A program made the translations under genes and the position numbers. Under the pieces are notes generated by a model that made no database searches, was not told the origin of the DNA, and saw only the letters and a list, made by a program, of their open reading frames with translations. A stretch of DNA of 58,328 bases, filler included, from Rhizaria sp. SCN 62-66 (taxonomy: Eukaryota): assembly GCA_001724265.1 (NCBI GenBank). It is 2 parts of 2 records of this genome, joined end to end, with 100 filler letters (N's around TTAATTAATTAA, not from the genome) between each part and the next. Parts side by side here need not be neighbours in the genome. Positions count along the whole stretch, not along the records: positions 1 to 29,225 come from MEDY01000383.1; 1 more part is not named here. One strand, written 5' to 3'. This document shows, one piece after another, positions 1 through 58,328 of the stretch; position 1 is the stretch's first letter, and every line of letters begins with the position of its first letter.

Positions 1-1808
1 CCGCCGCCGTGGCCGCGACCGCCGCGGCGGCGATGACGGCCGCGGGCGCGGGCGGCGGGCTCGCCCCGCGCGCGCCGCTGGGCCCCGGCGCCGGCGCAGG
101 CGCTGTGCCCTGCCCGCCGCCGCCCGCGCTCACCGCCGCAGCGGCTGCGGCGGCCAACGCGCTGTACGACGAGCGGTGCGAGGAGTACTTGGTGGTGTAC
201 AACCGGGGCCCGCTGACGATGTACATGATTGCGACGCCCGCGCCCACGGTCAGCGGGCGCAGCAGGCAAGCGCACCGCTCGGCCGCGCAGGCTCACTTCG
301 CCGAGATGAGGCAGCAGCAGCAGCAGCAGCAGCATAACACGGCGAACGTGGCGAATACGAACGTCGCTACCGCGCGGACGCACTCGCCGCGTCTGGGCTC
401 GACGACCGCTATCCCGTTGTCGCTGTACCGCAGGCTCGACGCGTTCCTCGCGCTCAACCTCCGCAAGCTGGCCGAGCTGCTCGCCGCCGCGCCCGCTGGC
501 GCCGCTGCCCCCACCCACAGCAGCGGCGGCGGCGGCAGCACCGGCTCTAACGGCACCGCGGCTGCGGGCAACAACAGCAGCGGCAGCGCGGCTGGCGCGG
601 CCGCGGGCGCCGGCGCCGGGTCTTCTGCGGTCTCCGCGACCGCTGATGGGGGCGCGAGCCTCGAAGCGGGGCCCGGCGAGACGCGGTTCATCTACTTCAA
701 CCAGCTCAACCTGGCCATCAAGTCCACGCTGGGCCCCTCGCAGCCCGCCGCCGGGCGCGGGCCCTCCGCCGCCGCCGCTGCGGGTTCGGGCTCGGGCGCC
801 GCCGCCGCTGCCGCCGCCGCCGCCGCCGCAGGCGCCGCCGCGGCCTCTGTCGCGGGCGCGGGCGCAGGGTCCGCGGCGGAGGCACTCTACCCGCTGCCGG
901 CCGGCTGCCCGCTCTCGGCGGCAGTCGTGCGCGTGCTGAACGGCATGCGCGCCGAGTTCGCCAAGGCCGACGAGCGCGCGGGCAGGGCAGCCGCGCTCAA
1001 GGCCAAGCTGCGCGCGGGGCGCGAGGCCGCCGCCGCGGCGGTCACCGTGGCCGCCGCGGCTGCGGCCGCGGTCGGGGGCAGTAACGGTGGTGTCGGCAAT
1101 GGCCGCAGTCTCAGTCCTAGCACGACGCTAGAGTCGGTGGTGGAGAGTCAGCGGCAGCAGCAGCAGGAGCAGGAGCAGAAGGAGAAAGAGCTGGGACAAG
1201 GGAAGCATGAGACTGAGATCGCTCTCGCTCCTGAGGCCGCACCTGAGACTCCTTTGGCTGCTGTCGAGACGACTCCGAAGGCGGAGACACCTAAGGCTGA
1301 GTCTGAAGACGAGGCTGAGCCCGAGCCTGAGACCCCTACTCTTGCGAGCGACACCGACGCTTCGAAGTCCCCTGCTGATGGCAACGACAAGGACGACAAG
1401 GGCGAGCCTCAGGACGAGGAGGCCGACTCTAAGCAAGAGCAAGAGCAGGAGCAGAAACCTGATCAAGAATCTACTACTGCTGAAGAGCAGGGACAGCAGG
1501 AGCAGCAAGAGGATGATGATCAAGAGCCCGAAATGGAGCGCGAGGCGGACGACCTGACTGTGGACGAGCTTGCCCGCGAGACCCGCGACGACGTCGACGT
1601 GTTGAACGACCTGCTGACGAGCGCGAGTCCTCTGGAGATCTGCGTCCGCACCAAGAGCGACGGCTGGGTCGTGGGCCGCCGCGCGGTCGAGTCCAAGCGC
1701 GAGTTCTACGTACTCATTGATGACGCTGCGTGCGCCAGTCTTGCTGACGTGCAAGTTGAAGTCGACAAGCTCACCAGGACCTTCTTCTACAACATCTTCA
1801 TCTTCTAA
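1..1808 (+). CDS. CCZ1: Vacuolar fusion protein CCZ1 (Mon1-Ccz1 Rab7 GEF subunit), 5'-truncated by the window edge
   Basis: Frame is open from the window start. Motifs RFIYFNQLNLAIKST and C-terminal LEICVRTKSDGWVVGRR...REFYVLID...LADVQVEVDKLTRTFFYNIFIF* match the CCZ1 third longin domain. Long Ala/Gly and acidic inserts. Stop TAA. Confidence 0.88.
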   Translation, partial: AAVAATAAAAMTAAGAGGGLAPRAPLGPGAGAGAVPCPPPPALTAAAAAAANALYDERCEEYLVVYNRGPLTMYMIATPAPTVSGRSRQAHRSAAQAHFAEMRQQQQQQQHNTANVANTNVATARTHSPRLGSTTAIPLSLYRRLDAFLALNLRKLAELLAAAPAGAAAPTHSSGGGGSTGSNGTAAAGNNSSGSAAGAAAGAGAGSSAVSATADGGASLEAGPGETRFIYFNQLNLAIKSTLGPSQPAAGRGPSAAAAAGSGSGAAAAAAAAAAAGAAAASVAGAGAGSAAEALYPLPAGCPLSAAVVRVLNGMRAEFAKADERAGRAAALKAKLRAGREAAAAAVTVAAAAAAAVGGSNGGVGNGRSLSPSTTLESVVESQRQQQQEQEQKEKELGQGKHETEIALAPEAAPETPLAAVETTPKAETPKAESEDEAEPEPETPTLASDTDASKSPADGNDKDDKGEPQDEEADSKQEQEQEQKPDQESTTAEEQGQQEQQEDDDQEPEMEREADDLTVDELARETRDDVDVLNDLLTSASPLEICVRTKSDGWVVGRRAVESKREFYVLIDDAACASLADVQVEVDKLTRTFFYNIFIF

Positions 1809-2534
1809 AGTGCGATGCGCTACGAGTCTTAGTTGCGCGAGAAGAGAGTTAACGTTGTTCAACGATCGCAAGGATATTGAATTGATTTTCGTAGAGTATA
1901 TAATGAGTGCCTGTAGCTATTTTATGTATTTTTAATACAAACGACTATTGTTTTATGTCGCTGCAGTGCGTTTAGTAAAGGTCGAATGATACCAAAGACC
2001 GCGTCCTAATGCACTCAGCTGATTCTGCCGTCTGAGCGACGGGTGCGTGTCGTCCCTCAACTAATGTCCTTTTTTTGACAACATAATGAAAGATAATAGA
2101 CTGCAATGGGTATATTAAGAAAGTCTCGCACTTGATCTCTTTTAGGATTCAATTAAGGTTTCGTGTGCGAGAGATAAGGAAATCAAAACTGGCCTTAAGT
2201 TTTGATGCCCAAGCCGACGATGCAAACGTGGTCTGCATAACGAAACGCGTCCTTTCCAACCTGAAGACAGAAGACTACACAGGTGAATTTCTAAGATAAC
2301 AGCAAAATCGTACTGAATTTTTTAAAACCCGCGGTTCTATGCACGATGCCAATTCATATCCCTCGTAAAATTGCAAAACGCATGTTTCTAGACTCTATCT
2401 TGGTCCCATCCACACGTGCCAGGACCCACTTTCATCGGCCTAGCGGCCCGCCACAACCTTTTATCGGCCCCAAAGTCTAACCCCAGTCTACTTTGCATCT
2501 TTTTCCTTCTGTCTGCGCTCAGTTTTCGTCCGTA

Positions 2535-5377
2535 ATGTCTGCGACCGAGGAGCCTGACACCCCGCTCGAGGCCGTGCGCGGCCCCGACTCGGCCATGTCC
2601 TCTGCGCCCACCTTCGCCCCGCCGGCGCACATCCGCGACAAGGCTGTGCTCCAGTCCCTCGAGGCCTACCAGGCTATGTACAACCGCTCCATTGCTGACC
2701 CGACCGCGTTCTGGGACGAGCAGGCCACCAAGGAGCTCTCCTGGGTCCGCCCTTACTCCTCCGTCGTCTCTGGCAGCTTCCAGGTACGTCTCACTTTCAC
2801 TCGACATTTATCTTTCAAACAAATATGCTTTTGACATTCACTGTCAGCCTTGAATTTTAAGTTGCATTGCCTTATATTTTTTATTATTATTAATCTAACA
2901 CGCGCTCATCGCATCTCGTATATCTTCTCTCTATTTTTTGGATTGGACTCGTTTCTTTTTCGCTTCCTGTATCTTTCAGGAGGGCGACGTGGCCTGGTTC
3001 ACAGGCGGCGCTCTCAACGTCTCCTACAACTGCGTCGACCGCCACGCGATCGCGACGCCGGACAAGGTGGCGATCCTCTGGGAGGGCGACCACCCGAGCG
3101 ACATCCGCAAGATCACGTACGCCCAGCTCCAGCGTGACGTGAGCCGCTTCGCCAACGCTCTGCTGCGCCGCGGCGTCCGCAAGGGCGACACCGTCTGCAT
3201 CTTCATGCCCATGGTGCCCGAGGTCGCCGTCGCCATGCTCGCTTGCGCGCGCATTGGCGCCGTCCACGCCGTCGTCTTCGCCGGCTTCTCCGTTGAGGCG
3301 CTCCGTGACCGCATCGTCGACGGCAACTGCGTAGCCATCGTCACAGCCGACCAGGCACGTGAATCAAGCATACCTTCTGTGAATCCGTTCATATCCTGAA
3401 CCTGGTGTCATTTAACTGTGTTGTACTTGCTTTCATATTTTCAGTTTCAAACTCTTTCATCCTTTGCGATATCTCTAATTTTATCTTTCTTATTCCGCTG
3501 TCCTTGGTTCGCTCGCAACCTTTTCTTTGACCATAACAGGGCAAGCGCGGTGGCAAGACGATCCAGCTGAAGAAGATTGTCGACCGCGCACTGCTGGCCG
3601 ACGTTGACGCAGCCGTGACTTCGGTCCACACGGTGTTCACCCTGCAGCACACGGGCGCCGCCGACGTGGCCGCGAGCATGCATCCCAACCGCGACATCTT
3701 CTACGCCGACGCCGTTGCGCGCGAGCGGCCCGTGTGCCCGCCCGTGCCCGTGGAGAGCGAGGACCCGCTGTTCATCCTCTTCACTTCGGGCTCCACCGGC
3801 CGCCCCAAGGGCGTGCAGCACTCTAGCGCGGGCTACCTGCTCTACGCCAAGATGACGCACAAGTACATCTTCGACCTCAAGGACGACGACGTGTACGCTT
3901 GCGTCGCCGACGCCGGGTGGATCACCGGACACAGCTACGTCGTCTACGGCCCGCTCGCCAACGGCTCCACCACGCTCATGTTCGAGAGGTACGTGCTATG
4001 TTCGAATGCTCGAACAAGAACGAAATGGCACTTTTCACTGTCGAGTTGATATCTCTTTCATCTCTTTGAGACAAATTGAACTATTCTGCATTATCATACT
4101 TCACAATAATACCAACTTACGTAATTGCTTTTTATGATTAAATAACTGTTATCTCACCTCAATCCTGACTTAAACACTCACTGTTCCTTCATCTCGCTTG
4201 TATACCCTACTCAGCACCCCGATGTACCCCGATGCGGGCCGCTACTGGGACATGGTGCAGCGCCACAAGGTGACGATCTTCTACACGTCCCCCACGGCCA
4301 TCCGCTCGCTCATGCGCTTCGACAACTCCTTCGTCTCTCGCTACGATTTGTCGACTCTGCGCATCCTGGGCACGGTCGGCGAGCCGATCAACCCCGAGGC
4401 GTGGAAGTGGTACTACGAGGTCGTCGGCGGCGGCCGCGCGTCGATCGTCGACACCTACTGGCAGACGGAGACGGGCGGCATCGTCATTACGGCCGTGCCC
4501 GGCGCCGTCCCCGCCAAGCCCGGCGCGGCCGGTCTCCCCTTCTTCGGCGTCGCCCCCGTGTTGCTCGACGCCAAGACGGGCGCCGTCATCGAGGGCAACG
4601 ACGCCTCCGGGCTGCTCTGCCTCTCCGCGCCGTGGCCCGGCATGTTGCGGTCGTGCTGGGGCGACCACGCGCGCTTCATGAAGACCTACTTCGCGGCCTA
4701 CCCCGGTTGCTACCTCACCGGCGACGGCGCGTACCGTGACAAGGACGGCCACTATTGGATCACGGGCCGCGTCGATGACGTCATCAATGTGTCGGGCCAC
4801 CGCATCGGCTCCGCGGAGATCGAGTCGGCGCTTGTCTCGCACCAGCATGTCGCCGAGGCCGCCGTCGTGGGTGTCCCGCATGAGCTCAAGGGCCAGGCGC
4901 TCTTTGCTTACGTCACTCTCAAGCTCGACGCGACCATCACGAACATCTTCAACGCCGAGCTGCTGCTCACCGTTGCCAAGGAAGTCGGGTCCTTCGCCAA
5001 GCCCGATTACATCGTCGTCTGCCCCGCGCTGCCCAAGACGCGCTCCGGCAAGATCATGCGCCGCCTCCTCCGCAAGATCGCCTGCCAGGTACGAACATTT
5101 ACAGCTATATATTGTATTCTGTTGATATAATGTTATGAGATTATTGTTTTGTTCACTGTGGACTATGATCAACTTTATTTTTATCTTTCTACGTGTCTAT
5201 CTTGTGCTTCAATCGCTCACTCATGTGTACGCTTCTGCTCTTGCTATTGTGCTTCGCTCTCGACTACTATAGGAGACCGACTCTCTTGGTGACCTGACGA
5301 CTCTGGCGGACAAGGAGGTCATTGACGACCTGATTCCCCGCGTCAACGAGGTTTTTGCTCCCGTCAAGAAGGCGTAA
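2535..5377 (+). CDS. ACS: Acetyl-CoA synthetase (AMP-forming); exons 2535-2783, 2980-3354, 3540-3988, 4215-5088, 5273-5377
   Basis: [20 protein letters not shown]-binding [77 protein letters not shown]. All four splice junctions keep the frame; intron 2 is GC-AG. Stop TAA. Confidence 0.97.
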
Positions 5378-5680
5378 ACGCAAACGTTCCGATTGATACC
5401 GTCATTATAAGCTATGCTGCTGCATGGGTAATACGAGCTTCTCTAGAGAGGTTTCTTTGACTGCGTGGCTTGCACCTTTGTTTGATTTCGCCACAGTGCG
5501 GTCACAATGAAAGTCTTACTTTGCCAATAACAACAGCACAACATCACATGATGAAGATGCTGACGACGGAGACCGCTACAACGCTATCGTAGTGCGTCAT
5601 ATCATCGTCGTCACTTCTGTCTGTGTTGCCCGCCACGCTGTTGCTGTCGTTGTTGCTGTTACGGTCACCCTCTCTCAGGT

Positions 5681-5681
<1 letters not shown>

Positions 5682-5747
<66 letters not shown>
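5682..5747. repeat. (GCT)22 / (CAG)22 trinucleotide microsatellite, non-coding
   Basis: Perfect GCT run about 300 nt downstream of the ACS stop, in AT-rich flanking sequence. Confidence 0.95.
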
Positions 5748-5750
<3 letters not shown>

Positions 5751-6559
5751 TGTTTTCGTGACTCCCGCAGCAAATTTCTTTCTCTCTGTTTGCCTTCTTC
5801 TTTCTTTCCTGTATATTCCTCTTTCTTCATCTTTTGTCTCAATTCATATAACATTAACAATACTAAGATAATAATTACCGTCTCCGCACCATGATTAACG
5901 CCAACTTCATCATACACACAACTTTTATTCTAACTCTAACCTAACGAGGGTGTCGCAACTTGCTTGGATTGACTATATGTAATCTGAATCGTCAGCTGTA
6001 CAAACTATTTCCCTGTATGTTACTAATCGATATCAATTGTATTTGATAACAAACTTTCATTGCAACTGTCAAAATCTTCATGAATATTCAACGAAGTTAT
6101 TAAAAACCGAAGTCAGGCGCAGTTTTTTAGTCAGAACTTGCAAGCACGTGTTGGCTACTTGTACGAAGTATTGCTGCAACATTCGCCGACTACAAAATTG
6201 CAAAACTAGCCATGCTGTGATTCGACGTTATACGTTATATGTCATCGCATCGTCGCTCAATTGTCACTTGAATGTATTCCTATGGGTGGTACTTCACCCC
6301 ACTCACTCCCGCAAACGACGCACAACACGGCGTTTGCGCAATAAAACAACAAATCATGACTCATATGCACGGCAAAAGAAGTGTAATAATATAGTACTAT
6401 TATTAATATCACGAAACTATAAAACAAAAATTTGAAAAACAGAAACAAAACTATAAACTCAAATTTGTAGCCTCCGCTTTCGTCGCCTGACAACTAACAG
6501 GCGACAAAACGGCTGAATAATCTCTCTGTTGTTTCTAACGTAGAGTAGAAGAAAAAGAA

Positions 6560-6705
6560 TAACAAACCACACACAACAAACAACAACAGCAAAAACAACT
6601 CACACAGGCGCATGTTTCACTTACGGTCACACACAAGCACACTTCGCACAACACAACACGTCCCAGTCGCACTTAAACGAACACAACACAACACAACACA
6701 ACCAA
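6560..6705 (-). repeat. ACAAC/ACAC-rich low-complexity tract (GU-rich on the NBP35 sense strand), probable 3'UTR or downstream element
   Basis: Repeated acaac/acacaac units just past the NBP35 stop. Similar GU/U-rich tracts follow dNK (about 11060-11190, +) and the 31537 gene (about 31395-31440, -). Confidence 0.55.
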
Positions 6706-6794
6706 GTCTCACTTGATCCCGTTTGTTTTGTTTCGCTAAGACGACATCGTTTGCTTGCTTGCTTCTTTTTTTCGGTCCTTCTCAAGCTGAAGCC

Positions 6795-8179
6795 TTACTC
6801 CTCGTCGGCCATGAGCCCGGCCTTGAGCGCCTGCGTCTGCGCCTGCCGGCGCTCCTCATCGGCCTTGGCGACCTCGGCGGCGTCTGCGGCGTGCTGAGCC
6901 ATCTTGCCCTCGAGCCCCAGCTCCACCGCGGTCGCCGCGAGCGCCTGAGAGCGCGTGAAAAGCTGGCCGACGACGCTCTTGAACGCGTGGACCGCGGGCG
7001 CGGACGGGTAGGTGGCGGCGTAAGAGCAGCCCTGCTCGCACGCGCGCATGAGGTACGGGTCGAGCGGGATCGAGCCCAGGAACGGGACGTTCATCTCGGC
7101 GCACATGGCCGCCGCGCCGCCCGACGACGGCTCGAAAATGTCGGTATTGGTGCGGCAGTGGGGGCAGGTGAAGCCCGCCATGTTCTCCACCACGCCCAGC
7201 ACGGGCACGTTGACGCGCTGGCAGAACGTGAGCTCCTTGCGCACGTCAAGCAGCGCAACCTCCTGCGGCGTGGTGACGATGATGGCGCCGTCGACGGCCG
7301 CGTCCTTGAGGTACGTCGTGATCGAGAGGTGCTCGTCGCTGGTGCCCGGCGGCGCGTCGACGAGCAGAACGTCCAAATCGCCCCAGTAGACGTCGGTCAG
7401 GAACTGTTTGATGAGGCCGTTCTTGCGCGGGCCGCGCCAGATGATGGCGTCGTTCTTGGAGCCCAACATAAAGCCGACGGACATGACGCCCAGGTTTTCG
7501 GCCGCGTAGACGGGGGACCAGCCGTATGAAGACTTGCGCACTTCCTGGGCCTCGACGCCCATGATCTTGGGGACGGAAGGACCACAGATGTCGATGTCGA
7601 GGATGCCCACGTTAGCCTCCATGTCCGCGAGCAGCCACGCGAGCTGGAAAAAAGCGCAGAGAGAGCAAAAAAAAAGCAAGTAAGCAAGCAAAGATGAGTC
7701 AAGTGAGCTCTTTTCAATCGAGTACAAAGAGACGATATCGAGTGTCAAGACTCGGCTTGGTTGCTGGTTTAGTGATGATAGAGTGGGCGTACCTGGCAGG
7801 AGAAGGTGGACTTGCCGACGCCGCCCTTGCCCGAGAGGACGAGGATCTTGTGCTTGACTGTGGACAGCCGGTTGGCCACCTCGGCCACGGCCGGGTCACC
7901 CTGCTCCAGCAGCGCGCGCGCAGCGCCGGAAGAGCAGGCGGACTGGTTCGGGCAGCCCGAACAGCCGGAGGTCTTGCCGGCGGACTCGGCCGCGGGGCCC
8001 ACGCAGCCTGGGGGAAGGGGGAATTTGTGGGCAGGAATAGAAGAAAGTGATGAGAGTTGTGAGCGAAGTTCGGAGATTCAAGAGAGGGGGACGAGAGTTA
8101 GACGGAATAGACTCCAAAGATGGGGGGATTTTGAAGAAAGCGTACCCTGGTTGGCATTAGCAGGAACAGAATCACTCAT
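6795..8179 (-). CDS. NBP35: Cytosolic Fe-S cluster assembly factor Nbp35/NUBP1; exons 8179-8146, 8007-7793, 7643-6795
   Basis: Spliced N-terminus [25 protein letters not shown] (4-Cys Fe-S motif), [12 protein letters not shown]-loop, [47 protein letters not shown]. Two GT-AG introns keep the frame. Stop TAA. Confidence 0.96.
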
Positions 8180-9289
8180 GTTCGCTATGATAGGGGCAAG
8201 AGGGGGAAATAGGGGGGCAAGAGGCGGGTGAGCGGAGGGCAGGAGTGCGGTAGCGGACATTGGGAAGCTGGGGCTCAAACCTTCGCGTGCTCACAGAGAG
8301 CAAATATAGAAATTAGCAGAAATAAAAAAGCATAAACATAACAATACAGTTGGTATAGTCGCCAGATATCAATATTTTACGTTGATTGACGGAGCTCTTA
8401 TACGTCATCTGACCCACGCTTGATTGTCGTCACTCCTCTATTGTGGTGTCGGCATCGACAGCGGCTGGCGACCAGTTTTTCGGCCCCAAGCCTAGAGCCA
8501 AGTCTTGTCCAGCGAGGTCATGAGTGAGGCTTGATTCAAAACTTTCGCGCCCGACTGCAAGATGATTGCTCGCAAGCTGCTCCGCCAGTCGTCGCAGCTT
8601 GTTGGCTCTATACGAAGCCTTTCGGTCAAAGGTACGTTAATTCGGACTCAAACATGTGTTTATATTCTTCGCTATTCTTTAATCGGCCTTTTGCGTTGAC
8701 TGGAGCGCCCGCAAAGCATTGATTGGAATTCCACCCAACCTCCAAGCACCACCCCTGCCTGGCCCGGTCCGTGAACGACGGTCAAATGCGCGTGCAACGG
8801 CACACAATTGGCTTATCTTTCTCATCCCAGGCGCAAAAGTGTCCCACAATGCCCATGGATCGCGTTGTATCCCGCTTTGTGCGACGCTTTTGTGCCTATT
8901 TTCGCCCTCTCGGGCCTTGGGGCACCCTCAACCCCCCCTTGCTGGGGACCTGGCTGCAACCGGCACTTTGCTAAGTTTAGCAGTATAATCGCGCTTGCTC
9001 ATTACACAATCTTGCGTTCTAGCTGGCTGTGTGCCTGCCTTGTGCGCAGAGCGAGTGTCGCTGTGCTGCGTTGCGGTTTCCGTGGTCTATGGTGCGCTCG
9101 AGCAGGGCGGGCACCCTTTTCGCGCGCGATTTGTAATCTCGCTATAACACAGTAATCCTAGCACCCCATTCAAATTATACTCATATATTGTGCTTAAATA
9201 CTCTCTTGTACACCGCTCACTATCACGTTTTTCTTATTCGCTTTTGTTTTGCGCTATATTCGCCCTTCCCGCCCCGCCGCTCAGCTCCC

Positions 9290-10809
9290 ATGCTGAACTC
9301 GCCCCTTTCCCACGACTCCGTGGTTGTCGCGTCCTCCTCCAAGCGCGCGCGCGCCCTGTCCCCCGCCACTGCCGCGCGCCTCGCCACGCAGGCCTACAAC
9401 GGGCCCGCCAAGGTGATGACCGACGCCGACGACGCGGTCGCCGGCCACGCGCTCTGCACGCTCGGCTGCAAGACGACGACCCACGAGACGCCCATGTGCC
9501 CCTACCCGTCGACCGCGTTCCCGCACACCGCCGCGCTCGCCACCGAGGCCGCCGCCACCGAGGCCGAGCGCGAGCCGAGCGTGGAGGAGATGCTCGCCGC
9601 CCTGCGCGGCCACGTCATCGAGGTCGAGGGCAACATCGGCTCCGGCAAGTCGACCCTCACCAACAACCTCTCCCGCTTCGCTCAGGCTGAGGCCACCGCC
9701 GTGGCGCTCGCCCAGGCCGCCACCGACGGCGCCGCGACCGTCGAGGAGGAGTATTCGGTCGTGCACGGCGAGAAGGTCAACGCCGTCTTCCTCAAGGCTT
9801 TTTACGAGAACCTCACGCAGTACGCCTTCGCCTTCCAGATGTACATGCTCACCACCCGCCTCTACCAGATCGACGAGGCCTCCCGCCAGGTACGCACAGC
9901 ATATATCTCATCGCAATGAACACGCTTTCAAGAAATATCTCACTCACACTTTAATAATTATATTATGTCCCCTATATGTGCTCATCCTCTTGATATATCT
10001 TCTATTTCCTTGTTTTCGCTCTCTCTTCTTTGCTTGACAAACTGAACTGACCCCTGCAGGCGCACAAGGAGAACAAGCTGGTGTTCCTGGACCGCGGCGC
10101 CGTGGGCGACGTGCTGTTCGCGCTGCAGAACTACAAGATCGGCAACATGTCGAAGCAGGACATGGCCGTGTACAAGTCGGTCTGCTCCGAGCGGCTCCCG
10201 GCCTCTCTGTCGGACAAGGTCGACGCCGTCGTCTACCTCGACGTCGCCCCCGAGACGTGCTGGTACCGCATGACCACTGTCCGCCAGCGCGAGGCCGAGG
10301 AGGGCGTGCCGCTGGCGTACCTCGACGGCATCGACTCGGTTTACTTCCACCTCCTCGTCGACTGGCTCGCCGCGCGCAAGGGCGGCTTCCACGACATGAA
10401 CATCGGCTCCGCCCCGCCCGTCATGGTTGTCCGCTGGGAACGCTTCGGCTGCCACAAGGCCGTGTTGCGCCAGCTCTACGAGCTGCTCCAGGGCCGCCGC
10501 AAGTCCCCCACTGTCGCCTTCACCACCGACGCCTCCGTCCCCGTCTCCGAGAGCGTCGACCTCGTGATCGAGAGCGAGGAGCAGGTCCAGGCCGCCGCGG
10601 CCGCGCTCAAGGAGCACGACGCGCTCACGGTCACCTGCGCCGCCTCGGGCGCCGCGCGCGAGGTCCGCTCCGTGGCCCTCAAGTGGGGGCTTGAGCACAG
10701 TGCGGCCTTCCGCAAGGTCGCCATGCACGTTCTGTCGGAGCAGGGCCACGTGCTCTTCTACGGCAAGGACACCGAGGTCGAGACCCCCGAGTACAACTGC
10801 GCCAAGTAA
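9290..10809 (+). CDS. Deoxynucleoside kinase (dNK family); exons 9290-9889, 10060-10809
   Basis: IEVEGNIGSGKSTL P-loop, FYENLTQYAFAFQMYMLTTR, FLDRGAVGDVLFA, VVYLDVAPETCWYRM..RQREAEEGVPLAYL lid region. Phase-0 GT-AG intron at 9890-10059. Stop TAA. Confidence 0.9.
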
Positions 10810-11806
10810 GTAAGTTACAAGAAAGCAAACAGGAAGCGCGGTGTGTTTACGCAAGCGTTCTCTCTTGCTCTTGCTCTTGCTGATGCTGATGCTGTGTATG
10901 TGTGCTCGATTTCTCTGTCTCTGATTCTATGTGTGTCGTCTCCTTCGTCTCTCAGGTGTTACTGCGATTGGTTGTGGTGTTCTGAGACAGGGGATGTTGT
11001 TATTCTTAGTACTTCTAGTCTCTCTCGTATAGTGTTGCTGCTGCTGCTGTTTATGTGATATAAGCTTTGTTTTGTTATTGTTGTTTGATTGTCTTGTCGT
11101 TTTAAGTGACAGGCATGAATGATTTCAATCTTAAAGTTTGCTTTTGTTGTTTATTAGAAATTGGCTTTGCTGATGTTGTGTTTGTATGTCCACTACTACT
11201 ACTACTAAGGCAGTGAGCGGGATCATTTCCCGAATCACTGCATTTTTTATCTAACAAAGCGTATAGAGCTCTCTGATTGCTCTTATTCTTTGACGAAAAA
11301 GTTTCCTCTCAGCAGTCTGCGCCTTAGCAACACGGCGAAGATGAGGTCGGCAAAGCCACTTTTGTGTTTCATAGTTTGAACGATAGTTCCTTTCACCATG
11401 TGTGAATACAATTAAAATCCATAATTATTCTTATTCTCACCTCTTCTGATTTAATAATTTTAATACGCTTGACGGAAGATAGACACGTTTTCTAGACCTA
11501 CAAAGCTCGCTCGCACTTTGCGTTCGGTCAAATCGTCCATTGCGCCTTTCCACCTCTGTCGCGCGCCACACTGGGCCTGTTTTCGGATTGTTTATGCCTA
11601 TCACGCTTGCCCAAAACTGTGCGAGTGCCTCGGCGTCGGTTTCAGACGGCTCCGACGCGGATTAGGAGCAGGCGTGCACTTCTCTCGCCGCGAAAAGGCA
11701 GGCCAACGCTGAAGCCGGCGCCCTCGTCTTCCTTTCGCTGCCCTGTGCGCCTCACAACGAGGCCGCTAACGGCAGGCCTTACGGCTTCAGTAGCAACAGT
11801 GAGGGC

Positions 11807-14179
11807 ATGAGCGCTGGGCGTGAGGGCCCGGGTTACAGCTCCGCGTTTGCGCGCGGCAATGCTGGCGTCAATAGCAGCAATCTTCCCCACGGCAGCAACA
11901 GCTCTCTCAGTCCCCGTCTGCGCACTCAGCTCTCGCTCTCAAGCGATCGCGCGAACTCTAGCTCGTCGACGTCGTCGTCGTATGCAGCGGCGGCAGCGTC
12001 GCTGTCGTGGCGGCAGCGAGAGCGCGTCACACTGCCCGCCTCGTTCGCCGTACAACGGCAACAGCTAAAACAGCAGCAGCAGCAGTCATTAAAGCAGCAG
12101 AATGAGCAAGAGCAGGAGCATGAGCGTGTGACACTGCCAACTCCGCCTAGCGCAACGAGTATGCGCGCGCAGATTAGTTGCAGCAACAGCTGCAGCGAAC
12201 GCGATGACGACGAGCAAAAGCAAGAGCAAAGACAGGAGCAGGAGCAGCATTACAGCTGTAGCAACGCCACGACTGACACTGACAACGGAAACACTGACAA
12301 TGGCCGTGAGCGTGAGCGTGAACGTGAGTCGGAGCCTCTGCAGTGCCGCATTTGCCTTTGCCCGGGCACGCCCGCACAGCGAGCGCCCGCTCCCAGCACT
12401 TACACCTACACTTACACTCAGACGCAGACTGAGAGCCAGCAGACGGACAGTCGCAGACACGGTTACAGTCGCAGTCAAGGTCACGCTCCCAGTCAGTCTG
12501 CCAGTAGCGCGGGCCACGGCGCGAGCGACGCTCTGATCGCGCCGTGCCGGTGCGCGGGCTCGCAGCGGTGGGTGCACCGCGCCTGTCTCGACCGCTGGCG
12601 CACGCACAAGTCGACTACTCCACGTAGTGGAGGCAGCGGCGGAGACGGCGATTGGGGCTGGGATTTGTCGCACGGGCTTGCTGGGCTCGGGCTAGGACTA
12701 GGAGGGCTTGGACTTGGGCAACAGCCGCAGCAACAGCGGCAACAGCAGGGGGCTGGGGAGCGGAGGTGGCAGCCGCCGCCGTCGCAACGGCAACGGCGCA
12801 ATCATAACAATAATATCGGCGGTGGCAACTTGGCTGGTGTCGTGTTACCATTTCCGTTTAATATGCTGTTTTCGGGTCTTGGTATTAATCACATGTTTGA
12901 TTCCCTCAACAACGCGAACAACCATGGCAACGATAACAACAATCGCGTCAACGGGAGTGGTTGGAACTACTCTGGAGGTGTCGGTCTCTTTGGCATGCCA
13001 TTTGCGTCTGCTTCATGGAGCTACACTTGGGGCGGCAACAACAACAGCAGCAGCAGTAACAGTAACCGGAGCGCTGCTATTCACAACAACACCAATGTTA
13101 ACATCAGCTCGTATACGAACTCTCGCCCAAACGCAAACTCAGATAGTTCGAGCTCAGGAGCTGCTGCTGCGCAGTCCTAGTCGCAGCCCCAGGCAGAGCC
13201 GCAGCCGGAGCCTGAGCCTGAGTTCCCGCCGGACACTGCGCATTTGTCGCGGGAGTTCTTTTACTGCACAACCTGCGGCCACCGCTACCGCTTTATAGAG
13301 AAGCACTCGAAGTCCGATGACCCCGCCACGACTCTCGCAGCCAGTGGTGATAAAGCCAGTGCCGCTGCTCACGGTCATTCAGCGAACACGCACGCAACAG
13401 CCGCTGCGGCCCAAAGCCAATCCAGTCACGCGGCATCCGCCGCAGTGCGGGGCCAGCCCAGTGCGGGCGCGTGGCTGCTGCTCGCCCTCGACCTCTGCGT
13501 CCCTGCGCTGCTGTTGCTGCTGCTGTGGCGCTGGCTGTACACGCTCTGCGCGGCGCCAAACGGGCCCCCGCTCCCCGCAGCCGCGCTCAGCGCACTGTTC
13601 TATTCACAGTTGCAACCGCAACCACAGCCTCAGCCTCGGCAGTCTTGGTTGCGCGGTGATGCGTCATCATCGCCGTCGTCGTCACTGGCGCGTCGTCCGC
13701 TGGCGCATCCCGCCCTGGTGTCGCTGCAGCTGCTGCTGGCGCTGCTGGGCGCGCTGCACTGGATGTGGCGCCTGCTCGCGTGGCGGCCCCCGGACGCGCT
13801 GGCCCGCTCCGCGCTGTGGCGCCGCGTCCCGCGCCCGCGCGCCGCGCCCCTGGTTGCGCTGCCGCTGGGCGGGCTCTGGGGCGCGCTGGCCAGTCTGCTG
13901 CTGCTCACCGGCGCGCTGGGCGCGGGCGCCGAGGCCGCGCGGGCCGTGCGCTGGCGCGTGGCGGCGAGGCTTGGCCGCACGGACGGCGTTCACGGCGCAG
14001 AGAGCACAGATGGCGCTCAGAGCGTTGAGAGCGCTGGGAGCGCGGATGGCGCTGAGAATGGTGTGCGAGGCAGTGCAACTGCAACTGCAGCAGCAGCGGC
14101 AGGAGCTGGAGTTGAAGTGCGTGGGAAAATGGCAGATGCAGAGAGGTTTCCTGTGGAAGATATGAGTTGTCTGCTCTGA
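11807..14179 (+). CDS. RING-CH (RINGv/MARCH-type) membrane E3 ubiquitin ligase, interrupted by one in-frame TAG at 13178-13180
   Basis: ORFs 11807-13180 and 13244-14179 share a frame. The first carries CRIC...LIAPCRCAGSQRWVHRACLDRWR; the second supplies the last ligand pair FYCTTCGHRYRF followed by about three hydrophobic segments. Could be a pseudogene, a base error or readthrough. Confidence 0.75.
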
Positions 14180-14766
14180 TCACCTCTGCAAGGAAATTTG
14201 CTCAATATCGAACAAGTTCGCTTCAAGTCTCAGTCACATGACTCTTAGTCGTTGAGCGCGATATCTACATGTGACAAAGACTTTTTTGAAACGCAACTAC
14301 CTAATATTCTGTTAATAAAAAAACTTGTTGTTGATATTGTAATGATTTTCTCTTCATTTTGGTGAAGATATCCCTGTGAATGTTGTTCTGACTTGAAGGG
14401 ATGCTGTTGGGGTTCCGAAAAAATCGGGCGAGGTTGTTGGAAACGACTCAGTTCGGTTGGTCGGTCAAAAACTGTCTGTGTGCATCCAGACAGTCGTTGG
14501 CAAGTCTTTTCCTTCTATTGTGTCATATATTTTTTTGTAAACTCGTCTTTGCATATTTTACAGCTTTAGAGCTATCGCGCCTCGCCTCCGGCTGGGCGTT
14601 GCCTACAGGCAGTAACGGCTCTTGGCCCAGTCACTCCAACTGCCCCCTCATTCATTCTCCAGAGCCCCAGCACGCGCCCCATCTTGACTCCCACTCACCT
14701 AACCTTATGTACCTGTCCACGTTCTGTTTCTTTTGTTGGCTTTCGCCCGCCCACTGCGCAGACGCG

Positions 14767-17700
14767 ATGCGCATCTTTCTGATCGATGTGTCATCGTACC
14801 TCGGCAAGGCCCTCAAAGCGGTCTTCACCGCCAACCAGCACGAGGTCGTCTCTCCCGCCTCCGTACGTCTCCTACCAGCTCAGAAACCTCGATTAACATA
14901 GAATATTGGAAAATTTTATGAAGATACCCGCGCTGTCTCGCTCCAACATGCTCCTGGCCGCTCTCTACTCTCACCCTTCGCTCTTTCTCTTTCTTTGCTT
15001 GCTCTCTCTGTACCTTATCTCTCTGCGTCCTACAGTGGGACAAGACCGAGCTGACGGAGCTGTTGTCGACGTCCGAAGCCATCATCCTCGACTTGGTCAA
15101 CTGCCCCGAGCAGTCGCACGCGATCATCACCCAGCTCAAACACGCCGCCGCCGAGGCCGAGGCCAACGACGGCTTCGCGGCCCCCATGGACCAGCTCCTC
15201 ATCGGCGTCTCCACCGTCCTCACCTGGGGCCGCACCTCCTCCAAGCCGGGTGGCAAGACCCCCGTGTTTAACGAGACGCAGTACAAGCGCCGCAAGTGTT
15301 CCCCGCGCTTCCGCGGCGTGCGCCAGCTCGAGACGCTGGTGCTCGCCGCGCAGCGCGAGAGCCTGTTCTCGTATGTCGTCGCGCCCGGCGTGCTCTACGG
15401 CAACGGCGAGTCCGCCTTCCACTTGCTTTTCCGCGACGCCTGGCTCTGCAACAAGGCCAACAAGGCAGGCGCGAACGCTGTGGCGAACCCCGAGAACGGC
15501 AACGCCAACGGCAAGACGGGCAGCGGTTTGATGATTCTGGGTGAAGGCAACAACGTGATCCCGACAATCCACGTCTCCGATCTCGCCGAGGCTGTGCTGC
15601 AGCTGCTCTACTCGCCGCCCACGCACACACAATACGTCGTCGCTGTCGACGGCTCCCGCGCCACGCAGCGCCAGATCGTGCGTGCCATCGCCCACCACCT
15701 CGGCCTCGGCGCCGGGGCCGCGGTGACCGTGAGCAAGGACGACCCGCGGCTCGTGCAGGCGCTCCTCGAGCTCGACCCCGCCTCCGCCGCCGCCGCCGAC
15801 AGCAACAACAGCAACAACGCGGACGGCAACAACGACGACGGCGCTGGCGGTGCCGCTGGTGACGCCGACGGCACGAACGCCGCCGCCGCCGCCGCGACGG
15901 GCGCTGCCCCGCTGGTGGCCCCGTCCGACACGGCGACCGCGGGCGTCGGCTCCGGCGACCCCGAGGTTCTCCTGCTGAACCTGGCCTTCCAGACGCAGTC
16001 GTGCACGCTTGCGCAGCTGCCGCTGCAGTGGCGTTGCCTCGACGGGCTGCCCGCGGCGCTGCCCGCTGTGCACAAGGAGTTCCTCGCGGCCCGCAAGCTG
16101 CGGCCCGTGCGCGTGCACATCGCCGGCGGGCCCGGCTCGGGCAAGTCGCTCTACGCGACGCGCATCGCCAACGGACTGCGTCTGCCGCATGTGACCGTCG
16201 CGCAGTGCCTCGAGGACGCCGCGGCCAGTAAGACGCAGCTCGGCGACGCCATCCGCCGCTTCTTCGCAGAGGCCGGCGCACAGAGCGCCGCCGCCGCGGG
16301 GGGACGCTTCGGCGCCGGCTCCGCCTCGGTCTCCGCCGCCGCCGCCGCCGCCGCCGCCAAGCGCGGGTCTGCCGTGGGCGGTGGCGCTGCGGGCAGCGGC
16401 AACAGCGCCGTGGCCGCGGGCGTCGCCGGCGGCGCGCGCAAGCCGGGCGCGCCGCTCTCGGTCTCGGCCGTGGCTGCCGCCGCGGGCGTTGGCGCCGGCA
16501 CCGCGGGCGCGGGCAAGGCCGGCAAGCCCGGCGTGCTGGGCGGCCGCGCGGGCGCCGGGGCCGCGGGCGCCGCGGCGGGCTCCGCTGAGGACACGTATCT
16601 CGGCCTGCGGCTGCCGGCCAAGCTGGTCTGCGAGGCCGTGCGGCGCCGGCTGCGGTCCCCGGAGTGCCGCAACAAGGGCTTTGTGCTCGACGGGTTCCCG
16701 CGCACGGCCGAGGAGGCGAAGCTGTTGTGGCGCCAGCGCGCGCGCGTGTTCGCCGAGAGCGAGGACGGCGACGACGGCGGCGGCGTGGACCCCCACGGCG
16801 ACGACGGGCAGGGCGGCGCGTCGGCATTTGCGGGCGAGGACGCCGGCGAAGGTGCGGGCGTGACGCTCGACGCCGAGGGCAACGTTGTCGAGCGCGAGGA
16901 CATCACGTGGCTGCAGGACGACGACGAGGACGACGACGGCGACGAAGAGGGTGAGAACGGCCACCCCGACGGCGGCGACGAAGAGGAGGACGACGACGAC
17001 GAGGAGACCATCGAGCGTCTGCGCATGCTCGAGATCCTGCAGGCTGAGATCGAGGCCGAAGAAGAGGAGGCCGCCTTCGCCGACAACAGCACGGGCGCCG
17101 GAGCCGACGGCGACGACTCGGGCGCGCCCAAGCCCGTTGCGGCCCGCGCCTCGGGCGCCGCGCGGCTGCGCCGGCTGGGCGGCCCGCTGCTGCGCCGCTC
17201 GCGCCGCCTCGACCCGGCCACACGCGTCGACCTGTGCATCTTCCTGCACGTGACCGAGGCCGAGGCCGCGCGCCGCCTGCGCGAGCTGCCGCAGCGCGAC
17301 GTCATCGAGCGCCACAACGACCAGGAGGGCTTCCGTCGCCGCTGGGCGCGCTGGACACTGCAGCAGGGCGCGCTGGGCGTCGCCTCCACGCTCGCCGCGC
17401 GCGCGCTCAACAACAACGGCTCCGTCGCCGGCGGCGCGGCCGCGCAGCAGGGCGGCGCGCAGCAGCAGGGCTCCATTTATGACTGGGTCGACGTCGACGT
17501 GCTCGAGGTCGGCCAAGACGTCGCCGCCGACGTGTCCCGCGCGCTGGGCGTGATCCAGGCGTACGTCACGCGCTTGGGCAAGCCGTTCAACTACTTCCCG
17601 GCGCCCGAGGATGTCGCGGCCGCGCGCGCCGAGCGCGACGCCGCCGCGCGCGCCGCGGCGCAGCGTGCGCAGGCCGCGCGCATCGCCAAGGCGCGCGCCG

Positions 17701-17957
17701 AGGCGGCCGAGCGCGCGCGCAGGGAGGCGCACGACGCGCAGATGCGCCAGACCGTGCTGGAGCAGGACCGCAAGCTCGTTGAGGCGTGCTCGCTGCCGCT
17801 GCGCCAGTACTTGGTCACGCATGTCGTGCCCGCTGTGGTCGATGGACTGCTGGATGTGTGCAAGACGCAGCCGCAGGATCCCGTGGACCACCTGGCCGAG
17901 TACCTGTTCAAGATTGCGGTCAACGGCAGCACTTTCACTGTTGACGACCAGGCGTGA
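14767..17957 (+). CDS. AK7: Adenylate kinase 7-like (axonemal): N-terminal Rossmann-like domain, ADK domain, C-terminal Dpy-30 motif; exons 14767-14862, 15036-17957
   Basis: MRIFLIDVSSYLGKAL, LIGVSTVLTWGRT, YVVAPGVLYGNGE, GEGNNVIPTIHVSDLA, P-loop GGPGSGKS, CRNKGFVLDGFPRT, Dpy-30 PLRQYLVTHVVPAVVDGLLDVCKTQPQDPVDHLAEYLF. Phase-0 intron. Stop TGA. Confidence 0.92.
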
Positions 17958-18477
17958 AGTGTGAAGTGTGCGCTTGTCAGCGAACGAAACGTACTAGTCG
18001 GGCCAAGCAGGATAGGCAGTAGTTGTGTGTTTGATATACATTTCTAACGATGATGTGTGCGTACATAGACTACGGGCATATATGTGCAGATACGTAGAGT
18101 AAATAATAAACAACTTTATATACTTTGTAACTTCAGCTAAGTCTATTCAGTGCGTGGTCTGCGTCGTTTTGTGGAATGTAGCCGTTGCGAGTGCGGCTGC
18201 TTTGTATCTCGCAGTTGCGCTGCGGCGCCCGAGAAGGGCAATCAAACAGGGTTCTGCGTTCGATATTAGATCGATAACTACGAGTGATATTCTGCTTCTG
18301 TAAAATCAAAGTCTGTTTTTTATTTATGCCCTTACTTGTTTGTCAAGAAACGTGTATATGTATCTCACAATTCACTTCCTCTTGCCTCGCTACTTCAACC
18401 CAAATTTCCCTCCAGTCCTTGCTTTCCATCTGCTCCTGTAACACTGCGATCTGAGCTTCTGAGCCGCTCACGGATAG

Positions 18478-21400
18478 ATGTCCTCTTCCGTCGCGAAGCC
18501 ATCGCCCGCCTCCCAGCAGCCCGGCTTTAGCACCGCTCATCCTTCTTCACAATCACCCTCAGCAGCAGCAACTGGAGCGAACAACGCGACCGCAGCTAAC
18601 ACAAGCACTCTGTCCACGCCTGCAGCACCCGTGGGATCCCTCGCGCGTCACGGCCACGACTTCCTGGCCTTACTGCGCGAGTCCTTCCAGCCCGCGAGCG
18701 CGGCGTCGCTGCTCTCCGCGCGCGCGCGCGAGCGGCGGCAGCTGGCGGCCTTCTTCGGCGTCACGCTGCGCCGCGGCCGCAGCGGCTGCGTCTACGTCAC
18801 CGGCGCGCCCGGTACCGGCAAGACCATGCTTGTGGCGGCCGCGCTGGAGGAAAACCGCCTTGCGTTTGGCATGGGAGCCTTTCCGGGGCACGTGCTGCCG
18901 CAAAAGGTCGCCGTGAATGACAACATCACCACCACAACAGAGTCGGACTCCTCGAGTCGCAGCAATGACGCTGACCGTAACGCTGCTGTCGCCCCAAGTG
19001 TTAAGCGCTCTGCCCGCTCAGCCTCAAGCGCTAGAAACAGTGCGTCACAGTCGCACTCGTTGCGCTCACGGTCCTCACTCAGCTCGCAGTCTTATGGTTC
19101 AGAGATGCCTGCTTTTTCTCTCGTCTGGCTGAACGCTATGTCCATCGCTGACCGCACTGTCCGGCTCGAAGCCGTGCTCTCCGCTGACGCGCGCGCTGCG
19201 GCCGCGGCGGCTGCGGCCAGTGCTGCCAGGCTTGCGGCGGGCGGCGGGCCGGCCGTGGCTCTGAACAGTAGAAACAGCAATTACTACGGCGGTCACAGCA
19301 AGAGTAAGGTGGGGCGTCCGAAGCGTCGGCACCAGTCAGACTCGGAAGACTCTGATGACGATGACGACTTTCACGACAACGATGGCGCTGACAGTGACGA
19401 CGACGACCTGTACACAACCACAAAACAAGCCAAGACTAAGACTCAGGCTGTGGCCAACAGCGAGCCAGAGAATGAGAATGGGAACGAGACTGCGACAACG
19501 ACTGAAACCGCAGTGACTGAAACTGCAGTGACTGAGACTGCGAGCAATGCTGCTGTACAGAGTGGTGGGGACAACGAGTCCCTCACGATGCGCGCCCGTA
19601 TCAAGGCCGCACAGCAGAAACAGCAACAACAAACCAACAACAGCAGCCTCGCCGTCGACAGCGACAGCGACTACAGCGACGACGTTAACGACGACGACAC
19701 TGACAATGATGATAACAATCACGCTCTCGGACGCACCCGCCGCCGCCAAGACCGCGACGACGACGGCCAGCACACCTACGCAGCCGTCACCGCGGCGGGC
19801 CTCGCCGATGCGCAGGACCGGCGTTACGCTCTGCGCTGCCGGCGCCCGATGACCGTGCTCGTGATCGACGAAGTCGACCAGCTGCTGCTGCGGTCCAAGG
19901 CCGCACTCATGCGCGTGTTCCAGGCCCCGCGGCGCGCGTTCTCCTCACTCGTCATCGTCGCCATTGCCAACAAGGTCACGCTGACGCTGGACGACACGTT
20001 GCCCGTGCTGATGCAGGCTGGACTGGCACCGCCCACGGTCGTTTTTGCACCCTACGAGAGGGAGTGTCTGATCGAGATCTGCAAGTACCGAGTTGCCGCC
20101 GCGGTCACCGCTATGGCGAAACAGCTGCGCAGCGACGCAACGGCGCTCGGCTACACTGAAAGCGCTTCAACGAAGGCCACAACCAAGGCTAGGGCGACTC
20201 GGCAGTCCGCCAAGACAAAGGGCAAAATGCCAGCAAGTCGCCGCAACAGCAGCCGCAGCTACAACAACAACGGAGACTCCGACTCTGACGGGTCTGACTC
20301 TGATAGTGACGACAACGGCGAAACCGCGGCGGCGGCGTTGTCCCGCGCGTGCCGCCACGCGCCAGCCCTGGCCTTTTCCCCCGACGGACTCACGCTGATG
20401 GCCATGTTCGTTGCCAAGGAGTCCGGCGACGCGCGTCTCTTCCTCGCACACTGCACCGACGCGCTCACCGACGCGGGTGCATTCGCCGCGGCTGCCGCGT
20501 GCCCGCACGCGCGCGCCGTCAAACGCGTCGTGGCCGCGCACGCCGCGCTGCGCCGCGTCCGCGCCGCCGAAGCGCACGGCTACACCGTCTGCGCTCGCAG
20601 TAGCGCGCTGTACAACGACGACGATGGCGCGGCGGCGTTCGCGGTGCGGCGGCGCGAGAGCCCCCAGGAGCGGGCCGCGGCCGTCGCCACCGCGCGCGCC
20701 ACCCTGGCGGCCGCGGCGGAGGCGCGGCACGGCGTCGAGTGCTCCTGCGTGGCCGGGACTCTGTACGGCGCGCTGCTGGCCGTGTACTGCTCGGCTGCGT
20801 TTGGCACCGGACACGACGAGGCCATAGCAAAGCAGGGCGGCGCTGCGAAGCTCGCTCTCGTCGCTATGGCGCAGTCCACCGCCGGCAGTGGCAGTGCCGC
20901 TGCTGCTGTGGAAAGCACTGTGAAGCCGACTACTGCTGCGGCTGGGACTGTGCTGCCGGTGGTGTCATACCGGCAGGCGTCGCAGGTGGTGACGCGGCTC
21001 AAGGGCGACAAGAGCGTGGTGCGTTTAGTGGCGAACCTGCCGCGTGCGCAGCTGCTGCTGCTGCTCGTGCTCACCATGGCCCAGCGCTTCCACGTTGACG
21101 GCGTCGTGGGGGAGTTCACCACGATTGCGGTCTTTGCCAAGAAGTGTGCAGGGATCATGAAGGGGCTCGGCATGCCCGATATGACTGCAGTTGCCGTCGA
21201 CGAGACGCTTGAACTGCTCAGGGTACGGACAAAACAATGACAAGGTATCTTAACGCTTTATCTTGTTATTGAAGCATTACTCTCACTCTTTATTCTTATA
21301 TATTTTGCTTTTTTCTCGTTTTATACAGTGTTCTGGCTCAGTGGACGTGCTCCGCGGCACTGGGCCCGGTGGCAAGCGCTCTGCAGCCGCTGTAGCAGCG

Positions 21401-21589
21401 GCGCGCGCGCGTACCAGCGCGGGCGGCGCGCTCGCGTCGGCGGCCAATGACCTCAAGGTCACACTTAACGTGAGTCTTGACGACGTGCTCGACTATCTGG
21501 ACGATGCCGTTACGTTCTCGGAGATCGTCAAGAAGGTTCGCGCCCTTGTCGATGCCGCCGGACGAGCCGAGGCCGCAGCAGCGACTTGA
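18478..21589 (+). CDS. CDC6: Cell division control protein 6 (Cdc6/Orc1 AAA+ family); exons 18478-21222, 21329-21589
   Basis: Walker A VYVTGAPGTGKT, Walker B VLVIDEVDQL, sensor I LVIVAIAN, VFAPYERECLIEI, sensor II SGDARLFL, winged-helix-like C-terminus. Phase-0 GT-AG intron at 21223-21328. Stop TGA. Confidence 0.82.
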
Positions 21590-22181
21590 AGCGTCAACTG
21601 TTGCACCTCAAACTCATGGCGCATATGCGCGCTTGTCGAAATAATATTTATGTAAATTTGTTACACTAGTCTTACTGATAAATAACTCAAGCAATAAAAT
21701 AACACCTAACTTTCTATACCCCGAGTCCTGCAGTGATGTTTCATTTTCGGCGCAGTGACCGTTGACCGGACCGCGAGCGATACCAACGGCCAGCGACAAG
21801 ATCCGCCCAACGGCTAGTTCGTTGGCACCGTTTTGTGATCGCAGTCAAATCTTTATTCCGGCGTAACTCAACGTTGATCTCGGATGCTACCGTATATTAA
21901 AGAGTGTATATAAAATTTTATATCAAGATATTGTATTTGATTCACCTAACATGCCTGCTTTCCCCGAGGAAACCGTAGCGGAGAATCGGCCGACGCCACT
22001 GGCGTTATCGCGTGTGCCACCTTCTCTATAGCACATCGGTTTCATCACTATAACCATATTCTTTTGGCAAATAATCTTTTGTTTTTTGACAAAACACATC
22101 TCATTTTCAATATTCTTGACTTTCTCTGCTACTCCCCTTTGTTTGTGTGCTATACTACAACGTAGCGCGCCTATCCGCAAG

Positions 22182-25100
22182 ATGGAGACGCCGATGAAGA
22201 AAAAGGACGCGAACGCGCCGCCCGCGTTCCCGTTCTCGCCCTCAGTCACAATGGAGAAGATGGTCAACAAGGACAAGGAAATCCTTGACTTTGACAAGGA
22301 TATCCCGCTCGAGTCGATGATGACGGGTGCTGAGTTCACCCTCTACCGCCTGCCCGCGACCGCCACCGCCGCCACCGCCGCCTCAGTGCCCGTCGAGCGC
22401 GTGCGCATCTTCATGTACTACCGCCGCGACGTTCAGTTCGGCACGTTCTACTTCCGCGAGCTCTCTTCCTCCGCCGCGGCGGCCCCGCTGCCCGCGCGCT
22501 CCGAGCCCGCGCGCGCCGGTGACCACATCCTGCCTCTGTCTGCGCTCACCGACATCTGGCTCGGCAAGCAGACTGACACGCTGATGCACGCCGACGTGGC
22601 CGCGGCCGAGATCGAACGCTGCCTCTCGATCTTCTACACGTCCTCGGAGAACCCCGTGTGCCTGGACCTCGAGGCTGAGTCCGAGGAGCTGCTAGCGCTC
22701 TGGCTTATCGGCATTCACTACGTCATGAACAACGGCGGCCGCCAGCTCACCAAGAAGGACATCGAGGAGCAGGCTGCCGCCGCCGCCGCCGCGGATGCCG
22801 CCGCCGCGTCCTCCTCCTCCACAGCCGCCGCTGAGCCCGCCCCTGTGTCGACCGTGCCCGTCAGCGCGGCCCCGCACGACAACATCGACCTCGCCAGCGC
22901 TAAGGTCCAGAAGCCCAAGAAGTGGCTCCAGCAGCGCCGCTTTTCCATCCAGGACTACGCGCCGCGCTCCGCCATTGCGGCCGGCGGCATTGCGGCCGCC
23001 TCGCCCTACCGCGCGCCCCTCGTGGCCGCGCCCCTGGGCGGCGGCGCAGTCGACTCCGCCGTCGCCGGCGCTGTCACCGCCAAGCTGTCCCAGCTCAAGA
23101 CCGCGCTCCAGAGCACCGTCGCGCCCGCCGTGCACGCCGTCGCCGCCGCGCAGGCCGCGCACGCACAGGAGACGCGCGCCGCCGTCGCCGCGATGCGCAG
23201 CGAGATGCACACCGCGCTCTCCTCGGTGCTCGCGGCCGCCAAGGCGGAGAAGCAGCAGCAGGACGCGACGCAGACCGCGCTCATCGTCGCGCTCGAGAAG
23301 GAGCGCGCAGAGCGCAAGGTGCTGCTGAACCAGATGATCGAGGAGCACGGCAACATCCGCGTCTTTGCACGCGTGCGCCCGCTGCTGCCCTTCGAGGCCG
23401 GAAACGAGTCGTGCGTCTCGGTCACCGACGACGTCACTGACGACGCCATGACGGGCAACGGCAACAGCAAGCACGGCGGCGCGGGCAAGAGCGTCCTCGC
23501 AGCCATCGCAGGCGACCAAGAGGGCGTCGTCGAGGTCGCCGCAGCTGGCGCCAACAAGCCCGGCGGCGCCTTCATCTTCGACAAGGTCTTCGGCGCGCGC
23601 GCTGCCCAGGAGACCGTTGCCGAGGAGATCGTGCCCTTTGTGCACTCGTGCGTTGACGGCTACAACGTCTGCATCTTCGCCTACGGCCAGACGGGCTCCG
23701 GCAAGACGTACACGATGGAGGGCACTCGCGAGCGCCCCGGCGTCAACTACCGCGCGCTCGGCGAGCTTTTCTCGCGCACCGCCGCGCTGCAGCAGCAGCA
23801 CCAACAGACGGGCGGCGTCGGCGGCTTGACTTTCTCCATAGAAGTCTCGGTGGTGGAGATCTACAACGAGCAGCTGCGCGACCTGCTTGCACGCGACCAG
23901 GCGGCCAACAAGCTCAAGATCGTGCACGACCAAACCGCGGGCGTCTACGTCGCCGGGCTGGCGCGTGTGCCCGTGCACTCGGTCGACCAGGTCCGCTCGC
24001 TGCTTGAGAAGGAGGCCTACCCCAATCGCGCCGTGGGCACCACCAACATGAACGCGCAGTCCTCGCGCTCGCACTGCGTCCTCTTCGTGCACCTCGACCA
24101 GTGCAACGAGGCCACTGGCGCCAAGACCTCCGGCAAGCTCGTGCTCATCGACCTCGCCGGCTCCGAGCGCATCGACAAGTCCGGCGCGACGGGCCAGGCG
24201 CTCGCTGAGGCGCAGAACATCAACCAATCTCTGTCTGCGCTGGGCAACGTGATCCAGGCGCTGCAGAGCAAGAACAAGCACATCCCTTACCGCGACAGCA
24301 AGCTGACGGACATGCTCTCCGACTGTCTCGGCGGCAACGCCAAATGCCTCATGTTCTGCAACGTCAACCCGGCGATGTCGAATCAGAACGAGACGATGTG
24401 CTCTTTGCGCTTCGCCATGCGCGCGCGCAACACTGCGCTTGGCAAGGCGCAGAAGAACGTTAAGCCCGGTGTCTCCGCGGCCGCCAGCGCGGCGCAGATC
24501 GCCGCTCAGGTCGAGCTCAAGAAGATGCAGACAGCCTTCGCGGAGCTCTCTGAGGCCGCCAAGCTCAAGGACAAGAAGATTGCTCAGCTTGAGCTTTCCT
24601 CCGCGTCTGCCTCTTCCTCCGCGAGCGCCAACGCCGCAGCCGCGGCCGCGTCGCGCCAGATCGCTGAGCTCACCGCAAAGCTCGACGCGCAGAGCAAGGA
24701 GCTCGCGCGCCTGCGTTCCGCGCCTACCGTCGCCGCCACCGCCGCGCCCGCGCCGCTGTCGCTCGCGCGCTCCAGCGCCGCGGGCGCGTTCGGCCGCGTC
24801 GCGCGCCTCGACATGGCCTCCGTGATCGACGCCGACCTGGGCGCCGGCCCGTCGACCCCGCGCTCCCGCGCTTCCGTGTCCCGCTCCAGCTCCGGCGCCG
24901 TCCAGCGCAAGCGCCGCAGCTCCGACATGGCGGGCTCCTTCGGCGACGATGGCGCGAGCGAGAACTCGGCCCCCGTCCGCGGCTCCGTCGCCCTCGGCGG
25001 CGCTGCCAAGAAGAGCACTTTTGCGGCCACACGCACCGCGTCCGCGCGCTCCAGCGTCGCCGGCGCCGGCGCGGCCGGGCTCCCGCTCGGCGCCCGCGCC

Positions 25101-25271
25101 GCCGCCGCCGCGGGCGCTGGCGTGACCGGCACTCCCAACCGTACGCGCGCTGCGGGTGTCGTGCTCGGTGCCGCGCGCGGTGCCGTCGGCAACGGCGTCG
25201 CCGCTGGCGCTGCCGCTGGCGCTGCGGGCACCCGCACTCCTGTGCGCCGTGCCGCCACCTTCCGCATCTAA
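22182..25271 (+). CDS. Kinesin-14 (KIFC-like) motor with N-terminal PH-like domain and low-complexity tail; start codon uncertain
   Basis: Kinesin-14 neck ERKVLLNQMIEEHGNIRVFARVRP, DGYNVCIFAYGQTGSGKTYTM, VEIYNE, NAQSSRSH, LIDLAGSER, HIPYRDSKLT. Coiled coils on both sides of the motor. Stop TAA. Confidence 0.93.
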   Translation: METPMKKKDANAPPAFPFSPSVTMEKMVNKDKEILDFDKDIPLESMMTGAEFTLYRLPATATAATAASVPVERVRIFMYYRRDVQFGTFYFRELSSSAAAAPLPARSEPARAGDHILPLSALTDIWLGKQTDTLMHADVAAAEIERCLSIFYTSSENPVCLDLEAESEELLALWLIGIHYVMNNGGRQLTKKDIEEQAAAAAAADAAAASSSSTAAAEPAPVSTVPVSAAPHDNIDLASAKVQKPKKWLQQRRFSIQDYAPRSAIAAGGIAAASPYRAPLVAAPLGGGAVDSAVAGAVTAKLSQLKTALQSTVAPAVHAVAAAQAAHAQETRAAVAAMRSEMHTALSSVLAAAKAEKQQQDATQTALIVALEKERAERKVLLNQMIEEHGNIRVFARVRPLLPFEAGNESCVSVTDDVTDDAMTGNGNSKHGGAGKSVLAAIAGDQEGVVEVAAAGANKPGGAFIFDKVFGARAAQETVAEEIVPFVHSCVDGYNVCIFAYGQTGSGKTYTMEGTRERPGVNYRALGELFSRTAALQQQHQQTGGVGGLTFSIEVSVVEIYNEQLRDLLARDQAANKLKIVHDQTAGVYVAGLARVPVHSVDQVRSLLEKEAYPNRAVGTTNMNAQSSRSHCVLFVHLDQCNEATGAKTSGKLVLIDLAGSERIDKSGATGQALAEAQNINQSLSALGNVIQALQSKNKHIPYRDSKLTDMLSDCLGGNAKCLMFCNVNPAMSNQNETMCSLRFAMRARNTALGKAQKNVKPGVSAAASAAQIAAQVELKKMQTAFAELSEAAKLKDKKIAQLELSSASASSSASANAAAAAASRQIAELTAKLDAQSKELARLRSAPTVAATAAPAPLSLARSSAAGAFGRVARLDMASVIDADLGAGPSTPRSRASVSRSSSGAVQRKRRSSDMAGSFGDDGASENSAPVRGSVALGGAAKKSTFAATRTASARSSVAGAGAAGLPLGARAAAAAGAGVTGTPNRTRAAGVVLGAARGAVGNGVAAGAAAGAAGTRTPVRRAATFRI

Positions 25272-25977
25272 GTGCCGCTAAAGCTATAGTCGTGCTTGGA
25301 TGGTGATTGTTGCTGAGCCTCCGCAAAATTTCACTGGTTATGTTAGTTTGTCTAAAAGTGAGTTGTACTCCTATTTTCTCTTTTATATGTTTTTGCTTTC
25401 TGTAAATGTTTCTTGTTATTGGCTTTGTTTGTTCAAGTCATAATTTGTTGTTTTCTAAAATGAAATGTGAGTGTACTACTTTGTGTAAAGAGTAGCATGT
25501 CACCCATCAGCGATCTCTCTCTCTCGCTTGCACACCTTTATCGCACGTTCGTTAGAGTGCAAGCAAGGACACACACGAAGAGAGACTGTGAGCGCAAACG
25601 CGACAGTGGGCGTGGCAGTGATGCCCTGCCCCCGCGCCGCCACAGCAAGCAACTTTGACACGAACGACATCACTCTCTTCGCAGAATACCATAAGCCTTA
25701 CGCTTTTTAAGGTGCTGTGTCTTAGTCTGCTTGTTCGTTGTCAAAGATATCACATATTTTGTAATACAATAGAGTTTATAAATCAAATCCGCCTCGCGCA
25801 TATGTATGTCAAATACTCGTCTTTTTGTATTCGATAATCTTAAACATATCTCGACACAACAAAATAACATAAAACGAGACAAACAACAAAGCTTGGCAGT
25901 ACATTGGCCAAATCGCTCCTCGCTTCGCTACGGCGCTCAGTCGCTCACCCAGTAGTCGCTGGCTGCTAGTATTGCGC

Positions 25978-28712
25978 TCACAGCCGCCTGAGCGCCTCCA
26001 TACCCGGTGAGAGCCCGGTGCCAGAGTGCGCAGTGGCGGCGCCGCCGCCGGGTTTGTTGCTGTTGATGTCGCTCACCACAACCTCGTCTTCGATCAGCGT
26101 GACGAACCCCATCCGGTTGACGCACGCGACCTGCCGCCCGTTGGGGTTCCAGTCCACGCACGTGATCGCGCTGCTCAGCGCCGACGCCCCACCCGCGCCC
26201 GCGGGCGCGGCGGCGGGTGCACGGGGGTTGTAGGCCGGCGTGTTGACCACGGTCGCTGGCTTGCTCGTGTTGCGCAGGTCCCAGAACGCCACGCGGCCTA
26301 AGTTATCGCCGGCCACAACGTAGCGCGCGTCCGGGTCCGGCGAGAAGGCCGCACGGGTGAGCTCCTGCCGGTTTACGTACGCGCCCAGCGCGCCGCCCAG
26401 CCCGGAGAGCTGCACCGTGGGTTCGCCCAGCGCGGCGCGAACGTCGCGAACCTGGATGCACCCGTCCCAGGAGTTCGTGAGGAGCAGGTTCTGCGTGGCG
26501 TCGAAGTCGATGGAGGTGATCCGCTGGCTGTGCGCGTCCTCGACGACGCCGATCTCGGTCATGTCGCCGTTGCCGTTGCCGGAGCCGGAGCCGGAGTCGG
26601 CGACGGCGGACCCCGAGACAGACCAGAGGCGGATCGACTTGTCCAGGTGGGCCGAGGCGAAGCGGCTGGTGAGGGACGCGACGGCCATGGCGACGGGCGC
26701 CGACTCGACCACGACTGCGCTGCTCGCGTCTCCGCCCGCAACGCTGCCGCCGCCGCCGCCGCCGCCACCGCCGCCGATGTTAATCCCCAGCACCGAGTCG
26801 CTGCTCTCACCAACGTTAACCAAGCGGAAGCAGTCTGTGCGGGAGCGCGCGGCCGTGACGAGCCGGTCGGGCCCGAGGAAGCCGAGCCCGACGACCTCGC
26901 CAGCCAGCGTCCACGTCCGCGGCGCCTGGCGCGTGAAGGTGTTCCAGACGTACGCCTTCTTGTCCGCGCCGCCAAACGCAATCGTGGCCCCGTCGGGTGC
27001 CGTGGAGAGACTCGACAGCGCGTGCTGCGAGGCCAGCACCGACAGACCTGGCTTGCCGGTGCGCGCCTGGTGGAACTTGACCGCGCCATCGGCTCCGGCT
27101 GTTACGAGCACGGCGCCGTCGCAGTGGTAACGGCACGCCGTGGCGGGCACGCCGCGGTGCGCCTCGCGGTGCACGCGCACCGTCACGGGAGGCACGGGCC
27201 GCGACTTGACCCCCCACGCCACGGTGCTGCGCTGCAGGTCGTCGGCGCTGAAACGGAGCACGGTCTCGCCGCCCGCGCCGCCCGCGCCGCCGCGGGTCGG
27301 CGTCGAGCCCGCGCCGCCGGTGAGGGCGTCGCCCGCCGCGCCGAGCGCCACGGAGGCCTTGAGCGCCATCAGCTCGGCGCGCGCGCGGGCCGCTTCGGTC
27401 TCGGCCTGCTTCAGCCGCGCGCCGCGCTCCTGCCACTCGCTCGCGTCCTAAGGAAAAGAGTGATAAAGTTATATACAGGAGTTATATTTTCTGTTAAAAC
27501 GACAAATTATTATAAATTACTTATAAATACAATTAACAATACAATATTTTGAAAATATCACTAAATTACCGCAAGACATGTGATAGCACGTACCTGGTGT
27601 GCGAGCGCGAGCTTGCGTTCGAGCGCCTCGACATATCCCTTGCGGACGGCGCCGTCGCGCGCGGCCTCATCGCGCTCGCGCCGCAGTGCCGCGATTGTGC
27701 CCTCGCGCGCGACGAGCAGCGCGTCCGTGTGCGCGAGCCGTCGGTCGGCGAGGGAGAGGTCGCGGGCGCGGCGGGCGCTGTCGGCGGTCAGCTTGGCAAC
27801 GAGCGCGCGCAGGTCCGCCAGGGACAGGCCCGCGGTCGTGGGGGCCATCGACGCCGCCGCCGCCGCCGCCGCCGCCGCCGAGGATGAGGCTGCGGAGGCT
27901 GTGGCGGCGGCGGTCAGGGTGGCGGGGCCAGCAGCAGAGGCTGAGGCAGCGCCGGCGCTGGCGCTGGCGCTGGCCGTGGGCGACGAGGGAGGCGATGGGC
28001 GCGCACCAGAGCCAGCGCCAGCGCCAGAGCCGGCGGAGGCCGACGAGGAGGCTGTGACGGGGTGGGGGACGCCGAGAGTGCCTGCGGACGAAGACGTGAC
28101 CAGAGACGCGCGGGGGGACCCCGCAACCGCGGCGGCAGCGCCGTGAGCGTGCTCGTGCCCGTGCTGCTGCGCCTGCGCCTGCGCGTTGGCGTTGGCAGAG
28201 TGCGGCTGTTGTTGCGAGTGGAGAGGGGGCAGCGCTGAAGCCAGCGCGGCGGCCTCCTGCTGCTGCTGATGCTGCTCGGCGGGGTCGCTGCTGCCCGCGG
28301 AGCCGCTGCCCCCGCTGAAAAGCAGGTTCGACAGCCCCTGAAAGCCGAGCCAGGCCTGCGGGCGCGAGGCGGCGAACGCGAACGCGGCCGCGAGCGGCGA
28401 CGGCGCGGCGGCGGCAGAGGGGTCGTTCAGCGCGGCCTCCTCGGCCGCGATCGCCGCAGCGGCCGCGCTGGCGTCGGCGTGCGCGGGCAGGGACGCGGCG
28501 CCCGAGGAGATAAGCGTGCGGAGACGCGTGCACTCGCGCGAGAGGGAGACGATGTGGAGCACGGCGTCGTTGTAGTCGGTCTGGAGCTGCGAATAGCCGT
28601 CCACGATCGGCTTGAACGGACGCGTCTCGGCGTCGTTGCGCGCTGTGATCGACGCGCGGATCGAGTTCACCCAGCAAGGGTCACCGGACAAGGCGGGCGG
28701 CGCGGTAGACAT
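25978..28712 (-). CDS. ATG16: Autophagy protein ATG16(L): N-terminal ATG5-binding helix, coiled coil, C-terminal WD40 propeller; exons 28712-27594, 27447-25978
   Basis: N-terminal WVNSIRASITARNDAETRPFKPIVDGYSQL. WD40 repeats (LVTAGADGAVKF, SAHLDKSIRLW, AHSQRITSIDF, LLTNSWDGCI, AAFSPD, ITCVDWNPNG). Phase-0 GT-AG intron 27593-27448 joins two ORFs. Stop TGA. Confidence 0.8.
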
Positions 28713-29225
28713 CGCGGAGAGGCGTGCGTGGCGCTCGGGAGAACGGGGACGGATCGAAGCTATGAGTGATATCGAGGGGTTGAGGGGTCGGGTGTCTCTG
28801 TAGCAGCTATATAAGAGCGAATGTGATGTTCTGTGAGAAATCGTTTTCGGATAGTATCAATAACCCACTTTTGTCTCGAAAAAAACAAGAAATGATCGCC
28901 AATTACGAACATCAATCGAGAAAATCAAGGCTGAAATCGGAACCGAAAGGACGATAGATTTTTGCTGTCACGCGCCCGACTCACCACAAAACAAGTGGGA
29001 AAACAACAAAAGTGGGGGTATGACACACTTAACTCTACACGATGCTCTCATGACTCAATTATTCACGATACTTCGTAGTAACTCCAAATATACTCAGATA
29101 ATTTTATCACATGATCAGGTTAAGTGTTATGTACCCCTGATGTAGAGGTTTATGAAAAACGCAAAAACGCGCCTGGAAGGGGCGGTTTTAAATATCCATA
29201 CAACTTTGCCAAACATCCGTTAAAT

Positions 29226-29325
29226 NNNNNNNNNNNNNNNNNNNNNNNNNNNNNNNNNNNNNNNNNNNNTTAATTAATTAANNNNNNNNNNNNNNNNNNN
29301 NNNNNNNNNNNNNNNNNNNNNNNNN
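29226..29325. other. Artificial contig-joining linker: 44 N + TTAATTAATTAA + 44 N
   Basis: Exactly 100 nt. TTAATTAATTAA puts stops in all six frames and is a known pseudomolecule spacer. The coding sequence to the right begins mid-gene. Confidence 0.97.
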
Positions 29326-29326
29326 C

Positions 29327-31286
29327 GCGGCCGCCGCGGCCGCCCGGCGCGAGCTGCTGACCCGGTGCGGGGCGGCGCGGCGCATCGCGCGGTGGTGGCG
29401 CGCCGCGCTGCCGCGCCGCCGCCGCGCCGTGGCCTGGGCCGCAGCGCAGGTCGCCGCGCTCACCGACCGCGAGCTCAGCGCGGTCGCCGCCGCCGCGCTC
29501 CGCCGCACTGCTCCGAACGACCCACAGCAACAGCAACATCAGCAGCGCGTGCCAGTGACGCAGCAGCACGCGCAGAAGCTGCAGCAGGCGGCGCAGCGGC
29601 GCGCCCCGCCCGCCAGCGCCGAGGCCGCCGTGGCCGCCTGGCGTGGCTGGGCGCGCGCTTACTCCGCCGCCGCACAGTCCGCCGCTACTACCACAGTCGC
29701 ATCTGCTGTGCCGGCGCCGCTGCTGCTGTCTTCGGCCCCGTTCCGGCCGCTGCTGGCGCTGACGCTGGCGCTGGTGGCGGAGATTCGGCTCTGCACGGGT
29801 TTTGCGGCCTCCACGCTGGACTCCTCGCACGGCTCCGACAGCGCCGCGTCGCCCCGGGGCGCTGCAGTCAGCAGCGAGGACCGGGCGCGGGTGCGGGCGC
29901 GCGCGCTGGGGGCGCTGCGGCGCGCGCAGGCGTGCTGGCGAGGCGCCGCGTGCCGCCGCAAGCTCGCGCGCCGCTGGGGCCTGTCCGTGTCGCTGCTCTC
30001 TTCGATGCAGCCGTCCAAGCACGGACTCACCCGCGGCGCGCCGTCCGTTGCGCGCGTGCGCGTCGCCGACCTGGCCCGCCACACCGGCGTCGACGCGCGC
30101 GCGGCGTGTCTGTCGCTCACGCTTGCGCCCGTGCTGACGCCGGAGCAGCGCCGCCAGCAGCAGCAGCAGCAGCAGCAACAGTCCACCGACCAACATTCCG
30201 CCGACCAACAGCAAGAGCGGCAGCAGCAGCAGGGCCCGCGGCGGTGGCTGGCGTCGACGGCCGTGGCTGCGGGCTTTGTCCGCAGCTCCAGCGTCCGCTC
30301 GCTCAGCCTGCCCGCGCTCTCCACACACGCCCAGCCACATGTGTGGCCGCAGTCACAACATAATGGCTGCGGCGCTGGCACGCGGCTGCGCTTTCCGCTG
30401 GCGCGTCTGGCCGCGGCGACGGCGGTCTGGGGCGCGCAGTGGGGCGCGCACCGCGAGCTGGTGCGCGGCGCAGTGTACCGCGCCGCTGAGGAGGCCAAGC
30501 TCGACGCCGCCGCCGAGGCCGAGAGGGCCGCCTTTGAGGCGCAGTTCGCGAAGTGGGAGACGGCGGTACGTCACGAGTCGCTCGCTCGTTGTCGCTATCA
30601 TAATGTGAATTGAGAATTGATATGTTTTGTTTAGCTAACCATACGTTACTGTATGTATTCCTACTCTCTTTTTAATCTTTGCGCTTTGTACTCCACTTCC
30701 GTAGATGTGCCGCCACCACCTGTCGTCGACGTCGCGTCTGCCGGACTCGTGGACGATCCACCGCTCCGGCTGCGGCGCGCACCCGCTCACCGCGCAGCCG
30801 CCGCCTGCGGCCGCGCTGCGCCCCGGCAACTTGCCGCCGCCGCCCGCGACGGAGCCGCCGCTGGGCTCGCTCGAGGCCTACGAGGCCTTCTGCCGCCTCC
30901 ACGCCCACATCGCGTACCCCGACTCTGACGCCGCCGCCAACGGCAACAGCGCCGGGAACAGCGGCGGCGGCGCGGCGTTTGCGCTCAGCGCGGCGGCGGG
31001 CGCGGGCGTGGGACCGACGGTGTACCTATCCCTGGCGTCGGGCGCGCGCTCGCTGCGGCACCCGGCGCTGCGCTTCGCCCGCGCGCTGCGCGACCGCGAG
31101 CGGGCCGCGGGCGAGGCTGTGCTCGTGGACCGGCTGCAGGTGCTCGCCGCGCGCAGGACGCAGGTCGCTGAGCTCGCCGCAGCCGAGGCCGGGCGGGCTG
31201 GGGCGGCCATGCGCGACATGGAGGCTTCGGTCGCGCTCAGTGGGGCGAGTCGCAGCGGGAGCAGCAACAACGTTCGCAACAACTAA
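29327..31286 (+). CDS. IQ-motif-like (calmodulin/centrin-binding) protein, 5'-truncated at the gap; exons <29327-30565, 30705-31286
   Basis: Frame is open from the gap. IQ-like AARRIARWWRAALPRR and ALRRAQACWRGAACRRKL. Phase-0 intron gtacgt...gtag at 30566-30704. C-terminal coiled coil. Stop TAA. Confidence 0.6.
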
Positions 31287-31536
31287 CGTTTTACCATTAC
31301 ATAGCACTTAAAATACACTAGTATATCTTTATATCAAATGAAATAGTCGACAAACATGGTTTTACGCGTATTCTTATTCATAAAAATATTCGTTGAGACA
31401 ACACAAAACAGCAAACATCAACACACAGCAAACATAAAAAATACTACACATTGAGTATGGCACCACACAGACGTCACTAAAAGTCACAATCAAAACGTAT
31501 CCGACAAGCTACAACAGCTATCAGCATATCGTCTTA

Positions 31537-33369
31537 CTACGTGCTGGTTGCCTTCTGCGCGATGTACCAGGCGGGGAACTTGCGTCCCTCGCGGCCCGCC
31601 TCGTCGGTATTGTCGTCGATGAGCTGACAGACCTCGGCGAAGGGCGCCAGCACGTTTACTTCGTGGCCCATGCGGTCCGAGATAAAGCGAACAAGCCGCG
31701 CGATGTCGAGCTGCTCCGCCATGCCGGCCACGACCCACGCGCTGACGAGCGCGTCGGGCAACTTGTGGGTCACTAGTGCCGCGAAGCCCGCGCGCAGCGT
31801 GCGGTCATGCATCAGTAGCGCCGCCGCGGCCGCCCGCCCGCCTGCGCGCAGGTGCGCGTCGCCAGGGGTAGCCGCGAAAGGCACGAAGACGGCCGCGGCT
31901 TCGGCGGGCGAGCCCACGAGGGCGTGCGCGCGCGCGTCGGCGAGACACATGGCGTGCAGGCGCAGCGAAGCCGCCATGACGTCGCGCACGGGCACCGTCT
32001 TTGAGAAGGCCTTAGCCACCGTCAGCGCGCCCGCCTCGGCGGCCAGCTGCAGCGTCGTGGGGCCCGCGCGCGCCATGCGCGCCAGGTCCGCGATGGCGTT
32101 GACAAGCTCGGCGAGCGCGATGGTGGCATATGGCGCCACGGCGGCCTCGGCGCCGCTCGAGGCGGGCTTGCGGCGCGCGGCAATCAGCACGCTCTGCACA
32201 CCCGTCAGCAACGGTTCGCCCGTCGCGCAGAGCTGCGCCGTGAGCGCGAGCACGTCGGCGTAGGGCGCGAGGCCCATTCCGTGGTGCGCGATGAACGCGA
32301 CGGCGAAGCTCAGCGCGCGCGCGGCGAGCGACACGGCCGTGGTGCCCGCCGGCAGCGCGCCCGCGGCGGCGGCCGCCGTGGCCGCGGCAGAAGCGTCGGC
32401 GAGCAAGCGCGGCAGTGTGGCCGTAAGCGCGCGCTGCGCTGCGACGATGTCGAGCGGCGAGAAGTCCTCGGCGGAGGCGCGGAAGGCGCTGGGGCGCGTG
32501 AAGCGGTCGCCTAGCAGGTAGCCCGTGGGGCCTAACGCGCGCGTGCCCTGCACCAACGCGAGCGCGCGCTCAAGCGTGGTCTGCGTGCTGACACCCTGCA
32601 GACGCGCGTCGAGCGCGGCCGCGATCTCGGGCTCCGCCACGGCCTTCTCGATCGCCTCGGCGTTGTACGGGGGCATGCAGGGCGCGGGCACGGGCTGCCC
32701 GTAGGCGGCGACGAACTCCTCGGGCCCGGCACCGGGCAGCGCCTCGTAGTTGCCCAGCACGGCGAAGAGCGCATCGGCGACCTCGACGGTGCGTGACGTC
32801 GCGTGCGCGGGGTCCGTCAGCAGCGCCGTCAATAGCGTCGTCAGCGTCGCGCCCAGCCCAGCGACGGGCGCCGACAGGCCCGCCAGCCAGTGGTGCACGG
32901 CCTTGAGCCCCTGCAGCCACAGCTCGTCCGAGTGCGCGGGCGCAGAGACCAGCTGCGTGGCCACGCGCGTGGCGTAGCCCACGGCGTTGTCGCGCGACAC
33001 GGCGGCGTTGGGCGTCTCGTAGGTGTCGAAGGCCAGCAGGCGCAGGCACGCCGCCGCGTTGCACGCCACGAGCGGCGCCGAGTGCGCGACGAGAGGTAGC
33101 AGCGCCTCAGTGTAGGTCTTGGTGTTGAGCTTCGTGGGGACCTCGGCGGGCGTCCACATGACCTCGAGCAGGACGCGCAGCGACTGCAACGCAGGGAGCA
33201 AATCAGCCGCAGCCGTGTCAGCATCCGAGACAAACTCAGTCACAGCGGGCGTCGAAGTAACGCCAGCGGCGCGCGTCGCCGCAAGGCCGGAGCGCAAGTC
33301 AAACTGCAAAAGCCGACTAACCTCGGTCGACGATGCGATTAGCAGCGGGGCGGGCTTGGTGGAAGCCAT
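31537..33369 (-). CDS. Uncharacterised alpha-helical (ARM/HEAT-like) protein, 610 aa
   Basis: Single long ORF with coding-like GC3, amphipathic Leu/Ala helices and AT-rich flanks. Ends TAG immediately followed by TAA (31536-31534). Confidence 0.7.
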   Translation of the reverse strand: MASTKPAPLLIASSTEVSRLLQFDLRSGLAATRAAGVTSTPAVTEFVSDADTAAADLLPALQSLRVLLEVMWTPAEVPTKLNTKTYTEALLPLVAHSAPLVACNAAACLRLLAFDTYETPNAAVSRDNAVGYATRVATQLVSAPAHSDELWLQGLKAVHHWLAGLSAPVAGLGATLTTLLTALLTDPAHATSRTVEVADALFAVLGNYEALPGAGPEEFVAAYGQPVPAPCMPPYNAEAIEKAVAEPEIAAALDARLQGVSTQTTLERALALVQGTRALGPTGYLLGDRFTRPSAFRASAEDFSPLDIVAAQRALTATLPRLLADASAAATAAAAAGALPAGTTAVSLAARALSFAVAFIAHHGMGLAPYADVLALTAQLCATGEPLLTGVQSVLIAARRKPASSGAEAAVAPYATIALAELVNAIADLARMARAGPTTLQLAAEAGALTVAKAFSKTVPVRDVMAASLRLHAMCLADARAHALVGSPAEAAAVFVPFAATPGDAHLRAGGRAAAAALLMHDRTLRAGFAALVTHKLPDALVSAWVVAGMAEQLDIARLVRFISDRMGHEVNVLAPFAEVCQLIDDNTDEAGREGRKFPAWYIAQKATST

Positions 33370-33909
33370 TGTGCACTTGAGCTCGATGGGGTGTTGCTGA
33401 ACAGAGTGATGTGTTCCAGGAGGTAGAAAGCAGTGAGGGAACGTGTCACCAGCTGTGTAGAAAATAGAAAAATGTTTGAATATAAGCTTTGTTTCATATA
33501 AAATGGTTGCTATAACTGTGCGAGCATGGGTTTTTCCAGGATGGCTTGTGATATCAAAGCATCACTTCCCACCACGAATCACACTTTGGTTGGTGAGCTG
33601 TGGCTGGACAGACAAGCAACATGACTGTCTAGCAAAACTAGTTGACTCAACCTACGTGGGATCTGATCAAAAGGAGAATGCAACTTTTCTGTCCCCAATG
33701 ACAACAACGTATAATTCACTGCTGTTTTAGAAAAATGTGGACACTTGTTTGTAAAATGTAGTACACTCGTCTGCTGTTTTCATTGGTCCCAACCACTGCG
33801 AACGGTCACCTTCACGTTCATACCTCACACAGTCCTACTATGTTGCTTTTTTTAATTGCAGCAAACCCAGCAGGAAACAAGCGCACGTGGGGAGACTACA
33901 GTTGCCCCC

Positions 33910-35521
33910 ATGGACCCTTCACTCGCCGCGTTCGCGCTGTTCCACCGCGTCATGGCAAAGACGATGTCCGAAGTCACTCTCTCGTCCATAGACCCTTCAC
34001 AAGTCGCGATCATGCGCAAGGTATGTTCCCATTCCCCGATCAAATCAACACCAAATACATGTTGCATATGGGGATGTGTTTTGTCTCTCACTTTCACACC
34101 GTATCTCGCTTCTTATATTCTCTTTGCAGGACTGGGAGGCCAACATCATCTCGGAAGGCCTGCAGACTAGCATCGACCGCAACCCCGCTGACCCCGCCTC
34201 GGGTCTGCGCCAGCGCCGCGCAGCCTGGGAGGCTGCGCGCGCGCTTGTTGCTGCGAACACGGACCGCTCACAGCCCTTCACGGCGCCCTCGGCGCTCGCC
34301 TCTACGGGCCCCAGCGCCGGCCGCGCCGCGCTCGCGTCGCTGGCCAACTTTTCCGCTGCCCCCTCCTCCTCCTCTTCCTCCTCCTCCTCCTCCTCCTCGT
34401 CGTCGTCATCTACCTTGGCGCTGGTGCCCTCTGGCGCGGGTGCGGGCGACTTGTTCCCGTCGTCTATGTCCTCGTTTCTGCCCGCGCCCGGCGACGCCGG
34501 CTACGGGCACGGTCTCAGCGGTAGCGGCACTAGCTTCGGCAACCCGATGGCGCTCGACGGCGGCAGCGGCGACGGCAACACGGGCTACGGGCTCGGCCTC
34601 GGCCTTGGACTGGGACTCAGCGATGACAGCGCAAGCAGCAGCCACAATAGCAGTGCTGCTCTGTTGCCGACCGGCGCGGTGAGGCGCCCTCTCGAAAGCA
34701 ACGATCATGACGACGACTCGATCACGCAGGCGTCGCAACGCCCGCGCGCCGCGAGCGCCGGCAGCGGTGGCGGCGGCAGCGACGACGCCCTTGTGAGCAT
34801 CGGCGCACGCCCGGTCAAGCCTGAACCCTCAGCCAGTGGCAGCGAGTCGCGGGCGGCGGACGGCGCCCAGGAGAAGGAGGAGGAAGATGAGGAGTGGGAG
34901 AGCGAGCTTGCGGGCAGCGCCGGCGGCCGCGGCGGCAAAGGCGGCGCGAGTGGTCGTGGCGGCGACGGTTACAGCCATAAGAATGGTGCCGGCAGTGGCG
35001 CCTTGCCAGCCTCGGTCGCCACCGCCGGTCTCGCCGACCTCACCGACCTCATGAGCAGCTCCAACAGCAACAGCAACAGCAACACCACTGGCGCTGGCGC
35101 TGGCGGCGAGGCTGCGGCTGCCGCGGCGGCGCCCGGGCTGGCGGGGCTGTGCGACACGGCCTCGGCGTGGGTGGCCGCCCATCCGGCCGAGGCCGCGGAC
35201 GCGTGGGGCGACCGCGAGCTGCTCGACTGCGACGACGACGACGACACGCTCGTCTACTCGCAGTCCGCCGTCGCTGCCGCCGCCGCCGCCGAGGCCGCGG
35301 CCGCCGCGCAGGGCGGGGACCCGCGCGCGGCAGGCGCGGCGGCGGCGCGGGCGGCCGCCCAGGCGCAGTCGACGTGCGTGTCGGTGTTCCAGTCCGTGAT
35401 GGTGCGCGCGAAGACCAACGCCCGCGCGCAGCGCTTCGACATCTCGCTGCGGCTCGGGCTGATGCGCGCCGGCCACGCGGACCTGATCTTTCACTCCGCC
35501 ACCGGTCAGCTCAAGTGGTGA
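33910..35521 (+). CDS. TOA1: Transcription initiation factor IIA large subunit (alpha/beta); exons 33910-34020, 34130-35521
   Basis: N-terminal helices LFHRVMAKTMSEV...IDPSQVAIMRK|DWEANI, long acidic low-complexity linker, C-terminal TCVSVFQSV...RFDISLRLGLMRAGHADLIFHSATGQLKW* matching the TFIIA-beta barrel ending in W. Stop TGA. Confidence 0.82.
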
Positions 35522-36049
35522 GGACCGAATTGACACCCGTTGAATCACGGTGTGTTTTATCTTTATGGTGACGTGAATCGTACGTGACGTGTCATAGGGC
35601 CATGCTACGTACAAACGACAAAGCGAGTGTTGGGCAGTGGACATAGTAAATATATGTGTTTAACACTGCAAATGTGGAATAAACAAAGATGTTACTGAGA
35701 TGTGATATTGTGTGAAAACAGTTCCAGAACTATTTGTCAAGAGAAGTAAAAAAAGAGTGTTGCTAGTGTATATAAGCAGGCACATGGCCTGAGCAAGACA
35801 GCCAGGATTCACGCCTGTCCGTCAGATCGAAACGCTGGCCGTCGCTGCTGCTGCCAAGCGGGATATGTTATATCTGTCTCCCATCGATGTGCATGCGTGG
35901 TCGTTCGCGCCGCGTTTGTTTGGCAGGCCCCGCGTCCGCCGCTGCCCACTTCACAGCGCAGCGCCCGGGGCGTGATGGTATTACGTTAACTCGCCGGGTT
36001 ACATTACTCCGGAGTCGCCTCAAGCCCGCAGTGCGCACTCATCAGTCGC

Positions 36050-39000
36050 TCAGTCTGCCGCGCCGTCCTGGCCCTGCTGCTGTTGCTGCTGCTGCTGCTG
36101 GTCTTGCTGTGCGCCGGTCGCGGGGGCCTGGACGGGGATGTTGACGAAGTCGAAGAACATCGATGACTTCTTCCCCGCGCCGCCCGCCGCGCCGCCACCA
36201 GCTGCGGCGGCGCCCGCGGTCGTGGCCGAGGGCGGGCCGCTGGCTGTCACCGCGGTCGCGCCGTCTGTTACAGCACCGCTGACGCCGCTGACGCCGCTGC
36301 TGGTGACGTGGGGCGTGGTGGGCACGCTGCCGGCGGCCGCGCCGGCGCCCGGGGCGGCGACGGGGTGCGGCGCCGCGAGCGTGGCCGCCACACCGGCCAA
36401 CCCAGTTCCGGGCCCGTGGCCGTGGCCGGGGAGGGTGAGAGGGCCGCCGGAGCCGAAGCCGGGCGAGACGAGTCCGCCGCCGAGCCCGCCGCCAAGCGAG
36501 CCCCCTAGGGAACCCCCCAGCGAGCTGAAGGAACCAGTGCCGGCGCCAGCGGCCGCGGGGCCAAATGCGTGGCGCATCGTCGCGGGCCCCAGACCCATCG
36601 CATCGCCCAGCGCGCTCGAGGTGGGGCCCGACGCGCTCGTCAGCACCGACACGCTGCGCCGGCGACCGCCCGCGCCCGCTCCCGCGCCAGCGCCCGCGCC
36701 AGCGCCAGTGCTTGCGCCGGTGCCAGAAGCCGCGCTGGCCGTCTCGGGTGCGGCGGCGCCGTCGGCGACGGCAGAGGCGCTGGCGGGCGCGCCCGAGTAG
36801 AGCAGTCCGCGCGGCGTGAGCGCGCCCCCACTGCCACTGCCACTGCCGCTGGTGCCGCTGCCTGTCTGAGCAGGCGTGCTCGCGTTGCCGGCGGCGGTGG
36901 CGCTGGCGCTGGCCCGAGTCGAGCGCCCAGCGGAGCCGGCCCGCAGCGCCTGCGCCGTGCTGAGCGGCGTCCGCGCTCCGGTCCCGCTCCCGGCCGCCGC
37001 CGCAGCCGCGGCTGCTGCTGCGGCAGCGGAGAGCCCCGCGGAAGAGGCGAGGTGCGGGGACCCGGCGCGGGATCCGGCTCTAGAGGCGCCGCCAAACAGA
37101 GCCACTGCGGGGGCGCTCGGGACCGCGCCCAGCCCCGCGCCGCTGCCGCTGCCGCTGCCGCCGCTGTTGCTGGAGGACGACGACGAGGATGAGGACGAGG
37201 ACGAGGTGGAAGACGCAGTGACGGCGGCGGCGGGCGTGGGGAAAGAGAAGCGCGACGGCGTGCCGACCGACGCGGGCCCCACGGAGAGCGGGCCGCCGCC
37301 GAGGCTGCCGCCGAGCCCCGCGACGCCGGGCGTGGCCGTCGTAGTCGCCATAACGGGCAGCGGCACGCGCGCCGAGTCGGGACCCTGGTGTAGGTCGGGG
37401 AAGGCGAAGAGCTGCGGCAGCACGTAGCGGCCCTCGCGGCCCTGCGTGTCGACCTGCAGCCCCGACGTGGGCGCCGCGGCGCCGCTCCCGCGGACTGCGG
37501 CGGCCGCGGCCGCGGCGGCCGAGGACGTCGCAGAGGCCAGCAGCGACGCCGCCGCGCTCGCAGTGCCGGCGGACGAGGACGCGGATGAGGACGATGCGGG
37601 TGTCGCAGCAGAGCCGGAGCCCGCGGAGCCGGCACTGCCTGGCGCGGCGGGCGCGGCGCCGAGGCTAAGCCGCGTGACACGGGCCGCGGGGGACGCGCCC
37701 TCCCGGTCAACAGTGGAACCCGTGGGAGTGAGCCCGTGGCCCAGCCCCACGCCAACGCCGTGGACGCCGTGCGCCGCGTGGCCGTGCGAGCCGGGCGTGA
37801 GCGCGCCCGCGGAGACGTTGATGGCTGAGCTGCCGCTGGCCGTGAAGCCCAGGGAGGTGATGCTGCGGCGGCGCGTGCCCAGGCCCAGCCCCGCGGCGGC
37901 CGCGGCGGCCACGGCGGCGGCGGACCCCGTGACCGTGCCCGGCGCCGACGGCGGGTTGGACCCGCTCTGTGACCCGGAGCCCACGCCACCGACGCCGACG
38001 CCGACGCTGCCGGAGCCGGAGCCGGGCCCGCCGGGCGTCCCCAGCGCTGAGGCCACGGAGCGCGGATGCCCGTGGGCGCCGACGGGGCCCGGGGACGCGG
38101 CGCCGGCGCCCGCGCGGCCCGCGGCCGCGGCCGCGGCCGAGGCGGGGGACGCGATGCCGCTCATAGAGCCTATGGCGCCCATAAGGTAGCCCGCGGAGGT
38201 CGGCGCCGCGCCTGCCCCGCCGCCGCGCGCCGAGGAGGTCGCCGACGACGACGCCGAGGACGACGCAGACGAGGCCGAGGCCGGAAGCGCGCCGGCGCCA
38301 CCACGGTGCGGGCGCGGCGACGGGCCCGGCGAGATGAGCGGCCCGCCCAGCACGCCGCCGACGCCGCCGACGCTGAGGCGGCTGCCGCGCGCGCCACCGG
38401 TGGCCGACGCCGCGGCCGCGGCCGCAGCGGCCGCCGATGCCGCGGCCCCTCCGGCGGCGCCCATGCCGAGCGCGGCGGAAAAGGAGCTCATGGCGCCGTG
38501 CGGCGTGTTGACTCCCAGCCCGACCCCGTGGCCGACGCCGTGGCCGTGGCCATGGACGTGCGGCGTGGTCGCCGCGGGCGCGCCCGAGCCCGCACCGGCG
38601 CCGGGCCCCGCGGCGGCGCCGCCCGCGTTGGGGCCGGGACTGTGGAGCGCGGAGCCGGGGCCCGAGATGAGGCCGTGGCGCAGGTGGTGCGGCAGCCGCG
38701 ACTGCGCAGACTGCAGCCCCATCGCGCCGACCCCGGAGCCCGCGCCCGCGGAGCCGGGGCCGCCGGCGCTGCTGACCGTGCTGGCGTTGAGCCCGCGCGG
38801 GGAAGCCATGACGTCGTCCAGGTCGCCCTCGACCTCGATGCCTCCGTCGCTGTCCTCATCGCCGTCGCCGCCGCCACCGCCGCCGCCCACGCCCGCGCCG
38901 CCGTCGACGCGCAGCGCACGGCCCAGCCGGCCCTTGGCGCCGCCTGCGCCGGCGCGCGCGGCGCCCGCGGCGGCCGAGTGCAGGTGACTGAGATGGCCGC

Positions 39001-41100
39001 CGTGGCCGTGACCGTGGAGGCCCAATGCAAGCCCGGGGCTGCCCGCGCCGCCGGCGCCGCCGCCCGCGCCGGCGCCCTGCGGCGAGGCCACCAGGTAGCC
39101 GCGCGCGAAGTTGCCCGGCGCGGGGCCCGTGGGCGTGGGCGCGGACAGCGGGTCGAAACCCAGGCCCAGCCCGAGCCCCAGTCCGTGACCGTGCCCGTGG
39201 CCGTGGCCGTGGCCGTGGCCGTGGCCGTGCAGCAGGTGGTGATCGCCGTCGCCCGCGGCCTGCGCGGCAGCCTGCGCGGCCATCACGGCCGCCGCGGCGG
39301 GGGACATGCCGCTGCCGCTGCCGCCGCCGCCCGCCGCTGCCGCTGCCGCCGCCGCCGCGGCCGCCGCGCTGCGCCGCGCGCCCGCGCCCGAAACTGACGC
39401 GAGCGCGGAGAGCACTGCGGCGGCGGCGGCGGAGCGGCGCGCGCGCTCGATGCTTGAGTGCTCGGAGCCGGGCATGCGCTGTGCGATGACGCGGCCGCGG
39501 CGCGAGACTGTCGACGACAGCGGTGTCGACGCCAGCGCGCCCGAGTCGGCCACCACGGCCGCGCGAGCCGCGCGCAGCAGCGCCTGCGCGTTGGGCGAGG
39601 GCGACAGAAGCGACACGGACGAGGGCGAGACGGCCGAGGGCATCGAGATGCCGCTGTCGTTAAGCGCGGCGATGACCTCGGCCGCCGTGGCCGCGGCCGC
39701 CGCGCCGGGTGGGATGAGCACGCGCGGGCGCTTGCGCTGCTGTGTGATCGCGCTGTCGCCCGCCGCGCCGTGGCCGTGGCTGTGGCCGCCATGGCCGTGT
39801 GTGGATTGTGAGGAGGCGCCGTTGACGCTGCCGCGGCGGGGCGTCGAGGGCGCGGATTGCTGCGCGCGCGCGCCGTATCCGCCACCGCCGCCGCTACTGC
39901 TGCTGCTGTTGTTGTTGTTTCTAGAGCCGGCGCCGTCGTCGTCGTCATCGTCGTCGTCGTCATCATCCCGGCCGCCGCCGTGGCCGCCGCCCTGGCCGCC
40001 GCCGTGGCCGAGCGCGGAGGCGGGCTCCGCTCGGCGCTTCTTGTTGGCCGAGGGCAGGTTAACCTTGACGTGCTTGGTCGTGATCATCTCGCGGCAGTAC
40101 TGGTACAGCGCGTCGTGCTCGAGCGCCTCCTCGTCCTCCGCCGCCGCCGCGGCCGCCGCGGAGGCGCCCGACCCGCGGCGGCCCTTCTTAGTCCCCGCCG
40201 CGGCGCCCGCGCCCGCGCCCGCGGCCCCGCCCGCGGCGCCGCCTTTGCCGTCAATCTGGCGCGCCACGCGGCGCATCGTCGAGTTCCAGCGGTTCTTGAT
40301 GGCGTTGTCGGTGCGGCCCGGGAGCAATTTGGCGATCTCGCTCCAGCGCGAGCCCAGCTCCTTGTGCGCGCGGATGATCTGCTCGTCCTCGGCCGCCGTC
40401 CACGTCTCCTTCACGATTGCGGGGTTCAGGTGGTTGTGCCAGCGCTCGCGGCACTGCTTGCCCGTGCGCCCGGGCAGATGCCCGCCCACCGCGGACCAGC
40501 GCTTGGTGCCGAACTGTGCGCGCGCGAGGGGGGGGCAGGGTCGCAAACGGGGAGGCAGGGGATGCAGAAAGAAATAAAATGCAATAAAAATATCGGAGTG
40601 GGTGAATAAAATATGCATATCAAATATATTTACATTATAGCGCGCGGATTTGTCACGTTTTTGCATGAGCTGCGTACCTTTGCGACAAGCTCGCGGACCT
40701 TTTGGTCCTCCCACGCGACCCACGCGCGGCGGTCGTCCTTCTCGTCCTCGTCGTTCTCGCTCTCTTCCTCCTCCTCAGAGCCCTCCGCGGCGGCGCCCGC
40801 CGCGCCGCTTGCAGCGGGGACCGCGGCGGACGGCAGCACCAGCGCGCGCGGGCCCGCGGCGGTCGCGGCGGCTGCGGCCGCGACGGCAGCGGCGGCTGCG
40901 GCGGCCACGACGGCGCTCGGCAGGGCTGCGCTGCTGCCGCGGCTCGGCGTGCCCTCGGCAGCCTTCGCGCGCGCGTACGCAGCCACGGTGTTGGCGCCGC
41001 GCCCCCTGGTGGGCGCGGCGGAAGAGTCTGTCGTCGCGTTGTCGGACCCAGCGGAGCCAGACGTGGCCGCCGCGTTGGGGCCTGTCTTGCCCGAGTCCAT
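36050..41100 (-). CDS. R2R3 MYB transcription factor with very long low-complexity C-terminus; exons 41100-40678, 40513-36050
   Basis: Spliced repeat [49 protein letters not shown], then [47 protein letters not shown]. Phase-0 GT-AG intron 40677-40514. Stop TGA. Confidence 0.93.
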
Positions 41101-42154
41101 CAGGCGACTGGGGCGGCAAGAGCGCAAGATGAGGCACAAGGGAGAACACAAAGAGAAATGGTAAGTTGATGATCACTGGGAAGGAAGCATGGGTCCGAAG
41201 ACGCGTGGATGACACTGTTGAAGAGCTGTACGTCGATGGCACGATTCTGAAAGTGCACGACCTCAAAGTCGTTACGAACAAGTATGGTTCTCCATATGGG
41301 GATCGTCAATGTGGCTGAGAATAATACATCCAAATACAATCATATAAATTTACTCTTAAGTTTAAACTAAGAGCTTCCATGCATCGTCTGCGGTGCGTAT
41401 GGCTTCGTTGAAGATCGACCTCGTGTCATTGTCCTTGAATCTCACACAGTTCGGTGCTCACAGTCATTTGATCGACAAGATTTGAATCATTTGCATGCAG
41501 TTTAGGGTCGACATCGCAGTCTTTTAATGGTGCCTATTTCGAATTAGTATTTTATTACGAAACTTTGACTTATAAATTGATTGATATTTAGGTATTTTGA
41601 TGTTTTTTGCACTCGAATTCTCTTTTTTTGAAAAACCGCGTTTCTGCACGAAGCGCGATTTTTTGAACTTACGAGCACAAAGCGCGTGTGATGTGTGTTA
41701 AAAAAGAACGAAAGCGAACGCGTCAACGTGAGCACACGCGCACACGAGAATTTAATGTGTGTGTGTGCGCGTGCGAGTTCACGCGGACGAAGAAACGAGA
41801 CGGGTGACAGCGTTAAACGCAGTTAAATAAAGGCGCCCCGTCTTTTCTCATTCTGTTCTCGTTCTATCTCTTGAGTCAGCACGCCTTACATACTCCTGCC
41901 CCCCAGCCGCGCCCTGTCCCGTAGAGAGACAAAGTGCGGGCTGACCCGGCGCCTGTGGGCGTGTGCGAGCGCCCCCGGCGTCGTCCGCTGCTGCAGCAAC
42001 AAAGCAAGTGTTTCCCGCCCTGCCGTCAGCCTGCGTGCGTCAGCGCAAGTTGTCGTTGACGCGATAGCTGACTGGCGGGCAGATCGACAGACTCGGAGCG
42101 CGCATCCTGACGTACTGTGAGTGTGACCGTGAGAGAGTGGCTGCTGCCGATCGC

Positions 42155-43221
42155 TTAGCAGGTGTTCTTCTCGAGCTGCATCTTCTTGATGTTGGCGATG
42201 GCCTGGGCGGGGTTCAGGCCCTTGGGGCACACGGCCGTGCAGTTGAAGATGGTCTTGCAGCGGTACAGCTTCCAGTGGTCGTTGAGGAACTCGAGGCGCT
42301 CGGCGCGCTTCGAGTCGCGCGAGTCGATGATCCAGCGGTAGGCCTGGAGCAGCACGGCGGGGCCGAGGTACTTATCGCCGTTCCACCAGTACGAGGGGCA
42401 CGACGTCTGGCAGCACGCGCACAGAATGCACTCGTAGAGGCCATCGAGCAGCGCGCGATCCTCCTTGGTCTGGAGGTACTCGCGCTCGCCGGCCTGCTTG
42501 GGCTTGGCCTGCAGGTAGGGCTTGATGGACGAATACTGCTTGTAGAAGCGCGTGAGGTCGGGGACGAGGTCCTTGACGACGGGCATGTGGGGGAGCGGGT
42601 AGATCGTCACGGGCTTGCCGTCCTCGTCGGGAATGCGGCACAGGCACGCGAGCGTGTTGCGGCCGTTGATGTTCATGGCGCAGGAGCCGCAGATACCCTC
42701 GCGGCACGAGCGGCGGAAGGTCACGGTAGAGTCCTGCTCGTCCTTGATCTTGATAAGAGCGTCAAGGATCATGGGGCCGCACTCCTTGGTGTTGATCTCG
42801 TAGGTCTGGAGCATGGGGGTGGGCATGGTCTCGGGGTCATAGCTGCGCAAGGGAGATAGCGAAATGACGTCAAGTGCAAAAAGAACAGCGCAGTGCGGCA
42901 GAGAGAAAAGCAGGGAGGCGGGATGTGAGTCGAAAGTGATTAGTATGTTCAAAGCGATGGTTCGCGGTGGAATCAACGAGTTTAACGCATTCGCCACTGT
43001 TATAGCAGATGATTACTTGTGGTTTTACTTCTACCAGACGTAATGCATCAGAGGACGTTGCGGGGCCGTCATGTAGATAGCAAAACAAACGAGGTTGAAC
43101 GGGAGCAAGAAGCGTACCGGTAAAGCTTGAACGCGCGGGTGCTGGCCGCACGGATAGGGGCAGCAGCACCCACGGTCTTGGAGACCTTGGACACAACACG
43201 ACACAGAGAGCTCTTGTTCAT
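42155..43221 (-). CDS. SDHB: Succinate dehydrogenase iron-sulfur subunit, mitochondrial; exons 43221-43118, 42842-42155
   Basis: Basic Ser/Arg presequence, [71 protein letters not shown]. Phase-2 GT-AG intron. Stop TAA. Confidence 0.98.
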
Positions 43222-44498
43222 CGCGCTAGATAAAAGAGCAACGGAAGCCGGCAGAAAGCACAACGAAGCACGGAAAGGCAGGAGGCGGTGAGGCATGGTT
43301 GGCGAGGCCGAGCAAGTTAGAGTCACGTCAGACAGATTTGTGGGACTCAACAGCAGGTAGAGAAAATGTAAAAGGATGTTTGCGTGGAAATAACACCACT
43401 CAATTGGAAGAGTTAATAAATTCGCAAGAATCGTGCGTGTGCACAACGATCAGATCACTTTTGTTGTATCGGCCACCTCTGAGTACTTTAAAGTCTAGCC
43501 GCGAGCAGGCCCACAGTCACCCTCTCAGTCTAACCCTCCGAATTCCACACCATTACAACCGACATCACTCGATTAGCATCAACATCTGGGCTTGATATTG
43601 TATTATTTTCACTATTGTGGATTTTTCTATACTACTGTTTATTTATACACCTTGTGGTGCCCATGTACCTCTTTAATGCCCCTCGACGACAGCTGAGTCA
43701 ACGCCAGCCGACTCTTGTAATCATAGATCCGGATGAATTTGGTCGAGTTATTCGTTGATCTGTGAGATCTATGGTCAATTCTGCGTTTTTGTTGCCTTTT
43801 TGTACCAGGCATATCTGTTTTTGTGCTGCAAGCCCTTGATCGCGTTACGGTGAGTGTCGGTGTGTTAAGTCGCTGTTTTGTGCCATGTTAATGATCCCCA
43901 ATGTTTGCGGGATCGTAGACGGCATTGATGGATGATATCAGGACTGTTGCATCACTTGGGTGTTGAGAGAGGCATGATTTCTGTCGATTTACTACTTGTT
44001 TGTCTATGAACATCCTTTAGCTTCTCTAAGCACTTGCCTAGGTTGCTCTCTTGCGCGAGCTCTCTGTTTGCTGTTTGCTACTTTAGGATGCAAGCTGGCC
44101 TATATGGCACTTCTGTTTATTATTTTAGCCTTGTATTGTATGTGTAATACTATTCTATTATGGGGCTTGGTTTGCGGCCTATCACTGCTTATTAACAGTC
44201 CGCATGACCATGGATACTTTACGCAAATGAACCCTCAACTCGAGAACGAATACGAATAAAGTGAGTGTATACAAGACCAATGACTGCAATTTCAAAATTA
44301 GATGTGATATAGTCAATGTGATAGATACTATCGCGTCTGCATTGTCGCAATATCTCCATAGGTTACACATTCCACGTCATATGTCACGCTTTTAGATCTC
44401 CTTTGAAGAGTGGTCATCTTACACTCTCGGTGCTCAACCCATGTTCGTATTCCTTGCACAGCTATTATCTCGCCACTGGCATCGTCAAATAAGAATCA

Positions 44499-46353
44499 AT
44501 GGGTACTCGGTGGTACGTAGCTACATGTTCTGTATGAACTTCTTTTTGTAACTCTCAAATCCTAATATATCTTCATTAATCCTTCTCACCGATCTTAACA
44601 TATCGCCCTCGTTTCCCGACCGCTCAGTCTCTGGCACTGGAATGTGCCCGCCAAGTCTTCCCTCGAGGCCGAGACGAAGCGGCTGCACCACCACCTGACT
44701 TCTTCCTTGGGCGCGATTGACCTGATTGCCGCGGCGGCGTCGTCCTCGCCGTCGACGGACGCGGCTGTGCTGGCGGACCTGGTGCGCAATGTGCTGGGCA
44801 CGGCGCGTCCCCACGGTGACCGCGCGACCGCGCGCACCGACAGCGCCAGCGCGCCCGCGGGCTCGCCCGCCGTCCGCGGACCCTTTGCCGCCGCGTCCCC
44901 CGCCGCGGGCCCCGGCTCCGCGCCCGGCTCGGCCTTCGTCGGCGCGGCGGGCACCCCCGCTGCCGCTGCTGGCGGCGGCGGCGGTGGCGGTGGGCCGGGG
45001 TCGAGCTCGAGCGTGGTGCCGCTGGCGCTGACGCCCACCGTGATGGCCGTGCTCGAGATGTACTCGCACCCTACGCCCACGCCCTCCGGCACCGGCGGCG
45101 GCGGCGGCACGGCTGCGCAGACCGCGGCGCAGCAGGCCAAAGCGGGCGCGGCCGCGGTGGCGAGCGCCGAGACGGTGGCCGCGGAGGCCGGCACGCTAAC
45201 GGCGACGGCGACGGTCGACCCCTCAGTTTTCTTCCGCGTTTCCTTCGCACACGCCCCCGAGCGCACCTTCATTGTCACCCCGCACTGTCCCATCCCGACC
45301 CCGCCGCATCACGCCGCCGGCGCGGGCGCTGCGGCGGCCGTCGCGTACGGGCGCGACGTGCTGGAGACGTCGCCCGACGCGCTCTCACTGCTGTTCCGCC
45401 TGCGCGTGCCGACGCTGCGCCGCGCCGAGCCGCTGCGTCTGCTCGCCGCGCTGGCGTTGGGCGATGTCGTCGTGCGAGTGGCGGGGCGCGACGCCGACGC
45501 TGCGGGCGCCGCGGGCCGCGCGGGCGCCGCGCTCCTGCTCGACGTCGAGCTGCTCCACTGCGCGGACGTGTTCGTCGACCCTCGCTGCTGGGACGCGCTC
45601 TTCTCGCTGCTCGTCCCCGCCGCGGCCGCCATGACCGTCACCGAGGCCAACACGCGCTTTTCGCCCTCGCTCCACCCCGAGGCACCGCACGTCGCCGCCG
45701 CGCTCGCCGCAGCGGCCGCGGGCGCGCGCGGCGGCGCGGGCGCCACGGCCTGGGCGGGCGGCATGGCGGCGCGCGCGGCCGTGTCCGCCGCGCTGGCCGC
45801 GCCCGCCGCCACAGCCCTGCTCGGGCTCGCAGCGCTGCCCCCCGGCGTCCCCGGCGCCGCCGCCCCCGCCGCCATGGGCGCTGTCGCCACGCTGGCGTGC
45901 CCGGAGCCCGCGGCGGGCGAGAGCGGGCTGGCCACCGGGGAGGGCGCGCCCGGCGCAGCGCTGCCCGGCGCGGCGAGCGGGTTAGGCGACGGTTTCTACG
46001 ACTGGGCCGTCGTTGCCGCGTCCCCGCTGGGCGTGGAGCTCCCCGAGCACGAGGCCGCCGCCGCGGCGGCTGTGGACGCCGACGGCACAGTGTACGGTGC
46101 AGCGGTGCAGAGCGGGGCCGTCGCGGTGGGCACGCTTGCCAGCGGCGACAACGGGCTGCCCGCGGACGGGGGCGCAGTCGCGCTGCCGCTGGCCACTGTA
46201 AGCGCTGGCGCTGGCGCTGGTGCGGGTGCTGGTCCGGTACGCGTTACCCGCGTGTCCCCGGGCGGCTTCGCGTTCGGCGCCTGGGGGCTGGGGCAGCATT
46301 ACTCGCCCGCGCACACTGCGCTGCAGTACGTCCAGCTCATGCTGCACCTGTGA
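44499..46353 (+). CDS. MED20: Mediator complex subunit 20; exons 44499-44512, 44628-46353
   Basis: A 14-nt coding first exon splices in frame to give MGTRCLWHWNVP. LALGDVVVRVAG...LLLDVELL and C-terminal FGAWGLGQHYSPAHTALQYVQLMLHL resemble plant-type Med20 motifs. Large Ala-rich inserts. Stop TGA. Confidence 0.75.
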
Positions 46354-46622
46354 GTACCCATGATCACACGTGGGTACGTATTACCTGGATTATACGAACA
46401 AGGTCCAACGCTAAGAGCTGTTCGTGCGATGTGTTGTTCCGTTAATATGCTAGTTAGTTGTGAAGTTTAATAAAAATTATTGTTTGTTTATTTGTTCGAT
46501 AATACGTTGACATCTATGAGTTGAATGATTATTCACACGTTAATTTCAGTGTCATGGCCCCTGGCCCCATACGTTCGCGAATCACTGCACTCTGGCACTC
46601 TGGCACTCACGCAAGCTGGAGC

Positions 46623-48032
46623 TCAGTAGGAGAGCGCAGGCGCAGCGTCGTCGCGCCAGGCCCAGGACACGGGCCGGCGCCACCCCACGCTGCGCTTCTT
46701 CTTCGCTCCCTCACCACCCGCAGCAGCAGCGGCGGCAGCGGAGGTCTCCAGAGCGTCGGCGGCGCCCGCCTCAAGGGCGGCGGCGTGCGCGACGGCGTCG
46801 GCGACCTCCTGCGGCAGCGCGCGGCCCGCGGCGGCGGCAGCGACGGCAGCGAGCGCGGCGGCAGCGGCGTCGACGAGCGCGGCGTTGTCACCTGGGTGCG
46901 TGTACACCACCACGGCGGCCAGAGGCAGCGCCACCCGCCGGCACGCGCGCGCCAGGGCGGCCGTCGCGCCGCGCCCGGCCACCGCGATCGGGAAGTTAAG
47001 CCGCTCGCCGCCGCACGCGCGCTGGGTGCAACCGCCGTCAGCAGCAGCAGCCGCAGCAGGCTTGTCGTCGCCCTTGTCGTCGGCGCTGTCGTTGACGTCG
47101 TTGTCGTCGTTCGCGTTCTCGCTGGCCGGGCTAGCGCAGATGTCCTCCGGCACAGCGGCCTCCGCGTCCTTGCCGGCGCTCTCAGCAGAGTCAGCTGAGT
47201 CAGCACCCTTCGCAGCCGCAGCCGCAGGGGCCGCAGCCGCAGTGGCGTCGCCCATGGCACCCGGATTGGCGGCGGCCGCGAGGCGGCTAGACTTCCTGCC
47301 GCGCAGCCCCGCGTAGGGGTCCGCGCGCGCCACGGTCGGCGGCAGCCCCGCGGCCGCGCACGCCCGCGCCAGCGGCGCCGCCAGCGCGGCCGCGCTCGCC
47401 TCACCGTCCGCCGGGGGCGCCGCCGCGTCGTCCGTCATCGCGGCGCCGACAGCGCCAGCCCCGCCAGCGCCAGCGCTTGCGTTGAAGCTGGCGTTGTTGA
47501 GCTGAGCAAAGAAAAACGAGTCCTGCTGCTGCGCGGCGGCAGCCGAGGGCAGCGCCGCGGTCTCGGGCTCAACGGTAAAGAACTCGAGGCGGCGGCCCTC
47601 AAGCAGCGCGTGGTCGCCGCGGGCGTGCGCCGCGTCCGCCGTCGCCAGCAGCACGCGCGCGAAGCCGGCCGCCTGAGCCCAACGCACGATGTTGGCCGTC
47701 AGCGCGTGCGCACGACGCGGCAGCGCCGGCGCGCGCTGCAGAAGCACGAACGCGCCCAGCGCGGGCGCGGCGTGCAGCTCCAGCCCCGTGGACAGAGCGC
47801 CGCGCAGGTGCGCGGGGGCGAGCGCGCGCGCGTCGGCGGCGGCGTAGGGCGTGAGATTGAAGGGGTCGTGCAGGCAGCCCACGGGCGCGGCGGGCAGCGG
47901 GGACGCAGACAGAGTCAGCGCGAGCACCTCCAGGGCCATCTGCGGGACGGCGCCGGCAGTCACCGCAGGCAGGATGAGCGTCTGGCCGCGGAACACGGAG
48001 GTGTCGAAGTCCGCTTGGGCAGGAACGAACAT
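46623..48032 (-). CDS. PSMG2: Proteasome assembly chaperone 2 (PAC2)
   Basis: MFVP...GQTLILPAVTAGAVPQMALEVL, LSTGLELH, LLQRAP, VYTHPGDNAALV, C-terminal WRRPVSW. Stop TGA. Confidence 0.85.
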   Translation of the reverse strand: MFVPAQADFDTSVFRGQTLILPAVTAGAVPQMALEVLALTLSASPLPAAPVGCLHDPFNLTPYAAADARALAPAHLRGALSTGLELHAAPALGAFVLLQRAPALPRRAHALTANIVRWAQAAGFARVLLATADAAHARGDHALLEGRRLEFFTVEPETAALPSAAAAQQQDSFFFAQLNNASFNASAGAGGAGAVGAAMTDDAAAPPADGEASAAALAAPLARACAAAGLPPTVARADPYAGLRGRKSSRLAAAANPGAMGDATAAAAPAAAAAKGADSADSAESAGKDAEAAVPEDICASPASENANDDNDVNDSADDKGDDKPAAAAAADGGCTQRACGGERLNFPIAVAGRGATAALARACRRVALPLAAVVVYTHPGDNAALVDAAAAALAAVAAAAAGRALPQEVADAVAHAAALEAGAADALETSAAAAAAAGGEGAKKKRSVGWRRPVSWAWRDDAAPALSY

Positions 48033-48489
48033 TCGTATCGGGGGTCTAGAAGCAACGAAAACATCATGAAGCACAGAGAGGGATGGAGGAAGATTCAGCA
48101 CGTGAAGTAAAGTGGCTGTAACAAAAAGATTATATTAATTCACAACTCATCGCTAGATTCCGGAACTAACGACCATATCACGCAATATAGATACAAACTT
48201 TCAACTCGTCTCGACCAAGTTCAGATTCCAAAAACAAAAAAAATGATTTGTGGTTGGCTGTCATCCGTTGCTCCGCTAAACAAGCGCAACTCGTCTAGTT
48301 CGTACGCTTTTAAATTGTAATTACAGTGCCTAGTCTGATGCGCATAAACTCACTCTGAATTACTTTGTGCATCTCATTTGACGATCATTATAGCGTTTTC
48401 TCGGCAAGTTTCTCGCGACTTCGCCGCACTTCGCCCTCACCTCACCCATACTAATCCGCAGTAGGGCGCCTGCTTGCCCGTCTCTCCCG

Positions 48490-51400
48490 ATGTCAGTGTC
48501 AGCCTCTGATGTGGAGCTCTGGTGCCGCACACTTGAGACGACGACGTCCGACGCCGACCGCGCGCGCGCGGCGGAGCTGATCACCCAGTTCAAGGCCATG
48601 GAGTCGCCCTTTGAGCTCGCGACCGAAGTGCTGCACCGCGGCGCCTCTCCCTCCGCACAGTACCACGCGCTGTCGGCCATCCGCGACGCCTCAGTGCGCG
48701 CGCGCGGCTTGCCTGCGTTCCAGCCGGACCTGATTGCGCGCCTTTCCGAGTTCGGCTGCGCGCACGTCACGACGATGCCGGTGTACCTCAGCACGCACGT
48801 CGCGCACGTCGTCGCCGTGCTCGCGAAGTGCGTCTGGGCCACCGAGCTCGAGACGGGCGCTGCCGCGGGCTCCGCCGCCGCCGCGCTGCAGGGTCTGGTC
48901 GAGTCCGTCGCCGCGCCCAGCGCCGGCCCCGCGCAGCGCGCCTTCGCCTCACATCTGCTGCTGGCGCTGCTGTCCGACTTCAACGTCACATCGAGCGCGT
49001 CGCTGTCTCTGCCCTGGCACGTGCACGTGTCGCTGCACCGCGCCTTCGAGCGTGCGCTGCTGCTGCCAGTTACCGTGGCCGCCGTGCAGCTCGCGCTGGC
49101 CGCTGTGCCGGCCGAGGGCGGGCCCGCCGCGGCCGCCGCTGCGCTGGCCGCCGCGGGCGCCGAGGCCGCGGGCGCGCTCAACCGTCTGCTCACGGTCATC
49201 GAGCGCGCTCTTGAGTGGGAGTTCGAGGAGGCCGTGTCCACTGAGGCGCTGCTGCGTCGCGACGCGCTGCAGACCGTCTCCGTCGCCGGCGCCGACGGCT
49301 CCGATTCCGCCGGCGGCAGCGGCGGCGACGGCGGGTCCGGCCGCGAGGCCGCCGCTGCGGTATGCCCCGGCGCGGCGTGGGCGCCCGTGCTCTTCGGCTC
49401 CGGACTGGTCCCCTCGCTGCTGCGGCTGCACGCGGCGCTGCTGCTGCTGGCGGCGCCCGCGCTGGGGCACGTGCTGGACCCCTCGGCCGCGCCGCCGCAG
49501 TGCGAGCGCAGGCTCGAGCTCGCCGCCACGCGCGCCGCCGCCGAGCTGCGCCGCGTCTTCACGCAGTTCACCTGTCTCCGCGGCTCCGTGCTCACCGGTG
49601 ACGCGCCCGGCGCCAGCGGCAGCGGTGGCGGCGCGGCGGGCGGACACTCGCCGGCCACGCTGACCATGTACGCGGCGTGCGGCATGGACCCCCCCGCGCT
49701 GCAGCTGCACTCCAGCTCCAGCTCCAGCTCTGGGTCCGGGGGTCTACTGTCCCCGACCGCGCTGCTGCGGTCCGCGCAGGCGCCGGCGTTCCTAGCTGAG
49801 GTCTGCGTGGTTATCTCCACGCTCGTCGCGGTCACGTGCGCCGCCATCGCGCCGCTCGCCGACGCGCAGAGCGAGTCCGCCGCGGCAGCCGCCGCCGCCG
49901 CGCTGCCCGAGACGGTGCCGTCGCTGGTGACCGACACGGTGGAGCTGCTGCGCGCCGCGACGGCCGCGCTGCCGCTCAAGGTGTTGGCCGCGGCCGCGCC
50001 GGGCGGCGGCGCGGGCGTCGTCGACGCGCTGCTCGCGCTGACGCGGCTGCTGCTGGCGGCGCCTGTCGCGGAGCGCTTTGGCGCTGACGCGGGCGACCCC
50101 TGGGCTGCCGAGGGCTGGGACGGTGTGCTTGATGCATGGGTCTCGCTCGTGACGCAGACGACGCACAGCACGGCGCACAGCGGCGCTGGCGCTGGCGGCG
50201 TGCACGCGGCGCCCGAGTCGGCCGCGCTGGCCGCGCTGCAGGAGGCCGTCGCGGCGGGCGCGCAGGCCGTGCTGGCGCAGCGCGTCGAGGCGCGGCTCGC
50301 GCTGGCGGCCGCCGAGGCCGTGCGCCAGGAGGGCGAGACCGAGGACCAGTTCGCGCAGTCTTCGGGGCACCACCACGCCTCGCTGGCCGCGCTGGCGCAG
50401 CTCGCGCGCGCGTGCCCCGACCGCGCGCTGCCCTCGCTCACCGCGGCCGTGGCGGAGCGCGTCGCCGCGCTGGAGCGGCTCGCGGCGGCTGAGGCCGCTG
50501 GCGCCGTCGTCCAGGACACGGCCGCGCACGCCGAGGCGCTGGTGGCCCAGGAACAGCTGTGGTGGCTGCTCGAGTTCCTCTCACGCGTGTTGTGCGACAT
50601 GGCCGACGGCGAGACGCCGCTGATCCCCGCGCAGCTCATCGCCTACTCGAGCCACTTCCACGGCCAGGGCCTCGCGCAGCACGGCGCCAAGGACCCGCTG
50701 CTGGAGGCCGTGGAGCCCGTGCTGCGGCTGGTGGCGCTCGAGAACGCGCTGCTCACGCGCGCCTTTGGGCTCGCGCGCGGCGGCGACTCCCTCACCAGCA
50801 CCAAGTCCGTCCTGCTGTCGCCGTACCTTGGCGCGACCGTGGTGCGCTTCCTGGCGCGCTGGGCGCCGGCGTACCTGTTCCCGTCTGAAGCGCTGCACTC
50901 GGCGCACAGCCCCGCGCTGTGGGCCGCGCTCGGCGAGGGCGGCTCCGCGGCGGGGCCCGTGCTCGAGCTGCTGGCCGACAAGGCGCAGACGAACCTGCTG
51001 CTGTGGGGCGAGGCGCGCGGCGTGACGGCCGCGACGTGCCGCCTTGTGTCGGTGCTCACGCGCTCGCACGCGCTGCGCACGGCGCTCGTGCGCTGCCCGT
51101 CCTTCGGCCCGCTCACCGTCGCTTACAAGGTCGCGTGCCTCAGTGCGCCGCGCGTGTGGGCGCTCATCCCGCAGGTGCTGCAGCAGGGCACGGCCGCGCA
51201 CGGCTCGCCCGTGCTGCTCGCGCTCGTGCAGCAGGCGCAGGCCGCCACGGGCGGCGCCGTGCCAATCGAGCAGCTGCTGGGCAGCCTCGTGTCGCTCGAC
51301 GCGCGCCACCTCTCCGCGCTCGCGCACGCGCTTTGCCACACCGCCGACGCCGCTGACAACGCGTCCGCGGCCTCCGGCGCGACGGCGGGAAGCGGCGCCG

Positions 51401-53202
51401 GCGGCGTTGTGGTGGATGTGCTGGCGCCGCTCACCGCGCTCTTCGACAGCTACCTGACTGACCCCGTGCTTGGCGGCGCCGAACAGCGCGGCAGCGCCGC
51501 GGTCACCGCACTGGCCGCCGCGCGCGCGGCTGGCACTGCTGCAGGTCTTGTCGCACTGGAGCGCGCTGCGGCTGAGGAACGCGCGCTTGTCCGAGGCCTC
51601 ACCGCCGCTCTCACAGTCGCTCGCGGTGCCGCGCGCGCCTGGGGCCCGCGCACAGTGCACTTCGTCTTCGCCTTCACCGCGCGCATCCTTGCGCCCCTCG
51701 CTGCCGCCGTGCGCCTGCTTGGCGCTGCACACGGCGCCCTGCCCATTGCTGTTTTGCGCCTCGTGCTGGACACCGCGCAGGCGACGTTGCCGTACCTTGC
51801 TGCCGCGGAGTCCGCCGTGTTTGCCGCGGCCGCTGCCGCTGTGGTTGACGCGGTGGTCGCCGTCACGTCCCCACGCGTCGCGCACTGGGCCGCGACCCTG
51901 GCGGCGCAGACTGCTGCGGCCGCTGATGCCAGCACCGTGGCGCTGCCCGCGGATGCCGACAGCGACGACTACGGCTACGCTGCCGCGGCGGCCGCCGACC
52001 ACGCCGCCGACGCTGACCTTGAGGCGGGCGACCTGGACGACGACGCTGACGGCATCGACGCGGGCGCTGGCGACGGCGACGACTGCGACGGCGAGGCTGA
52101 CGGCACCGCGGCTAATGGGTATGCGGATGAGGAAGCAGTTGCATCTGCGCTTGCTGCGCTCGCGCAGACATGCGCGCAGCTGTGTGCGCCTCTGCGTCTT
52201 GACCTCGGCGCCGAGGATGCCAGCCGTTTGCGCTGCGCTTTGCGTGCGCACGCCGCCCTGGGCAGCACCTTGCTGGCCGATTCGCAGGCGGCGCGCGCGC
52301 GGCAGGCGGCGGCAACTGGTGCCACGAGCTCCGCTGACGACGCTGTCGCTGCGCTCGCTGCCGCGCGCACAACGCTCGCGCGCGCCGCACGTGCTGGTCT
52401 CATGCTGCTTGCTCCTCTGCTCACGCCTGCGCTGCCCACGGCCCCGCGTCTGGCGACGCGCACGCTCGCGCTTGCGCGTGCCGCCGCGGCCGCCGACCCC
52501 GCGGGTTGCTTGGCCGAGCTTGACTGCGAGACGGTGAGGGCGGTGGTGACCGCGCACCAGTGGGCCGCGCCGAGCGGCAGCATTGCCGCTGCATCTGCGG
52601 CCGTTGGCGCGGCCGAGGCGCTGCTGCGCCATCACCTGCAACAGGTCGCGGCGCTGCTAGCGATGGCGGGCGGCGTCAAGCCGAAGGGCGACGTCGCGAG
52701 CGCCGTGGCCGCGACGGTCGCGGACTACTGTGCACAGGCTGGCGCAGGCGCTGCGGAGTCTCCTGCCGCGTGGCTGCAGGCACTGCCGCTGCACGCGCAC
52801 GCATGCAGCATGCTTGCAGGTCTTCTGCACGTCGCGCTATTTGCGCGCGGGGTGCCGCGTGCGGCTGAGGGGGCGTTGGCTGACGCACTGTATGTGGCTA
52901 TTGCCGCTGTCTCGGCTGAAAATGCGCTGGCCGCCGGTGCCCGCGGCACCGACGCTACGCCTCAGCTGCAAGGCCTGATCGAGGCCGCCAGCGAAGCGGC
53001 CGGTGTTTGGGCACGTGCGTTGCCTGGTGGTGCGGCGCCCGCGGGCGCGATGGAGGCAGTCCAGGCCGCACTACAGGCGTTGGTGACTGACGGCGGTGTT
53101 GACTTCAGGGCTCAGGCCCCACTGCGCCAGAACCAGCTCGCCATGCGTCGCGCGCTCCGCGTTCTCGTCACCCGTGTCAAGGCTGTGAGCCAGACTAAGT
53201 AA
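48490..53202 (+). CDS. XPO4: Exportin-4-like (importin-beta family) nuclear transport receptor, 1570 aa, intronless
   Basis: N-terminal AAELITQFKAMESPFELATEVL...QYHALSAIRD, SLSLPWHVHVSLHRAFE, EQLWWLLEFLSRVLCDMADGETPLIPAQLIAYS, LLSPYLG...FLARWAPAYLF. Stop TAA. Confidence 0.85.
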   Translation: MSVSASDVELWCRTLETTTSDADRARAAELITQFKAMESPFELATEVLHRGASPSAQYHALSAIRDASVRARGLPAFQPDLIARLSEFGCAHVTTMPVYLSTHVAHVVAVLAKCVWATELETGAAAGSAAAALQGLVESVAAPSAGPAQRAFASHLLLALLSDFNVTSSASLSLPWHVHVSLHRAFERALLLPVTVAAVQLALAAVPAEGGPAAAAAALAAAGAEAAGALNRLLTVIERALEWEFEEAVSTEALLRRDALQTVSVAGADGSDSAGGSGGDGGSGREAAAAVCPGAAWAPVLFGSGLVPSLLRLHAALLLLAAPALGHVLDPSAAPPQCERRLELAATRAAAELRRVFTQFTCLRGSVLTGDAPGASGSGGGAAGGHSPATLTMYAACGMDPPALQLHSSSSSSSGSGGLLSPTALLRSAQAPAFLAEVCVVISTLVAVTCAAIAPLADAQSESAAAAAAAALPETVPSLVTDTVELLRAATAALPLKVLAAAAPGGGAGVVDALLALTRLLLAAPVAERFGADAGDPWAAEGWDGVLDAWVSLVTQTTHSTAHSGAGAGGVHAAPESAALAALQEAVAAGAQAVLAQRVEARLALAAAEAVRQEGETEDQFAQSSGHHHASLAALAQLARACPDRALPSLTAAVAERVAALERLAAAEAAGAVVQDTAAHAEALVAQEQLWWLLEFLSRVLCDMADGETPLIPAQLIAYSSHFHGQGLAQHGAKDPLLEAVEPVLRLVALENALLTRAFGLARGGDSLTSTKSVLLSPYLGATVVRFLARWAPAYLFPSEALHSAHSPALWAALGEGGSAAGPVLELLADKAQTNLLLWGEARGVTAATCRLVSVLTRSHALRTALVRCPSFGPLTVAYKVACLSAPRVWALIPQVLQQGTAAHGSPVLLALVQQAQAATGGAVPIEQLLGSLVSLDARHLSALAHALCHTADAADNASAASGATAGSGAGGVVVDVLAPLTALFDSYLTDPVLGGAEQRGSAAVTALAAARAAGTAAGLVALERAAAEERALVRGLTAALTVARGAARAWGPRTVHFVFAFTARILAPLAAAVRLLGAAHGALPIAVLRLVLDTAQATLPYLAAAESAVFAAAAAAVVDAVVAVTSPRVAHWAATLAAQTAAAADASTVALPADADSDDYGYAAAAAADHAADADLEAGDLDDDADGIDAGAGDGDDCDGEADGTAANGYADEEAVASALAALAQTCAQLCAPLRLDLGAEDASRLRCALRAHAALGSTLLADSQAARARQAAATGATSSADDAVAALAAARTTLARAARAGLMLLAPLLTPALPTAPRLATRTLALARAAAAADPAGCLAELDCETVRAVVTAHQWAAPSGSIAAASAAVGAAEALLRHHLQQVAALLAMAGGVKPKGDVASAVAATVADYCAQAGAGAAESPAAWLQALPLHAHACSMLAGLLHVALFARGVPRAAEGALADALYVAIAAVSAENALAAGARGTDATPQLQGLIEAASEAAGVWARALPGGAAPAGAMEAVQAALQALVTDGGVDFRAQAPLRQNQLAMRRALRVLVTRVKAVSQTK

Positions 53203-53715
53203 ACGCATCATTAGTGAGATACGCATAAAATGTGATTGTTAATGTCACAATAATCACCTTGTGCTTTTTTTTTGCAGGCGCATCACCTCCAGTTTAAGCG
53301 TGGCATCGAGCAGCTCAGTGTACATTTTAATGGTCATTGTGCTGCTAAAATCAACGTAAGTACGTTCTGTATCCTTCTACTCTTTTAAACAATCTCTTCG
53401 TCCTGCGTTGGCTTTTCCGTTATATTATTTAGTCTCTCAAAACCACCCTCCTTCCGTCAAACAACGCAATCATTAATTGAGGAAACAATCAGTAAGCAAA
53501 TTAATAAATCGGTCTCCTTTTGTCATGTGTGACAATTTGCGTGTCAACAAAATTGAGTGTGTAACTCCGTGTATACGATCTCGGTGCCGTTGACACTGTC
53601 TACACAGCGTGTGTGATTAAGTGTGCATAATGTATTCGAATAATGTTGTTCACCAGTCAGATTATATAACGATTTGGTAGTCCTCTCCTTGTCATACATC
53701 ACATCGATATTCTCA

Positions 53716-56700
53716 TTAGAACGCTGCAGCAGACACCCCCCAATCCTGGAAGCCATCAACATTATCAGTGTCAAACTGCTGCCAGTGATCCGCAGCAGCC
53801 GCAAATGCGCCCTCTGCAACAGCCTGTGTGCAAACAATGCACACGCCCATCGGCGCGCAGCGGGCGTGAGTGACGTGGCCGCAAGCAAGCACGACGCCAG
53901 CGTTCACGGCAGCCGCGGCCTCAGTCTCAGCCAGTGCGTCCGCGCGCGCCGCAGACAGCGCGTCATCGCCCGCGCCCGCTTCGCCCGCCATGCCACCGGT
54001 GCCGAGCAGCTCAGCAAATGAGTCATCCAACGCAGCAGCGTCAACACCTCCAGCAGCAGCAGCCGCGGCAGCAGCGGCGGCGCGCGATACAGGCTTTCGC
54101 GTGCCGAGGTAGCCCAGCGTGCCAGGCCGCTTCAGCGCGGGCGCGCCCAGCCGCGAGGCGCCAAACCCGGCCACAGGCGAACCCACAGCCGAGCCCGACG
54201 ACACGAGGCCTGAGCTTGCAGTCGACAGATGGGGTAACAGCAGGGAGACACCGCCGAGCGCGCCGGGTGCAGAAGTGCCGCTCGCAGCGCCTTCCGCAGC
54301 AGCGCTATCACCCGCCAAAAGTGCATCGAGCGCTCCGCTCGCGACAACCGCAGCTGCAGCCATGACAGAGCCTGTTTGCGCGGCGCTTACTGCCGCGTCA
54401 GCGCGCGTGTGGGGCGCGGCGCCCGTGGTTGTGATGACGACGGTGGCGTGCGCCTCTCTAGCGGAGTCGTCGCCGCCCCACTCCGCGCCCAGCCCAGCGG
54501 CCACGGCAAAGTCCTCGGGCACTGGGCGCAACACCAGCGCCAAAGCGCCGCCGCAGCACGCACACGCGCGCGCCGCCGCACTCACGTCCACGACGGTGCC
54601 CCAGTGCGCGGCGGACAGCGACAGGCCCTCGCCCGACCACACAGGCGCAGCCGCCGCACGCACACCGCCGGAAGTCGCAGCGGTGGCGTCTTCGAGCGCA
54701 GTGCCCGCGGGCAACGCGAAGTAGCGCGAGAAGACGGCGCCAGTGGTGCGCGCGGACGGCGCTTGCAACACAGCGTGCGCGCGAGCACCGCGGCGTCCGC
54801 CGGTTGTGGCAGCGGGGGCCATGGCGCCCGCAGCAGCGGCGGCCTGGCGCAGCGTAAACTCCTTGTAGAGAGCTGCAGCGACAGGCGCAGTGACGGCGGT
54901 GGCGGGTGCGCCCGGCGCTGTCTGCTGCGCTAGCGCCTCGACGGCGATCGGCGCAAGCGCGGCCAAACGCGACGCTGCGCGTGCGGAGGCAGTAACCGTA
55001 AGCAGCAGCAGCACCAGCGCTGAAGGCGCTCCGATGGCGGCTCCCATCTCAACAGGCGCAGTAAGCGCGGCCAACGACGCGAAGCCCGGTGCAGGGGTAG
55101 CAGGCGATGCGGCGGCCAGCGCGGCCTGTGCGGCAGCGGCTGTGTCGTTGGGCAACTCTGCGAGTGCTGCGACAACGGGGCCGTCAGTGAGCAGAAGCGC
55201 AGTGGCCAGCGCGGGCGACAGCGCCGTCGCCGCCGCTAGCAACACTTGCAGCGGCGAGAGTGGCGCGCTCGCGCATCCACTGCGACACTTCGGCGCGGCA
55301 AACGCTGCGGACGACGCATGCTGCAGCGAAGCGCGCAGCAATGCAGGGCCAAGCGCGGCCGCAGCCTCAGTGCAACCAGCACAGCCAGAAGCGTCGGCGG
55401 CAGCGTCAGCGGTCGCGGCCGAAGAAGCGACGACTAGTCGGCTCCAGAGCGCAAGGCGCTGCGCCGCGCTGAGCCCGCCCGCAAAGGTCACCAACGCAGC
55501 AGCGGCGGCGCAGGGTGTCGACGCGGGCTCAGCGGCCACACTGGTCAGCGCACGACTTGCCGGGACAAGAAGCGAAACCGAGGGCAGCGCCGCGGGGGTC
55601 AGAACCTGCGTCAGCGTGAGAGCGGCCAACGGGTGATCGCGCTTGCTGTTGGGATCCGCCGCGGCGGGCTCAGGGTGAGACGGAGCTGCGGGAGTACGCA
55701 GCGAGCGCGGTAGAGCGCGGGCGGGCGCAGGAGTGGACGACGAACCGGTGGTGGAGGGCTCGTCACGCGCGCAAGAAAGCGCGTTCGCAAGCGCGCCCAG
55801 CAGCGATGGGCAGGCAACACGCACAACGAGGTCCGAGTATGCGTCCACGAGCTCGCTAGCGGCCTCTCCGTCCGCGCCGGGCTGAGCAAGAGCGCGCGCC
55901 CAGTGCGGAAGGCCCGCGGCCGCAGTGGCGAGCGCGGAGGCCCAGTCGCCCGCAGCGAGCGAGAGCGCGAACACGGGCCCCGAGGCCGACGCGGGCAGCT
56001 GCGATGCGGCCCACAGAGACAGCAGCGAGAGCGCTGCGGAGGCCGCGTCGTGACCCTTGTCAGCAGCGCCAACGGGCGCGAAGCGCGGCAGCGCGGCGAG
56101 ATAGCACCCAGCGTAAGGTTCGGCGCTCTCGGTGTTAGGGCTGTTGGAAGCGCCAGAGCGCGCGAGGTGCGCTGCAAGCGCCCACAGCAGTGAGCGCGCG
56201 GTGATTGTAAGCAGCGGCATGGATGTAGACTCTTGTGCAGGCAGCGGGCGCGCGAACAGCGTAAGCAGACAACGCAGCAGCGCTCCCGCAGCCGCAGGGT
56301 TGGCGCGCGCCGCAGGGCTTGCGGAAATCGCGCTCGCAGTAGCGTTCACGGCAGTGACAACGTCATCGGCCGCAGACGCTGTGCCCACGATCGCGCCCGC
56401 AACCGCAGAGCCGATGCCGGCAGCGGAGTTGAGCGCAAGCCCCTCGCAAAGCAGAGCAGCATCGCCAGTCTCTGTAGGAGCCGCTGAGGCGGCAGTGGGA
56501 CATGCGGGAGCATCGAGCCAGTCACCGGCAGCGGCGGCAACGACGGACACGACCCAGTCGGCGCCGGCCTCCGAGTCCGTAACGAGTCCCGCACAGCCGC
56601 TGGGCCACGGCGCGGCCGCAGCGCGCGCGCGCAGCGCAGCAGCGAGCGCGGACGGCAGCTGTAGCGCACACGCGGCGGCGTCAGCCCAGTCGGCGGGCGT

Positions 56701-58328
56701 GGCAGCGGTGGCCGGCACTGCCGCGGGCGGCGCAGCGACGGCAGCAGCAAGGCCCCAGCGGCGCAGCGCGCGCGCGGCCTTGTGTGCCTGCGCCAGGGTG
56801 TGCGCAGCAACAAAGGCGGCGGTCACAGGCGGGGTCACATTAGCTGCGGAACGCGCCAAATCGCGGTGCCAGTGCGTGGCTGCAGAGACAGCAGCGTGGA
56901 ATGCACGCACGTCAGGTGCCAGACGGGCTAGCGCGGCAGCGGTGGCTGATGCGGAGCGCGGCGCAGAACCGGCGACAGCAGCGGCGGGCTTAGAAGGGGT
57001 CTTGCCCTTGCTCTTCCCCTTGCCCTTGCCATCAGTCGCGACAGGAGTCGCAGGCTCAGCGGCGGCGACGAAAGCGGCGGCAGGAGCGTCGTTGATGTCG
57101 GTCACTGCGAACGCGGCAACAGCGACGCCGGCCAAGTCTGCAGCGGCTGCAGCAGCACGCGCGATCACGTCAGCGGCCGCAACGACGGCGGCGACTGCCG
57201 CGGCGGAGTCATCGTCCACGACCGCGTTAGCCGCTGCAGCTGCGGCAACTGCCTCTGCCTCAACGGCCGCCGCGGCAGCAAGCGCGTCAGCAAGTGCACG
57301 CCAGCGCACTGCGGCAGCATCGAGCGTCGCAACGGTGGCGATGATGCGCTCGGGGTCGCACGTCTTCGCATCGGCGGACGCCTCCTCATGTGCAAGCGCA
57401 GTCGCGGCGTTCGCGACTTCGGCCGCAACAGCAGCCGCAGATAGCGCCGCGCTCTCGGCCTCGAGTGGGGCGCGCATCAGCGCGGGCGCGAGGCGCATCG
57501 TCGCGGAGGCCGCGGGGAGGCAGTGCAGGAATGTGGCGTGGCCGCGGTCACTGTGGGGCAGCGCGGGCAGCGCCTGCAACGCAGCGGCGTCGCATCCAGC
57601 GCTCGCCACGCGGGCAGCGAGGCGCGCGCGCGCCGCCAGCACGAGCGCCATGTCGGCAACAACCGTGGTCACCGCGGGGCGTGAGGCAGTCCACACCGCC
57701 GTCGTCTCCGCCGCGCCCGCGCTCACAGTCGCTTTCGGGGTCGCCGGCGCGAGAAGACTGCAATCGCGGCGCAGCGTGAGGCTGAGCGCCATGGCCGCAC
57801 CCTCGCTCGCGGCAGGAGTTGGAGCGCTTGCATCGGTGGCAGCGTCGTCGGTGGTCGGCGCACTCATCATAAGGAGCACGGACATAGGCTGCAGCGCGGT
57901 GGCAACAGCATCGCTGTCAGAACCGGCGGCGGAAACCGTGGACGCGCCCTTGCGCGCCGCGGCGGCGACTGCTGCGGCGGCGGCCTCGCGGCGGCGGCGC
58001 ATCTCGGCGCGTACAGCCTCCTCCGCCGCAGCGGCCTCCTCCGCAGCAGCGGCGGCCGCAGCGGCGGCCGCAGCTGCACGCGCGCGACGCCGCGCCTTGC
58101 GCGCTTCGGCGCTGTCGCCCTCCGCAGCCGCAGTCGTGGTCGCCGCAGCGGCGGTGGCGCTTGCAGCGTCGGCGTCGCCGGCAGTCGCGGACGCGGCGGG
58201 CGCAACGATGGCGGCAGCGAGGTTGGCCGGGATCGGCGCGGGGGCCGCGGGTGGGCGGGCGCCGAGCGTGGGCACCGCCGGCACGGGCACGGGCGCGGCG
58301 ATCGCGGCGACGGCGGCGGGGCGGCGGC
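53716..58328 (-). CDS. Large Ala-rich alpha-solenoid protein with split C-terminal RING-H2 finger (Vps41/Vps8/HPS5-like architecture), 5'-truncated
   Basis: Frame is open to the window end. HWGTVVDV...CACCGGAL and, after an insert, VVLACGHVTHARCAPMGVCIVC. Ends TAA TGA. The family assignment is tentative. Confidence 0.55.
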   Translation of the reverse strand, partial: RRPAAVAAIAAPVPVPAVPTLGARPPAAPAPIPANLAAAIVAPAASATAGDADAASATAAAATTTAAAEGDSAEARKARRRARAAAAAAAAAAAAEEAAAAEEAVRAEMRRRREAAAAAVAAAARKGASTVSAAGSDSDAVATALQPMSVLLMMSAPTTDDAATDASAPTPAASEGAAMALSLTLRRDCSLLAPATPKATVSAGAAETTAVWTASRPAVTTVVADMALVLAARARLAARVASAGCDAAALQALPALPHSDRGHATFLHCLPAASATMRLAPALMRAPLEAESAALSAAAVAAEVANAATALAHEEASADAKTCDPERIIATVATLDAAAVRWRALADALAAAAAVEAEAVAAAAAANAVVDDDSAAAVAAVVAAADVIARAAAAAADLAGVAVAAFAVTDINDAPAAAFVAAAEPATPVATDGKGKGKSKGKTPSKPAAAVAGSAPRSASATAAALARLAPDVRAFHAAVSAATHWHRDLARSAANVTPPVTAAFVAAHTLAQAHKAARALRRWGLAAAVAAPPAAVPATAATPADWADAAACALQLPSALAAALRARAAAAPWPSGCAGLVTDSEAGADWVVSVVAAAAGDWLDAPACPTAASAAPTETGDAALLCEGLALNSAAGIGSAVAGAIVGTASAADDVVTAVNATASAISASPAARANPAAAGALLRCLLTLFARPLPAQESTSMPLLTITARSLLWALAAHLARSGASNSPNTESAEPYAGCYLAALPRFAPVGAADKGHDAASAALSLLSLWAASQLPASASGPVFALSLAAGDWASALATAAAGLPHWARALAQPGADGEAASELVDAYSDLVVRVACPSLLGALANALSCARDEPSTTGSSSTPAPARALPRSLRTPAAPSHPEPAAADPNSKRDHPLAALTLTQVLTPAALPSVSLLVPASRALTSVAAEPASTPCAAAAALVTFAGGLSAAQRLALWSRLVVASSAATADAAADASGCAGCTEAAAALGPALLRASLQHASSAAFAAPKCRSGCASAPLSPLQVLLAAATALSPALATALLLTDGPVVAALAELPNDTAAAAQAALAAASPATPAPGFASLAALTAPVEMGAAIGAPSALVLLLLTVTASARAASRLAALAPIAVEALAQQTAPGAPATAVTAPVAAALYKEFTLRQAAAAAGAMAPAATTGGRRGARAHAVLQAPSARTTGAVFSRYFALPAGTALEDATAATSGGVRAAAAPVWSGEGLSLSAAHWGTVVDVSAAARACACCGGALALVLRPVPEDFAVAAGLGAEWGGDDSAREAHATVVITTTGAAPHTRADAAVSAAQTGSVMAAAAVVASGALDALLAGDSAAAEGAASGTSAPGALGGVSLLLPHLSTASSGLVSSGSAVGSPVAGFGASRLGAPALKRPGTLGYLGTRKPVSRAAAAAAAAAAGGVDAAALDDSFAELLGTGGMAGEAGAGDDALSAARADALAETEAAAAVNAGVVLACGHVTHARCAPMGVCIVCTQAVAEGAFAAAADHWQQFDTDNVDGFQDWGVSAAAF

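Follow-up and report, generated by a model that had tools for sequence, protein, structure and literature searches.

An in-frame TAG interrupts a RING-CH gene in the window, i.e., the whole stretch of DNA analysed here (58,328 nucleotides, filler included, from Rhizaria sp. SCN 62-66). The locus raises the question of whether this organism reads UAG as an amino acid, removes the codon from the mRNA, terminates leakily at it, or carries a nonsense change or an error in the assembled copy. Counted from 11666, the frame runs to 14179 (+) and is closed by a TGA at 14177; the only other stop in it is the TAG at 13178-13180, which is thus the one internal stop of the ORF that starts at the first in-frame ATG (11807..14179). 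Direct reading of positions 13166-13201 (gcg cag tcc TAG tcg cag ccc cag gca gag ccg cag) confirmed the codon on which the original prediction was built.

The TAG splits one RING-CH domain into a part with zinc ligands 1-6 and a part with ligands 7 and 8 plus the membrane portion. The upstream part carries the first six ligands (CRIC ... PCRC ... WVHRAC), together with a low-complexity expansion of the first loop, and the last two (CTTC) lie 3′ of the stop, so that the C4HC3 ligands are encountered in order across it. Pfam RINGv (PF12906) matches the upstream part with an E value of 1e-8 and 35.6 bits (gathering score cut-off, 21.6), over profile positions 11-42 of 47 only. A custom profile of 15 family members, applied to the 591 ORFs that the window contains in six frames, matched the upstream ORF at positions 12-44 (55.7 bits, E 1.2e-16) and the downstream ORF at positions 46-68 (SREFFYCTTCGHRYRFIEKHSKS; 5.8 bits, i-E 0.44, rank 3 of 591). 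The latter match is weak alone but colinear, since it starts exactly where the former ends. Behind it, the downstream ORF contains three hydrophobic 19-mers with Kyte-Doolittle means of 1.62-1.68, values that derive from hydropathy windows rather than from a topology predictor. Both the significant match to the family model and the membrane segments after the RING domain place the gene in the RING-CH/RINGv family. The canonical short loop spacing is absent: the C2-C3 loop measures 63 residues, where most members inspected have about 12-14, and the C6-C7 loop about 226, where most have 15. The original prediction that the TAG separates ligands 1-6 from the last CxxC and the transmembrane part, leaving both halves otherwise intact, is therefore borne out by the colinear profile positions, the lack of any other internal stop, and the membrane 19-mers and coding periodicity retained 3′ of the TAG. 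All eight ligands would share a single polypeptide only upon readthrough of the TAG, or if the living allele lacks it. The features of the locus and the introns of the window are collected in Table 1.

Table 1. Coordinates of the RING-CH locus and of introns in the window
Feature	Position	Strand
Short uORF (standard code), same frame as main ORF; ATG 11594, TAG 11663	11594..11665	+
Part of RING-CH gene ahead of the TAG, from first in-frame ATG	11807..13177	+
RING-CH core ahead of insert, LQCRICLC ... ALIAPCRCAGSQRWVHRACLDRWRTHKS	12341..12613	+
Low-complexity insert, in frame, 211 codons, contains the TAG	12614..13246	+
In-frame TAG in (NCN-SAG) hexamer repeat	13178..13180	+
Last part of RING-CH domain, SREFFYCTTCGHRYRF; zinc ligands 7 and 8	13247..13300	+
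Three hydrophobic predicted membrane-spanning segments	13457..13900	+
Terminal TGA of RING-CH gene; protein end ...DMSCLL	14177..14179	+
Introns	2784-2979, 3989-4214, 9890-10059, 14863-15035, 21223-21328, 30566-30704, 34021-34129	+
Introns	40677-40514, 27593-27448, 7792-7644	-

Two features lie at the margins of the ORF. The uORF comprises 23 codons upstream of the RING-CH ORF, and reading its TAG as sense would lengthen the protein by 71 residues. At the other end, a GTGCGT donor-like string occurs at 14117 (+), 60 nt 5′ of the TGA, in a stretch with a reduced GC3 of 0.28-0.38. The true end of the gene may therefore differ from these last 20 codons, though the terminal ...CLL resembles the termini of the family.

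A search of 1.84 billion representatives returned 63 hits at an E value of ≤0.001; among the best stretches listed, every one falls within query residues 127-306, i.e., the RING core. In fetched sequences, the family follows the pattern CRICL..(D)LIAPCxCxGSxKWVHRxCLDRWR...(R)AFSxCTEC...Y, then membrane segments, and many members end in ...LGLL. The window gene shares with these RING-CH E3 ligases of protists and plants, which are distantly MARCH-like, the C4HC3 ligand order, a near-identical core (ALIAPCRCAGSQRWVHRACLDRWR), a CTxC plus aromatic motif after the core, downstream hydrophobic segments and a C-terminus in LL, its ...DMSCLL resembling the ...LGLL of the family. It differs from them in the 63 residues of loop 1, in the extreme length of the last loop (15 residues in most members inspected, up to about 19) and in an insert carrying an in-frame TAG. 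None of the hits inspected as sequences (26 of the 63) spans the TAG site, and in a second search, which gave 328 relatives, none of the 80 kept matched beyond query residue 289. Likewise, 177 pattern matches yielded no confirmed ortholog with the insert. The downstream ORF alone has as its first hit in the ESM Atlas (0.79) a MARCHF5-like cluster with RINGv on 30% of its members; with a score short of the 0.9 level, this match serves as a lead only. Homology searches of predicted-protein collections in the near and shorter length classes retrieved no product of the RING-CH gene, and exact look-up found neither any of five ATG-started table-11 products nor either of two readthrough products with TAG as Q (ATG starts only, not GTG or TTG). 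Their absence has no bearing on which base other samples carry at the site.

The stop lies outside everything that the family conserves. The insert falls between family-profile positions 44 and 46 and is absent at that point from all 15 members used for the profile; a distant member, P0043, has about 40 low-complexity residues in the same loop. Repeats in phase with the codons and rich in G, Q, N and S make up this insert, whose GC content is 0.42-0.68 and whose GC3 is about 0.53-0.65, as compared with a GC3 of 0.82-0.97 in the conserved blocks of the gene. The conserved 3′ part of the core reaches 0.85-0.94, and both membrane segment 1 and segments 2 and 3 together lie at 0.82-0.97, with 0.60-0.72 in the low-complexity stretch between them. 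Across the insert the frame holds one stop in 224 codons, and at most one stop was found in 61 of 5000 dinucleotide shuffles (P 0.012). The +1 frame contains only 2 stops, and openness of the coding frame is therefore partly compositional. The TAG itself belongs to a run of nine NCN-SAG units (TRF rows for the hexamer repeat, 13185-13222), in which the SAG slot is filled by CAG four times, GAG four times and TAG once. The repeat slot where the original prediction expected CAG is thus real, but it is Gln- or Glu-like rather than strictly Gln, and it does not correspond to a conserved Gln column.

Whether splicing might remove the TAG can be judged from the introns of the window. Nine of them are unambiguous by ORF continuity (109-226 nt, GC 0.26-0.48), including one whose removal unites positions 1-71 and 73-181 of the Pfam profile for a deoxynucleoside-kinase domain. 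Their donors read GTACG[TC], once GTATGT, and their acceptors consist of a pyrimidine-rich tract and AG. Introns of the window are, in general, short (106-226 nt) and AT-richer than exons, with an unusually uniform donor (GTACG[TC], apart from one GTATGT and one GTACGG) and CTAAC/CTGAC branch-like strings inside. Donor and acceptor position weight matrices trained on the nine introns gave these 8.7-14.4 bits and 6.7-14.8 bits, respectively, so that every one of the nine totals 17.8 bits or more. Nine introns make a small training set, but the gap is wide: the best of 207 frame-keeping GT/GC-AG pairs across the TAG totals 0.2 bits, and no donor of at least 6 bits occurs on the + strand between 10806 and 14863. 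No U12-type donor was seen near the insert by eye. The TAG is, therefore, not removed by any usable intron of the organism's own type, as anticipated from the lack of an in-phase consensus donor. An atypical intron or other processing could still act on it, and one candidate is a GC-AG pair at 12600/13196 that would join ...CLDRW to QPQPEPEPEF...REFFYCTTC. Its GCACGC at 12600 resembles the GTACGC donor of the organism with T changed to C, the insert sits exactly where the family lacks residues (profile 44 to 46), and GC over 12806-13165 (0.42-0.53) is closer to intron or intergenic than to exon values. However, besides the poor scores, such an intron would be 597 nt long with a G+C-rich 3′ end, as opposed to the 109-226 nt and pyrimidine-rich ends of real introns, and it would consist of a frame open beyond chance. 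The codon-phased repeats have counterparts in the first-loop insert and in other proteins of the window, and P0043 provides a precedent for low-complexity residues in this very loop. Removal of the TAG from the mRNA is, on these grounds, quite improbable.

Genome-wide sense use of UAG for Gln or Leu, of the kind known from Iotanema spirale and the rhizarian exLh, was looked for in the other genes. We built 17 other gene models, all provisional, in 28 segments (Pfam support for eleven, five without a Pfam hit, and G2 read as an acetyl-CoA synthetase by eye only). These models hold 13,926 codons, with 396 CAG and 46 CAA (442 Gln codons) and no in-frame TAG, where position-specific composition leads to the expectation of about 123 TAG, 15 TAA and 14 TGA. 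Coding frames elsewhere in the window thus avoid TAG just as rigorously as they do the other two stops. The segments had been picked as open frames and every upstream boundary was therefore checked as well, which uncovered no other TAG flanked on both sides by coding-like sequence. The 18 provisional gene ends of the window use TAA (9), TGA (8) and TAG (1), the least certain of them (10807, 46351 and 53200) each coinciding with a weak donor-like string. In the sole TAG-ended model (31540..33561, - strand; 674 aa, no Pfam family), TAA is the next codon (31534-31539, tandem TAG-TAA), so that these 18 ends include no clean example of TAG as a terminator. At a TAG share of 0.2 among terminators, which is an assumed typical value, the binomial probability of finding at most one TAG in 18 ends is about 0.10. 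The scarcity of TAG at gene ends is thus not significant and suggestive at most. The 58 kb window contains no tRNA gene, hence no tRNA-CUA, no Rfam match and no eRF1 gene.

Known UAG-only reassignments look different from this picture. According to PMC5304391, they carry 1.6 to 5.4 in-frame UAGs per gene, with 384 in 71 genes of exLh (UAG to Leu) and 204 in 126 genes of Iotanema spirale (UAG to Gln), in the latter about 8% of Gln codons. The same paper describes Amoeboaphelidium as reassigning UAR, i.e., both codons; the plain use of TAA as a terminator in the window rules out a code of that type here. What the RING-CH locus has in common with the UAG-only codes is an in-frame UAG in intact coding sequence, with TAA and TGA serving as terminators. 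In those codes, the UAGs often occupy conserved Gln or Leu columns, whereas here a single one is found in 18 models, within an unconserved repeat, and recurrent in-frame UAGs in many genes at conserved columns are lacking. In favor of reassignment there are, apart from the Gln-like slot, the fact that the only TAG gene end in the window is directly backed by another stop and a NUBP1 tree, thinly sampled in named lineages, that places the organism on the side of three rhizarians. Set against 442 Gln codons without one TAG, the far richer known cases, the position outside any conserved column and the absence of a tRNA-CUA gene from the window (58 kb only), these points make reassignment barely tenable. 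An intermediate "codon capture" stage is highly unlikely. In this uncultured eukaryote, a near-unassigned UAG would then be all but lost as a terminator, and unconstrained repeats would be where it begins to return, rarely and under tolerance, as a Gln-like sense codon or a leaky one, the RING-CH TAG being one instance.

The original prediction had entertained decoding of UAG as Gln or leaky termination, with a nonsense allele or an error as an equally possible alternative. Its remark that the other long ORFs contain no internal TAG holds throughout the 17 models. Together with the unconserved site, this renders a nonsense change or an error a better reading than sense use of UAG, and the two are no longer evenly matched. 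Of the checks proposed with it, the count of TAG at conserved columns leaves only the one codon in an unconserved insert, and the search for tRNA-CUA was negative over the 58 kb. What survives of the decoding proposal is its leaky variant, in which UAG would be decoded here at a useful rate to yield a full-length ligase, either because a near-cognate tRNA (Gln, Tyr or Lys) reads through this particular site or because UAG termination is weak in the organism generally. Several observations are compatible with it, namely, the intact and colinear gene halves, the strong codon periodicity kept 3′ of the TAG, the Gln/Glu slot in the repeat, the presence of part of the locus in a polyA RNA run, and a TAG that ends only 1 of 18 provisional genes, where it is backed by an immediate TAA. 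Against it, the bases that follow the TAG are TCG CAG, and to our knowledge no known stimulatory readthrough motif matches TAG TCG CAG. No downstream structure stands out either; the fold of 13178-13300 has a z score of 0.16 relative to shuffles, of which 114 in 200 were at least as stable. Neither a stimulatory 3′ context nor an RNA structure thus marks the site. In addition, what readthrough normally provides is a C-terminal extension, not the repair of a divided domain. Several of the gene ends are also provisional, and the scarcity of TAG among them is non-significant (P ~0.10). Leaky or site-specific decoding of UAG has no positive support, and we deem it unlikely. Should UAG termination nonetheless be weak or nearly abandoned in this organism, the locus would afford a rare view of the intermediate state predicted by codon-reassignment theory, one that would be testable in samples recurring in wastewater reactors over ten years.

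We favor, with a probability of roughly 0.55, the explanation that the TAG is a CAG>TAG nonsense allele, the mark of a young pseudogene or a consensus error. According to this explanation, the gene would specify an E3 ubiquitin ligase of the RING-CH (MARCH-like) type that is anchored in the membrane and whose zinc-binding loops are greatly enlarged by low-complexity sequence. In the assembled copy, a CAG (or GAG) within the slippage-prone (NCN-SAG)n repeat of the last loop would have become TAG. Under the standard code, translation would then end after ligand 6, and the product would lack the final CxxC and all membrane segments. The assembled copy might represent a recent loss-of-function allele (of the strain or of one diploid haplotype) or a pseudogene of very recent origin, or else the metagenome assembly may have introduced a consensus error. 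We infer both the CAG>TAG direction and the loss of function. The direction is plausible because the homologous slots are CAG or GAG and a single transition from CAG yields TAG. The GC3 of the membrane segments behind the TAG indicates full coding periodicity, which fits a very recent event.

In its single, transition-accessible stop, otherwise intact ORF and mutable repeat, the locus resembles the class of premature termination codons (nonsense alleles or unitary pseudogenes), and the present data distinguish no difference from that class. That this is the only internal stop and that it splits a colinear RING-CH domain further support a nonsense change, whereas the 332 intact codons 3′ of the TAG count against one. 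A polyA RNA run contains 38% of the words sampled over the whole stretch 12500-13900. The locus may thus give rise to RNA, as would not be required of a dead gene. If a nonsense allele or an assembly error is indeed at hand, its message is one of caution only, in that a lone in-frame stop in a repeat-rich insert is no evidence of a code change. The RING-CH gene is a striking example of zinc-finger loops inflated by low-complexity sequence.

The window as a whole is gene-dense, GC-rich and eukaryotic, with coding sequence at about 70-80% GC (GC3 0.8-0.9) and spacers at about 45-50% GC. Runs from bioreactors, wastewater and activated sludge, dated 2015 to 2025, contain near-identical DNA. In predicted-protein collections, the NUBP1 of the window was found on 6 contigs, the longest of 104 kb. 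Its kinesin was found on 5, and a variant of at least 90% identity is present as well. The ESM Atlas hits of the kinesin carried no taxonomic information. The kinesin-14 gene (22194-25268, +) encodes a protein identical to that on 5 ENA contigs, and a second, 1025-aa member of its 90% cluster lies on another 11 kb contig, which points to a close strain or sister species in public assemblies. A NUBP1 tree of 22 rows unites the window with metagenome proteins of 77-82% identity and separates it, with 100/100 support, from animals, fungi and Amoebozoa, whereas three rhizarians fall on its own side; the tree rests on a single gene, and these lineages are the only named ones in it. A guess that the introns are of fungal type finds no support in this tree.

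Other genes of the window deserve mention in their own right. A very long Myb-domain gene (36050-41142, -), with an ORF of 1574 codons and an upstream exon, has a GC content of 77-82%, and antisense frames stay open across it for hundreds of codons, so that open frames alone mean little here. Two 44-N runs (29226-29269 and 29282-29325), either scaffold gaps or masked stretches, are located at the 5′ end of a + strand gene model. The gene at 14743-17957 (+) encodes an adenylate kinase that carries a fused Dpy-30 motif at its C-terminus, and the one at 3-1808 (+) a protein with an Inturned longin-like domain. Proteins of both kinds are usually tied to cilia, and this pair of genes suggests that the organism is flagellated.
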